A stretch of DNA of 64,000 nt from Macrostomum lignano (GCA_002269645.1 NIVC01000339.1:1-64000), one strand, 5' to 3'. Shown: positions 1 to 64,000, numbered from the stretch's first letter. Notes: a model not told the origin generated them from the letters alone. Numbers and translations are program-made.

Positions 1-3000
1 ATGTGACTGAGAAGGATCTCTATCGAAGCAGACATGTCTGCGACGGACTTGAAAGCGTCCGAATAACGTAGAAGACTCCCATCAGTCCAGGTACGCGTAC
101 AGATGGTAATAGGAATCCGTGACCATGTGGACAAAGCAGCAGAATCTGCATCTGGTACGTGTTTGATGAACCAAGCGGCTTCAAACCTCGAGCGAACTTT
201 TCGAGAGTTCGAGGCAACTGATCCAGAATCCTATTGAGCTCTTGTACGATTCTCTTCTTCTGCTCGATCTCTTTGCTCGATTCTCTTCTTCGGCTCGTGT
301 CCTCCTCTCAGGTAGACGGTCGCGTCGGGCAGGAAGAAGTGCCATCCGGATTGATGCTCGTCAATCGAGCGTCCTCCAAGTCCGCAATCAGTCGACGGAT
401 CGCTCGATCTACGAGATGTACAAGTCTGTCAGGTCGCCAGTCGTGTATCGGCGTTTCATCGAGCATGCGGAACAGCAAAGTCTTTGCATTGTACGTCTTG
501 AGACCTCGAGCGCGTTTTGCAAGTACCTTCTTCACGATGTACTTGAGAATGACGAACAGTTGTCCCTGCTCACTATTGAGTGATCTCATGAGACATCGTT
601 CGAGAAACGTGGTACTAACTCTGAGTTGTTGTCCCTCCTGCCCAGGAGCAGCTGCACAGACCACGTGACAAATGGACGTTTTCATCTCATTCCTGAGAGA
701 CTGCAATGTAGTCTCTGGTATATTCGTTTCGTATCCAGGCTGTAGAAGTGCGATTTTCGGATAGCAGCAACACTTATAAGCATTCACCAGATCGAGCGCA
801 GGCCGAACCGACGATCCCATCTCCATTTGAGCCGGACTGGCGGCTGAAACCGAAAATAATTGAAATGGAAGACAATGCATAGTTTAAATTTCACTCTAAG
901 TACATAAGGCATAATACATACAAGCTCCAGAGCTGATTAGATGACCGTCCCTGTACTCAAGTCTCTCGGCTTCGCTGCAGTCGCACTGGCAGTAGTCGCG
1001 TATGTGATACACGAAGTCTCTACTGTAAAGCTGAGTCGCATCAATGTCAGAGTCGGAGTCTGTGCCACCTGACAGACTGACTAAGCTGTTTCCCCATCCG
1101 TCAGCTAGACTGCCGACAATGAAGTAGCGTACTGATCGCCAGCTGAAAGTTGCTTCCGCTACCGTCTGCTCCATGATACGAGCTAGAGAAGTTTGCACCA
1201 GCGAGCGGGATCGGACAAACCCGGCAGCAACCATCGAGCGATGCAGCTCAGTGCTGGACTCATCAGAGTAACAGTTCCTAAGGTTTCATTCGTGGAAGTG
1301 ATTGATTGACGAATTTAGCTTTATTTTAGTAATACTTAAATAAAACGTGCGTGTTTTGTATTAGCCTTCAGTAAGCAAGCGAATGTTCTTACCTAAAGAT
1401 GCTAGCCAGTGTGGGGTTACGTGGGGTCTCCAACAAAGAAAAAGTAGCACTCTTGCTGATGTCAAATTCAAAACGCTGGAGCAGTTGCTCCAGCAGCATC
1501 TTGAAAAAACTCGAAACGCGTAGCTCTATCAGCGCTTTATGGTGTCCAAAGAATAACGCCGTTTCCAACGCTCGATTTACCTGCTCTTCCGTTGGACCAG
1601 CAGTGGTGGCCAGCAGTCGAACAACTTTGTGGTGTCCATGCTGCGCTGCCATGCTTAGTGCACAGAGACCACTCGGGTTTATGTGTTGCGGATTTGCTCC
1701 GGCGGCGATTAGAGCCGCTACCGTGCTGAGACTGCCAGCGCGAGCTGCCACAGTCAGTGCCGTGTCTCCTGATCTCGACACTACGTTCACATTGGCCAAG
1801 GCGGCGATCAAACGCTTCACGATGTCCACGTGAGCAACCTGAGCAGCTCTAATCAGAGCAGTTTCGCCCTTATCATTCACTAGATCGACGTTCACCTGCG
1901 CTTCCAGCAATCTAGCGACGATCTCCGTTCGACCATTGAAAGCAGACTCGTGCAGTGCACAGTCGCCTGTCTCTGTGCGGACATCTGGATTGGCTCCTGC
2001 TCTCAGGATGCGAGCAGCAGACGAGGCGTGACCATTGATAGCAGCAAAAACCACAGGACTCCAACCCTTTGTTGTTTGTGTGTCCACCTCGGCACCAGCT
2101 GACAGCAGGCGATCTACAACTACTGAATGACCGTGCTGCGCTGCACAGTGAAGCGGCTGCAGGCCCAGATACATCTGCCTTTCGTTTGGGTCAGCAGCTC
2201 TTTGTAACAGAATGTCGACTACCTTCACGTGTCCTCCAGTTGAAGCCATGTGTAGCGGCGTTGGGAGCGGTGAATTCTCAGAGCTGGCTCCCGCTTCGAG
2301 CAGAAATTGAAATACTTTTACGTGACCACCGCTGGCAGAAATCTGAAAAATATTATTATCTAGGTAAGATAAAGAGCAGATATCAGAGTATTAAGTCATG
2401 ATAATTGACATTAGGAATATCAAGCCATTTTTGCCCGTTGAACTACTGAGGGAAGTCCCCTCGAAAATTTTTTGCTTCGCCGGAAGCGAGCAATGCATGA
2501 GGCACGCAAACAGTTCAATAACACGGGCTAACTATTTGTTGCGCACCTACTCAAGCAAAAATCAAGTCGCCAGCTCTCTTGATTGTGGAGAAATTCAACA
2601 ACGATTCTGTTAGTAAGCCGGTTTTTTTCCATAACGCTGGTGTACTCAATACACCCCTGTGCGCCAATGAGCACTGCACCTCAGTGCAGCCTCGCCAAGC
2701 CTCCAAATTTTATTAGCACGTCGAACGCGTGTCTGCATCGGCTCTGACTTTGTTGGTCACCGCTATAAAAATTAAGGTATAAATATTTTATCTGGAAAGT
2801 TGTTGAGTTCTTTAAACTATAAAATTAAACCGAATTTTTAAAGGGTCCTAATTGTCAGAAAATTAAAGGATATTTGAAGATAGTAAAAAACTTTTTCACT
2901 GTTCTAGGATTTCAGGAGAATTTACAGTAGTAGCTATCATACTTTTTTGTTAATTCTCCTTTGTTTTATCGCAATAGTACTTTTGCAAGACACAGAATTC

Positions 3001-3478
3001 GATACGGTTATTTTCTTAATAAGCAAGACCCTGTCTGCGTAAAAATACGATTTAATTGTATAGTTAAATAAACTAAACAACTAGACATTTAAACAATATT
3101 ACTTTTAAGAGTATCCAGCGCAAACTGCCAAACTAAACCCATATATGTTATTTCATACCTGTAGAGGTGTCAGCGAGTGAGCACTGAGAGCGCAAACATC
3201 GGCCCCCGCTTCAACCAGCAGTCGGGCTGTCCTTAAATGACCCGCCTTCGAAGCCAGCAGCAATGGAGTTTCCCAAGATGGTTGCGGATGTCCACATTGG
3301 CAGATGCTAGCAGCAGTTTCTCCAGCAGTGAGTTTCTGCCGGTTGCAGCCGCCACGTGAAGTGCGGCCAGACCGCGGCTGTCCTTTGTATCCACAGCGGC
3401 TCCATCCTTGAGGAGCTGCGACATCGTTGCAGCATCTCCAGTCTCTGCTGCTTGAATCAAGTCTACAGAATTGGTCAT
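1..3478 (-). pseudogene. Ankyrin + cGAS/Mab-21-like nucleotidyltransferase, copy 1; frameshifted, 3' end runs off the window
   Basis: Exons 3478-3159, 2342-1393, 1277-922 and 843-<1, all GT..AG with the same phases as copy 2. Versus copy 2: 1-bp deletion in exon 1 (ggagtttcccaag vs ggagtttctccaag, ~3271), 1-bp deletion at ~360 giving TGA at 310-308, and a 31-bp insertion at ~261-291. The indels could be assembly errors. Confidence 0.85.
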
Positions 3479-5475
3479 GAGAATATTTTTAATGGATACT
3501 GAAACTAATTTGCTTTGCTCTATAGTGCAACAGAAAATAGCCGGTCTTTTAGAGGCAATACAGAAATTTATTGCAGTCAGTTGTGCAAAGCAGCAAAGAG
3601 GGAGCCTTGGCGTACACCATAAATAGACTTGTGCGCCATTCTACGATCGTGTCACAGCTTGGGGTGGGTAATAATTTTGCTAGCGTACGTTGATTCTGAC
3701 TATAATGGATGAAAGCCAAGCTTATGCGAACATAAAGTACGTTTGTAAGCTCTATTTTTATTCCTTTCGTCACGAAGCTATCAGCGCTCAAAATCTGCTT
3801 CTCAAACTCGCATTTTTTACCTAGAAGCCGATACCGATCGTACAAACTCATTTTAAATCAGTTTCGTAACCAGCTTTATTGAATTAAAAAGATGCAGCTT
3901 GAAAGTTTGAGTATGAACTTCACGACAGCCTTAGCCGTGAAAAGAGAACGGAAGCGAAATTTGCATGTTGCAAGGTTTACCAGATGAAATCAGTCAATAC
4001 TGTTTGATTTCGGATCCACTGATAACTATTGGCAATTAGAAGGCGACTCTACGTACGTTACTGGCGAGTGCAGGATGTGGCAGAAATTTCATCACTGTAA
4101 TTTTGGGTCTGTCTGGAAGGGGAGGGTTGAATTCTCAGTGCGCGATATACCTGTACAGTATACTGTAAGTGTGCAGGCAGTGTGCACCCGTTGGCTTTCT
4201 TCCGCCATCGGCCATCGTACCAATACCTGGCCCTTCTTCTGCCCAAGCCCAATTCGTTTACTCCACATCATGGAGCCGGTCTGACTCCGACAGTTCAAAT
4301 AAATGAGAAACTATAAGCAGAAATAAAACTCAGATAAGCACGGGCAGAGAAGGTAGAAGAACTGCGTAGATTAAAAGAAGGATAGGAAAGCTAACCCATT
4401 GGTACAAACGAGCGCACACACAGGAGGAGAGGAGCGAAGAGACGCCGCCTGTATATTGCAGAGATGCGGACCACGGAGATGGAGATGAGGATGGCGAGAC
4501 CTGCTTATCGAGAAGAGTGGAGAGGAGATAAGCCTGGACGTTGCCATGTGCGAGACTGCAAAAACTCGAAATTAAGAAATATGCGTTCTATGCTGCTGTA
4601 ACGCGTACGTCTTGCATGTTACTCAGTATTTGATTGTTTGCTAGGTACACTGACACGTGCACCAATTCATATTGTACGGTTGATATTTAAAGCCTTACGG
4701 AATTTGTTCTAATGTAATGTCGACTCACCGCGTGCTTGCTCTATATACGAGCGTAAGAGTAAAGATATGCTCGCATATGGCACTAGAATCAATCAAGACT
4801 CAAATATCTTTCTATTTTGTTACAGTGCTCTGTATTGCTCTAACATTTAAGCATGCTCCGAAAGGTACAAAGTTAGTTTAAAAAATAAAAACGGAAAGTT
4901 CTTTAAATTAATTTTCGTATACTTTTGTCAATTCTTTACCTAGGTTGACATTATAGAGAGTTATTAAAACAAGACACAATATTATTGAGTAGATCATCTA
5001 GCGACCAAGCATTTACCGTTGGTTGATGAATTCTATGTTGTACTCATGATTTAAAACGCACGCATGAAATGTCTACGTTACTGTTACTTTTAAAATGATA
5101 CAAGATTGTTGGCTTGTCTATATTAGAACATCTTTTCAGAAAAAATCATTCCACAATGTTCATATCGATTGCCTCCGTTACAGATCATAACTGATAATTT
5201 GTATGAGAGAAAGGGTAAGTGCACAGAATATTCTCTGGCTAAGTGTTAGGATATAAATTTGGCCAATTAAAAATTTTACATAAGAAATCAGCATAAAGAA
5301 AGATAGGTTATCATAATACGCCATTAAATATGCAGACAACATCCAAGTTGGTTGTCTGAAAAGCACGACGCTAATTAGATAGTGTCTCGATCTTGATCCG
5401 CTTCCGCTGTAGTTCACTCTGCAAGTGGGCGAAATGAAATCATTCCTACGAATTAAGAATATTGAAGAATCAACC

Positions 5476-8400
5476 TCACGACAAACTCACATTTGACTGC
5501 ATCATTTTCAAAGCTGCATGGCTCAGTTCAGGGTCAGAAGCGATGACCTTCGAGTGTCTGCTGATTAAACGACTAAGCCGATCCACGTCGCAACAGAACC
5601 TCAATGCCACTTGAAGCTCCTGAACGTCCGCGTTCTCTTCAATCAAGTCGTCGAACCACAACTCCGCATTAAACTGCAGCAGTTCGAGACCGATGGCCCT
5701 GAACAGAGCATCGAAGTTGATAAACACCTGACGACCTTGGAAGTTTCTGAGTATCTTCGGGAAGGTCTCGCACACAAAGGGCAATTCGGGTACCTGTAAC
5801 ACTGGCGGACGATCCATGTACGTGAAGCAGAACTTTGTCACACAGTCCGGGCTTTTCAAGTGGCTCTGGACACGTTCCATGGCTTCATCCGGACTCAACT
5901 CGCAGTTGGAATCAACAGAAACGCCTCGGACTGCTCGAGTACCCCACCCTTCTCGCAGAGTTTTCTCAGCCTCAGCTCTGTACCCGGCGGAGAGAAGAGC
6001 CAGGATGCGAAGACACCTTTTAGCAGAGATGGCTACATCAGGAATGTTGTCGATGTGACTGAGAAGGATCTCTATCGAAGCAGACATGTCTGCAACGGAC
6101 TTGAAAGCGTCCCGAATAACGTAGAAGACTCCCATCAGTCCAGGTACGCGTACAGATGGTGATAGGAATCCGTGACCATGTGGACAAAGCAGCAGAATCT
6201 GCATCTGGTACGTGTTTGATGAACCAAGCGGCTTCAAACCTCGAGCGAACTTTTCGAGAGTTCGAGGCAACTGATCCAGAATCCTATTGAGCCCTTGTAC
6301 GATTCTCTTCTTCGGCTCGTGTCCTCCTCTCAGGTAGACGGTCGCGTCGGGCAGGAAGAAGTGCCATCCGGATTGATGCTCGGTCAATCGAGCGTCCTCC
6401 AAGTCCGCAATCAGTCGACGGATCGCTCGATCTACGAGATGTACAAGTCTGTCAGGTCGCCAGTCGTGTATCGGCGTTTCATCGAGCATGCGGAACAGCA
6501 AAGTTTTTGCATTGTACGTCTTGAGACCTCGAGCGCGTTTTGCAAGTACCTTCTTCGCGATGTACTTGAGAATGACGAACAGTTGTCCCTGCTCACTATT
6601 GAGTGATCTCATGAGACATCGTTCGAGAAACGTGGTACTAACTCTGAGTTGTCGTCCCTCCTGCCCAGGAGCAGCTGCACAGACCACGCGACAAATGGAC
6701 GTTTTCATCTCATTCCTGAGAGACTGCAATGTAGTCTCTGGTATGTTCGTTTCGTATCCAGGCTGTAGAAGTGCGATTTTCGGATAGCAGCAACACTTAT
6801 AAGCATTCACTAGATCGAGCGCAGGCCGAACCGACGATCCCATCTCCATTTGAGCCGGACTGGCGGCTGAAACCGAAAATAATTGAAATAGAAGACAATG
6901 CATAGTTTAAATTTCATAATACATAAGGCATAATACATACAAGCTCCAGAGCTGATTAGATGACCGTCCCTGTACTCAAGTCTCTCGGCTTCGCTGCAGT
7001 CGCACTGGCAGTAGTCGCGTATGTGATACACGAAGTCTTTACTGTAAAGCTGAGTCGCATCAATGTCAGAGTCGGAGTCTGTGCCACCTGACAGACTGAC
7101 TAAGCTGTTTCCCCATCCGTCAGCTAGACTGCCGACAATGAAGTAGCGCAGTGATTGCCAGCTTAAAGTTGCTTCCGCTACCGTCTGCTCCATGATCCGA
7201 GCTAGAGAAGTTTGCACCAGCGAGCGGGATCGGACAAACCCGGCAGCAACCATCGAGCGATGCAGCTCAGTGCTGGACTCATCAGAGTAATAACAGTTCC
7301 TAAGGTTTCATTTGTGGGGATGACATAAATTATTCTGTTTCATATGGTTGCGAGTTAAGTAATATAAGTACGATATTCTTTTTAAGTACGAGATCTCGTA
7401 ATTAGATTTTTTTGTTCAATGTCCTATAATATGTTGCTGTTAGTAGTTGCTTCAGAAAAGTCGTTGCAATTGAGCTTGCGCTTATCAGTTTAAAACTCAT
7501 ATCAGGTCTCTTTGCCATTCATATAGTTTCATCAGACCTGCCTGAGCAGTGAGCACACTCCGCTTTTGAAATTTTTCATTTACAACTTTAAGAGTTCCTA
7601 CGGTCGTACATAAAGTGACTTTTTTGGCTAAAGTGCATAAAAGGTCACCTTGACGCGTAGCTTTTTACTGGTTGTGATTAAAGTTTTCAGCGACTTTTTC
7701 ATTTGTGAACTTTTACTAGGAGCCGTATGATTATTCAAAGGAAGGATCGCACCTGAAGATGTGGGCTTTCTTGCGGTTGAATAGGTCTACCAACTTAGAA
7801 AAATCATCGAATCGTTGAAGCAGTTGCTCCAGAAGCTCCCCAGAGCACTCCGAATTCTTCAGCTCCATCAGCGCTTTATGGTGTCCAAAGAATAACGCCG
7901 TTTCCAACGCTCGATTTACCTGCTCTTCCGTTGGACCAGCTGTGGTGGCCAGCAGTCGGACAACTTTGTGGTGTCCATGCTGCGCTGCCATGCTCAGTGC
8001 ACACAGACCACTCGGGTTCCGGTGTTGCGGATTCGCTCCAGCGGCGAGTAGAGCCGCTACCGTGCTGAGACTGCCAGTGCGAGCTGCCACAGTCAGTGCC
8101 GTGTCTCCTGATCTCGACACTATGTCAACATTGGCCGAGGCGGTGATCAAACGCTTCACAATGTTCACGTGAGCAACCTGAGCAGCTCTAATCAGAGCAG
8201 TTTCGCCCTTATCATTCACTAGATCGACGTTCACCTGCGCTTCCAGCAATCTTGCGACGATCTCCGTTCGACCATTGAAAGCAGACTCGTGCAGTGCACA
8301 GTCGCCTGTCTCTGTGCGGACATCTGGATTGGCCCCTGCTCTCAGGATGCGAGCAGCAGACGAGGCGTGACCATTGATAGCAGCAAAAACCACAGGACTC

Positions 8401-9204
8401 CAACCCTTTGTTGTTTGTGTGTCCACCTCGGCACCAGCTGACAGCAGGCGATCTACAACTACTGAATGACCGTGCTGCGCAGCACAGTGAAGCGGCTGCA
8501 GGCCCAGATACATCTGCCTTTCGTTTGGGTCAGCAGCTCTTTGTAACAGAATGTCGACAACCTTCACGTGGCCTCCAGTTGAAGCCATGTGTAGCGGCGT
8601 TGGGAGCGGTGAATTCTCAGAGCTGGATCCCGCTTCGAGCAGAAATTGAAATACTTTTACGTGACCACCGCTGGCAGAAGCCTGGATTAATTTTTGAAAT
8701 ATGATAAAATTATCAGCTAATCAACTCTTGGTATACGCGTTTAATGGATATAACAACCAATGATATAGGGATTGCATTCAAACAGTTTTCTTTGCCCACA
8801 AGAATCATTTCTTCCTGTCAATTATAGCTTAGGTCCATACTCTTTGCAGCCCAATTCAAGTAGCCAAAGATGTTATTGCATACCTGTAGGGGTGTCAGTG
8901 AGTGAGCACTGAGAGCACAAACATCGGCCCCCGCTTCAACCAGCAGTCGGGCTGTCCTTAAATGACCCGCCTTCGAAGCCAGCAGCAATGGAGTTTCTCC
9001 AAGATGGTTGCGGATGTCCACATTGGCAGATGCTAGCAGCAGTTTCTCCAGCAGTGAGTTTCTGCCGGTTGCAGCCGCCAAGTGAAGTGCGGCCAGACCG
9101 CGGCTGTCCTTTGTATCCACAGCGGCTCCATCCTTGAGGAGCTGCGACATCGTTGCATCATCTCCAGTCTCTGCTGCTTGAATCAAGTCTACAGAATTGG
9201 TCAT
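5476..9204 (-). CDS. Ankyrin (~12 repeats) + cGAS/Mab-21-like nucleotidyltransferase (cGLR) + C-terminal helical region, 999 aa
   Basis: Exons 9204-8884, 8681-7753, 7299-6941 and 6866-5476 total 3000 nt; GT..AG introns in phases 0, 2, 1 give one open frame. NTase motif IVGS-x20-DID; third acidic residue in ALDLVNAY; Mab-21 motifs LRVSTTFLERCLMRSL and LKTYNAKTLLFRMLDETPIHDW. Confidence 0.9.
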
Positions 9205-10174
9205 GGGAAATTTATTCAAACTACTCTTTTTAGAGACTAGCTCGTATCTATTGTGTGTGTTGTGAAGAGGGCATCAGAGGGAGCATTGCTGTTTAAATAA
9301 TTTTTGCAAAGATTTTTGTACAGCTTTGGCATGTGCTTATTTATTGGCGAGAACATGATACGATAGGAATATACAAGCTAGTGCTCGCATATGCGGATTC
9401 TTTATTGGCTTTTTTTCCAACGCTTCGTCACTGAAATTTCACCCAAAGAGCTGCTAAATGTCTGTCTTTGTGACTTGTATATTTTTTCTTATCGGTATAA
9501 AACTCGCTTGTAAAACAAATGCTGCGCAAGGTATGCATGCAGTTGACAGTTCAAAGGACCAACTTAAAGGCGTGTGCTAAAGAGAAATGGCTGCAAAAAA
9601 CACGACAACCACATCAACAAGTCTTTGGCTAATGCCAAGAATGTGGCTGGCGCCCTGAAAACGGATTCCTGAAGTACAGTATGTAGTTTATGCCTAAACT
9701 TTAGTATATTCATTTAATATTCTGCAGTTTCCTGTTCACATTTACCCTCAGGTTTGAGTAGTTAACCAATTGAGTGAGAGGGCACGCTTACAGCAAAAAG
9801 TATTATCATGTGCATGGGTCTTAGCGAACGACTTTAAATGACGTTTTGGAGGCCTACCTCTAAACATGACACCTCTGAACCAGAGAATTCTCTGCAAAGG
9901 AGACTTTACTCTTTACCTTGTCACATAGTAAAAACAGTGAATTAAGATGAAATGTAACACATTATTTACATGGCCGTGCAGTGACAGCATGAATTGCAAT
10001 GAGCTCTGTCGATGAATTAATTGGAATAAAGATTCGCTACTAACACCTATATAACACCTATTTATACATAAAATCGTCCTACAACTCGTGTTTATAGTCT
10101 TACGCCGAAAATATGCTCGTTAATTCGAATATTCACACTTTTGGGCATTATAGAAAGCTTATTATCAATAGTTA

Positions 10175-11588
10175 TTAAATAAGCTGTTCGCTCCGATTTT
10201 CATCGGATGCGTTCGGCGCGTTTAGCAGTTGAACGGTGCTATGATTTGGCAAGTTCTGCCAGGGGTTCGTGAAAACTACTTCACTGCCGCTAGGTGCTGA
10301 GTCGCTGCCATCATTGTCTGACGGCGGGCTGGCAGCCAGCCTCGCGGGTGGTCCTGCCAGCAGCACGTTGCCGGCCTTGCCCCGCCTTTGCCGGTTGGCA
10401 AAGCGTCTAGCCGAAGCTCTGGTTCTGCTGAGCGGGAGCGGAGGACCTCGGCTAGGATTGCGCCTCACTGCAAGCTGAATCAGCTTGGCGGCCCGTTCGA
10501 TCTGGCCGTACTTGAGCGCAGTCGCAGTCAAGCTGTCCAGGCGTTCCGGATTACTCTCCAGAACTCCAAGCAGGATTTGCTCGCAATCGATGCCAGTCGC
10601 GTACTTTTGCGATGCCTTGGAAATTGACTCAGCCAGAGACTCTTGCTGAGTGGAGCAGTTGGTTTCTAAGGCATCTGGTTTTGCTTCACCAATTGGAAAG
10701 TCCTCGGGTGTCGGACTCTCCAAGCCTTCGTGCAAATCAGCGTTACTTGTTAGCTCGTATAGTTACCCCGCTGCGTCTCTTTAGCGGAACCTGCGTTGCA
10801 TTGTGGCAGTCGTTGGGCTCTGGCAAACTTGTATGCGCACACTTCTCTTCCGGTAGTCTCTTTGCTTTAGCGAGCTCTTCTCGTAGCTTTTGAATTTCTT
10901 GCTGATGAAAAATATTTGACAGCCGCAAGTGCAAGTGGCAGCTGTCCTTGCAGTGCTGCTCTAGCTCGTCGAGGCAGCCGGACCACCCGCAGCCAGCCTT
11001 CGAATATGTGCACTCGACCGGGCGTGCCTGACACGAGTCCAGGTGCGTAAGAAATGACTGCCGGTTCAGCATTTCCGAGCCGTTGCAATGCGGACAAGGT
11101 GCAAAGAATTTCTCGCAGCAGCTCTCCGACAACAAGTCCTTGTGACGGCTGTTTAAAAGGTGCAGCTGCACCTCGCGGTTGCAAAGATTGCAGTGCCTCA
11201 TTTCGAAATTGCAATCTGCAGTTAGGTGCCTGTCTAAATGCTTTAGCTGGCTGCTGTAAGGGCAGCCGCAGCCACTGTTTGGACACCGAAACTTCAGTTC
11301 GTTGACTTCTCGACGTGCGGCAATATCCGGAAGGCAATCAGTCCGACTAAGCAAGAACTCGTCGCTGATACTGGGTCGGTCGGTTTCACCGCAGGGGCAG
11401 CTCTTGGCGGTGTCCTGCAGTCGCAGCCAACAGGTGAGACAGATTGAGCACAGGCGGCATCCGTGGTCGCGTTGGTAGCAGTTGATCGCAACTTTCTTGC
11501 AGCTGTAGCAAAGCAGGGGCTCCGGACACTCGTCGATGAGAGTCGCCTCAGCTGCCTTAGCGGACACTTCTCGAGGTTTCTGATTCAT
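10175..11588 (-). CDS. TRAF-like RING + TRAF zinc-finger protein without MATH domain, paralog 1; split by one frameshift near 10743-10765
   Basis: ORF 11588-10743 has CYSC..HGCRLCSIC..CPC, DIAARREVNELKFRCPN and TRAF-type Zn fingers. ORF 10735-10175 contains YATGIDCEQILL..GQIERAAKL..NPSR, which aligns with the C-terminus of paralog 2, so both ORFs are one gene. Confidence 0.75.
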
Positions 11589-11692
11589 TATTGTATTCGG
11601 ATATCGATCAGGTTATATTTTATTCACTAACATTTAAAGTAGCCTTTCTAAAACAGATAGCTCCTGCTACTTAGATAATAGGGTTAGTCCAT

Positions 11693-11749
11693 GGCAATTC
11701 CGAGGCAATTCCGAGGCAATTCCGTGGATTTTCCGAGAAATTGCCACGG
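11693..11749. promoter_or_regulatory. kappaB-like motif cluster upstream of TRAF-like paralog 1
   Basis: GGCAATTCC x3 (11693, 11704, 11715), GGATTTTCC (11726) and GAAATTGCC (11737), 105-160 bp upstream of the ATG; related cluster upstream of paralog 2. Confidence 0.4.
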
Positions 11750-12273
11750 TTGTTCCACAGGAACTCTGGCCTTGCAATTAGTGGCTAATTCTGGCTACTT
11801 TAAGTGCTTGTACGATCAGGTACTACCCACAGAGCTGCTGATACAAGTAGTGCCTTAACTATACAAGTAGAGGAGTGGCCTGTCTAGTGATTTAGTATCT
11901 GTATAGCTCGTACATATTATATACTACTTGGATGTATGATAAAATATCGATGCTTTTAATTCAAGGCCTTAGTTTCTCGCTTAAAGGATGCAGCTACTGC
12001 AGCCGCTGAATAACACAAAAGACGTACAGAATCGCTTTGAATGAGTAAATAATATTAACTATATATTTTTAACGATTCTAGCTCTACTTCAGATAATAAA
12101 TATTTAATGGTTTAAATAAACATCTTGGACAGCTTTTCTGGTGCAGCAGAGCATGAATGTTTTTACAAGGGCAGTAAATCGATTGTCAATATGCAAATAT
12201 AATGGTCAATTTTCTACACCAATTGTAAATAATTAAGTTTGAAAAGTTCAAAATCTGCCTAGTTGTTCTCGAT

Positions 12274-13299
12274 TCAACAAAAACTCTCTGGAATGTCAAA
12301 TCTCGAGATTCTTGGAGGCGCACTCTTTCGCACCTCTGGTGATGAGTCTGAAGATTGCCGCGGCCCCGAGCCGCGTAGACGCAGCGTTATCGAATTCGCG
12401 TCAGCTGGGTCAGTGCGCCGCTCTCCATGCTGTTCTGGAATGCTTTCATGGCGACTCGTCGGATTTTGTTCGCCAACTAAGGAGGCCAGCTTTCGAAACC
12501 GCTCGCTCTGGTTGCCATCCGCGCCAGCTTCAGTTGGCAACGCTGTGCTGATAAGCTCTTTCGACGTGGCGAAAATTGATAGCAAAATGTCCTCGCATTT
12601 TTCCCCGGCCAAGTACCGTCTCAGTGCGTCGAGTATCGGAACAGAGTCGTTCGACGGAACATTGCCGACTTCTTCCGAGCTTCCAGCCACGTCAGCCAGG
12701 TCTGTTAAATTGAGGGTTGCGCTGTTCCGCAGATCTGGTTGGGTTTGCGAAGATGCGTGACTGCGGTCGGTGGCAGCTTGTTGCATCTGGAGACGGGCGT
12801 CTGTGGTTCTGCATTTTTTATCTCCATCTTGCAAGTGGCATCTAGAGTTTTTGTGATGGCTGGTCAATCGGTACAGCGGCACTTCTTGCTCACAAAGATC
12901 ACATTTGGTCATTTCGAACTTGCACTCAGTTTTCAAGTGGTTTTCGACATGTTTTCTCGCACAGGTGTGCTCGCAGCCGCGACTCTTGTTCGGACAGCTG
13001 ACAGTCAAGTTGTTGACTTCACGGCGCGTGGCCGTGTCCGGAATGTAGGGCGTCAGACGAAGACTTAGGCAATCGCCGGGCTGATCGTCTTCGCCGCAGG
13101 GGCAGTGGTTGGCGACGTCGCGTTTCCGTTTCCATTCGGTGGCGCAGGCCGTGCACAGGCGGCACCCGTGCCAGGTTTGGTAGCAGTTGACCGCGATGCC
13201 TTTGCACTTTTGGCATTTCAAGTGTTCGGCAACTCTCGATCCTTCCGCCAGATCCGCCGCGGCCGCTCTTTCAGAGACCTCTTGTGGTTCGAAATCCAT
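12274..13299 (-). CDS. TRAF-like RING + zinc-finger protein without MATH domain, paralog 2 (~341 aa, intronless)
   Basis: ATG at 13299 (MDFEPQEVSER aligns with MNQKPREVSAK of paralog 1); CQKC..HGCRLCTAC..CPC; DTATRREVNNLTVSCPN; CEHTCARKHVENHLKTECKF. Confidence 0.8.
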   Translation of the reverse strand: MDFEPQEVSERAAAADLAEGSRVAEHLKCQKCKGIAVNCYQTWHGCRLCTACATEWKRKRDVANHCPCGEDDQPGDCLSLRLTPYIPDTATRREVNNLTVSCPNKSRGCEHTCARKHVENHLKTECKFEMTKCDLCEQEVPLYRLTSHHKNSRCHLQDGDKKCRTTDARLQMQQAATDRSHASSQTQPDLRNSATLNLTDLADVAGSSEEVGNVPSNDSVPILDALRRYLAGEKCEDILLSIFATSKELISTALPTEAGADGNQSERFRKLASLVGEQNPTSRHESIPEQHGERRTDPADANSITLRLRGSGPRQSSDSSPEVRKSAPPRISRFDIPESFC

Positions 13300-13369
13300 G
13301 CAATAGATTGTTGAAGGAAAAACTCGCTTGCAAAACTTGCAAAACTGATTTTGCAAATCTTTTCGCAGA

Positions 13370-13400
13370 GGCAATTCCACGAAATTTCCACGGACTTGCC
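13370..13400. promoter_or_regulatory. kappaB-like motif cluster upstream of TRAF-like paralog 2
   Basis: GGCAATTCC (13370), GAAATTTCC (13381) and GGACTTGCC (13392); same motif family as 11693-11749. Confidence 0.4.
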
Positions 13401-13699
13401 TTTTTCATTGTGCATAGCAGCAGTGCGAACCCTGGGACGGTGCGCCTAAGAATTCGTGCAAGTGCAGGAGCACTGGCTTGCGTGCGTCTTATCATAATCG
13501 TAATTCTCTGACTAACTATTGCACTCTTTCATTCTGCAAATGCGTCAAAGCAAGTAGCCTTTTGTGTCTGGGTGAAAGCAAAATACAGAGTTTTGCGAAT
13601 CCAATATAGCCATCTGTAGCTTGCCCTGGAAACAGGAAAATTCTGTGGTCAAAATAGCCGCTATTGGTATATTCTTCTGCAGTCGGGGTGCATGATATT

Positions 13700-13912
13700 G
13701 GTATAATCCATAGAAATTAAGACTTTCCGTGACAATATTTGCGTTCTCCGGGATTTTATTTGGTAATATTCAATAATATCCCGTAAAGTCTTTATGTCCA
13801 TGGTTTATAGGAGATTACACATGCCTTTTTCAGGAGTTATTTTCATAAATCCCTCGGGCCTCAGGCCCTCGTGATTTATACAAATAACTCCCTCAAAAGG
13901 CATGTTTAATCT
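13700..13912 (-). mobile_element. Short Crypton-like terminal cassette: ~33-bp-stem hairpin plus inverted TATAAWCCATRGA arms
   Basis: ACATGCCTTTT..ATAAATC/GATTTAT..AAAAGGCATGT hairpin at ~13818-13905. 13861-13912 is a near-exact reverse complement of 18706-18757; 13700-13765 shares CAAATAAAATCCCGGA, CGGAAAGT and TCTATGG with 20640-20735. Confidence 0.6.
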
Positions 13913-14196
13913 GATACATAACACGCGAGCGCCGGTAGGCCGGTAGGCGCGAGACGTGTTATTCCAAAACCTACAGAAAGTGCATTTCTCGCCTCTTTCG
14001 CAGTCTCATCCTTTTCCCGAGGAACAACAACTTCTATGGTAATTGATCGGTTGTAGGAGGACTGAGAACCATTTCTCAGTCCCCAAACGAGGCCTGAGAA
14101 ATAGTTCTCAGTCCTGCTATAAACAGTTGTATTTAACAAATGTAAACCAACAACAGGAAGTTCAAATAGTAAGATTTAGAAGCGTCTTGTAAGCAC

Positions 14197-15522
14197 TCAC
14201 TCGAAAACGATTTCAACGGTGTTGGTGTTACCATTGATGTTAAGCCTCATTTTCTTTGCAGGATTAGCAGTCACTACGTTACTTTGTTCCATAGCTTCAA
14301 CAGAGCGTTCAGGCTCGGTGTCAATAGACAGACTTGATGACTGACCACCAGATTGAAGAGCATGCGATACTTTAACATGGTCTTGTACGTCAAACTGAAT
14401 ATAGCGCTCAATAGCTGTCGAAGAGTGTCCTGTAACACGAGCGATGTCCTCTCTAGCAAAGCCAGCACGGTGTAGAGTACTTGCGCAAGTCTTGCGTAGA
14501 GACTGATTAGTGTACCTTTGAGTCACTCCAGTTAGGGGAGCCGTTAATTCACGAACAATACCGTCCAAGCTGTGCCGGCCGACGGGTGCGTTTTGGTACC
14601 ACCTGCCTTGCTGGATGCTGGCATCGCTACGCATCCAAGCCAGGAACAAATTCTGAACCGTACAGTTTTCCGGTCTTTTGTCCACATACAGCTTGTAGAT
14701 GCAGGGTAGACATCTATCATGATCAGCAGTATGAGATGCTTTAACGGTTTTCAATGGAACAAAACGTCGCTTTATGCCAGCGTTGTTGGTCTTCGTGGCT
14801 CTGTTCTCACAGTAAACTAGAAGTTCTTGACCGTCTTCATGCTGCAACTGGATCTCACAGCTATATCTCAGACCATGCAGCTCCGTGCCTCCACGCAAAG
14901 CGAACTGCTTGCCAAGGTAGAACACAAGCGTAAACAGCAGTAATTTCGGCGACGTTGTTGCAAGACGTCCTTTCTGCCACAACTCCTCCTCCAGAGTTGC
15001 GGGAATTGGGCTAGACGCATTTGTCCCCGGAACTAGGCCCTCTCTAGTAGCTTCTTTCATGGCAGCATCCAATGCCATTCTTGCATCCCTGCACGCAGCG
15101 TCCTTCCAGAGATTCAGTTCTTTCTTGAGCGTGTACTGCAGATAGTGTTGCATCATGGAAAATATGTCCCTAAGGGTCGTAGCATTGTATTTAGTGCCAT
15201 CGACTTTTCGCACCTCGAGAATGAACATCTTTAATAGATAGTTCCAATCGCAAGCGTTCCATTCATGACGCTCCTTCAACACGAGAAGGCCAGTTGTATC
15301 ACCATGTAGAATTCGATTGTGTCGCTGCTCAAACCACTGGTCAAAAATTCTTACAGCCCATAGTTCCTTCCTTCGCGTATTTGGTGGGATAGCAGCGTCC
15401 AGCTTCCCTTGTATTTCGTCAGTCGAGAGCGTAGCGAATCGATCACTACCAGCAGCAGGATTCGTTGCAGCGGATTCTTTACTTTCAAAATATCGTAGCA
15501 CTAGATCTAAGTCGTCTTTCAT
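14197..15522 (-). CDS. Crypton-like tyrosine recombinase YR1 (441 aa)
   Basis: Intact ORF with FALRGGTE (R), NQSLRKT (HxxR with H>Q), VTGHSS (H) and IERY (Y); motif pattern of the DUF3504/Crypton family. Confidence 0.9.
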   Translation of the reverse strand: MKDDLDLVLRYFESKESAATNPAAGSDRFATLSTDEIQGKLDAAIPPNTRRKELWAVRIFDQWFEQRHNRILHGDTTGLLVLKERHEWNACDWNYLLKMFILEVRKVDGTKYNATTLRDIFSMMQHYLQYTLKKELNLWKDAACRDARMALDAAMKEATREGLVPGTNASSPIPATLEEELWQKGRLATTSPKLLLFTLVFYLGKQFALRGGTELHGLRYSCEIQLQHEDGQELLVYCENRATKTNNAGIKRRFVPLKTVKASHTADHDRCLPCIYKLYVDKRPENCTVQNLFLAWMRSDASIQQGRWYQNAPVGRHSLDGIVRELTAPLTGVTQRYTNQSLRKTCASTLHRAGFAREDIARVTGHSSTAIERYIQFDVQDHVKVSHALQSGGQSSSLSIDTEPERSVEAMEQSNVVTANPAKKMRLNINGNTNTVEIVFE

Positions 15523-16022
15523 GGTTCTATTATATATGGAAATGGATGGACTGCTCAGTGCTCCATCTAGGTAGACGATTTATAACACTTTAGCCAGTCA
15601 GTCACATAGCTTGTGCCATAGACTAACTGTACTGGATATTGATGCGTATTTTGCTTTCAGTAGGTTAAATATTTTCTCCTCCTTTTTCCAAATATGTCTA
15701 TGGAAAATAAAGTCCGAGGATGCATTTCTCAGGCCGAGGCGAAGCATTACTTTTCCATAGCCACACTGGGAAAAGGAGGAGAATGTATACATCATGCACC
15801 CCGACTGCAGATGAGTGCATTGACTAGCGTTTCCCTATAGGCTAGCAGTCTATGGTCAAGAAAGACAATAACACGCAGTCTCGTAAGAAGTCTCTTTGGC
15901 CATAGACAATTTGAACAGAACAGTCATTTAAGCGAGCATCAGTAAGAACTGTTTGCTGCGAGATATAAAGCTTGGGCAAATGCTACTTGAGTATGCAGAA
16001 CTAAATTAATTAAAAGCGAGAC

Positions 16023-16385
16023 ATGTCTACATCTACTAAACTTCTACCGCCGTTACTTAACTACAACGCTCTGCCGACGGATGAGATTAGTGGCGTCAGT
16101 GATGTAGAGTTAGACGTAATTACGAGACTTTCGTCGAACGGCGATGAATGTCGGGAGCTTATCGACGACTTCATGAGCTTCATCGCAAATGACACCGAAC
16201 AACTTGACAATTTAGAGGAGTTCGAAGAACAACTAACTGCTTGTGGCGATAAACCTACCGCCTGCACATCCGTGTTGACTGTCGCCAGCAGCAGTGTCGC
16301 TACGGTATCGTACAACAAACCTGTTCAAATCCAAGCTAGCCCGGCAAAAAAATGCGTGTCAATATCGATGGCGGTAATAATTTGA
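16023..16385 (+). CDS. Acidic 120-aa hypothetical protein divergent from YR1; possible accessory ORF
   Basis: ATG-initiated D/E-rich ORF; C-terminal ASPAKK echoes ANPAKK in the YR1 tail; flanked by TCTATGG..GACAATAACACGCA direct repeats. Confidence 0.45.
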   Translation: MSTSTKLLPPLLNYNALPTDEISGVSDVELDVITRLSSNGDECRELIDDFMSFIANDTEQLDNLEEFEEQLTACGDKPTACTSVLTVASSSVATVSYNKPVQIQASPAKKCVSISMAVII

Positions 16386-18705
16386 TAAGTATTGAATTTA
16401 AGTAACGACTTTTTTGACAAGGATTTTAAACAATTTGTTGCTCGAAAAGGCTATTAACGAAAAACGTTTAATTGTGTTAAATACGTTTCTTTAACTCCGT
16501 ATCGTTTGCACGTTTGTCAGTTTTTCGTTATTATGAAATAAAAACCATAGACTATAACTTGCATACATGTTGACTTTTTATCTATGGACAATAACACGCA
16601 AGTGTGGACAATAACACGCATCCCAAATGCGTGTTAATGGGTAGCGAAATGCTTGTCAATGAGAATTCAGGCCAGCTGAGTGCAAAGCCCGCGAACACGA
16701 GAGACAAGTGCCTAGGCACCAGATTAAATGTTGCTGTGAGTGAGATGGACTCAGGCGTACGAATCCAGCTAGCCAGCCCGTTCAGTCCTTGCTCAGTAAG
16801 CGCTATTCGAATGCGCAGACGGTCGTGCGCAAACATTTGAGCTACCACGATCCCTAAATACTCGTGCGTTGTAAAATCGCGCAACACTCTCGTTGCGTAG
16901 ACAATTTATTTTAAGCCCAATTTTGCTTATGATAAATTATCGGGATACATTTAAGTAAGCACTGACCACACAGGCAGGAGGCTGTGTGCACCCTTGCGCA
17001 CTTGCGCACGTTGTCACACAACCGGCGAGAGGCATTACTGCCCATTCAGCAGACTCCCCTGAGCAGGCACACTAGCGCGCGGATACGTACGCAGTCATAC
17101 GCACAGGCACACACTGACACAAGTGTGTACAGCGGCCCCTAATTTTATTTATCGTTAGGCATGTACACTGTTCATTGTAACTCTTCACTGTGCCTCGGTG
17201 GGTTTCGGCTTTAAGGGCGTTAATTGCACGAGCAGAGTGTAGTGTCTCAACAGATTAACACAGAAAACACGAGTACGTGGCAGGTAAGACTTTTTGCAGG
17301 AAAAAAAGTGCGAGCTCCACTTAGGGCAACCCGCGCTTATATTTGATATTTAACAGTAAATTGTTACACGATCGATAAATTCAACCGCCAAAATGTCACG
17401 TGATTAAAAATACGTTTCACAATACAATATACGAATAATTTATTAACTGCACTATTTAAAGTAGAGTAGTAAGAAAAAGTAAGAAAAGGTTAGTTAGACG
17501 AACGGCCCTTTTACGGGCTCCTAGTCACGACACAACACAGAGCCCTGTCGGGATTCCAATAAAGCCCCAACTTAATGTGGCTGCGCTTTGAATCGAGCCT
17601 GCATGGGCTGCTGGCACATCAGAGCGGACATTTTCCAGACAGACATTTCGTGATGTTGCATTCTGATTCAGCAGTAACTCATTGTGACCATTGTTGCTGG
17701 GTTAGGACCCATGCTTTTATCGTTAGTTCGAGAGAAAAAAACACTTTCTTTATCTTAGTCTACTAACAGTAGACAGTTTGAAATTCAGTAAAATACAACA
17801 CTCAAATTTAACTGCAATCTTGTACTCTGGACTTAAAACGTAGGTTTAGTTAACCTCTCACAATTTGTAATCGCGCATGGAAATGCGCGCAATAATTCCA
17901 ATTTTTAATAATAAATATAACGTTTCCAGGCATATTAAGACTGAATAGTTACCTTTAAAGATAATACGGTTAATGCCATGTATTTATATTCAAGCAGTTA
18001 ATAACTGATCTTGATCCACTGTTTTGATAATTTCTACAATCAAGTAGGTATAAATGTTGGATAGCAGGCATGGGAAAGAGGATATATTTAGATACATGTA
18101 TTAGATCATAATACAGGTTGCAGGACCTGGTAAAGAATAAGGCTCAGGTATCACAAGGATGTGTTACAGATCCACACAGATGTTTTAGCAAATCAATGAT
18201 GATGTTGTAATACTGGTGCTGCACTTCAATGACTCCAAAGTAGCTCACCTGCTGCACTCCACCTGAGTGTGTTGATCTCAGTTAAGTCTTTATCATATTA
18301 ACAACAATAACAGTCCGAGCTCAGCCTACTCAGGTGGTTAAGAGCTTAGCACAGGATTAATGCTGTCTTATACAATTTCTCAAATTCAACTTACCGCTTT
18401 AAATTTTTTTTTTATTTCTTTCACTGGAACGCTGGATGGTCGGGCGGGCAGAATTTAGAAATTTTATTTATATAGCCGAGAGAGAAGAGCCGCTCTCAGG
18501 CTGAGTAAGCTCGGAGTGGCGCTTCAGACCCATCTGCGCAGTTTAATGAACTGATTGGGCCAAACTGCTTCGGCCGCCTGAGCCTGGCGCTGCTGCATGG
18601 CAGGTGAAGGCGGGCACTGTTGTTCGTTTCTATGAATGACTAATCCACTGGAGCAGGATTAAAATTGCATTTCAAAAGTCAAGGTGCAAGACGCACGTTT
18701 TATGA

Positions 18706-20735
18706 ATCAGATTAAACATGCCTTTTGAGGGAGTTATTTTCATAAATCACGAGGGCCTTCGGCTCGAAGAAGGCATGTTTTATCTCATATAAACCATAGA
18801 TAAACTCCGGGATAATATTAGATAATACCCCGGAGTTATAATATAATCCTGCAAATACAAAAAAGAAGTGTCTATGGCCAAAATGCCTACTAACTGAGAG
18901 GTGGGGTCGAGGGGGCGATGAGCCCCCGCGGGGGTGTGGGGGCAGAGCCCCCACGTAAACAAACACTTATAATTAATTGTCTATGGTCTAAAGTGATGTA
19001 TGTTCTTAAAAGCTACACGTCGGGAGATCAGGTCTGACTTTCATTTAAGTTTCGACAGTTCATTCATTTATTACAGAGTCTATCGAAAGGCTTTTCGATG
19101 CGTCGAATTCTTAATCCACTCGTCGACTATTCAAAAGATTTTATTGGCAACTTCGATCCAAACGTCCTACCGCTCGATTTCGTAAAGTCACGCGCTGGTG
19201 GAGATTTTCAAGATCATCAGTGGCTGGCAACTGAGATGAAAAGATATGAAGAAGAAGTGGAGTTGGAAGATTTATACGAGATAGAGACGTTTGAGACACC
19301 ACTGTTGGATGGTGGCGGTCGTTTTGCTATAGTCGACAGTGTTGCCGCGCTGAACGAGTCTGTCCGTCCAAAGGGCACAATCAATCGGAACAACTGGGCC
19401 CTGCGAATTTTCCAGGCATGGGTGAGCTCTCGTGTCAGTGAGATCGGCATGAAGCCCATCACCGAGTTCAGCTGTGAGGAAATCAATACGATTCTCGGTC
19501 GCTTCATCCACGAGGTGCGAAAGGTCAACGGCGAGCGTTATCCTAGAGGGTCATTAGTATCGATAGCCGCTGGACTCAATTCGGCCATTCGAGAGGTCCA
19601 GCCGACAGTAGATCTGTTCAAGTCAATGGAACTACGGCCATTCAGGGACTCGTTGGACGCTGCCATGAAACTGTCAACCGCCGCTGGTACTTCACTCAAC
19701 AGTAAGCCAGCTGGGATTTTAAGTGTTTCTGACGAAGAAAAAATATGGCAGTCTGGAGTCCTCGGCTTGGATAATCCTGATCAGCTGACCAAGACGCTCT
19801 TTTTTCTCAATGGACTCCACTTTGCTCTACGTGGAGGTGAAGAGCATTCGAATCTGATGCTTTCCCAGATAACAATTGAAATACGCGACAACGAAGAGTG
19901 TCTTATTTACCGAGAAGCCTCATCAAAGACCTACCATGGCGGCTTGAATGACAAACGTCGCAAACAAGTGGAGCGGTTGTACGTCCCTTCTCACGCTAGA
20001 TCCGTCTGTCATCTACAAGCGTTCAAGACTTATCTAAAGGTGCGTCCCCCAGACGCTACACGATTCTACCTCCAATCGGCCAAAAAGTGGGATAGCGGTG
20101 CGGCGTGGTATTGTAACAGACCGATTGGCAAAAACTACATGTGCAAAATGATGGCTACGATCACCGAGGATGCTGGCGTGCCCAAGCTGACAAACCACAG
20201 CCTGAGGGCAACATGTGCGACGCGTCTCTTTCAAGCTGGTGTGGACGAGCAGCTTATAATGGAGCGTACTGGCCATCGCAGTGTCGACGGCGTACGTGCG
20301 TACAAGCGAACATCTACGAACCTAATCAAGTCGTCTAGTCTGGTGGTCGATGGCAGGCCGATTCAAGAAGCCACGACCTCATCTGGTGCATCTGGAAGTG
20401 GTGGCCACAGCTTCGTATTCAACAACTGTTCCGTTGTTCAAAACATTTGTACGATGGGTACCTGTAGTCGACCTGATGGATTGCTATAAATCGTTAGCTA
20501 TACGTAACAAACTGAAATAATATGCGAACATACTGGTGAAAACTGTTTTGACCATTGCAATGATCTGTTAAATTCAATTTTTTATCATATTGCATGTTTA
20601 GTGTCTATGGTCAGAATCAACTGACTGAAGAAATATACCGACAAATAAAATCCCGGAAAAACTAAGATTATCAAGTCATGTAACATCCCGCGACTTGAAA
20701 AAATGTACCGGAAAGTTGCGTTATCTATGGTTTAT
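18706..20735 (+). mobile_element. Crypton-like element carrying YR2
   Basis: 5' hairpin cassette 18706-18790; ATAAACCATAGA (18789-18800) is inverted relative to TCTATGGTTTAT (20724-20735); TCTATGG direct copies at 18871/18980 and 20604/20724. Exact ends uncertain. Confidence 0.65.
19098..20489 (+). CDS. Crypton-like tyrosine recombinase YR2 (463 aa)
   Basis: Intact ORF with the full catalytic set: FALRGGEEH (R), SKT (K), NHSLRAT (HxxR), RTGHRS (H) and VRAY (Y). Confidence 0.92.
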   Translation: MRRILNPLVDYSKDFIGNFDPNVLPLDFVKSRAGGDFQDHQWLATEMKRYEEEVELEDLYEIETFETPLLDGGGRFAIVDSVAALNESVRPKGTINRNNWALRIFQAWVSSRVSEIGMKPITEFSCEEINTILGRFIHEVRKVNGERYPRGSLVSIAAGLNSAIREVQPTVDLFKSMELRPFRDSLDAAMKLSTAAGTSLNSKPAGILSVSDEEKIWQSGVLGLDNPDQLTKTLFFLNGLHFALRGGEEHSNLMLSQITIEIRDNEECLIYREASSKTYHGGLNDKRRKQVERLYVPSHARSVCHLQAFKTYLKVRPPDATRFYLQSAKKWDSGAAWYCNRPIGKNYMCKMMATITEDAGVPKLTNHSLRATCATRLFQAGVDEQLIMERTGHRSVDGVRAYKRTSTNLIKSSSLVVDGRPIQEATTSSGASGSGGHSFVFNNCSVVQNICTMGTCSRPDGLL

Positions 20736-22296
20736 GAATAGGTCCTTGATTTTTAAGAATCTTCAAAACTAACTCTGTAACTTTTGAGTGCATCTCTAGA
20801 GGCTGTGTTTATCAGACCTTCGTCTGAGTCCATCTATTAAACCCACTAAAGCTTTTTAATTTAATTAATTAAAAGCTTACGGCTCGTATATTTGCATTTA
20901 CAAAGCATTTTTAGGTAAAACAATTAGTGTCTACGAAAAGTGGAGGCATTGGTCAATACGGAGGCAAACTTAGGCAGTAGATTACATGTAGACAAGTTAC
21001 ACATTTGTCTTTTCAAATTGCTATGATATTCATATGTTTTCTATTCGTTTAACACGACTGCATAGAATGGGGTACTCTGTTGACACCTGAGAACTAAAAT
21101 CTACATGTATGGTAAAAACTGTCTGAAGTCCAGAAAAGGTCACACAAACTATGGATGAAGGAAGTAACGGATTGCTAGCCTATAGTCGTTTTCGGTTGGC
21201 TCAAGCGTGGCCAGTTTAGTATAACATATTACAGTGTCCTTCGATTTCTTTGGCCCGACAATTGTATTAAAACCACTAACTGCTGGTGGCGTTAATCTGA
21301 GAGCATGGAAGATTTTCCTCTTCTCTCACTGCGGTCGATCATTCTCTCTTGAGCTCTCTTTAGTCTATGGTCCATCCTGAATGTCTGTATTAGTATTGCT
21401 ATACTAATTGCTATTTCAAGAGGAAAATTCCTATTTGGCAGCAGTAGATTTGGCCTTGCCCATAGACAGAAAAATACAAACCAAAGTTGATAATTCAGCC
21501 ATAGACATCTGCTGTTGAAAGATGCCAGCAGCCAGGGGCGTCGCTGTGGATTTTATGGTTGGGGGAGACAAGCCAAGAACTCTTCATGTACATGACATGT
21601 ACATTTTTTAGAATCGGTGTTCTTAGCACTCATTTTGGCGCCAAAGGCGCCATATTATGGCGCCCTGAAGCAAAGTTATTGATTTACACAATGGGTCCCA
21701 ATGTGGGTTGGGTGGGGGATTCTCAGTTTTCGAAACTGCTATTGAAATAATGCTTAAATATCGATGTCCATGCAGTAGCTCGTAAATACCAGAATTATCG
21801 AATCGCTTGCCATTTTTTCCGTCTACGATGTATGACATTTTTAGCGAAACAATTACATCCTCTTGCTGACTCAGACGGACAAAATGCGAATTACTGTCTC
21901 CATGGCCCACCAGAGAGCGACCAGTTCGCACTAAGCTCGTAACTATGATAAGCTGGTGAAAAATGCCGCAGGTGCAGTCGTATATTTAGACCCACGCTGC
22001 GCAATTGAATAATTAATTTATAAGCAATCCTTTTAGACAATTTGCTGTGCAAATCTGTATTTTGTGAGTTTTCAAATACATTGATCCAATTCCGAGTGGC
22101 AGAAAATATGCGTCAAGAATTTTATCGCACATAACTGCAGAAGCTACGCACGAGGAACACGCTGGGCTGCGAAATTGAATTCTTTTGTATTGAGAATTCA
22201 TTCTTTGCCGGGAGCAATGCAGATGGCCAGCAGAGCCAGTGCTGAGGCAATTAAATCAGTTTTTTAAACTGGCACTGTCTTCTCAGAATCATAGAC

Positions 22297-22421
22297 TCTG
22301 ATTCAGCACACTGCAGATCTGATTCAGCACACTGCAGATCTGATTCAGCACACTGCAGATCTGATTCAGCACACTGAAGATCTGATTCAGCACTGCAGAT
22401 CTGATTCAGCACACTTCAGAT
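22297..22421. repeat. 21-bp minisatellite (CTGATTCAGCACACTGCAGAT), left part
   Basis: About 6 tandem copies; the same array resumes at 25697 after the hAT insertion. Confidence 0.95.
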
Positions 22422-23004
22422 CATACATGCGCAACTTCTGAAATTACGCTGGCCGTGCGACTTAGTTTTCGATAAAAAATGCGACTTACCTATGAAAGAG
22501 CCAAGCAAAAACTTTAGGTAAACGGCAGGAGTAACTATGACCATAATTTAAAGCTAATTGCCTCGCCAGCTAATTAGTGCTGCGTGCAGATTTCGCGTTT
22601 TTATAACAGCTAATCAGTATGTCATCTAGTGGCGGCATGAAGCAATTAGTAAATTGTCAGTACAGTGTAGTGAGCATACTACAAAAGTCATGATTCATGA
22701 ATGTCCAGAAGTAAGTGAAGAGAATACAGTGTGACCTATAGCTCAAGAACGATTTGCTAGACGATTTGGCATGGAAGATGAGAGCCCTGATTCAGATGGC
22801 TCATCAGATGCAGAATACGAATCCAGTAGAGATACAAGCTGTGAAAACCCACAGATTTTTAAACCACTGAATTCTAATTCCCGGAACTATTTTTGCATAG
22901 ATTCTAAATTTGAAGTCATGCTCAAACAAAAACTTGTTAACAGTTAGGAAAAAGGCAAAGATGGGAGTAATGCATGTTAAACTAAGATTTGAGGCCTTTG
23001 CAAA

Positions 23005-23655
23005 TTCTCTCCATTCCTCAATCTTCTCATCCTCTTTTTCTTTTCTCTCTCATCCCTTATCCCTTCTCTCTTTCCTCTCCTCTCCTATCTCTTCTGTCTC
23101 CTCTCTACATTCTTATCTCTCCTCTCGTCTCTCTCCATTCCACTCTACTCTCTCATCTTATCTTCCCTCTCGTCTCTCTCCACTCTACTCTCTCATCTTA
23201 TCTCTCCTCTCTTTTCTACTCTCTCATCTCTCCTCTCTTCACTCTCCTCTCATCTCCTCTTTATCCTCTCTTCTCTCATCTACTCTCTCCTCTTTCCTCT
23301 TTCCTCTCTTCTGATCTCATCCATCATCTTTTCTTTCCTCTTTCCTCTCATCTCCTCTTCTCTCTCATCTCTTTTTCCTCCCTCAGCTTTTCTCTCCTCT
23401 TCTATCTTTTCTCCCATCGCATCGCTCGCCTCTCCTCTGTTTGCTTATCTCTAATCTTCTATTCCCTCTACTTTGAAGTAAGAAAATATGCACATATTTT
23501 TGCTGAAGATAAGAGAAGAGAAGAGGGCATTGAGGAGAAAGGGTAGAGAGAAAGGGGGAGAAGAGAGGAGACTAAAAATGAGACGAGAGAGAAGAGGGAA
23601 AAGGGGGAGAGAGAGAAGAGGGGAGGCAAGGTAGAGAAGAAGAGAGAGATGAGAG
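23005..23655. repeat. Pyrimidine-rich (CT) tract followed by purine-rich (GA) tract
   Basis: CT low complexity at ~23005-23465 and GA low complexity at ~23510-23655. Confidence 0.9.
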
Positions 23656-23699
23656 TTGAAGATACACCAACCTTGCTGGTTAGGAAGTTTCAAAGAACC

Positions 23700-23754
23700 C
23701 GAGGGGCGAGGGCCAGATAGAGGGGCTTCGCGAGCCGGAGTTTGCCAACCCCTG
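23700..23754 (-). mobile_element. Solo hAT (Charlie/MER58-like) terminus nested in the larger hAT element
   Basis: Reverse strand reads CAGGGGTTGGCAAACTCCGGCTCGCG, resembling recalled hAT-Charlie ends; no partner TIR found. Confidence 0.45.
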
Positions 23755-23929
23755 CTCCAGAGTTTAAGAAATCAATGGGAAACTGTTGACGCGGGCTTCT
23801 GATTTCAAAGATCTTGTCTGTGGTTGAAGACTTCTATTCTGTTTTTGCTCTCTTGCCACACTTGCACCTACTACCCCCTGATTGCCTCTGATTGTGACTT
23901 ACTTCCCTCTTATTGCGACTTAGTTGCTT

Positions 23930-25517
23930 CTTTTTGCGACTTACCTAATCCTTTTTGCGACTTACCTAACCCTTTTGCGACTTACCTAATCCTTTTGCGA
24001 CTTACCTAATCCTTTTGCGACTTAGCTGATCCTTTTGCGACTTACCTGATTCTTTTTGCGACTTACCTAATCCTTTTTGCGACTTACCTAATCCTTTTGC
24101 GACTTACCTAACCCTTTTGCGACTTACCTAATCCTTTTGCGACTTACCTAACCCTTTTGCGACTTACCTAATCCTTTTGCGACTTACCTAATCCTTTTGC
24201 GACTTACCTAACCCTTTTGCGACTTACCTAATCCTTTTGCGACTTACCTAACCCTTTTGCGACTTACCTAATCCTTTTGCGACTTACCTGATTCTTTTTG
24301 CGACTTACCTAATCCTTTTTGCGACTTACCTAACCCTTTTGCGACTTACCTAATCCTTTTTGCGACTTACCTAATCCTTTTTGCGACTTACCTAATCCTT
24401 TTGCGACTTACCTGATCCTTTTGCGACTTAGTTTGCTTCTTTTGCGACTTACCTGATCCTTTTTGCGACTTACCTGATTATTTTTACAACTTACCTGATC
24501 CTTTTTGCGACTTACCTAACCCTTTTGCGACTTACCTAATCCTTTTTGCGACTTACCTAATCCTTTTGCGACTTAGCTGATCCTTTTGCGACTTAGTTTG
24601 CTTCTTTTGCGACTTACCTGATTCTTTTTGCGACTTACCTGATCCTTTTTGCGACTTACCTGATCCTTTTTGCGACTTACCTAACCCTTTTGCGACTTAC
24701 CTAACCCTTTTGCGACTTACCTAATCCTTTTGCGACTTACCTAATCCTTTTGCGACTTACCTAACCCTTTTGCGACTTACCTAATCCTTTTGCGACTTAC
24801 CTAACCCTTTTGCGACTTACCTAATCCTTTTGCGACTTACCTGATTCTTTTTGCGACTTACCTAATTCTTTTTGCGACTTACCTAACCCTTTTGCGACTT
24901 ACCTAATCCTTTTTGCGACTTACCTAATCCTTTTTGCGACTTACCTAATCCTTTGCGACTTAGCTGATCCTTTTGCGACTTAGTTTGCTTCTTTTGCGAC
25001 TTACCAGATCCTTTTTGCGACTTACCTGATTATTTTTACAACTTACCTGATCCTTTTTGCGACTTACCTAACCCTTTTGCGACTTACCTAATCCTTTTTG
25101 CGACTTACCTAATCCTTTTGCGACTTAGCTGATCCTTTTGCGACTTAGTTTGCTTCTTTTGCGACTTACCTGATTCTTTTTGTGACTTACCTGATCCTTT
25201 TTGCGACTTACCTGATCCTTTTTGCGACTTACCTAACCCTTTTGCGACTTACCTAACCCTTTTGCGACTTACCTAATCCTTTTGCGACTTACCTAACCCT
25301 TTTGCGACTTACCTGATCCTTTTTGCGACTTAGTTTGCTTCTTTTGCGACTTAGTTTGCTTCTTTTGCGACTTAGTTTGCTTCTTTTGCGACTTACCTGA
25401 TTCCTGTTGCGACTTACCTGATCCTTTTTGCGACTTAGTTTGCTTCTTTTGCGACTTACCTGATCCTTTTTGCGACTTACCTGATTATTTTTACAACTTA
25501 GTTTGCTTCTTTTGCGA
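23930..25517. repeat. 21-22-bp minisatellite (TTTTGCGACTTACCTAATCC) inside the hAT element
   Basis: About 70 tandem copies with variant blocks; the core matches the element's subterminal GCGACTTA motif. Confidence 0.97.
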
Positions 25518-25696
25518 ATTGTTTTTCTTTTGCTTCACCATTTTCCCTGAACTGCTCTTTCTTTCGCTTTCCTCTTGCCTTTCTTGGTTCTTGTGTTTTT
25601 CTGTTTTTGGTTGACTCAATTTTGCGACTTACCCCTGGTCAGCCACGATTTACGGTGGCCGGATCGGCCAGGTCGGCCAGCAGTTGCGCATGTATG

Positions 25697-26627
25697 CTTC
25701 AGATCTGATTAAGCACTGCAGATCTGATTCAGCACACTGCAGATCTGACTCAGCACACTACAGATCTGATTCAGCACAGTGTAGATGTGATTCAGCACAC
25801 TGCAGATTTGACTCAGCACACTACAGATGATTCAGCACACTGCAGATGATTCAGCACAGTGTAGATGTGATTCAGCACTCTGCAGATCTGATTCAGCACA
25901 CTACAGATGATTCAGCACACTGCAGATGATTCAGCACACTGCAGATCTGATTCAGCACACTGCAGATCTGACTCAGCACACTGCAGATCTGATTCAGCAC
26001 ACTGCAGATCTGATTCAGCACACTACAGATCTGATTCAGCACTCTGCAGATCTGATTCAGCACACTACAGATCTGATTCAGCACACTGCAGATCTGATTC
26101 AGCACACTGCAAATCTGATTCAGCACACTGAAGATCTGATTCAGCACACTGCAGATCTGATTCAGCACACTGAAGATCTGATTCAGCACTGCAGATCTGA
26201 TTCAGCACACTGCAGATCTGATTCAGCACACTACAAATCTGATTCAGCACACTACAGATCTGACTCAGCACACTGCAGATCTGATTCAGCACACTACAGA
26301 TCTGATTCAGCACACTGCATATCTGATTCAGCACACTACAGATCTGATTCAGCACACTGCAGATCTGATTCAGCACACTACAAATCTGATTCAGCACACT
26401 ACAGATCTGACTCAGCACACTGCAGATCTGATTCAGCACACTGCATATCTGATTCAGCACACTACAGATCTGATTCAGCACACTGCAGATCTGATTCAGC
26501 ACACTACAAATCTGATTCAGCACACTACAGATCTGACTCAGCACACTGCAGATCTGACTCAGCACACTACAGATCTGATTCAGCACACTGCAGATCTGAT
26601 TCAGAACTGCAGATCTGATTCAGCACC
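25697..26627. repeat. 21-bp minisatellite (CTGATTCAGCACACTGCAGAT), right part
   Basis: About 44 tandem copies. Confidence 0.97.
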
Positions 26628-27206
26628 GTGCAAATCTTATGCAGACCTTACCGCTGAAAAGAACCGAGTCAAAGTCTCAGATTCCAAACCAGATACTTCT
26701 ATGCAAAAACTCAGTCCATGCAAAGTGCCAACAAGTTGGTGAATTATATATTATTATTAATATTTACGCTTGCATCATCAAAAAAGAAAACTTAGCCAGT
26801 CACAAACCGACCGAAATAACAAAGAAAAACACATTTAAATTTAAAAGTACACGAGAAAAAATACAAGGGCATTGCAGAGGCCACCCTGTAAGATGGAGGG
26901 CCTCTATGCTAAAAAATTAATTTGCACATTACGAATTCCTACAAAGCGCATCAATCAGGACTGCTCAGCAATGTGTACAGGAGAATTGCTTTCAATCAGC
27001 TTGGGCGCAAAAAACATGATTAGAAATTTGCGCAAGTGTTAACTTGGCTACTAGCAGAAAGTAGTGTGGTTGGAGTAGTGCGCTCGTATAGGTAGGACAT
27101 GTATAACGGTAAATTAGTCATTTCTTAAATTTACGCGTATTAACGAGAATGAGAGAGATTACTTATAAAATAGACTGCTATATTCACCTACTTTTCTTGC
27201 TTCTTG

Positions 27207-27992
27207 TTGTCACTCCTAACCCAATCTGGGAGGATTGTGTCACTCCTAACCCAATCTGCAAGGATTGTGTCACTCCTAACCCAATCTGCAAGGATTGTGT
27301 CACTCCTAACCCAATCTGCAAGGATTGTGTCACTCCTAACCCAATCTGCAAGAATTGTGTCACTCCTAACCCAATCTGCAAAGATTGTGTCACTCCTAAC
27401 CCAATCTACAAAGATTGTGTCACTCCTAACCCAATCTGGGAGGATTGTGTCACTCCTAACCCAATCTGCAAAGATTGTGTCACTCCTAACCCAATCTACA
27501 AAGATTGTGTCACTCCTAACCCAATCTGGGAGGATTGTGTCATTCCTAACCTAATCTGCAAGGATTGTGTCACTCCTAACTCAATCTGCAAGGATTGTGT
27601 CACTCCTAACCCAATCTGCAAGGATTGTGTCACTCCTAACCCAATCTGCAAGGATTGTGTCACTCCTAACCCAATCTGCAAGGATTGTGTCACTCCTAAC
27701 CCAATCTGCAAGGATTGTGTCACTCCTAACCCAATCTGCAAAGATTGTGTCACTCCTAACCCAATCTGCAAGGATTGTGTCACTCCTAACCCAATCTGCA
27801 AGGATTGTGTCACTCCTAACCCAATCTGCAAAGATTGTGTCACTCCTAACCCAATCTGCAAGGATTGTGTCACTCCTAACCCAATCTGCAAAGATTGTGT
27901 CACTCCTAACCCAATCTGCAAGGATTGTGTCACTCCTAACCCAATCTGCAAAGATTGTGTCACTCCTAACCCAACCTGGGAGGATTGTGTCT
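27207..27992. repeat. 30-bp minisatellite (GTCACTCCTAACCCAATCTGCAAGGATTGT)
   Basis: About 26 tandem copies. Confidence 0.97.
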
Positions 27993-28506
27993 TTTAATCC
28001 ATTCTGAGAGGTTTGAGTCAGTCCTAGCCCATAGTGACAGATTGCAACAACCAAAGTAACGCGAATCTGTCATAATATTTCATACGCATGAATGCCATTC
28101 GGTTTCGCATAGAAGTATGGCAACAAAAAATCGAAGCGAGCAAGCACGGCAGACTACTATCAGTGCTATCACGACAACAAAAAAAGAAATTAAAGCGCAC
28201 TTCTGTACAGAAACCAATCGGTGTAAGCTGCGGAGATGGAGAAGAGAATAGGAGAGATTGACACAAATATTGCGCAGATGGCTACCAAAACATATATTGC
28301 TAACAGTAGGCTGATTAGAACATATTGCAAAACATCCTTCAAACTGCCGCACAGCCGACTTTTGGACATCAATAGAAGGCGCTACTCTCTCTCCCCCTCT
28401 CTCTGAAAGACTGCGCAGCCCCGACAAGCAGTTGGTAAGCAAGCTTGAACGCCGCATTATCAGTCTAGTCTAGGTCAAGATCGGGTTAGAATAAAGGCCA
28501 AAGCTC

Positions 28507-29466
28507 TCAGGAGTACTTCTGCACGTAGTTATAGGGGAAAACCCCCCGCCGGCCGTCCTGGGTCTGGCCGAGCCACCAGCTGTCGTCCTCCCTGCCCAGC
28601 ACGGTGATGATGTCGTTCTGACGGAACCGCAGCTCGTCCGGGTCCTGCGGATTGAAGTCGAACAGGGCGATGACCTGCTGGGGAATTGGGGCGGGGCCCG
28701 GGGCCGGCGCCGGCGAGGGCCCGCTGGAGTCGGTCACCATGTCCCGGAGCAGCATGGTCTGGTTGGTTTGGCTCACCGAGTGAGTCCGATGGTGCTGAAT
28801 GATTTTATTGATGCTGTCAAACTTGCTGTACCACAGGTAGTACTGGTTCCTCTCGTCTTTCAGCACCTGCGGGCAAGCGGGCCGATGGTTCAATTGCGTC
28901 AATCACAGCATATCTAGCCGAGTGCCAGCCAATCACAGCATATCTAGCCCAGTACCAGCCAATCACAGCATATCTAGCCCAGTGCTAGCCAATCACAGCA
29001 TATCTAGCCCAGTGCTAGCCAATCACAGCATATCTAGCCCAGTGCTAGCCAATCACAGTATCCCTAGCCCAGTACAGTTCCAGCTAATCGCAGCAACGGT
29101 AGCCCAGTCTCAGCTCACCTTAAAATGCTGCACCTGACCGCCGTACTTGACGCTCAGGCTGAAGTCGGGCGCGGTTGTCTCGCTAGTGCGCACTAGGAAG
29201 GCGCCGTCGGGCTGCACGTAGCCGCCCCGGGCGTCCCTCCGCAAGAGAATCTCCTCTGCTTTGGTGCGGCTGCAGTTAGGCACGTACCAGGAGTGCTCCT
29301 GCATCCGCACGTAGTTATTTGGAATGAGGCCGGTGACGCCATTAGCCTCAGCCAGGTACCAGCCGGGGTCCTCTTCCATGCTGAGAATTTTCAGCACCTG
29401 GTTTCGGGTGAACGGCAGCTCGTCCGGGTTGCCAGGATTGAAATCGTGCAGAGCCACAGCTTCCAT
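28507..29466 (-). CDS. GRB2: GRB2/drk/sem-5-like SH3-SH2-SH3 adaptor (235 aa)
   Basis: Exons 29466-29119 and 28866-28507, phase-0 GT..AG intron; MEAVALHDF (SH3), GAFLVRTSE..FSLSVKYGGQVQHFKVL (SH2), ALFDF..DELRF..WWLG..GVFPYNYV (SH3). Confidence 0.92.
28903..29075. repeat. 30-bp minisatellite in the GRB2 intron (AGCCAATCACAGCATATCTAGCCCAGTGCT)
   Basis: About 5-6 tandem copies. Confidence 0.9.
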
Positions 29467-29514
29467 GCCTTTGCTGCTGGCGAACAGGGCAACATAATTT
29501 GATACATTGAGAAG

Positions 29515-31365
29515 TTGGGACTGATTTGAGCACTGAGTAGCTAGTTGGGATCAATTTGAGCACTGACTAGCTACTTGGGATCAATTTGAGCAGAGTAGCT
29601 AGTTGGGATGAGTTTGAGCACTGACTAGCTACTTGGGATCAATTTGAGCAGAGTAGCTAGTTGGGATGAGTTTGAGCACTGACTAGCTACTTGGGATCAA
29701 TTTGAGCACTTGTTAGCTATTTGAGCACTGACTAGCTATTTGGGATCAATTTGAGCACTTGTTAGCTATTTGAGCACTGACAAGCTAGTTGGGATCAATT
29801 TGAGCACTTGTTAGCTATTTGAGCACTGACTAGCTATTTGGGATCAATTTGAGCACTTGTTAGCTATTTGAGCACTGAGTAGCTAGTTGGGATCAATTTG
29901 AGCACTGAAGCTAGTTGGGATCAATTTGAGCAGAGTAGCTAGTTGGGATGAGTTTGAGCACTGACTAGCTACTTGGGATCAATTTGAGCAGAGTAGCTAG
30001 TTGGGATGAGTTTGAGCACTGACTAGCTACTTGGGATCAATTTGAGCAGAGTAGCTAGTTGGGATGAGTTTGAGCACTGACTAGCTACTTGGGATCAATT
30101 TGAGCACTTGTTAGCTATTTGAGCACTGACTAGCTATTTGGGATCAATTTGAGCACTTGTTAGCTATTTGGGATCAATTTGAGCACTTGTTAGCTATTTG
30201 AGCACTGACTAGCTATTTGGGATCAATTTGAGCACTTGTTAGCTATTTGAGCACTGACAAGCTAGTTGGGATCAATTTGAGCACTTGTTAGCTATTTGAG
30301 CACTGACTAGCTATTTGGGATCAATTTGAGCACTTGTTAGCTATTTGAGCACTGAGTAGCTAGTTGGGATCAATTTGAGCACTGAGTAGCTAGTTGGGAT
30401 CAATTTGAGCACTGACTAGCCAGTTGGGATCAATTTGAGCACTGACTAGCTAGTTGGGATCAATTTGAGCAGAGTAGCTAGTTGGAATGAGTTTGAGCAC
30501 TGACTAGCTACTTGGGATCAATTTGAGCACTTGTTAGCTATTTGAGCACTGACTAGCTATTTGGGATCAATTTGAGCACTTGTTAGCTATTTGAGCACTG
30601 ACTAGCTAGTTGGGATCAATTTGAGCACTTGTTAGCTATTTGAGCACTGACTAGCTATTTGGGATCAATTTGAACACTTGTTAGCTATTTGAGCACTGAC
30701 TAGCTATTTCGGATCAATTTGAGCATTTGTTAGCTATTTGAGCACTGACTAGCTATTTGGGATCAATTTGAGCACTTGTTAGATATTTGAGCACTGACTA
30801 GCTATTTGGGATCAATTTGAGCACTTGTTAGCTATTTGAGCACTGACTAGCTATTTGGGATCAATTTGAGCACTTGTTAGCTATTTGAGCACTGACTAGC
30901 CAGTTGGGATCGACTTGAGCACTGGTTAGCTAGTTGGGATCGATTTAAGTACTGAATAGCTAGTTGGGATCAATTTGAGCACTGACTAGCTACTTAGGAT
31001 CAAGTTGAGCACTGACTAGCTACTTGGGATCAATTTGAGCACTGACTAGCTACTTGGGATCAATTTGAGCACTGACTAGCTACTTGGGATCAATTTGAGC
31101 ACTACTAGCTACTTGGGATCAATTTGAGCACTGACTAGCTACTTGGGATCAATTTGAGCACTGACTAGCTAGTTGGGATCAATTTGAGCACTTGTTAGCT
31201 ATTTGAGCACTGACTAGCTACTTGGGATCAATTTGAGCACTGACTAGCTAGTTGGGATCAATTTGAGCACTGACTAGCTACTTGGGATCAATTTGAGCAC
31301 TGACTAGCTACTTGGGATCAATTTGAGCACTGACTAGCTACTTGGGATCAATTTGAGCACTAGTA
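29515..31365. repeat. ~30-bp minisatellite with 19-bp sub-variant (GAGCACTGACTAGCTACTTGGGATCAATTT), just 5' of the GRB2 start
   Basis: Long tandem array with a 30+19-bp higher-order block in the middle. Confidence 0.97.
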
Positions 31366-32962
31366 CTAGTATCTTAAAAGATGAATGCAGTAAAAAAATA
31401 AGTAGACACGAAAGCAACAGACACGTGAAATAGTAGGATGCATCGCACGGCAGACAGACAGACAATATGTGTGGTGTTATATTTAGCATGCTCATTCATC
31501 GCCAATGGGACGCTGCCGCATAAATATGCATAATTTCATGTATTATGTTCGTATAGCAAATATTCCTCACTCCAGTTAAGCAGATAAATGCTTACGAAAA
31601 CAAATACACGGAGCGGGCCATCGGGTGCTGCTTGGGGATTTTGTCTTTAAAAAAGAAAGTGATAAACAACTCAAATGACGATTCAATATAACGATATAAT
31701 TATTAATAATAGCTTATTAATATTTGTCGGTTAACTTCAGCCTCCCACAGACTGCAAGACAGTAGGCTTTAACACAGAGTCTATAAAATTGCTAATAAAC
31801 AGACACAAACAGTGGCATTAGAAGGGAATGGCTAGCCCGGACGCGTTAGTCGCGCATTGTACTACTCGCTAGTAGCGAAACCGCCGCTATTTTTTCTAAT
31901 ATTAAAAAAACTGTTAGCAAAATTGCATTCCAATACGGCAGAGAATCTCAATATAAACCTGTAATGTCTTTACACACACGGGGCGCTACTGTATACAGGC
32001 AGCGGAGCTGGCGGCGCGCTTCACTCATTTACACGAAGCGCCGGCAGCAGCAAAGAAGAAAGAGAGAAACAAAGGAGCTGTTTTGGGGGGTTGGGGGGGG
32101 GAGGAGACGCCACGCGGACAGGTATAATACAAACCACATATATATAATATAAACACATCATACTAGAGCAGCATTTATACATATAAAGCAATTCTTGTTT
32201 TGGTTTTCTGCAACAAAAAATTGAGAGAAAAAAGAGAAGAAGATCGAAGTAAAAACTGCGGGAACAAAAGCTTAGTATTTGCTAGTTTTACTTATTTATA
32301 CGAAACAACAGAAATACGGGGGTGACATCAATTAATCGATGAAATCAAATCGATCAGTTGAGAATGAGTGACACGCGGACTAAACATCGGTCTGGGGCGC
32401 GGGCATCGGGCCAGCTGCCCAGCTTGATAACACAGAAGGCGCGCGGGGACCAGAAGAAGGCAATGAGAGAGTGGCTAAGCAAGAGTGTAGCGAATATATG
32501 TTTATTACTGTTATCACCTATAGAATTAGTAAATTATTTCACCCAAGCTCTCGGTGGCTCTGTTCAGATCTTATTCTGCACTACTAAGTATGCTTGCAGT
32601 ATTCTGTCTATTGTCAAAATAAACTCAAAAAATGTTAAGCTTGAATATACTCGCACTTTACATAATATACTACTTTTGACAATAAATTGAAGTAGAAAAA
32701 TCGGGTTCTTATTACGATTTGTATTATAAATTAAAAAAAAATTAAATTACACAAGAAAAATCTGATAAATGATTTCTCGATTTGAGGGTTCATATTGTAC
32801 TATTTAGCATTACTCACGAGTACATATGCACAGATACATGGCCGCACAGCTCGTCATCTCACAATACAGGCCCCAACTCCGCTTGCTTTTCAACAGCTAT
32901 TCATTACTTTGCATGGGGAGGTGGCGTGGCCGCTGGGTGCAGGGGAGGTTGACGCGGCGCTC

Positions 32963-35900
32963 TCACGAGGTGCCGCCCGCCCCGCTGCTGCCAACAAAGC
33001 CGCTGCCGGACCCGACGCCGCCCACAACTCCGCTGCTGCCGGCTCCGCCGACGCTGGCACCGCTGGCGGCTCCGGGCACGGCGGCGCCCAGGGTGGTGCC
33101 AACGCTGACGTGATGGTCGGGATAGTTGCAAGGCGACTGGTCAATCTGGTCGTAATAGATTGTCAGCGACTTCTGCTGGCGAGTCCAGGTCTTCGTGTCC
33201 CAGTAGTAATAGAATCCGCGCTCGCCCTGCGGCGCCGGGATCTTCTCAACATTCTGCTGGCAGCGGGTCACCCACAGCTTCTCGCTCTTGATCCAGCGCC
33301 ACTCGCGCCTGTGCAGCTCCTTGGCGGCGCTGAGCTGCAGGTGGTCGCAGGTGCAGTTGTAGAACAGCCAGAACAGCGTCTCGAACTGAAGCTGGTCGAG
33401 CGGAGGCGGCGGCAATTTTTCGCGAATCTGACTGCCAACCAGGTACTCCTGTGGCACCGGATAGTCGATGTACTGCGGCTTGGCTAGGCACTGCTCAGCC
33501 CACGGAGAGCCCAGGCAGGAGTAGATTTCGCTGGGCAAATGCGGGCACAGGGTTCGGAGCATAATGCAGTGTGGTTGAGCATACTGACTAACAAGTAACT
33601 GAATGCGATTGGATATAGAGCGAATTCGGGCATCTGGGTCACCGATTTGGGTATCCGGGTCACTGATTTGGGCATCTGGGTCACCGATTTGGGCATCTGG
33701 GTCACGGATTTGGGTATCTGGGTCACCGATTTGGGCATCTGGGTCACGGATTTAGGTATCTGGGTCACCGATTTGGGCATCTGGGTCACCGATTTGGGCA
33801 TCTGGGTCACGGATTTAGGTATCTGGGTCACCGATTTGGGCATCTGGGTCACCGATTTGGGCATCTGGGTCACCGATTTGGGCATCTGGGTCACTGATTT
33901 GGGCATCTGGATCACTGACTTGGGCATCTGGGTCACCGATTTGGGCATCTGGGTCACCGATTTGGGCATCTGGGTCACCGATTTGGGCATCTGGGTCACC
34001 GATTTGGGCATCTGGGTCACCGATTTGGGCATCTGGGTCACTGATTTGGGCATCTGGGTCACCGATTTGGGCATCTGGGTCACCGATTTGGGCATCTGGG
34101 TCACCGATTTGGGCATCTGGGTCACCGATTTGGGAATCTGGGTCACCGACTTGGGCATCTGGGTCACCGATTTGGGCATCTGGGTCACCGATTTGGGCAT
34201 CTGGGTCACCGATTTGGGTATCCAGATCACTGATTTAGGCATCTGGGTCACTGATTTGGGTGGGTATCTGGGTTACCGATTTGGTTATCTGGGTTACCGA
34301 TTTGGGTATCTGGGTTACCGATTCGGGTGGGTATCTGGGTTACCGATTTGGATCTGGGTCACCGATTTGGATATCTGGGTCACCCATTCGGGTATCTGGG
34401 TTACCGATTTGGTTATCTGGGTCACCCATTCGGGTATCTGGGTTACCGATTTGGTTATCTGGGTCACCGATTTGGGTATCAGGGTCACCGATTCGGGTAT
34501 CTGGGTTACCGATTTGGGTATCTGGGTTACTGATTTGGGTATCTGGGTTACCGATTTGGGTGGGTATCTGGGTTACCGATTTGGTTATCTGGGTCACCGA
34601 TTTGGGTATCGGGGTCACCGATTCGGGTATCTGGGTTACCAATTTGGGTATCTGGGTTACTGATTTGGGTATCCGGTCACCGATTTGAGTATTCAGGTCA
34701 CCGATTCGGGTATCCGGTCACCGAGTTGGGTATTCAGGTCACCGATTCGGGTATCCGGTCACCGATTTGGGTATCGGGGTCACCGATTCGGGTATCTGGG
34801 TCACCGATTTGGGTACCCAGGTCTCCGATTTGGGTATCCGGGTCACCAATATGCTTTTCAAAGTTATTGATTTGGGTATCGGGGTCACCGATTTGGGTAT
34901 CCTGTCACCGATTTGGGTATTCAGGTCACCGATTCGGGTATCCGGTCACCGAGTTGGGTATTCAGGTCACCGATTCGGGTATCCGGTCTCCGATTTGGGT
35001 ATCCGGGTCACCAATATTCTTTTCAAAGTTATTGATTTGGGTATCGGGGTCATGGATTTAGTATCGGCAGGGTGACTGCTGAAAGCCAAAACCATAGACT
35101 TACGAAGTATTATTCAGCGGCAAGCCCAAAGAGTTGAGGTCGATGCCGGGCGCTATGATAACAAAGTTGGGATTCTCGTCTCCCACTTTTATTAGCGACA
35201 ACAGGCCGATCATGCCGAACTGGTCCCGAACCATGCTCGCCGGGACGCCAGTAATGGAGCCGTTCTGGTGGTACACCACTGTGCTGCGACCCAGCGGTGT
35301 CATGGGGTCCGCTGAGCCGGGCAGACCCGCCGAAGCCGCCGCTGCAGCGGCCGTCCCGCCGTCGGCAACGCTGCCGCCTGTCCCGGACACGCCAGCCGTC
35401 GCTAATGATGCTGAGTTCGGCGGCATGGCGACAGACGATGAGGCTGCAACGGAGCCAGGCGCGGCGGAAGTGGCCGGCTGAGTGCCCGGCAAAGCGGGGA
35501 AATCCTCCTGCTGGATGCTGAACTCCTCGGGTGCTTTGCTAGCCGCGGAAACGAAGTTAATGCGGCCGGACACTCCGGCCGAGGCTGGCCGGCCAAGCAT
35601 GGGAAACTCGGACGGGTCGGGTAGCCGCTTCTGCCCGACAGGGGCCTGCAGCATCAAGCCGGGGATGCTCCGCGCTTGGCTGCCACCGCTGCCGCTGGCC
35701 AAGCCGAGGCCGCTTCCGGGCGGGACGCCGGATGCCAGACGGCCGCTGCCGACGCCGACAATCCCGACGCCGCTGCCGCCGGCGCCTTGTAGCTTGCCCG
35801 AGGCGCTGATCTGGCGCGAATAAGTCGCCATGGACGAGGCTGGCGAGCCAACGGACGACAGCAGGCCGTCGCTGAAGTCTGCTGACGAATGGTCGAATAG

Positions 35901-36880
35901 CTTACTGGCGCGCTGCTGGTCCGGCTGCGAGGACGGGCCCGGCGCTCCCAGCTGCTGGGGGAACAGGCCGGAGTTCGGCTGCTTGCCCACTGCCGAGTTC
36001 AGTGGCATGGAGGATTGAAACCCTGCACCAATTATTCCGCCGCCGCCACCGCTGCTCGAGGACGGCACTGGGCTGGTGTTGCGCATCAGGCCGGGGAAGC
36101 CGCCGCCATCTGGCGACCAGCCGTATTGGTCCGTGTTGCTGAAGGCTCTGGGGACGGGGATGGGCGATTAGGAGATATACTACTGATACAGTAGCTTATA
36201 AATGATAATCCAGAGATACTACTGATACAGTAGCTTATAAATGATAATCCAGAGATACTACTGATACAGTAGCTTATAAATGATAATGTAGCGATACTAC
36301 TGATACAGTAGCTTATAAATGATAATCCAGAGATACTACTGATACAGTAGCTTATAAATGATAATCCAGAGATACTACTGATACAGTAGCTTATAAATGA
36401 TAATGTAGCGATACTACTGATACAGTAGCTTATAAATGATAATGTAGCGATACTACTGATACAGTAGCTTATAAATGATAATCCAGAGATACTACTGATA
36501 CAGTAGCTTATAAATGATAATCTAGAGATACTACTGATACAGTAGCTTATAAATGATAATCCAGAGATACTACTGATACAGTAGCTTATAAATGATAATC
36601 TAGCGATACTACTGATACAGTAGCTTATAAATGATAATCCAGAGATACTACTGATACAGTAGCTTATAAATGATAATCCAGAGATACTACTGATACAGTA
36701 GCTTATAAATGATAATCCAGAGATACTACTGATACAGTAGCTTATAAATGATAATCCAGAGATACTACTTATACAGTAGCTTATAAATGATAATCTAAAG
36801 ATACTACTTATACAGTGGTTTAGTTATATCAGTTATACAGGTGGAAAAGTCAAGCGAACTCACGGTCCTAATCCTGCCAT
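32963..36880 (-). CDS. CNOT2: CCR4-NOT subunit 2 (Regena-like), 542 aa
   Basis: Exons 36880-36864 (MAGLG + phase 2), 36147-35104 and 33530-32963 total 1629 nt in frame; DQFGMIGLLSLI..GIDLNSLGLPLN, then NOT-box FETLFWLFY..AAKELHRREWRW. Confidence 0.9.
33610..35075. repeat. 21-bp minisatellite (GGTCACCGATTTGGGCATCTG) filling a CNOT2 intron
   Basis: Tandem array, homogeneous on the left and more degenerate on the right. Confidence 0.97.
36172..36815. repeat. 39-bp minisatellite (GATACTACTGATACAGTAGCTTATAAATGATAATCCAGA) filling a CNOT2 intron
   Basis: About 16 copies with period 39; internal mini-hairpin TACTG-ATA-CAGTA. Confidence 0.97.
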
Positions 36881-39739
36881 TGGATGGTTGAATTGTTGCG
36901 CATGGAATAATGGCAAGGCGCTGGGTTCAATGCGAGGCTGCACTTGGAATTCAGGCTGAAAATGCAATTAAAAAACTGTAATTAAAATAAACTATAGAAA
37001 TCCTATGTATACTTGTAAAAGGCGAAACTTGATGTAGGAACAAAAGATAAAATAAACAGTAGATCCAATGCTAATAGGATTCCTGGATGCTAAGGGAAAT
37101 TCAGATAAATTTTATGGCTAAAAACCTTGACACCAGGGGTAATGTATTTTTAAGGGCTGCTATTTTTTAACCAATAGGCTCACATCTTTACTTTTTATTC
37201 AATGAAATGCGCCTAGACAAATGCTAACCCCATCCCTCCAAGTTTGTGGGAATTAAGGCCCCCAAATCCATGTTCTATAAACTTGATTCTTAATGCTCCA
37301 CTTCCTTTAAAGCCTTAAATCTGAGCACAACATGCTTGCAATTGCTCAAGCACCCCTGCCTTTCCTCAAGATGTGCCATATATTGTCCCATCTTTAACTC
37401 CCTCCCTTCATTTATGAGTTACAAGCCTACAAACCCAAGTATTTTTGACTCTTCAAACTAAAACATCTGTTCTCCAGTCCATCTAAAGCCTTCTCAAATT
37501 TAAACAATATGCTCAATTGTTATGCCTCATTCCTCTGCCTTTCCTCAGAACACAACTGTCTCTAATTCCTTCCCGATATTAATGAGCAAAAATCCTGCAC
37601 CAACACAAAACCCATGAATAGTTCCAAATATTTTCCTTATATCAAAGCAACTATTCTATATTGAAATTATCAACTTTCTAACTCTGATTTGAACCAAATA
37701 TTTGGTTGATTGGATTTGATTCTAAATATTCTGAATATTCATTGATTCAATACTCAATGATTCAAGTCTAGTCATATATATAGGCCTATTTGTTATCTTT
37801 ATATATATACCATATTGTCTTATTTTTTATGAAGTTAATTAATATACTAATAGTTTGATATAATAAAATGGTATACATAAAATCTATAGATATTGCATAA
37901 AATGATGATTTGAGGTTTTGGCATATTGAGGTTATATCTTAAATAATAGTCTAGACCAATGTACATGGTTTACTAGAAAGTGTTTATGGTTAGCAATGCT
38001 AACCATTTGCTAACCATTGAGATTAAACACAGTACTCTTTTAAAAAGGTTTTTAAGTTAAATCTTTTAGATAGACCATATACAAGCTTTTTAGACTTTAG
38101 ATGTTACAACTTCTTTATAGTTTCTATAAAGAATTTTAAATAAAAAACTAAATAGTATTTATAAGATAAAAATACCAAAAAATAAACATTAAAAAATCTA
38201 GTAAATATTTTAACTTGCTAGCAAATCTTATTATTTAAATAATTGATTTTTTGCCATTTAACTATTTTAGTCATAGACATTTTGCTTAGACTTTGTAGTC
38301 TATATAGATCATTTTGCCCCAAAGCAAAATCAACCATAGAATAGTTTGGCCATATTAATTAAAAATTAATAGATTCAAACAAGCTAAAATAGTAAGGATA
38401 TACATAGTAGCAACTCTACTGAGATTTTGAAAGTTGCACTATGGTAATTTTTGCCAAAACACTCTTAGTTTTATTAATATTTTTATTAAACTTTTTTACT
38501 TAGGCTGACCAATTTCTATGTCCAATATATCATTTTTTAGCTTTTCTATTTCTAATCTGTTGATAAGAAAAGGTACAGGTCACATTGGCAAAAAGAAAAT
38601 TTAGTAAGTCATTTTGGAAAAAGTCAGTTCAATGAAAGTCATTTCAGAGATCAGAGATTCAGAGAAAGTCAGTCATAAAAAGTTATAATAAAACATCTTT
38701 AAACAAACAAATTACAATTGTATTATGCTATTGATATCTAGGATATTTATTTAGGATAGTTTAGTATATTAAAAGTTATTTCTTAACTGAAAAAACAAAG
38801 CTAATTTACTAAAAAAGTAAAATGATATAGTCTATCAAAAATTATAAAAATATTTAATAAAAAAATTGGTTAAAAGTTGAAAAAAGTTTAATAAATGTCT
38901 TTAGAATTTTATATTTAATTTTGTTAGAAATTATCATTTGTGTTTAATCAAAAATAAAGAAACTTTAATTTTTGTGAATATCACGATTTTAATATGGTTT
39001 TTTCATAAAGAAAATAATATAATTTATTATAATCCCAATGAAGACCAGAAATTTATTTATAAAGTTTTTATCTATGAAATTTTGGCAATCCTTTACTTTT
39101 GCACATTTAATTATTTTTTTAAATAATGACTTTTTTAATTACTGCAAGTAAATATTTGAACTTGCGTAAAGGTAAGATGTCTACTAGTTTAAGGTGGCCA
39201 AAACCTACTATTGCTCTGCTATTTAAGTTTTGGCCATAGACAATTGCTCCTTGTTTTTTTGAAAAGGCAGTAAGACAAAAAGGATAGGTGTTGCATTCTT
39301 TGGTATATGCATGCTAGTGGAGTGGTTAACTCTATTATTGATTTTTATTACTAGCCTATGACCACCCCTCTCTATCAGTCTTTTCCCATGTATGCACTTG
39401 TGAGGATGGCTACATACTTGTAGACTGCCCAGCTAGACATACTAAATATATATGAGTCAGGAAGCCACTGGCCCGAGCACCTTTCTCTTTCTTAGTTGTT
39501 TGAAGATAGAATCTCAGAGTCTCAGAACATAATTGTTATTTTTACAACAATGGGTATTCTGAGAGATTTATTGCCTTGCTTGTTTTCTTATCAATCTTGA
39601 ACAATAACTATTGTGCAATCATGGCTGGATACCCTATAGTACCCACTAGTATAATTCCAATTGCAGATATTCAACCTGCAGCAAACCTTATATAACTTAT
39701 ACCTAACAATGTGTAAGCTTACTTATAGCCACCAACATG

Positions 39740-40400
39740 CCCACAATGCTGGACTCAGGCCTCAATCCAAAAAGGGTCCATTTTTGAGTCTAGCCATCTG
39801 CCTTTGACCCAGAAAATTAATATTATATACTAGTAGGCAACGTAGGCCAAGCAAGAAGACACCTAGTAACAATATGAAAATATTACTATTTAGACCATTA
39901 TGGATTGGCAAAACTTTATTTACAATATCTATAGTTAGTATCTGCAAGATTATCTACTGCAGCTAGAGCTAGGAGGGCTTAGTGTCAATGTTAAAATCAA
40001 TGAAAGCTATTTCTTTTATTGCAAATAGGCCCTGCTATCAAGGCCAATGTTGGCTAGACCAGTAAGTTTAAAGTATAATCAAATTGCACTCTAACTGCTG
40101 CACAATGGTGGCCATACTAGATTGTAGTGCAACTAGCATCTTGCCCCGAGTGCAATAGTACATGCTGCCTGGGATTATAGATACAAGTAGCAAGCATACA
40201 ATCAGCTGCCTAACTATCTAACAATTAACTACTAGCTGCATTTTATTGACCCCAACAACTTAAATATTTATATTAATACAATTAAGGACATATGAGCCTA
40301 TGCTAAGACCTATTTTAAGGCTATTTATGGCATATCCAAGGCCCTGTTCAATATCCACCTAGATGAGTTTCTATAGCATTATTGCTACTTGTGCAACACC
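39740..40400 (+). pseudogene. Merlin (IS1016/ISXO2-like) DDE transposase relic with heavy C>T/G>A decay
   Basis: Hand translation gives TCPQC..SIQKGSIFESSHLPL, TIMDWQNFI, LGGLSVNVKINES (cf. GGPG..VEIDES), ILDCSATSILP (cf. VPDRSAATLLP), K*QAYNQL, TINY*LHFIDP..YINTIKDI* (cf. TVNH..FVDP..HTNTIEG.W) and HLDEFL*H (cf. YLDEF.WR). Confidence 0.85.
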
Positions 40401-43400
40401 TTCAGCAACATTTTTCTGGGTGATACACTATTATAATACCTAATACAACCAAACATGATATAATAAACTTGCTAACTATTATTAAACTTTTATTGAAACT
40501 TTGTTCAAAATTTATTAATGTTACATTTATAATATATAATTAAATCTGCAAAAGTAAAAGATTGCCAATTTTTTTATTTTCTTTCTAGTTTATTATATTT
40601 GCTTTTAAACTCTAATATAATCCATGGTCAAGGTGCGCCATGTGCGCCGCAACAAATCCTTTATAATTTTTTAACTGTGCACCATGCGCCAAAAAATTTA
40701 TGTATTACATTGACATATGGCGCACAATAAATTTTCTTCTGCGCCATTTGCACTGTGTATGCCAAAAATCCTTTGTGTGTACCACAATTTTGTATGAAAT
40801 CTATCACCTTCCTGATTGTAGGATATAATTATATTGCAAATTTAGTCATTTGCAAAAACTTTTTAAAATATATTTTATTTAGATATTTGCAAGTTTTAGG
40901 ACCTTTATTGAAATATTTACAATATAAGATATAAACTAAAAATTGATATACTTTGCTTTATTCTAATAATATTCTTAATTAATAAACCTCAATAACAATA
41001 TTATTATATTTAAGTTATATAGAGCATACCTAGGCCGAAGCAAAAATCTATTCTTATTATAGCATTATATAGGCTTAGATATTTTAGAGGAAAAAATTAG
41101 GCCTACAGTCCCTACACCAAACAAAATTAGCAATATAATAGGAAAGATAATAAAATACAAAACAAATAGAATAATAGATATTAAGATGTGATATAAAATA
41201 TGTGTAGCCCCTAGCTGCTAAGCTAGGCTAGGGCCAAGGCCTAGGTAGGCCTAAACTAATCTAAAATTAGGCCCTAATTATTTTTTTAACAATCAATTTG
41301 CAATATAATAAGGGCCTTATCAAGGAAAATAGATTGATATTCAAGATATCCAAAGATCATTAGGAATGAAAAGTTTTGCATCCTCCACTGCACAGTGCAC
41401 AGTCTAGATCATACATAGACTGGTATATCTGTTGCTTGCTTGCTATAGTTGGCATTGGATTGGACACTGGCAACGATAAAAAAATTGATATAAATATGCT
41501 ATGTTTCGTTTTATTATTATGCCTGCGCTTTATTTTTTCGAATCAGGTGTTTTGGACGGATACAAAAATGTCAGATTATTCTTCAAGAAACCCACACATT
41601 TCCAATTAATGCAAAGAATTCTTTGGGCTTGGTTTTTGGGGGATTCAGTCTTCCATGACTTGTGATTCTTTTCTTATGTTTATTATCATAAAAATTACTT
41701 CTCTAAAACTTGCTTGTTTAAAATTTCTAACATTTCTATCAGGCTCAGAAATGTTTAGGAACAGACCGTCCAAGCTGCTGGTTGAACAAATAAAGAATCG
41801 CTGAATCGCTGATTTTAGAAAAAATAATTTTTTTGGATTTTTTTAACTTTTAAACAAAACTTACGTTGTCTAGAACAAGAAATAGATTGAAATAGTTTCG
41901 TAGCAGAAGATTTAAAATGTTTGCATTTATTTACCACTATGCCAAGAAACAAATTTGTTTCTAATTGCTCCTACTCGTACGCCGATTTGATGATTAACTT
42001 TTCAACACTACATTCAGAATATATTGTTGCAATTATTGATTATACTTAAGGAATCTTACAGCTACTGCCAACTGGGTTTTATAAACGATTGTCTCAAAAT
42101 AGTGCGAGCAAATTTTGTTTAAGGGTTTAGTAACTTAATAAGTAGCAAAAATTTTTATGCTGCAAAGCCAGAGCGAGAGACATGGCACAGAGGGCGACGC
42201 GCAGATAAATAAGCGGGTGAGCAAACACCCCCCACCCCACGAAGGGGTAGAGAGGAAGGCGCACAAAGCGGCACAAGTACAGCGCGAGCTGGAGTGGATG
42301 GCTAACACCCATTTCACTTCACTCATAAAGGAGCCCTAAGAGAAATGGAAGGCATTATACCCATTACAATATTGTTACTATTTGCTGTAGTACACAATTA
42401 TTACCTATCACAGTAATGCTACTTTTGTACATTTAAGTACATAAAACATGCGATTTGCCTATAGTTCTGTACTACATTTATACTCATAGTATTCCTACAC
42501 AAGTATGTATGTTATGTATGTTTATAACAAGTAGTTAAGTAAAGACCGCTTGGTTTTCCTGAAAGACATGATTTAAGACCATCGGTGACATCGGTCCTAA
42601 ACTATAGCTCATGAGTATAAGGAAGTAGAGAACGAAAACGATACCCAAAATATCCTCATTGGAAACAAAGTCGACTAACTAAGGCGGGTAGTCTTAGTTA
42701 AGTACAAAATAAACGACGATACAAAAAGTACGTTTTAGTTTCTGATACGAGCGTATTTAGATTTGCAACCATAACAGAGTTAAAAGCTTTACGTTAGATG
42801 AAAACGTATATTTAAGTGCTGAAATATTTTAATTAAATTTTATACCGTTACAGGTATAGAGATTAGAGATATCCCAGTAGTAGCAAACAAGGCCGTCCCA
42901 AAATTAATAAGAAATAAAGATGCGCTCTTAGCTAGAAACAGTTAAGCATAACGTGCAACAATAAAAGCGAAGCCAAACAAAAATCGCAGCAATAAAGTTG
43001 TAACAAAACGACACAACAGGAACATTAATTTTATAAATATAAATAGCTAAAACTTCTTTCGGTCTGATAAATATGCATCAACAACGATAACTTCTAGCAT
43101 AGCGAAATGCTACTTCCACATACACTAAGTATCTAAACAGGTAACGCATAATAGAAACAATTTTGACTACCAACTAACGACCAGAAGAGAGCATCGTGCA
43201 GCTACAATCAAGCTGGGCTTAGAGGTGGAGCATACCGTATAATACTTTGCCACGCATTAACGAATAAGCAGACGACCACACGAGTTAAGACAATTTATCT
43301 GCTCGCAAGCTGACGGACAACTTTGATGTTTTTCTATTTCTTCTCTAGAACTCATATACTCAGCAACATTGAAACACGCCACACTTTTCCTCAGTGAGCA

Positions 43401-44080
43401 GTGTCTCGATCATCGTCTATCACCTGGCCAACCATTTTGAGATGAAAAAATGCTTGGAAAAAAAACAATGACAACCGGGCGGAAGCTTCAATCCATCCAA
43501 TTTTCGCCCTCCGATCGTCCCAAGTCCCTCCTCACTCAGCCCAACTCTGCATCGCGTGGCGCAAGTTGTGTCACTCAAAAATCAACACTGAGCTGGAATT
43601 TACTGCGCACTCTCAAAGGTGGCGACTTTTTAATGTTGTTGAGTATATAATCCAGAGCAACACCAATAGCTAAAACTAACTTTATGTTTAAGCGGCAACG
43701 GCATTAAAAAGCTAGAATGGATTCGAAGTAATGACAAGGATAATACGGCAAAGTTCAGTCCGCTGTTAAAATTGTTTAAGCAATTGCGCTGCCAGAAAAC
43801 ATGCAAGTGGGACACAAAACAATAAAGTAAATTTTAACAAATTAAAAACTAAGAGAAGTACATGCGGACAGCCGATTCGCTATGAGGCCAGTTTTATAGT
43901 AAACCTTTTACATTGTACATTACAAACTCATATTTTTCGTGTTAATTTACATTATTATTTTATGGTTTTGCAGTTCGCTAACAGTCTGACCTATGAACTC
44001 GATTTTTTGGTTTGTTAAAGTCTAAACACATCCTAATTAGATTCGCGATTAAGAGTAAAAAAGTGCGCCACTTGTTGCAT

Positions 44081-44608
44081 TTACGAGCGCACCCCGGATG
44101 CAGCATTTTCTGCTACAATTGGAGCAGCAGCAGTTGGAGCATCCACAGCAGCAGGTGGAGCGGCGGCAGCTTCTCCGCCATTGTTGACTGCCTGAGGCTG
44201 AGCTGCTGCCTTAGTGGCAGCGGCAGCGGCGGCCACCTCGGTGGAATCGGCCGGCGGCAGGTCGGACTTGGCCACCTGGACGAAGCCAACAAGAAGGTCG
44301 CCATCCGCGCCCTGAGCAGCCACGGCGGCTTTGACCTCGGCCGAGTCGGCGGGCGGAACGTCAGCGCCGTTTACCATTTCGAAATCATCGGTGGCAACAT
44401 CCCTGACTGCAGCTGGCGGCTCCGCCGGCGCCTTAGCAGGCGATGTGGACCGCGGCTTCGCCGACGGAGTTTTCTGCTTTTTAGCCGGAGATGGGGCGGC
44501 AGGCGGCGGTGGCGGAGGCTGCGGCCGGGATGCCAGACGGCCGGAGCGGCGCTGCGGCTGGGCGTTGGCCGAGTCGGTAGCGGCGGCGGCAGAACGTTTT
44601 CGTGGCAT
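44081..44608 (-). CDS. 175-aa Pro/Ala-rich, probably disordered protein with basic N-terminus (MPRKRS..QRRSGRLAS), left copy
   Basis: GC-rich, codon-like ORF in AT-rich surroundings; upstream TTTCAG acceptor; internal repeat DVPPADSAEV/DLPPADSTEV. May be exon 1 of a longer gene (possible donor at 44092). Confidence 0.65.
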   Translation of the reverse strand: MPRKRSAAAATDSANAQPQRRSGRLASRPQPPPPPPAAPSPAKKQKTPSAKPRSTSPAKAPAEPPAAVRDVATDDFEMVNGADVPPADSAEVKAAVAAQGADGDLLVGFVQVAKSDLPPADSTEVAAAAAATKAAAQPQAVNNGGEAAAAPPAAVDAPTAAAPIVAENAASGVRS

Positions 44609-45081
44609 GTTGCTTATAAAATCAGCTGATTGCAATTTACAGCTGAGCTCTATGGCTGAAAGTTGATGAAAACAGCGCATTACTCAAATTTGACTCAAAT
44701 TCCTAATTGCTTAACAGCAAAAAGTCAAGCTACTTTGTCAGATTTTTACTGCCCGTACATAAATACTTTTTAGTCGATGAACTGGAATTTAAATGTTGGA
44801 ATTGCTTTGCCATTTGTCATTCTAAGTCAAAACTCAAGATGCCAAGATGCCAAGATGTTTTGACTTAGAATGACAAATGGCAAAGCAATTCCAACATTTA
44901 AATTCCAGTTCATCGACTAAAAAGTATTTATGTACGGGCAGTAAAAATCTGACAAAGTAGCTTGACTTTTTGCTGTTAAGCAATTAGGAATTTGAGTCAA
45001 ATTTGAGTAATGCGCTGTTTTCATCAACTTTCAGCCATAGAGCTCAGCTGTAAATTGCAATCAGCTGATTTTATAAGCAAC

Positions 45082-45609
45082 ATGCCACGAAAACGTTCTG
45101 CCGCCGCCGCTACCGACTCGGCCAACGCCCAGCCGCAGCGCCGCTCCGGCCGTCTGGCATCCCGGCCGCAGCCTCCGCCACCGCCGCCTGCCGCCCCATC
45201 TCCGGCTAAAAAGCAGAAAACTCCGTCGGCGAAGCCGCGGTCCACATCGCCTGCTAAGGCGCCGGCGGAGCCGCCAGCTGCAGTCAGGGATGTTGCCACC
45301 GATGATTTCGAAATGGTAAACGGCGCTGACGTTCCGCCCGCCGACTCGGCCGAGGTCAAAGCCGCCGTGGCTGCTCAGGGCGCGGATGGCGACCTTCTTG
45401 TTGGCTTCGTCCAGGTGGCCAAGTCCGACCTGCCGCCGGCCGATTCCACCGAGGTGGCCGCCGCTGCCGCTGCCACTAAGGCAGCAGCTCAGCCTCAGGC
45501 AGTCAACAATGGCGGAGAAGCTGCCGCCGCTCCACCTGCTGCTGTGGATGCTCCAACTGCTGCTGCTCCAATTGTAGCAGAAAATGCTGCATCCGGGGTG
45601 CGCTCGTAA
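45082..45609 (+). CDS. Mirror copy of the 175-aa Pro/Ala-rich gene
   Basis: Reverse complement of 44081-44608 within the palindrome; identical translation in the ORF track. Confidence 0.65.
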   Translation: MPRKRSAAAATDSANAQPQRRSGRLASRPQPPPPPPAAPSPAKKQKTPSAKPRSTSPAKAPAEPPAAVRDVATDDFEMVNGADVPPADSAEVKAAVAAQGADGDLLVGFVQVAKSDLPPADSTEVAAAAAATKAAAQPQAVNNGGEAAAAPPAAVDAPTAAAPIVAENAASGVRS

Positions 45610-48600
45610 ATGCAACAAGTGGCGCACTTTTTTACTCTTAATCGCGAATCTAATTAGGATGTGTTTAGACTTTAACAAACCAAAAAATCGAGTTCATAGG
45701 TCAGACTGTTAGCGAACTGCAAAACCATAAAATAATAATGTAAATTAACACGAAAAATATGAGTTTGTAATGTACAATGTAAAAGGTTTACTATAAAACT
45801 GGCCTCATAGCGAATCGGCTGTCCGCATGTACTTCTCTTAGTTTTTAATTTGTTAAAATTTACTTTATTGTTTTGTGTCCCACTTGCATGTTTTCTGGCA
45901 GCGCAATTGCTTAAACAATTTTAACAGCGGACTGAACTTTGCCGTATTATCCTTGTCATTACTTCGAATCCATTCTAGCTTTTTAATGCCGTTGCCGCTT
46001 AAACATAAAGTTAGTTTTAGCTATTGGTGTTGCTCTGGATTATATACTCAACAACATTAAAAAGTCGCCACCTTTGAGAGTGCGCAGTAAATTCCAGCTC
46101 AGTGTTGATTTTTGAGTGACACAACTTGCGCCACGCGATGCAGAGTTGGGCTGAGTGAGGAGGGACTTGGGACGATCGGAGGGCGAAAATTGGATGGATT
46201 GAAGCTTCCGCCCGGTTGTCATTGTTTTTTTTCCAAGCATTTTTTCATCTCAAAATGGTTGGCCAGGTGATAGACGATGATCGAGACACTGCTCACTGAG
46301 GAAAAGTGTGGCGTGTTTCAATGTTGCTGAGTATATGAGTTCTAGAGAAGAAATAGAAAAACATCAAAGTTGTCCGTCAGCTTGCGAGCAGATAAATTGT
46401 CTTAACTCGTGTGGTCGTCTGCTTATTCGTTAATGCGTGGCAAAGTATTATACGGTATGCTCCACCTCTAAGCCCAGCTTGATTGTAGCTGCACGATGCT
46501 CTCTTCTGGTCGTTAGTTGGTAGTCAAAATTGTTTCTATTATGCGTTACCTGTTTAGATACTTAGTGTATGTGGAAGTAGCATTTCGCTATGCTAGAAGT
46601 TATCGTTGTTGATGCATATTTATCAGACCGAAAGAAGTTTTAGCTATTTATATTTATAAAATTAATGTTCCTGTTGTGTCGTTTTGTTACAACTTTATTG
46701 CTGCGATTTTTGTTTGGCTTCGCTTTTATTGTTGCACGTTATGCTTAACTGTTTCTAGCTAAGAGCGCATCTTTATTTCTTATTAATTTTGGGACGGCCT
46801 TGTTTGCTACTACTGGGATATCTCTAATCTCTATACCTGTAACGGTATAAAATTTAATTAAAATATTTCAGCACTTAAATATACGTTTTCATCTAACGTA
46901 AAGCTTTTAACTCTGTTATGGTTGCAAATCTAAATACGCTCGTATCAGAAACTAAAACGTACTTTTTGTATCGTCGTTTATTTTGTACTTAACTAAGACT
47001 ACCCGCCTTAGTTAGTCGACTTTGTTTCCAATGAGGATATTTTGGGTATCGTTTTCGTTCTCTACTTCCTTATACTCATGAGCTATAGTTTAGGACCGAT
47101 GTCACCGATGGTCTTAAATCATGTCTTTCAGGAAAACCAAGCGGTCTTTACTTAACTACTTGTTATAAACATACATAACATACATACTTGTGTAGGAATA
47201 CTATGAGTATAAATGTAGTACAGAACTATAGGCAAATCGCATGTTTTATGTACTTAAATGTACAAAAGTAGCATTACTGTGATAGGTAATAATTGTGTAC
47301 TACAGCAAATAGTAACAATATTGTAATGGGTATAATGCCTTCCATTTCTCTTAGGGCTCCTTTATGAGTGAAGTGAAATGGGTGTTAGCCATCCACTCCA
47401 GCTCGCGCTGTACTTGTGCCGCTTTGTGCGCCTTCCTCTCTACCCCTTCGTGGGGTGGGGGGTGTTTGCTCACCCGCTTATTTATCTGCGCGTCGCCCTC
47501 TGTGCCATGTCTCTCGCTCTGGCTTTGCAGCATAAAAATTTTTGCTACTTATTAAGTTACTAAACCCTTAAACAAAATTTGCTCGCACTATTTTGAGACA
47601 ATCGTTTATAAAACCCAGTTGGCAGTAGCTGTAAGATTCCTTAAGTATAATCAATAATTGCAACAATATATTCTGAATGTAGTGTTGAAAAGTTAATCAT
47701 CAAATCGGCGTACGAGTAGGAGCAATTAGAAACAAATTTGTTTCTTGGCATAGTGGTAAATAAATGCAAACATTTTAAATCTTCTGCTACGAAACTATTT
47801 CAATCTATTTCTTGTTCTAGACAACGTAAGTTTTGTTTAAAAGTTAAAAAAATCCAAAAAAATTATTTTTTCTAAAATCAGCGATTCAGCGATTCTTTAT
47901 TTGTTCAACCAGCAGCTTGGACGGTCTGTTCCTAAACATTTCTGAGCCTGATAGAAATGTTAGAAATTTTAAACAAGCAAGTTTTAGAGAAGTAATTTTT
48001 ATGATAATAAACATAAGAAAAGAATCACAAGTCATGGAAGACTGAATCCCCCAAAAACCAAGCCCAAAGAATTCTTTGCATTAATTGGAAATGTGTGGGT
48101 TTCTTGAAGAATAATCTGACATTTTTGTATCCGTCCAAAACACCTGATTCGAAAAAATAAAGCGCAGGCATAATAATAAAACGAAACATAGCATATTTAT
48201 ATCAATTTTTTTATCGTTGCCAGTGTCCAATCCAATGCCAACTATAGCAAGCAAGCAACAGATATACCAGTCTATGTATGATCTAGACTGTGCACTGTGC
48301 AGTGGAGGATGCAAAACTTTTCATTCCTAATGATCTTTGGATATCTTGAATATCAATCTATTTTCCTTGATAAGGCCCTTATTATATTGCAAATTGATTG
48401 TTAAAAAAATAATTAGGGCCTAATTTTAGATTAGTTTAGGCCTACCTAGGCCTTGGCCCTAGCCTAGCTTAGCAGCTAGGGGCTACACATATTTTATATC
48501 ACATCTTAATATCTATTATTCTATTTGTTTTGTATTTTATTATCTTTCCTATTATATTGCTAATTTTGTTTGGTGTAGGGACTGTAGGCCTAATTTTTTC

Positions 48601-49289
48601 CTCTAAAATATCTAAGCCTATATAATGCTATAATAAGAATAGATTTTTGCTTCGGCCTAGGTATGCTCTATATAACTTAAATATAATAATATTGTTATTG
48701 AGGTTTATTAATTAAGAATATTATTAGAATAAAGCAAAGTATATCAATTTTTAGTTTATATCTTATATTGTAAATATTTCAATAAAGGTCCTAAAACTTG
48801 CAAATATCTAAATAAAATATATTTTAAAAAGTTTTTGCAAATGACTAAATTTGCAATATAATTATATCCTACAATCAGGAAGGTGATAGATTTCATACAA
48901 AATTGTGGTACACACAAAGGATTTTTGGCATACACAGTGCAAATGGCGCAGAAGAAAATTTATTGTGCGCCATATGTCAATGTAATACATAAATTTTTTG
49001 GCGCATGGTGCACAGTTAAAAAATTATAAAGGATTTGTTGCGGCGCACATGGCGCACCTTGACCATGGATTATATTAGAGTTTAAAAGCAAATATAATAA
49101 ACTAGAAAGAAAATAAAAAAATTGGCAATCTTTTACTTTTGCAGATTTAATTATATATTATAAATGTAACATTAATAAATTTTGAACAAAGTTTCAATAA
49201 AAGTTTAATAATAGTTAGCAAGTTTATTATATCATGTTTGGTTGTATTAGGTATTATAATAGTGTATCACCCAGAAAAATGTTGCTGAA

Positions 49290-49950
49290 GGTGTTGCACA
49301 AGTAGCAATAATGCTATAGAAACTCATCTAGGTGGATATTGAACAGGGCCTTGGATATGCCATAAATAGCCTTAAAATAGGTCTTAGCATAGGCTCATAT
49401 GTCCTTAATTGTATTAATATAAATATTTAAGTTGTTGGGGTCAATAAAATGCAGCTAGTAGTTAATTGTTAGATAGTTAGGCAGCTGATTGTATGCTTGC
49501 TACTTGTATCTATAATCCCAGGCAGCATGTACTATTGCACTCGGGGCAAGATGCTAGTTGCACTACAATCTAGTATGGCCACCATTGTGCAGCAGTTAGA
49601 GTGCAATTTGATTATACTTTAAACTTACTGGTCTAGCCAACATTGGCCTTGATAGCAGGGCCTATTTGCAATAAAAGAAATAGCTTTCATTGATTTTAAC
49701 ATTGACACTAAGCCCTCCTAGCTCTAGCTGCAGTAGATAATCTTGCAGATACTAACTATAGATATTGTAAATAAAGTTTTGCCAATCCATAATGGTCTAA
49801 ATAGTAATATTTTCATATTGTTACTAGGTGTCTTCTTGCTTGGCCTACGTTGCCTACTAGTATATAATATTAATTTTCTGGGTCAAAGGCAGATGGCTAG
49901 ACTCAAAAATGGACCCTTTTTGGATTGAGGCCTGAGTCCAGCATTGTGGG
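49290..49950 (-). pseudogene. Mirror copy of the Merlin transposase relic
   Basis: Reverse complement of 39740-40400 within the palindrome. Confidence 0.85.
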
Positions 49951-52735
49951 CATGTTGGTGGCTATAAGTAAGCTTACACATTGTTAGGTATAAGTTATAT
50001 AAGGTTTGCTGCAGGTTGAATATCTGCAATTGGAATTATACTAGTGGGTACTATAGGGTATCCAGCCATGATTGCACAATAGTTATTGTTCAAGATTGAT
50101 AAGAAAACAAGCAAGGCAATAAATCTCTCAGAATACCCATTGTTGTAAAAATAACAATTATGTTCTGAGACTCTGAGATTCTATCTTCAAACAACTAAGA
50201 AAGAGAAAGGTGCTCGGGCCAGTGGCTTCCTGACTCATATATATTTAGTATGTCTAGCTGGGCAGTCTACAAGTATGTAGCCATCCTCACAAGTGCATAC
50301 ATGGGAAAAGACTGATAGAGAGGGGTGGTCATAGGCTAGTAATAAAAATCAATAATAGAGTTAACCACTCCACTAGCATGCATATACCAAAGAATGCAAC
50401 ACCTATCCTTTTTGTCTTACTGCCTTTTCAAAAAAACAAGGAGCAATTGTCTATGGCCAAAACTTAAATAGCAGAGCAATAGTAGGTTTTGGCCACCTTA
50501 AACTAGTAGACATCTTACCTTTACGCAAGTTCAAATATTTACTTGCAGTAATTAAAAAAGTCATTATTTAAAAAAATAATTAAATGTGCAAAAGTAAAGG
50601 ATTGCCAAAATTTCATAGATAAAAACTTTATAAATAAATTTCTGGTCTTCATTGGGATTATAATAAATTATATTATTTTCTTTATGAAAAAACCATATTA
50701 AAATCGTGATATTCACAAAAATTAAAGTTTCTTTATTTTTGATTAAACACAAATGATAATTTCTAACAAAATTAAATATAAAATTCTAAAGACATTTATT
50801 AAACTTTTTTCAACTTTTAACCAATTTTTTTATTAAATATTTTTATAATTTTTGATAGACTATATCATTTTACTTTTTTAGTAAATTAGCTTTGTTTTTT
50901 CAGTTAAGAAATAACTTTTAATATACTAAACTATCCTAAATAAATATCCTAGATATCAATAGCATAATACAATTGTAATTTGTTTGTTTAAAGATGTTTT
51001 ATTATAACTTTTTATGACTGACTTTCTCTGAATCTCTGATCTCTGAAATGACTTTCATTGAACTGACTTTTTCCAAAATGACTTACTAAATTTTCTTTTT
51101 GCCAATGTGACCTGTACCTTTTCTTATCAACAGATTAGAAATAGAAAAGCTAAAAAATGATATATTGGACATAGAAATTGGTCAGCCTAAGTAAAAAAGT
51201 TTAATAAAAATATTAATAAAACTAAGAGTGTTTTGGCAAAAATTACCATAGTGCAACTTTCAAAATCTCAGTAGAGTTGCTACTATGTATATCCTTACTA
51301 TTTTAGCTTGTTTGAATCTATTAATTTTTAATTAATATGGCCAAACTATTCTATGGTTGATTTTGCTTTGGGGCAAAATGATCTATATAGACTACAAAGT
51401 CTAAGCAAAATGTCTATGACTAAAATAGTTAAATGGCAAAAAATCAATTATTTAAATAATAAGATTTGCTAGCAAGTTAAAATATTTACTAGATTTTTTA
51501 ATGTTTATTTTTTGGTATTTTTATCTTATAAATACTATTTAGTTTTTTATTTAAAATTCTTTATAGAAACTATAAAGAAGTTGTAACATCTAAAGTCTAA
51601 AAAGCTTGTATATGGTCTATCTAAAAGATTTAACTTAAAAACCTTTTTAAAAGAGTACTGTGTTTAATCTCAATGGTTAGCAAATGGTTAGCATTGCTAA
51701 CCATAAACACTTTCTAGTAAACCATGTACATTGGTCTAGACTATTATTTAAGATATAACCTCAATATGCCAAAACCTCAAATCATCATTTTATGCAATAT
51801 CTATAGATTTTATGTATACCATTTTATTATATCAAACTATTAGTATATTAATTAACTTCATAAAAAATAAGACAATATGGTATATATATAAAGATAACAA
51901 ATAGGCCTATATATATGACTAGACTTGAATCATTGAGTATTGAATCAATGAATATTCAGAATATTTAGAATCAAATCCAATCAACCAAATATTTGGTTCA
52001 AATCAGAGTTAGAAAGTTGATAATTTCAATATAGAATAGTTGCTTTGATATAAGGAAAATATTTGGAACTATTCATGGGTTTTGTGTTGGTGCAGGATTT
52101 TTGCTCATTAATATCGGGAAGGAATTAGAGACAGTTGTGTTCTGAGGAAAGGCAGAGGAATGAGGCATAACAATTGAGCATATTGTTTAAATTTGAGAAG
52201 GCTTTAGATGGACTGGAGAACAGATGTTTTAGTTTGAAGAGTCAAAAATACTTGGGTTTGTAGGCTTGTAACTCATAAATGAAGGGAGGGAGTTAAAGAT
52301 GGGACAATATATGGCACATCTTGAGGAAAGGCAGGGGTGCTTGAGCAATTGCAAGCATGTTGTGCTCAGATTTAAGGCTTTAAAGGAAGTGGAGCATTAA
52401 GAATCAAGTTTATAGAACATGGATTTGGGGGGCCTTAATTCCCACAAACTTGGAGGGATGGGGTTAGCATTTGTCTAGGCGCATTTCATTGAATAAAAAG
52501 TAAAGATGTGAGCCTATTGGTTAAAAAATAGCAGCCCTTAAAAATACATTACCCCTGGTGTCAAGGTTTTTAGCCATAAAATTTATCTGAATTTCCCTTA
52601 GCATCCAGGAATCCTATTAGCATTGGATCTACTGTTTATTTTATCTTTTGTTCCTACATCAAGTTTCGCCTTTTACAAGTATACATAGGATTTCTATAGT
52701 TTATTTTAATTACAGTTTTTTAATTGCATTTTCAG

Positions 52736-52827
52736 CCTGAATTCCAAGTGCAGCCTCGCATTGAACCCAGCGCCTTGCCATTATTCCATGCGCAACAATT
52801 CAACCATCCAATGGCAGGATTAGGACC
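52736..52827 (+). other. Duplicated CNOT2 start exon (orphan copy)
   Basis: TTTTCAG|CCTGAA..ATG(52811)GCAGGATTAGGACC|GTGAGT, the mirror of 36955-36864; the downstream CNOT2 exons are not duplicated. Confidence 0.75.
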
Positions 52828-53539
52828 GTGAGTTCGCTTGACTTTTCCACCTGTATAACTGATATAACTAAACCACTGTATAAGTAGTATCTTTAGATTA
52901 TCATTTATAAGCTACTGTATAAGTAGTATCTCTGGATTATCATTTCAGAATCCCTCTGCTGTTTATCCAATCCCCTCTTTTATTCTTTTCGTCTATTTGA
53001 TTTTTGTGTCCGCTATACTCTATTCGTGTTGTCTTTTCTTTCTTTACACAAAACAAAAAGCTCTTATCGGTTTTTAATCTGTGTTTTTATTTGTAGCAGA
53101 TGCTGTTACACTACTGTGAGTAGACGCGACGTTGTAATTTTCTGCGCGTTTTTTCACTTCGATAATTATAGTGGTGTTTTTTATTATTTTTTATTAAAAA
53201 TCAGTTCTTAAGCTGACCACAGTTTTATTGGGGCTGGGCCATACAGTAAGGCACTCAGCTGTTTCAGACTCGCAGTGTTTTCATATCACAACGAAATTAC
53301 CTTGGTGGGACCAAGCGAATCTGTTAGGTTTGTTATTTCCAACAGTAGATATTTTGTTTGTATCTCAAATCCCAAACCTATTAAAATACATTGTCTCTTT
53401 ATTTAGACTACACAAATATATCACATGTCTCGACATGACCATGCAGCGTGTTTTTGTAGGTTTTGTTCCTAGGCGGAACCAAATTTTCTCTTACAGTTCC
53501 TTTGAATTGCTTTTTAGTGTAGATTTTTAAAGTTTTATC

Positions 53540-54990
53540 CATCACAATCAATGGGAAATATCCATCCCAATCAATGGGAAATACCCATCCCAATCAGTGG
53601 GAAATATCCATCACAATCAATGGAAAAAATCCATCCCAATCAATGGGAAATACCCATCCCAATCAGTGGGAAATATCCATCCCAATCAATGGGAAATACC
53701 CATCCCAATCAGTGGGAAATATCCATCCCAATCAATGGGAAATACCCATCCCAATCAGTGGGAAATATCCATCCCAATCAATGGGAAATACCCATCCCAA
53801 TCAGTGGGAAATATCCATCCCAATCAATGGGAAATACCCATCCCAATCAATGGGAAATATCCATCACAATCAATGGGAAATATCCATCCCAATCAATGGG
53901 AAATACCCATCCCAATCAGTGGGAAATATCCATCACAATCAATGGGAAATATCCATCCCAATCAATGGGAAATACCCATCCCAATCAGTGGGAAATATCC
54001 ATCCCAATCAATGGGAAATATCCATCCCAATCAATGGGAAATATCCATCCCAATCAATGGGAAATATCCATCCCAATCAATGGGAAATACCCATCACAAT
54101 CAATGGGAAATATCCATCCCAATCAATGGGAAATATCCATCCCAATCAATGGGAGTTTTCCATCCCAATCAATGGGAGTTTTCCATCCCAATCAATGGGA
54201 AATACCCATCCCAATCAGATCGAAATATCCATCACAATCAATGGGAAAAATCCATCCCAATCAATGGGAAATATCCATCCCAATCAATGGGAAATATCCA
54301 TCCCAATCATTGGGAAATATCCATCCCAATCAGTGGGAAATACCCATCCCAATCAGTGGGAAATACCCATCCCAATCAGTGGGAAATACCCATCCCAATC
54401 AGTGGGAAATATCCATCCCAATCAGTGGGAAATACCCATCCCAATCAGTGGGAAATACCCATCCCAATCAATGGGAAATATCCATCCCAATCAATGGGAA
54501 ATATCCATCCCAATCATTGGGAAATATCCATCCCAATCAGTGGGAAATATCCATCCCAATCAGTGGGAAATATCCATCCCAATCAGTGGGAAATACCCAT
54601 CCCAATCAGTGGGAAATATCCATCCCAATCAATGGGAAATACCCATCCCAATCATTGGGAGTTATGCATCCCAATCAGTGGGAAATACCCATCCCAATCA
54701 GTGGGAAATATCCATCCCAATCAGTGGGAAATACCCATCCCAATCAGTGGGAAATACCCATCCCAATCAGTGGGAAATACCCATCCCAATCAGTGGGAAA
54801 TATCCATCCCAATCAATGGGAAATACCCATCCCAATCATTGGGAGTTATGCATCCCAATCAGTGGGAAATACCCATCCCAATCAGTGGGAAATACCCATC
54901 CCAATCAATGGGAAATATCCATCCCAATCAATGGGAGTTATGCATCGCAATCAATGGGAGTTTTCCATCACAATCAATGGGAATTGGAGA
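53540..54990. repeat. 23-bp minisatellite (CAATCAATGGGAAATATCCATCC) upstream of PIH1D1
   Basis: About 63 copies; stop-free in all three + frames, which explains the long repetitive ORFs. Confidence 0.97.
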
Positions 54991-55050
54991 GCATCCGATA
55001 TGTATCGATAGCAAACTATTTCGGCACCCACAGAAGCACAAATAGAAAAA

Positions 55051-56464
55051 ATGTCGTCTTCTTCCTCCCTGTCAATGCCGGTCGCTGATGAGTCCGAGGA
55101 TGCAGAGGAGAAGCTGCGCATTCTGCAGCAGCTGCTGGCCTCGCAAGACTCCGGCGCAGCCCCAGCCGCCGCCGCCGCCGGTGCCCCGGCCAGCCGTCAG
55201 GTGGCCTACGAGCCCGGGCTGTGCATCAAAACCCGTCAGGATTCGGGCGGCGCCAAGCTGTTCATCAACTTGTGCCGCAGCGCCGACCTGCCGGCGCCGC
55301 CCGAGGCCACGGACGAGCAGCTGGCCAAGCTGCTGGAGGATCCGGACAGCCACGCGGCCAGATTCCGGGTGCCGCTGAGCATCGGCGAGCCGCGGGCCGA
55401 GCGAGATCACGCGGGCTCCGCGTGCACAGCGATTGACGTTGTGGCCCACCCGAGCCTGCTGGACCGGATGCGCGCCAGCGACCTGTACCGGAACTTCGCC
55501 ATCAGCTTGGCTGTGGAGGGCGCCGAGGCCAAGCACGGGTTGAGTTTGAGCAGGCGGGATCTGACTGTGCTGCGGAATAAGAAATACGTTGGCAGCATTG
55601 AGCAGCAGGCGGCGCAGCACTTTGTGCGGTCCGGCGGCCCGCCAAAGCCGTTTATTCAGGTAAGACCGTTTTCTTCTGAAGATCGCCCATTGGAAATCTC
55701 CCCCTATCTAAGAATCGCCCATTGGAAATCTTCCTTATCTGACAATTGCCCATTGGAAATCTTCCCTATCTGAGAATCGGCCATTGGAAATCTCCCCTAT
55801 CTGAGAATCGCCCATTGGAAATCTCCCCTATCTGACAATTGCCCATTGGAAATCTCCCCTATCTGAGAATCGCCCATTGGAAATCTTCCCTATCTGACAA
55901 TTGCCCATTGGAAATCTTCCCTATCTGACAATTGCCCATTGGAAATCTCCCCTATCTGAGAATCGCCCATTGGAAATCTTCCCTATCTGAGAATCGGCCA
56001 TTGGAAATCTCCCCTATCTGAGAATCGCTCATTGGAAATCTCACCTGTCTCCCGAGAGACCCAGAAAGTCCCCATCTCCCCAGCTGAGTTCAATTGGAGT
56101 CGCACGCACCGCCCAAATCCAGGAAGTGTCTGGCAGCGAGGCGACGGCCCCGCAGCCCAGCTCGTCTCTCTCCGCACCGTCGAAGACGCCGCCCCGGCCG
56201 GAGTTCCGGCTGGTGCAGGAGCCGCCGTACGGTTCGCCCAGCCATTTCGTGTGCGAGATCCGCCTGCCGCTCATCAGCTCTGCCGGCTCCTTGCAACTGC
56301 AGGTTGGCGGCGACCGCCTGCTGCTCACCTGCCGCAGCCGGGCCTACCGGCTGGACTTCTACCTGCCTGTCTGCATCGACCAGGCCGCCTGCTGCGCCCA
56401 GTTTGATGCCGATAGCAGACTGCTCACCGTTACTATGCCTGTTGAGGGCGGGCCTGCCGCGTAG
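55051..56464 (+). CDS. PIH1D1: PIH1 domain-containing protein 1 (R2TP complex), ~316 aa
   Basis: Exons 55051-55659 and 56123-56464, phase 0; EPGLCIKT..KLFINLC..FRVPLSIGEP..AIDVVAHP (PIH1 domain) and a C-terminal CS-like domain (AQFDADSRLLTVTMPV). Confidence 0.9.
55680..56045. repeat. ~31-bp minisatellite (GCCCATTGGAAATCTCCCCTATCTGAGAATC) in the PIH1D1 intron
   Basis: About 11 copies starting just after the donor site. Confidence 0.95.
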
Positions 56465-56512
56465 CTTGGCGTGTGTTCGTGTTGTTGCTTTGGTGTGCGC
56501 GACTGTTGGCTG

Positions 56513-56805
56513 CAGTGACATTGACTGCCAGTGTGACATTGACTGCCAGTGTGACATTGACTGTCAGTGTGACATTGACTGCCAGTGTGACATTGACTGC
56601 CAGTGTGACATTGACTGTCAGTGTGACATTAACTGTCAGTGTGACATTGACTGCCAGTGTGACATTGACTGCCAGTGTGACATTGAATGTCAGTGTGACA
56701 TTGACTGCCAGTGTGACATTGAATGTCAGTGTGACATTGACTGCCAGTGTGACATTGAATGTCAGTGTGACATTGACTGCCAGTGTGATATTGGCTGACA
56801 GTGAC
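56513..56805. repeat. 18-bp minisatellite (GTGACATTGACTGCCAGT)
   Basis: About 16 copies just downstream of the PIH1D1 stop. Confidence 0.95.
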
Positions 56806-57304
56806 ATCTTAGCACATTACACAATGACACCATTTTTCATCGTGTTGAAGGTCTGGGAGGTTCGTCAGGTCGAGAAAGCCGCTAGTTGACTACGAGGGTA
56901 TTAGAGCGAGAAAGTTGATTCTGTGTGCAAACTCTCCGTCCAGCATGTACTTGTATGAAACTTGTATGAATCAATGTATCTGTGCCTGCAAAGATTATTG
57001 ATTTGCAGTTAATCCTTAGCTGCTGGCAGCTGTTAATCATATGAGACGCTTTGCAATTTTTGCATAACCATTTTGTTCTTAAAAAGAAACCGATTGCGAT
57101 AAGTGATTTTGAATTTCACTTTTTGTTTTTGTACTTTTTGTCTTCTTTATTCAAAAGTTTGTAGATATTTTGTTGATTATCACATAATTGTTTTGCCTGT
57201 AACTGGTTTCTCAGACAGAAAATAATTTTTTGTCTCTGATTAGTCAGAAAGAGGTCTGTCTGTCTCTATCTGGTCCAGAAAACATAGTCCTCTGATTCGT
57301 CAGA

Positions 57305-58060
57305 GAAAATGGTTTGCCAGTCGCTGATTGGTCTAGAGAGAGAAAATGGTTTGCCAGTCGCTGATTGGTCTAGAGAGAGAAAATGGTCTGCCAGTCGCTG
57401 ATTGGTCTAGAGAGAGAAAATGGTTTGCCAGTCGCTGATTGGTCTAGAGAGAGAAAATGGTCTGCCAGTCGCTGATTGGTCTAGAGAGAGAAAATGGTCT
57501 GCCAGTCGCTGATTGGTCTAGAGAGAGAAAATGGTCTGCCAGTCGCTGATTGGTCTAGAGAGAGAAAATGGTCTGCCAGTCGCTGATTGGTCTAGAGAGT
57601 GGTTTACTAGTCGCTGATTGGTCTAGAGAGAGAAAATGGTTTGCCAGTCGCTGATTGGTCTAGAGAGAGAAAATGGTCTGCCAGTCGCTGATTGGTCTAG
57701 AGAGAGAAAATGGTCTGCCAGTCGCTGATTGGTCTAGAGAGAGAAAATGGTCTGCCAGTCGCTGATTGGTCTAGAGAGAGAAAATGGTCTGCCAGTCGCT
57801 GATTGGTCTAGAGAGTGGTTTACTAGTCGCTGATTGGTCTAGAGGGAGAAATGGTTTACCAGTCGCTGATTGGTCTAGAAAGAGAATAGTTTGCCAGTCG
57901 CTGATTGGTCTAGAGGTCTAAAGAGAGAATGGTTTCCCAGTCGCTGATTGGTAACGGTTTGCCAGTCGCTGATTGGTCTAGAGGTCTAAAGAGAGAATGG
58001 TTTCCCAGTCGCTGATTGGTAACGGTTTGCCAGTCGCTGATTGGTCTAGAGAGAGAGAAT
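57305..58060. repeat. 37-bp minisatellite (GCCAGTCGCTGATTGGTCTAGAGAGAGAAAATGGTCT)
   Basis: About 20 copies with truncated variants. Confidence 0.95.
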
Positions 58061-58242
58061 GGTTTGCCTGTTGCTTCAATAAGCTTTTACTTTGTTTCCA
58101 TGTTTATCTGGCTTGTCTAAGGTTGGCATTTTCTGTCTTTATTAATAACCGGAAAATATTCTGAAAACATTACGACCCCTCAAGCCAATTCCAGAGTTAA
58201 AGCATCGCTGAGCTCTCCAGGCCGACAATCCGCCCAGCTCCC

Positions 58243-61203
58243 ATGGCCGCCGCCCCGCCCGCTGGCAAGACGCCAATCAGCTTATTGCAGGAGTTCAGCG
58301 TTAAGCGCTCCATCACCCCGGTGTACGATCTCATCGCCAACGAGGGCCCGGTGCACGAGCCGCTGTTCGTGTTCCAGTGCCGCGCTGGCGCCTTCTCCGG
58401 CATCGGCCGGGGTGTCAGCAAGAAGCGGGCCAAGCACAATGCCGCCCACGCCACCCTGCGGAAGATGCTGAACGATGGCGCTGCCCTCACCGAGCCTGAG
58501 TGCGCCACCATCAACCAGCTGTGCCAGGCCGACTCTGTTGCACCTTCGGGCAGCTCCGCGGCTGCGGCCGCTGCTGCTGCCAGCGCTGCCGCTGCTGCCG
58601 CTGCCGCCGCCGCTGCCGCTGCTTCAGCTGACGGCGGCGACTACGAAAACTCAGCTGCTGCCGCGGCTGCCACCGACGCGGCCGCCGCCGCCGCCTACCT
58701 GGCCAATCTGGAGGAGGACGACGAGGAGGCGGCCGGGAATCCCGTCGGCGAGCTGCAGGAGCTGTGCCAGCGCCGGCTGTGGCCGCAGGCCGCCTTTCAC
58801 TTCGCCTGCTCGCCGGGCCCGGCGCAGACCCGCCAGTTCGTCTGCACTGCCAGCCTGTGGCGCTGGGAGCAGCAGGCCTGCGCCAGGTCCAAGCGCCTGG
58901 CTAAACGGCGGGCTGCTCAGGTGAGGCTGCGAACTTGAGTTTTGGCTGCAGGGGAACTGCACAGATTGTTGGGAAACTGCTCAGATTGTAAGGGAGCTCC
59001 TCAGATTGTAGGGAAACTGCTCAGATTGTTGGGGAACTGCTCAGATTGTAAGGGAGCTCCTTAGATTGTAGGGAAACTGCTCAGATTGTTGGGGAACTGC
59101 TCAGATTGTTGGGGAACTGCTCAGATTGTAAGGGAGCTGCTCACATTGTTGGGGAGCTGCTCACATTGTAGAGGAACTACTAATTGTTGGGGAAATGCTC
59201 ACATTGTAGAGGAACTACTAATTGTTGGGGAACTGCTCACATTGTAGAGGAACTACTCATTGTAGATGAACTGCTCACATTGCTGTGGAACTGCTCACAT
59301 TGTAGAGGAACTGCTTACATTGATTTGGAACTGCTCACATTGTAGAGGAACTGCTAACATTGTAGAGGAACTGCTCACATTGTAGAGGAACTGCTCACAT
59401 TGTAGAGGAACTGCTCACATTGTTGGGGAGCTGCTCACATTGTAGAGGAACTACTAATTGTTGGGGAACTGCTCACATTGTAGAGGAACTACTAATTGTT
59501 GGGGAACTGCTCACATTGTAGAGGAACTACTCATTGTAGATGAACTGCTCACATTGCTGTGGAACTGCTCACATTGTAGAGAAACTGCTTACATTGATTT
59601 GGAACTGCTCACATTGTAGAGGAACTGCTCACATTGTAGAGGAACTGCTCACATTGTAGAGGAACTGCTCACATTGATTTGGAACTGCTCACATTGTAGA
59701 GGAACTGCTCACATTGTAGAGGAACTGCTCACATTGTAGAGGAACTGCTCACATTGTAGAGGAACTGCTTACATTGTAGAGGAACTGCTCACATTGTAGA
59801 GGAACTGCTCACATTGTAGAGGAACTGCTCACATTGTAGAGGAACTGCTCACATTGTAGAGGAACTGCTCACATTGTAGAGGAACTGCTCACATTGTAGA
59901 GGAACTGCTCACATTGTAGAGGAACTGCTCACATTGTAGAGGAACTGCTTACATTGATGTGGAACTGCTCACATTGTAGAGGAACTGCTCACATTGTAGA
60001 GGAACTGCTCACATTGTAGAGGAACTGCTCACATTGTAGAGGAACTGCTCACATTGTAGAGGAACTGCTCACATTGTAGAGAAACTGCTCACATTGTAGA
60101 GGAACTGCTCACATTGTAGAGGAACTGCTTACATTGATGTGGAACTGCTCACATTGTAGAGGAACTGCTCACATTGTAGAGGAACTGCTCACATTGTAGA
60201 GGAACTGCTCACATTGTAGAGGAACTGCTCACATTGTAGAGGAACTGCTCACATTGTAGAGAAACTGCTCACATTGTAGAGGAACTGCTCACATTGTAGA
60301 GGAACTGCTCACATTGTAGAGGAACTGCTCACATTGTAGAGGAACTGCTCACATTGTAGAGGAACTGCTCACATTGTAGAGGAACTGCTCACATTGTAGA
60401 GGAACTGCTCACATTGTAGAGGAACTGCTCACATTGTAGAGGAACTGCTCACATTGTAGAGGAACTGCTCACATTGTAATTTTTACGGGAAACTGCTTAG
60501 ATAGTTTTGAATGTTTGAACTGCTTGATGAAAACGGTACCCAGGCCAAGAAGCGTCCCAAAGTCACTTGCGTCGCAAGTTGTCACGGTACAAGTCGCCAA
60601 AAAATTGTCAGAGTCCAAGAATTAGTTTGAAACGTTTTATTGTCTGCGACTCTGTAACGACTCTGGGGCCATAAAGTCGTATTTGAGCTGTGTTAGAGTC
60701 GCACAGCCCATTGTGCCCGTCTCCCGCAGGCCCTCCTAGACCGAATCCGCGCTGAGAAGCTGACGATCCCGCAGGAGGAGCTGGACCTACTCGAAGAGGC
60801 CGAAATCCCCGTCGGCCGGGGCGCCGGCGAGGCCGGCCGCTCGTCCAGTCCGGCCAGGCTGTCCGCCACGGCCGGCACCGAGATCAACCGGCTGTTCGCC
60901 GGCCTTCGCGCTCGCAAAGGCGGCCCGACGCTCGGCCAGTTGGCCGAGTCGGCAGGTGGCGATGCCGACTGTCCGAAGGCGAGGCTGGAGGCGCTGGCGG
61001 CCGCGCACCGGTTCGCGCTGAACTTTCACGACTTGGCCGCGGGGCGCAGCGGCAAGGCGCCCTGCCTCCTGCGCCTGGGCACCGCGCCGCCGCTCGCAGC
61101 CGCAGGGTCCGGCGCCACGCCGGAGGAGGCGCGCGTCGAAGCCTGCCGCGCCGCTTTGGAGGCGCTGGCGGCGCTGACGGACCCGCACGGGCGGCCAGTC
61201 TAA
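58243..61203 (+). CDS. TARBP2/PACT/loquacious-like protein with three dsRNA-binding domains, 383 aa
   Basis: Exons 58243-58920 and 60730-61203, phase 0; dsRBD1 KTPISLLQE..GRGVSKKRAKHNAA, dsRBD2 NPVGELQEL..RSKRLAKRRAAQALL, type-B dsRBD3 CLLRLGTAP..GSGATPEEARVEACRAALEAL. Confidence 0.88.
58950..60478. repeat. 20-bp minisatellite (GAACTGCTCACATTGTAGAG) filling most of the dsRBD-gene intron
   Basis: About 75 copies; very homogeneous 3' half. Confidence 0.97.
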
Positions 61204-61204
61204 A

Positions 61205-61490
61205 CTGACTGTTGGAGTGAACTGCTGTGACTGCTGGGGCTGTTGGAGTGACCTGCTGGAGCTCTTGGGGAGACCTGCTGGAGCTCTTGGAGTGAACTGC
61301 TGGAGCTGTTGGAGTGAACTGCTGGGGCTGTTAGAGTGAGCTGTTGGAGTGAACTGCTGTGACTGCTGGGGCTGTTGGAGTGACCTGCTGGAGCTCTTGG
61401 GGAGACCTGCTGGAGCTGTTGGAGTGAACTGCAGGGGCTGTTAGAGTGAGCTGTTGGAGTGAACTTCTGGGGCTGTTTTCGTGAACTGCT
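61205..61490. repeat. Degenerate ~22-bp minisatellite (GTGAACTGCTGGAGCTGTTGGA) after the dsRBD-gene stop
   Basis: About 12 degenerate copies. Confidence 0.85.
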
Positions 61491-62650
61491 GTGTTTGGGA
61501 ATCCTGTCCCTCTGGTCTTACTCCAGAGCAATATTAGAGTAATTGCATTTTATTAAACGTTTAAACTTAATAATTCATTGTTAGGCACTTTTTTCAATTG
61601 TCACTCACATTGTGAATTAAAATTTTAAAATGTTGAATTGCTGCAATGTTTGTGTACAAACCTGCTACTTACAGTAGATACAGCAGATATCAACAATGAT
61701 CCAAATTGTTGCTGCAATGCAGTCTGAACTGTCATTTTTCAGTTAGTTTGTATCTCATATTTTTATTAACTTGAAATAAATATCATTTCGCCAGAAGACA
61801 GACTTCTTGTAAATCAGCTGGCACACTTTAAAAAGTTTGAGACTCCGTTTGGTTGTTTAATTTTCTTAGAAATGCATTCACACATAAAGTGCATTTACAT
61901 GTACTACTAATGGTGCTCCCAACGACTCAATTAGGACAGGGAGCTTCGGCTGAGTTTTTTTGAACAAGAAGAATTCTCAATCGAGTCCGTTTATTTTTCG
62001 CGCAAACCCAGTCCCCAAATTGTTTTCTGAGAAACACAACTTTCCCATCTTCTACTTGAGTCGTCTTTGGGTGGTCCTTGAATTTTTCAGAGTTTCGCGG
62101 TCCCCGTCTGCAATAAAAATTGTCTGAGAGCCGGGTTCAGCCGGCTATCCTCAGGTTCGAATGCTGAAAATGGGGAATAATATTTTTCTGAGAAGCCGCC
62201 GATGAGCAACCCGTCAAAATTGCCTTGCTGCTTTCTTTGCTTTTTTTAATTAGTGATGAACGGCTCCCTACTAGGAGAAGAAGGCCACGAGGCTTTGGCA
62301 GCCCGGAGGCCTGGCTGACGCGTCACGCAGGGTCTCGCGAACCGCGGTGGCATCAGCTGCTGTGCCATTGTCGAGTCTCAGCTCTGGTCTGTCCTCCTCT
62401 TTTTCAACTCGACATCGCGTGCTGCAAATGTTAGGAACTGTTCACTAATTACCTGAGCAGGGTCGTGTTTTGCTGCTGCTTTTTATTAGGGAAAAACACG
62501 ATTCTTCGTTGCTTTTTAATCATCCATCTGTTTCTTCTGTCGAGTCTGAGAGTGCTATATCCGATTATTCCGTGAGGCATGTAATTCAGCCTAACATACT
62601 ATATTTGGAAGTTAAATGATTTTGAGACAGTTTGCCGTCAGCTTCCATTC

Positions 62651-63390
62651 TTAGGGAAGTTCAAGGAAGTGCGCAGGAAGAAAATTAGTCTGGCAAACAG
62701 GCCAGAATTCAGGAACCGACAGCGGCTTCCCCAGCAGGTAGACATTCGAATTATCCCGAGTATGCTGATGCCGCAGCGACAGCCGGACATCCCAGAATTG
62801 ATGAATGCTGCTTGGGGGATAATTATCACACACGAGCCGGCTCGCCCCACAATGAAAAACAAAGTCCGACAGGGAAATTTTATCATGCAAAACTAGGAGA
62901 CGACAGGCCTTGCTCTAAACTTGTATTTTCGAGGGAAGTCTGCAGTGTTGTAAGCAACAGCATATACATGTAGATGTAGCTCATCGATTTTGATGTCCCG
63001 TCGAAGTAAAAGTACATTTAGCTCGTAGCTACCATCACTGTTTCTGCTGGTTAGAATATTTACTCTCGTACCCCCTCCCAATATATGTGCTTGAATTTAT
63101 AGCAAAACTAACTATTCTATAATTAACTATTTTGATGGACAAATGCTAGCAAACACTGTGTATTAAGTTCGTATATTATTGATTGCATAATTAAAACAGT
63201 GAAAAGCACAGGTCAGAAAGTAACTTACCTTGCCTGGTACGCAAATCACTAATGCTCGCCCTTCGCTTTGAGCGACTTAATACAGAATAATTTTCTGAAT
63301 TCTGCAGCTTGAAGTAAAACCTTAACGGTCGAGAAGATGCGTTGAACGAAGATAAAAAACATCGAGAATTTTGGGAGGCGGGAAGTGTCT
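62651..63390 (-). other. Possible exons of an unidentified gene or relic
   Basis: Donor CAAG|GTAAGT near 63230 is phase-compatible with acceptor TTCAAG|CA near 63090, leading into ORF 63081-62893; ORF 62890-62651 follows in a shifted frame. No recognisable domain. Confidence 0.25.
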
Positions 63391-63439
63391 GACATTATAC
63401 TGTATGTAAGCCTATCCCACTTAGCAGAGACGAGAATAG

Positions 63440-63800
63440 TGCACACTACACTCTAACCCCACCCCACTCTGCGGGAGACGAGAATCGCGTACACTACACT
63501 CTAACCCACCCCACTCCGCGGGAGACGAGAATCGCGTACACTACACTCTAACCCACCCCACTCCGCGGGAGACGAGAATCGCGTACACTACACTCTAACC
63601 CACCCCACTCCGCGGGAGACGAGAATCGCGTACACTACACTCTAACCCACCCCACTCCGCGGGAGACGAGAATCGCGTACACTACACTCTAACCCACCCC
63701 ACTCCGCGGGAGACGAGAATCGCGTACACTACACTCTAACCCACCCCACTCCGCGAGCGCAACCTACACTCTAACCCCACCCCACTCCGTGGGAGACGGA
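63440..63800. repeat. 47-bp minisatellite (ACACTACACTCTAACCCACCCCACTCCGCGGGAGACGAGAATCGCGT)
   Basis: About 7 copies, period 47 (63491, 63538). Confidence 0.95.
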
Positions 63801-64000
63801 ATCGCGAATACAGCTAAAGCAAAAAACTTGACCGCTCACAGAATTTGAACCGTACAATTTAAATCAAATTATTCGGCGACTTATGGCTACCGAGAATATT
63901 CACGATGCAAATTTTATCGATCTACTTTGTCTCAATCTAGTTTTCTCAATATTTATTCGTAATAAAGTAGGTGGTTAAAGAATGGGCTGTCATCATTTCA

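Follow-up and report, generated by a model that had tools for sequence, protein, structure and literature searches.

In humans, the closest kin of the rearrangement described here are fold-back inverted duplications, with which the DUP-INV/DEL complex rearrangements ascribed to FoSTeS/MMBIR are grouped. Human inverted duplications carry 2-8 bp of inverted microhomology, with insertions at some junctions (Hermetz et al. 2014, PMC3907307). Their fold-back spacers measure 766-70,466 bp, and the duplicated segments run to megabases, lie beside terminal deletions and arise via a dicentric (PMC3907307). In yeast, fold-back inversions begin when a hairpin formed by a 3' single strand primes synthesis, and the product is then resolved through strand displacement and template switching or through second-end capture (Li, Putnam, Kolodner 2020, PMC7467729), and a 'short-loop' class of less than 15 nt appears mainly when Mre11-Sae2 is defective and is resolved through long homologies (PMC7467729). 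The locus analyzed here, a 16.2-kb palindrome in the flatworm Macrostomum lignano, resembles the human events in that the copy abuts the original across a single-copy spacer, with short inverted microhomology (6 bp here), a small junction insertion, an adjacent deletion and a second junction of little or no homology. Unlike them, it has a 23-nt spacer, an 8.1-kb copy and an interstitial deletion of 7-9 kb, beyond which the chromosome continues normally. With the yeast hairpin-primed inversions it would share the snap-back on a short inverted repeat and the extension that follows, and its ancestral 13-nt loop fits the 'short-loop' class, whereas the genotype here is wild type and the resolution shows 1 nt of microhomology.

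The Tetrahymena rDNA palindrome and palindromic gene amplification start from a short inverted repeat that adjoins a break. In our locus, too, a short native inverted repeat whose non-palindromic centre spans a few tens of nucleotides seems to have seeded a palindrome of many kilobases, but those systems are programmed or selected and end in telomeres or large amplicons, whereas this one looks like an isolated interstitial event without signs of amplification. Ampliconic palindromes of sex chromosomes (human Y P1-P8, primate X) are characterized by kilobase-scale spacers, interspecies conservation and gene conversion. The present palindrome is like them in its arms of at least 8 kb, near-perfect identity and head-to-head duplicated genes, and unlike them in its 23-nt spacer and its absence from a 99.5%-identical paralog. 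Palindromes may also be spurious; after whole-genome amplification, palindromic reads reportedly arise as MDA chimeras. The palindromes of the Adineta vaga AV13 draft proved to be artefacts from the scaffolding of phased haplotypes (PMC8494291). Our case shares with such drafts a perfect or near-perfect palindrome in an invertebrate assembly (long-read or scaffolded) of a polyploid-like genome, but it differs in that there is no gap, both flanks are syntenic, a second local junction restores orientation, and the arms, although identical, both diverge from the nearest paralog. The type of event is already known, and what is unusual is a nearly spacer-less, perfect 16-kb palindrome in an animal genome. 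We consider it probable (roughly 70%) that the locus represents a real, very young fold-back inverted duplication with an interstitial deletion, in one of three subgenome copies of the locus.

Results

Structure of the palindrome

The window, which is the whole stretch of 64,000 nucleotides analyzed here, is NIVC01000339.1:1-64000 of the M. lignano assembly Mlig_3_7 and belongs to a contig of 114.8 kb. Mlig_3_7 was built from PacBio CLR reads with Canu 1.4, followed by Pilon polishing, and is error-prone, with 64% of bases error-free and 872 fragment-coverage errors according to REAPR. In M. lignano, 93% of read pairs have more than one mapping position, three subgenomes are reported for the assembly, inversions are reported between paralogous chromosomes, and the karyotype is reported to be unstable (PMC10733133). 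A base-by-base walk through the palindrome gave the following arms, which are shown with the adjoining satellite.

36746..44833, unstranded: left arm, the original copy (8088 nt), continuous with the native left flank (39-bp satellite and the rest of CNOT2)
44857..52945, unstranded: right arm (8089 nt), which repeats the left arm in inverted orientation and sits in place of the ancestral segment D
36173..36816, unstranded: 39-bp satellite array of 16.5 copies, into which the left arm runs on

The repeat search returned the palindrome as two blocks that are 100% complementary, 37248-44833/44857-52442 (7586 nt) and 36746-37266/52425-52945 (521 nt), and the sole difference between the arms is one indel, C5 in the left arm (at about 37264) and C6 in the right. 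An exact inverted match of 8 kb cannot have originated by chance, and the same search found no other long inverted repeat in the 64-kb window. The window contains no N runs and no scaffolding gap. The two arm-proximal satellite units (36746-36816) lie inside the left arm, and the outer end of the copy (52875-52945) was templated by them. The right arm holds only the innermost ~1.8 satellite units, and unrelated sequence begins at 52945/52946, where there is no target-site duplication. The original prediction had described the palindrome, its arms, the homopolymer difference, the spacer and a break inside the satellite without such a duplication, and every one of these elements was confirmed.

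Paralogs and the ancestral arrangement

Two unrearranged paralogs are present in the same assembly, on NIVC01000094.1 (contig 94, 99.5% identical to the arms) and NIVC01002286.1 (95-97%). The left arm is collinear with the extracted loci L006 and L007 (99.2-99.5%) and L003 (95-97%), and the collinearity of the paralogs extends into the 39-bp satellite and CNOT2. Both paralogs are non-palindromic, with a single arm, then D, then a 590-bp flank. Aligned with the window, they indicate that the ancestral order is CNOT2(-) / 39-bp satellite / ARM / loop / D / 590-bp flank / 23-bp satellite / PIH1(+), in which ARM extends from the CNOT2 first exon to gene X(-) and then gives way to GTCAAAAC TCAAGATGCCAA TTTTGA. 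On both sides the window is syntenic and correctly oriented, with CNOT2 and an SH3-SH2 gene on the left and PIH1 and a 383-aa gene on the right. On the right, 4 kb are 100% identical to contig 94, and conserved synteny beyond the inverted copy covers at least 11 kb. Considering that the CNOT2 protein cluster has exactly 3 members on 3 contigs, which matches the three reported subgenomes, the window is a genuine third locus and not a spare haplotig. Matches to gene X, MYCBP and CNOT2 came only from this one assembly, the single M. lignano assembly in the collections searched. These alignments show the ancestral state and the sequences of both junctions, as well as which segment was lost and that synteny is preserved.

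About 15 window-lineage substitutions were counted in the arm, all of them common to both arms. As such, the copy should be younger than approximately 10% of the contig 94 split, barring gene conversion. The perfect identity of the arms is partly imposed, as neither the assembler nor Pilon can tell the reads of the two arms apart.

The centre

The spacer (44834-44856) consists of 23 non-palindromic nucleotides, TCAAGATGCCAAGATGCCAAGAT, which can be written as T(CAAGATGC)2CAAGAT. Its surroundings resolve into three elements.

44827..44832, + strand: TCAAAA, the putative fold-back site, which forms the left half of a native 6-bp inverted repeat present in both paralogs
44834..44845, + strand: native part of the spacer, TCAAGATGCCAA, the ancestral hairpin loop, identical beside the arm in L006, L007 and L003
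44846..44857, + strand: 12-nt insertion, GATGCCAAGATG, 1.5 further tandem units of the native 8-mer GATGCCAA that precedes it

The centre of the palindrome falls exactly on the native 6-bp inverted repeat TCAAAA/TTTTGA with its 13-nt loop, and both unrearranged paralogs read GTCAAAAC TCAAGATGCCAA TTTTGA ATGCC at the switch point. Stems of at least 6 bp at this fixed loop length occur at 0.05-0.07% of positions, and the chance of such a stem with any loop of 3-50 nt is less than 3%. The asymmetric native loop is retained once only at the centre. When the 12 inserted nucleotides, the last G of which doubles as the first base of the right arm, are deleted, the paralog sequence is given back exactly. 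The triplicated 8-mer is confined to window-derived loci and is absent from L003, L006, L007 and L008. The spacer had been proposed to be a slippage scar, which is true of 12 of the 23 nt, being extra copies that both paralogs lack, while the remaining 11-12 nt belong to the native hairpin loop. The insertion could have arisen during the event, before it or after it. With the ancestral sequence visible in the paralogs and the centre placed on a native inverted repeat, the original idea of a very recent fold-back duplication is supported in its template-switch or hairpin-priming form.

The outer junction

The right arm ends at a second junction, denoted as J2.

52940..52951, unstranded: outer junction J2 (52945/52946), where the inverted copy, in its satellite unit 2, meets the native flank, as seen by alignment
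52946..53535, + strand: native 590-bp flank, ancestrally right of D, as seen by three-way alignment

At J2, the native flank GGGATTCTG(A)TTCCAG and the satellite GCTTAT(A)AATGATAATCC share a microhomology of 1 nt (A) in the product GGGATTCTGAAATGATAATCC. The BLAST matches of L003 and L007 to the window restart exactly at 52945. On the ancestral map J2 lands 6.8-9.4 kb from the centre, and a random ligation partner in the 764-Mb assembly would land that close about once in 10^5. There is no ORF on record that spans either palindrome junction.

The 590-bp flank has 8 window-specific changes in its first ~310 bp and 1 in the next ~290 bp, followed by essentially none over 4 kb. Error-prone synthesis of the whole tract would be expected to leave errors in the new arm. 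The arm is free of them and the mutation cluster lies in the adjoining flank, which is a point against the fold-back reading.

Lost and duplicated genes

Segment D measures 6.77 kb in L003 (3063-9829) and 9.36 kb in L007 (4619-13974), is unrelated to the arm and has no match anywhere in the 64-kb window. It carries MYCBP(+), the protein of which is present on just two contigs of the assembly, and no third MYCBP-bearing contig was found there. The arms carry the following genes.

44081..44653, - strand: gene X copy 1, annotated CDS of 190 aa (175 aa if counted from the ATG at 44608)
45037..45609, + strand: gene X copy 2, exact mirror image of copy 1
36864..36955, - strand: first annotated exon of the CNOT2-like gene BOX15_Mlig016430g1 (VQPRIEPSALPLFHAQQFNHPMAGLGP), inside the left arm, as judged by protein, gene range and splice signals
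52736..52827, + strand: orphan mirror copy of the CNOT2 exon, an exact mirror that now faces PIH1 and bears no gene annotation

Gene X is confined to three paralogous loci and has 19 representative homologues without a Pfam family; its N-terminus is HMGN-like (Pfam HMG14_17, E=0.033, below the cut-off). A long hairpin RNA, which had been suggested as a product of the palindrome, is unsupported because the gene X copies nearest the centre are both transcribed away from it and no annotated transcript crosses the centre. The cruciform extrusion suggested alongside has a potential that exists on paper only.

Alternative explanations

The palindrome might be an assembly artefact, such that the true locus is arm-D-flank and the inverted second arm stems from chimeric or fold-back PacBio reads or from a Canu/Pilon error in a triplicated, repetitive genome. 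This is unlikely, although it fits a Canu 1.4 and Pilon assembly of PacBio CLR reads, with many reported errors and mostly multi-mapping reads. The sole arm difference is a homopolymer length, which is a typical residual long-read error, D reads nearly identical to the D of contig 94 could have been absorbed there, and the spurious palindromes of Adineta vaga provide a precedent (PMC8494291). Against it, the search for a SMRTbell adapter, allowing 3 mismatches, found none, and the centre has one asymmetric native loop and a templated insertion, not a loop and a mirrored loop. The palindrome is also internal to its contig, with correct synteny on both sides, so that the mirrored arm is not at a contig end. 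Since the J2 partners share 1 nt only, overlap-based misjoining cannot make J2, which must be in the reads, and a random ligation chimera would not land 7-9 kb off in the orientation that restores synteny. The window has no scaffolding gap, and the assembly has no third MYCBP-bearing contig. An artefact is disfavored, as it would require two independent, local and complementary junctions.

A missed-adapter read is expected to give arm, adapter and mirrored arm and to stop at the insert end. This candidate was rejected, because the adapter is absent, the native loop is asymmetric and the right arm joins the syntenic flank. The fold-back read chimera, which the original prediction had raised as a serious alternative, is weakened by the same observations and keeps some weight.

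It is very unlikely that the locus is half real, with J2 and the inverted arm copy genuine, either as an inversion haplotype or as a duplication with D as a long spacer, and with an artefactual 23-bp centre that joins haplotypes or skips D. Such a locus needs one artefactual junction only, the paralogous chromosomes of M. lignano show reported inversions, and D reads could be collapsed into contig 94. However, an inversion haplotype predicts ...GGCATTCAAAATTGGCATCTTGA beside the inner end of the right arm, whereas the contig has ...GATGCCAAGAT, which is the loop in left-arm orientation plus the 12-nt insertion. The native 6-bp inverted repeat and the templated insertion are, moreover, the footprint expected of a polymerase, though one that is possible in vitro.

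Breakage-fusion-bridge, in which a broken chromatid fused with its sister and the dicentric later broke, had been offered as one origin of the palindrome and is highly improbable. A head-to-head inverted duplication is its classical footprint, and the karyotype of M. lignano is unstable. The cycle leaves a terminal deletion or foreign or telomeric sequence past the inverted copy, usually with large stepped amplification. In this locus, the inverted copy is just 8.1 kb long, the native flank from 7-9 kb downstream follows it, and two copies only are present. The distal 590-bp flank, PIH1 and the next gene are in normal order and orientation, and the loss is interstitial (6.8-9.4 kb). Because the distal flank is kept in order and the loss is not a chromosome end, breakage-fusion-bridge does not fit.

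Least probable of all is a mobile element (a foldback-type or long-TIR transposon) or an old, selected ampliconic palindrome, for although an arm identity above 99.9% resembles sex-chromosome palindromes and gene conversion could mask age, no target-site duplication is seen, the arms hold host genes that keep their ancestral order (gene X, CNOT2 exon, satellite), gene X is limited to its three loci, the 99.5%-identical sister copy has no such palindrome, all lineage substitutions occur in both arms, and the spacer is 23 nt versus kilobases in known ampliconic palindromes.

Discussion

Returning to the fold-back inverted duplication with interstitial deletion, the junctions suggest how it may have formed. 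A DNA 3' end moving rightwards from ARM would have halted just past TTTTGA, where a fork had stalled or collapsed or where a break had been resected. The halted end could then have annealed to the TCAAAA that lies 13 nt back, whether in its own strand or in the lagging-strand template, and been extended backwards, copying 8.1 kb of ARM in reverse. Within the second 39-bp satellite unit, the extended end would have left the ARM template and been joined, through 1-nt microhomology, to the original template or to a second break end beyond D, so that normal sequence resumes past D. The presumed net outcome is the loss of D with one of three MYCBP copies and the head-to-head duplication of gene X and the CNOT2 5' exon, around a centre where a 16.2-kb palindrome surrounds a 23-nt spacer made of 11-12 nt of native loop and a 12-nt slippage insertion. 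We infer the order of these steps, their replicative or break-repair setting and the existence of the palindrome in worm DNA.

Mice, yeast and bacteria do not stably maintain long palindromes whose spacers are tiny; comparable ones are rapidly broken there or deleted at the centre, and this instability lowers the prior for a fixed 16-kb example. It is rather unlikely that the palindrome is at once real, transmitted through the germline and stable in the DV1 line, which would make M. lignano a metazoan that tolerates a perfect 16.2-kb palindrome with a 23-nt centre. If it were so, hairpin and cruciform processing would be unusually weak in this neopolyploid, karyotypically unstable flatworm, or, alternatively, the 12-nt insertion at the centre would be the first stabilizing 'centre modification'. 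On that reading, fold-back template switching would also add regularly to the very large indel divergence that separates the subgenomes.

Structure of the palindrome and quality of the source assembly

The palindrome is exactly as the original prediction described it. A repeat search of the window returned two inverted-repeat blocks, both 100% complementary (37248-44833/44857-52442 and 36746-37266/52425-52945), around a 23-nt spacer at 44834-44856, TCAAGATGCCAAGATGCCAAGAT, and the right end breaks inside a satellite with no target-site duplication at 52945/52946. In a base-by-base walk the arms measured 8088 and 8089 nt, their sole difference being a C homopolymer that is one base longer on the right (C6, at 52427) than on the left (C5, near 37264). 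The left arm continues into a 39-bp satellite array of 16.5 copies (36173-36816); the right arm retains just the two innermost units and is followed from 52945/52946, the outer junction J2, by unrelated sequence. A perfect palindrome of 16.2 kb with a 23-nt centre is unusual in an animal genome. No N runs are present in the window, and no further long inverted repeats were found across its 64 kb. An rDNA-type or RNA-gene palindrome was rejected, as the window yielded no matches in scans for Rfam families and tRNAs.

By exact-protein look-up, the window was located at positions 1-64000 of NIVC01000339.1, a contig of 114,755 bp. The assembly, Mlig_3_7 (GCA_002269645.1), was made with Canu 1.4 from PacBio CLR data on DV1, an inbred line of Macrostomum lignano, polished by Pilon with Illumina and RNA-seq reads and scaffolded with SSPACE, and REAPR rated 64% of its bases, and no more, as error-free (PMC5730564). 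It contains three diverged subgenomes, S, L1 and L2, between which SNP divergence is 1.9-2.4% and indel differences are very large; 93% of read pairs multi-map (PMC10733133). Considering an error-prone assembly, three subgenomes and such multi-mapping, both a genuine rearrangement and a misassembly were plausible beforehand.

Gene content of the arms

The genes of the arms and the right flank are listed below.

Genes in and beside the palindrome
36864-36955, minus strand: first annotated exon of the CNOT2-like gene, at the outer end of the arm; the remainder of the gene lies left of the palindrome
44081-44653, minus strand: annotated CDS of gene X, copy 1, ~180 bp from the centre
45037-45609, plus strand: gene X, copy 2, mirror of copy 1
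52736-52827, plus strand: orphan copy of the CNOT2 exon in the right arm, pointing towards the PIH1-domain gene
55051: PIH1-domain gene

The two gene X copies are arranged head-to-head, 383 bp apart, and both are transcribed outward, away from the centre, while ~7 kb of AT-rich non-coding DNA separates gene X from the outer end of the arm. The duplicated CNOT2 5' exon sits upstream of PIH1 in the window. The N-terminus of gene X, MPRKRS...QRRSGRLASRP, resembles the HMGN nucleosome-binding motif, with a Pfam HMG14_17 match (E=0.033) below the cut-off; HMGN proteins are regarded as vertebrate-specific. An initial homology search with gene X gave no matches, for which composition bias was probably responsible, and an exhaustive homology search revealed a small family of 19 representative proteins (P0135-P0153) with no Pfam match. 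Its members have a common N-terminus, MPR(K/R)..RR.SARIAA, and a conserved block, DFE.V....VPP.DS.EV.AA.S.QGEDG.LLV.FVQV.KDE.P. The long hairpin RNA proposed in the original prediction is not expected, since the gene X copies run outward and no annotated transcript crosses the centre. Possible consequences of the arrangement are effects on gene X promoter use, chimeric transcripts and fragility of the centre.

Elsewhere in the window, a tandem segmental duplication (1-2249 and 5476-8588) carries an ankyrin-repeat gene (286 and 285 aa) and a neighbour, which in one copy is an ORF of 475 aa and in the other is split into two, of 190 aa and 112 aa. Two similar intact single-exon ORFs are located at 14197-15522 (minus strand, 441 aa) and 19098-20489 (plus strand, 463 aa), adjoined by TRAF-type zinc-finger paralogs at 10743-11588 and 12274-13380. 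The ORF at 14197-15522 matches DUF3504 and, weakly, QRICH1; DUF3504 is associated with domesticated Cryptons, which are tyrosine-recombinase transposons. Introns and intergenic stretches in 22297-35012 and 53536-63755 contain at least 13 long minisatellite arrays (periods of 18-49 bp), and many long six-frame ORFs are these repeats read through. Examples are given below.

Examples of minisatellite arrays
23932-25482
25700-26644
27208-27991
29513-31361
33624-35012
53536-54983
57302-57915
58953-60478

Unrearranged paralogs and a MYCBP-bearing segment missing from the window

Using the annotated 190-aa gene X product and a three-member CNOT2 protein cluster, we reached two paralogous regions in the same assembly: NIVC01002286.1 (contig 2286; loci L003 and L008), with 95-97% identity to the arms, and NIVC01000094.1 (contig 94; loci L006 and L007), with 99.2-99.5% identity. 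The palindrome is absent from both. In each, the order is CNOT2, the 39-bp satellite, the arm, a short loop, a segment denoted as D, a 590-bp unique flank, a 23-bp satellite and the PIH1 region. Segment D measures 6.77 kb in contig 2286 (L003 3063-9829) and 9.36 kb in contig 94 (L007 4619-13974), where a stretch of ~1.27 kb is extra. The gene for c-Myc-binding protein, MYCBP (P0015), lies in D and was found on contigs 94 and 2286 only. No match to D was found anywhere in the window; D is gone and an inverted copy of the arm stands in its place, while order and orientation are otherwise conserved on both sides.

This contig lacks one of three MYCBP copies, and the locus count of three for CNOT2 and two for MYCBP fits a real loss of D. 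A MYCBP match in Logan (P0016) was considered as a hidden third M. lignano copy and rejected, because it is cDNA from another species at 85% nucleotide identity. The corresponding contigs, L009 and L010 (SRR28338163 and SRR28338165), have 98% protein and 85% nucleotide identity to M. lignano, and presumably come from another Macrostomum or a related flatworm species.

In a three-way count over the arm, 15 changes were specific to the window, 22 to contig 94 and 229 to contig 2286, which makes contig 2286 the outgroup to the window and its close sister, contig 94. Over 4 kb spanning PIH1, the window is 100% identical to contig 94. The similarity between these two is a mosaic, with multi-kb tracts of 100% identity beside tracts diverged by 2-4% (window 54946-58946 against L007 15516-19516, and window 38500-41500 against L006), which points to exchange among the subgenome copies (gene conversion or recombination) or to partial assembly collapse. 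Contig 2286 contains the PIH1 region at 93-97% identity, yet no PIH1 gene is annotated there.

Junctions at the centre and the outer end

At the centre, J1, the two paralogs share the sequence ...CTAAGTCAAAAC TCAAGATGCCAA TTTTGA ATGCCAGG..., and the window has ...CTAAGTCAAAAC TCAAGATGCCAA GATGCCAAGATG TTTTGA CTTAGAATG.... The switch to the mirrored arm falls exactly on a native 6-bp inverted repeat, in which TCAAAA and TTTTGA enclose a loop of 13 nt. In these loci a stem of at least 6 bp occurs at 0.05-0.07% of positions at the fixed loop length, and at 2.5-2.9% of positions with any loop of 3-50 nt. The native hairpin was rejected as a structural hot spot, since at -2.2 kcal/mol it is no stabler than shuffled sequence; the native inverted repeat is a microhomology that acted in priming. 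Half of the spacer is the native loop, in single copy and in left-arm orientation, which identifies the left arm as the original and the right arm as the copy. The remaining 12 nt have been inserted and repeat the native 8-mer GATGCCAA perfectly, in tandem, for 1.5 units; the paralog sequence is exactly regained once they are removed, and the triplicated 8-mer occurs in none of the four paralog loci. Thus, the spacer, which had been proposed as a slippage scar, is one in the 12-nt tandem insertion but not in its other half. A clean tandem insertion of 12 nt is more parsimonious than the alternative offered by MAFFT, in which the distal spacer aligns to TGGCATCCTGGCATT with two mismatches and a 5-nt deletion.

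At J2, the native flank ...GGGATTCTG(A)TTCCAG... and the satellite ...GCTTAT(A)AATGATAATCC... are joined as GGGATTCTGAAATGATAATCC with one shared base, and from exactly 52945 onward the two paralogs match the window again. Window-specific changes are concentrated in the ~310 bp to the right of J2 (52946-53260), with eight there (6 substitutions and two indels of 2 nt), one over the ~290 bp that follow and ~0 over the 4 kb after that. Mutagenesis associated with the breakpoint could account for this cluster, as could an older haplotype patch. The cluster was rejected as evidence of error-prone synthesis, because a comparable one lies within the arm (38196-38238) and the newly made arm is error-free.

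Real rearrangement or assembly artefact

We put the probability that the event is real, a fold-back inverted duplication with deletion as read from the sequence, at roughly 0.7. A pure assembly artefact is the main rival. The assembly is error-prone, the identity of the arms is partly forced by multi-mapping, and palindromes in the A. vaga draft genome turned out to be spurious (PMC8494291). We nevertheless consider it unlikely. The J2 partners share only 1 nt, so an overlap error cannot make J2, and the chance that a random ligation would find a partner 7-9 kb away in the synteny-restoring orientation is roughly 10^-5; an artefact would thus need two independent, local and complementary chimeric junctions. 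The three CNOT2 and two MYCBP loci, which fit a real loss of D, also speak against it. That J2 is real and the centre alone artefactual is quite improbable. The short ORFs crossing the centre and J2 had no match on record by exact look-up, in which Logan contigs were sought.

The evidence is against a missed-adapter or hairpin PacBio read, and the fold-back read chimera that the original prediction held as a serious alternative is likewise disfavoured on sequence grounds: the SMRTbell adapter is absent, the loop is native, asymmetric and single, and the structure lies inside a 114.8-kb contig without a gap. Breakage-fusion-bridge, one of the two routes first suggested, is excluded by the retained distal synteny, whereas a hairpin or template-switch fold-back, now placed at the native 6-bp inverted repeat, is supported. 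A transposon is excluded by the missing target-site duplication and by host genes in their ancestral order.

Proposed mechanism and age

In the fold-back event, a rightward 3' end leaving the arm would have halted just beyond TTTTGA, annealed to TCAAAA 13 nt behind it and been extended backwards for 8.1 kb, leaving the template in satellite unit 2 before being joined to the sequence beyond D. The setting may have been a stalled or collapsed fork, with two template switches in the style of FoSTeS/MMBIR, or a resected break, with hairpin-primed synthesis, strand displacement and second-end capture; the data are compatible with either, and each route has precedents in the literature. The 12-nt insertion could have arisen during the event, before it or after it, and a later origin would be a modification of the centre. 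Human fold-back inverted duplications have inverted microhomologies of 2-8 bp and sometimes junction insertions, comparable with the 6 bp and 12 nt here, but their spacers span 766-70,466 bp in contrast with 23 nt (PMC3907307). Fold-back inversions in yeast arise from ssDNA hairpins, and the same resolutions have been proposed for them (PMC7467729).

All window-lineage substitutions in the arms are common to both. Considering ~15 window-lineage changes per arm lineage and 0 substitutions between the arms, the age of the copy would be below ~10% of that of the contig-94 split, unless gene conversion homogenises the arms. The C5/C6 site also varies among the paralogs (CCCCC in L003 of contig 2286, CCCCCG in L006 of contig 94), and the difference may be a polishing residue, mis-polished by cross-mapped reads, rather than a true one.

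Implications

The kind of rearrangement is known and this is a new example, resolved to an unusual degree because one genome offers the ancestral sequence twice. As the two paralogs give that sequence to the base, the hairpin can be read directly in stem and loop, as can the slippage insertion, the point of exit from the template and the gene that was lost. If an artefact, the palindrome would be a mis-assembly in a widely used reference, hiding a MYCBP copy and creating a false gene duplicate. If real, it would be an unusually clean natural fold-back inverted duplication with deletion. Since M. lignano is amenable to transgenesis and kept as inbred lines, the heritable stability of a long palindrome with almost no spacer could be followed experimentally. 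A real event would also provide a concrete route of gene loss in the subgenomes of a young polyploid, by one MYCBP copy of three, and of gene gain, by a second gene X and an orphan CNOT2 exon.
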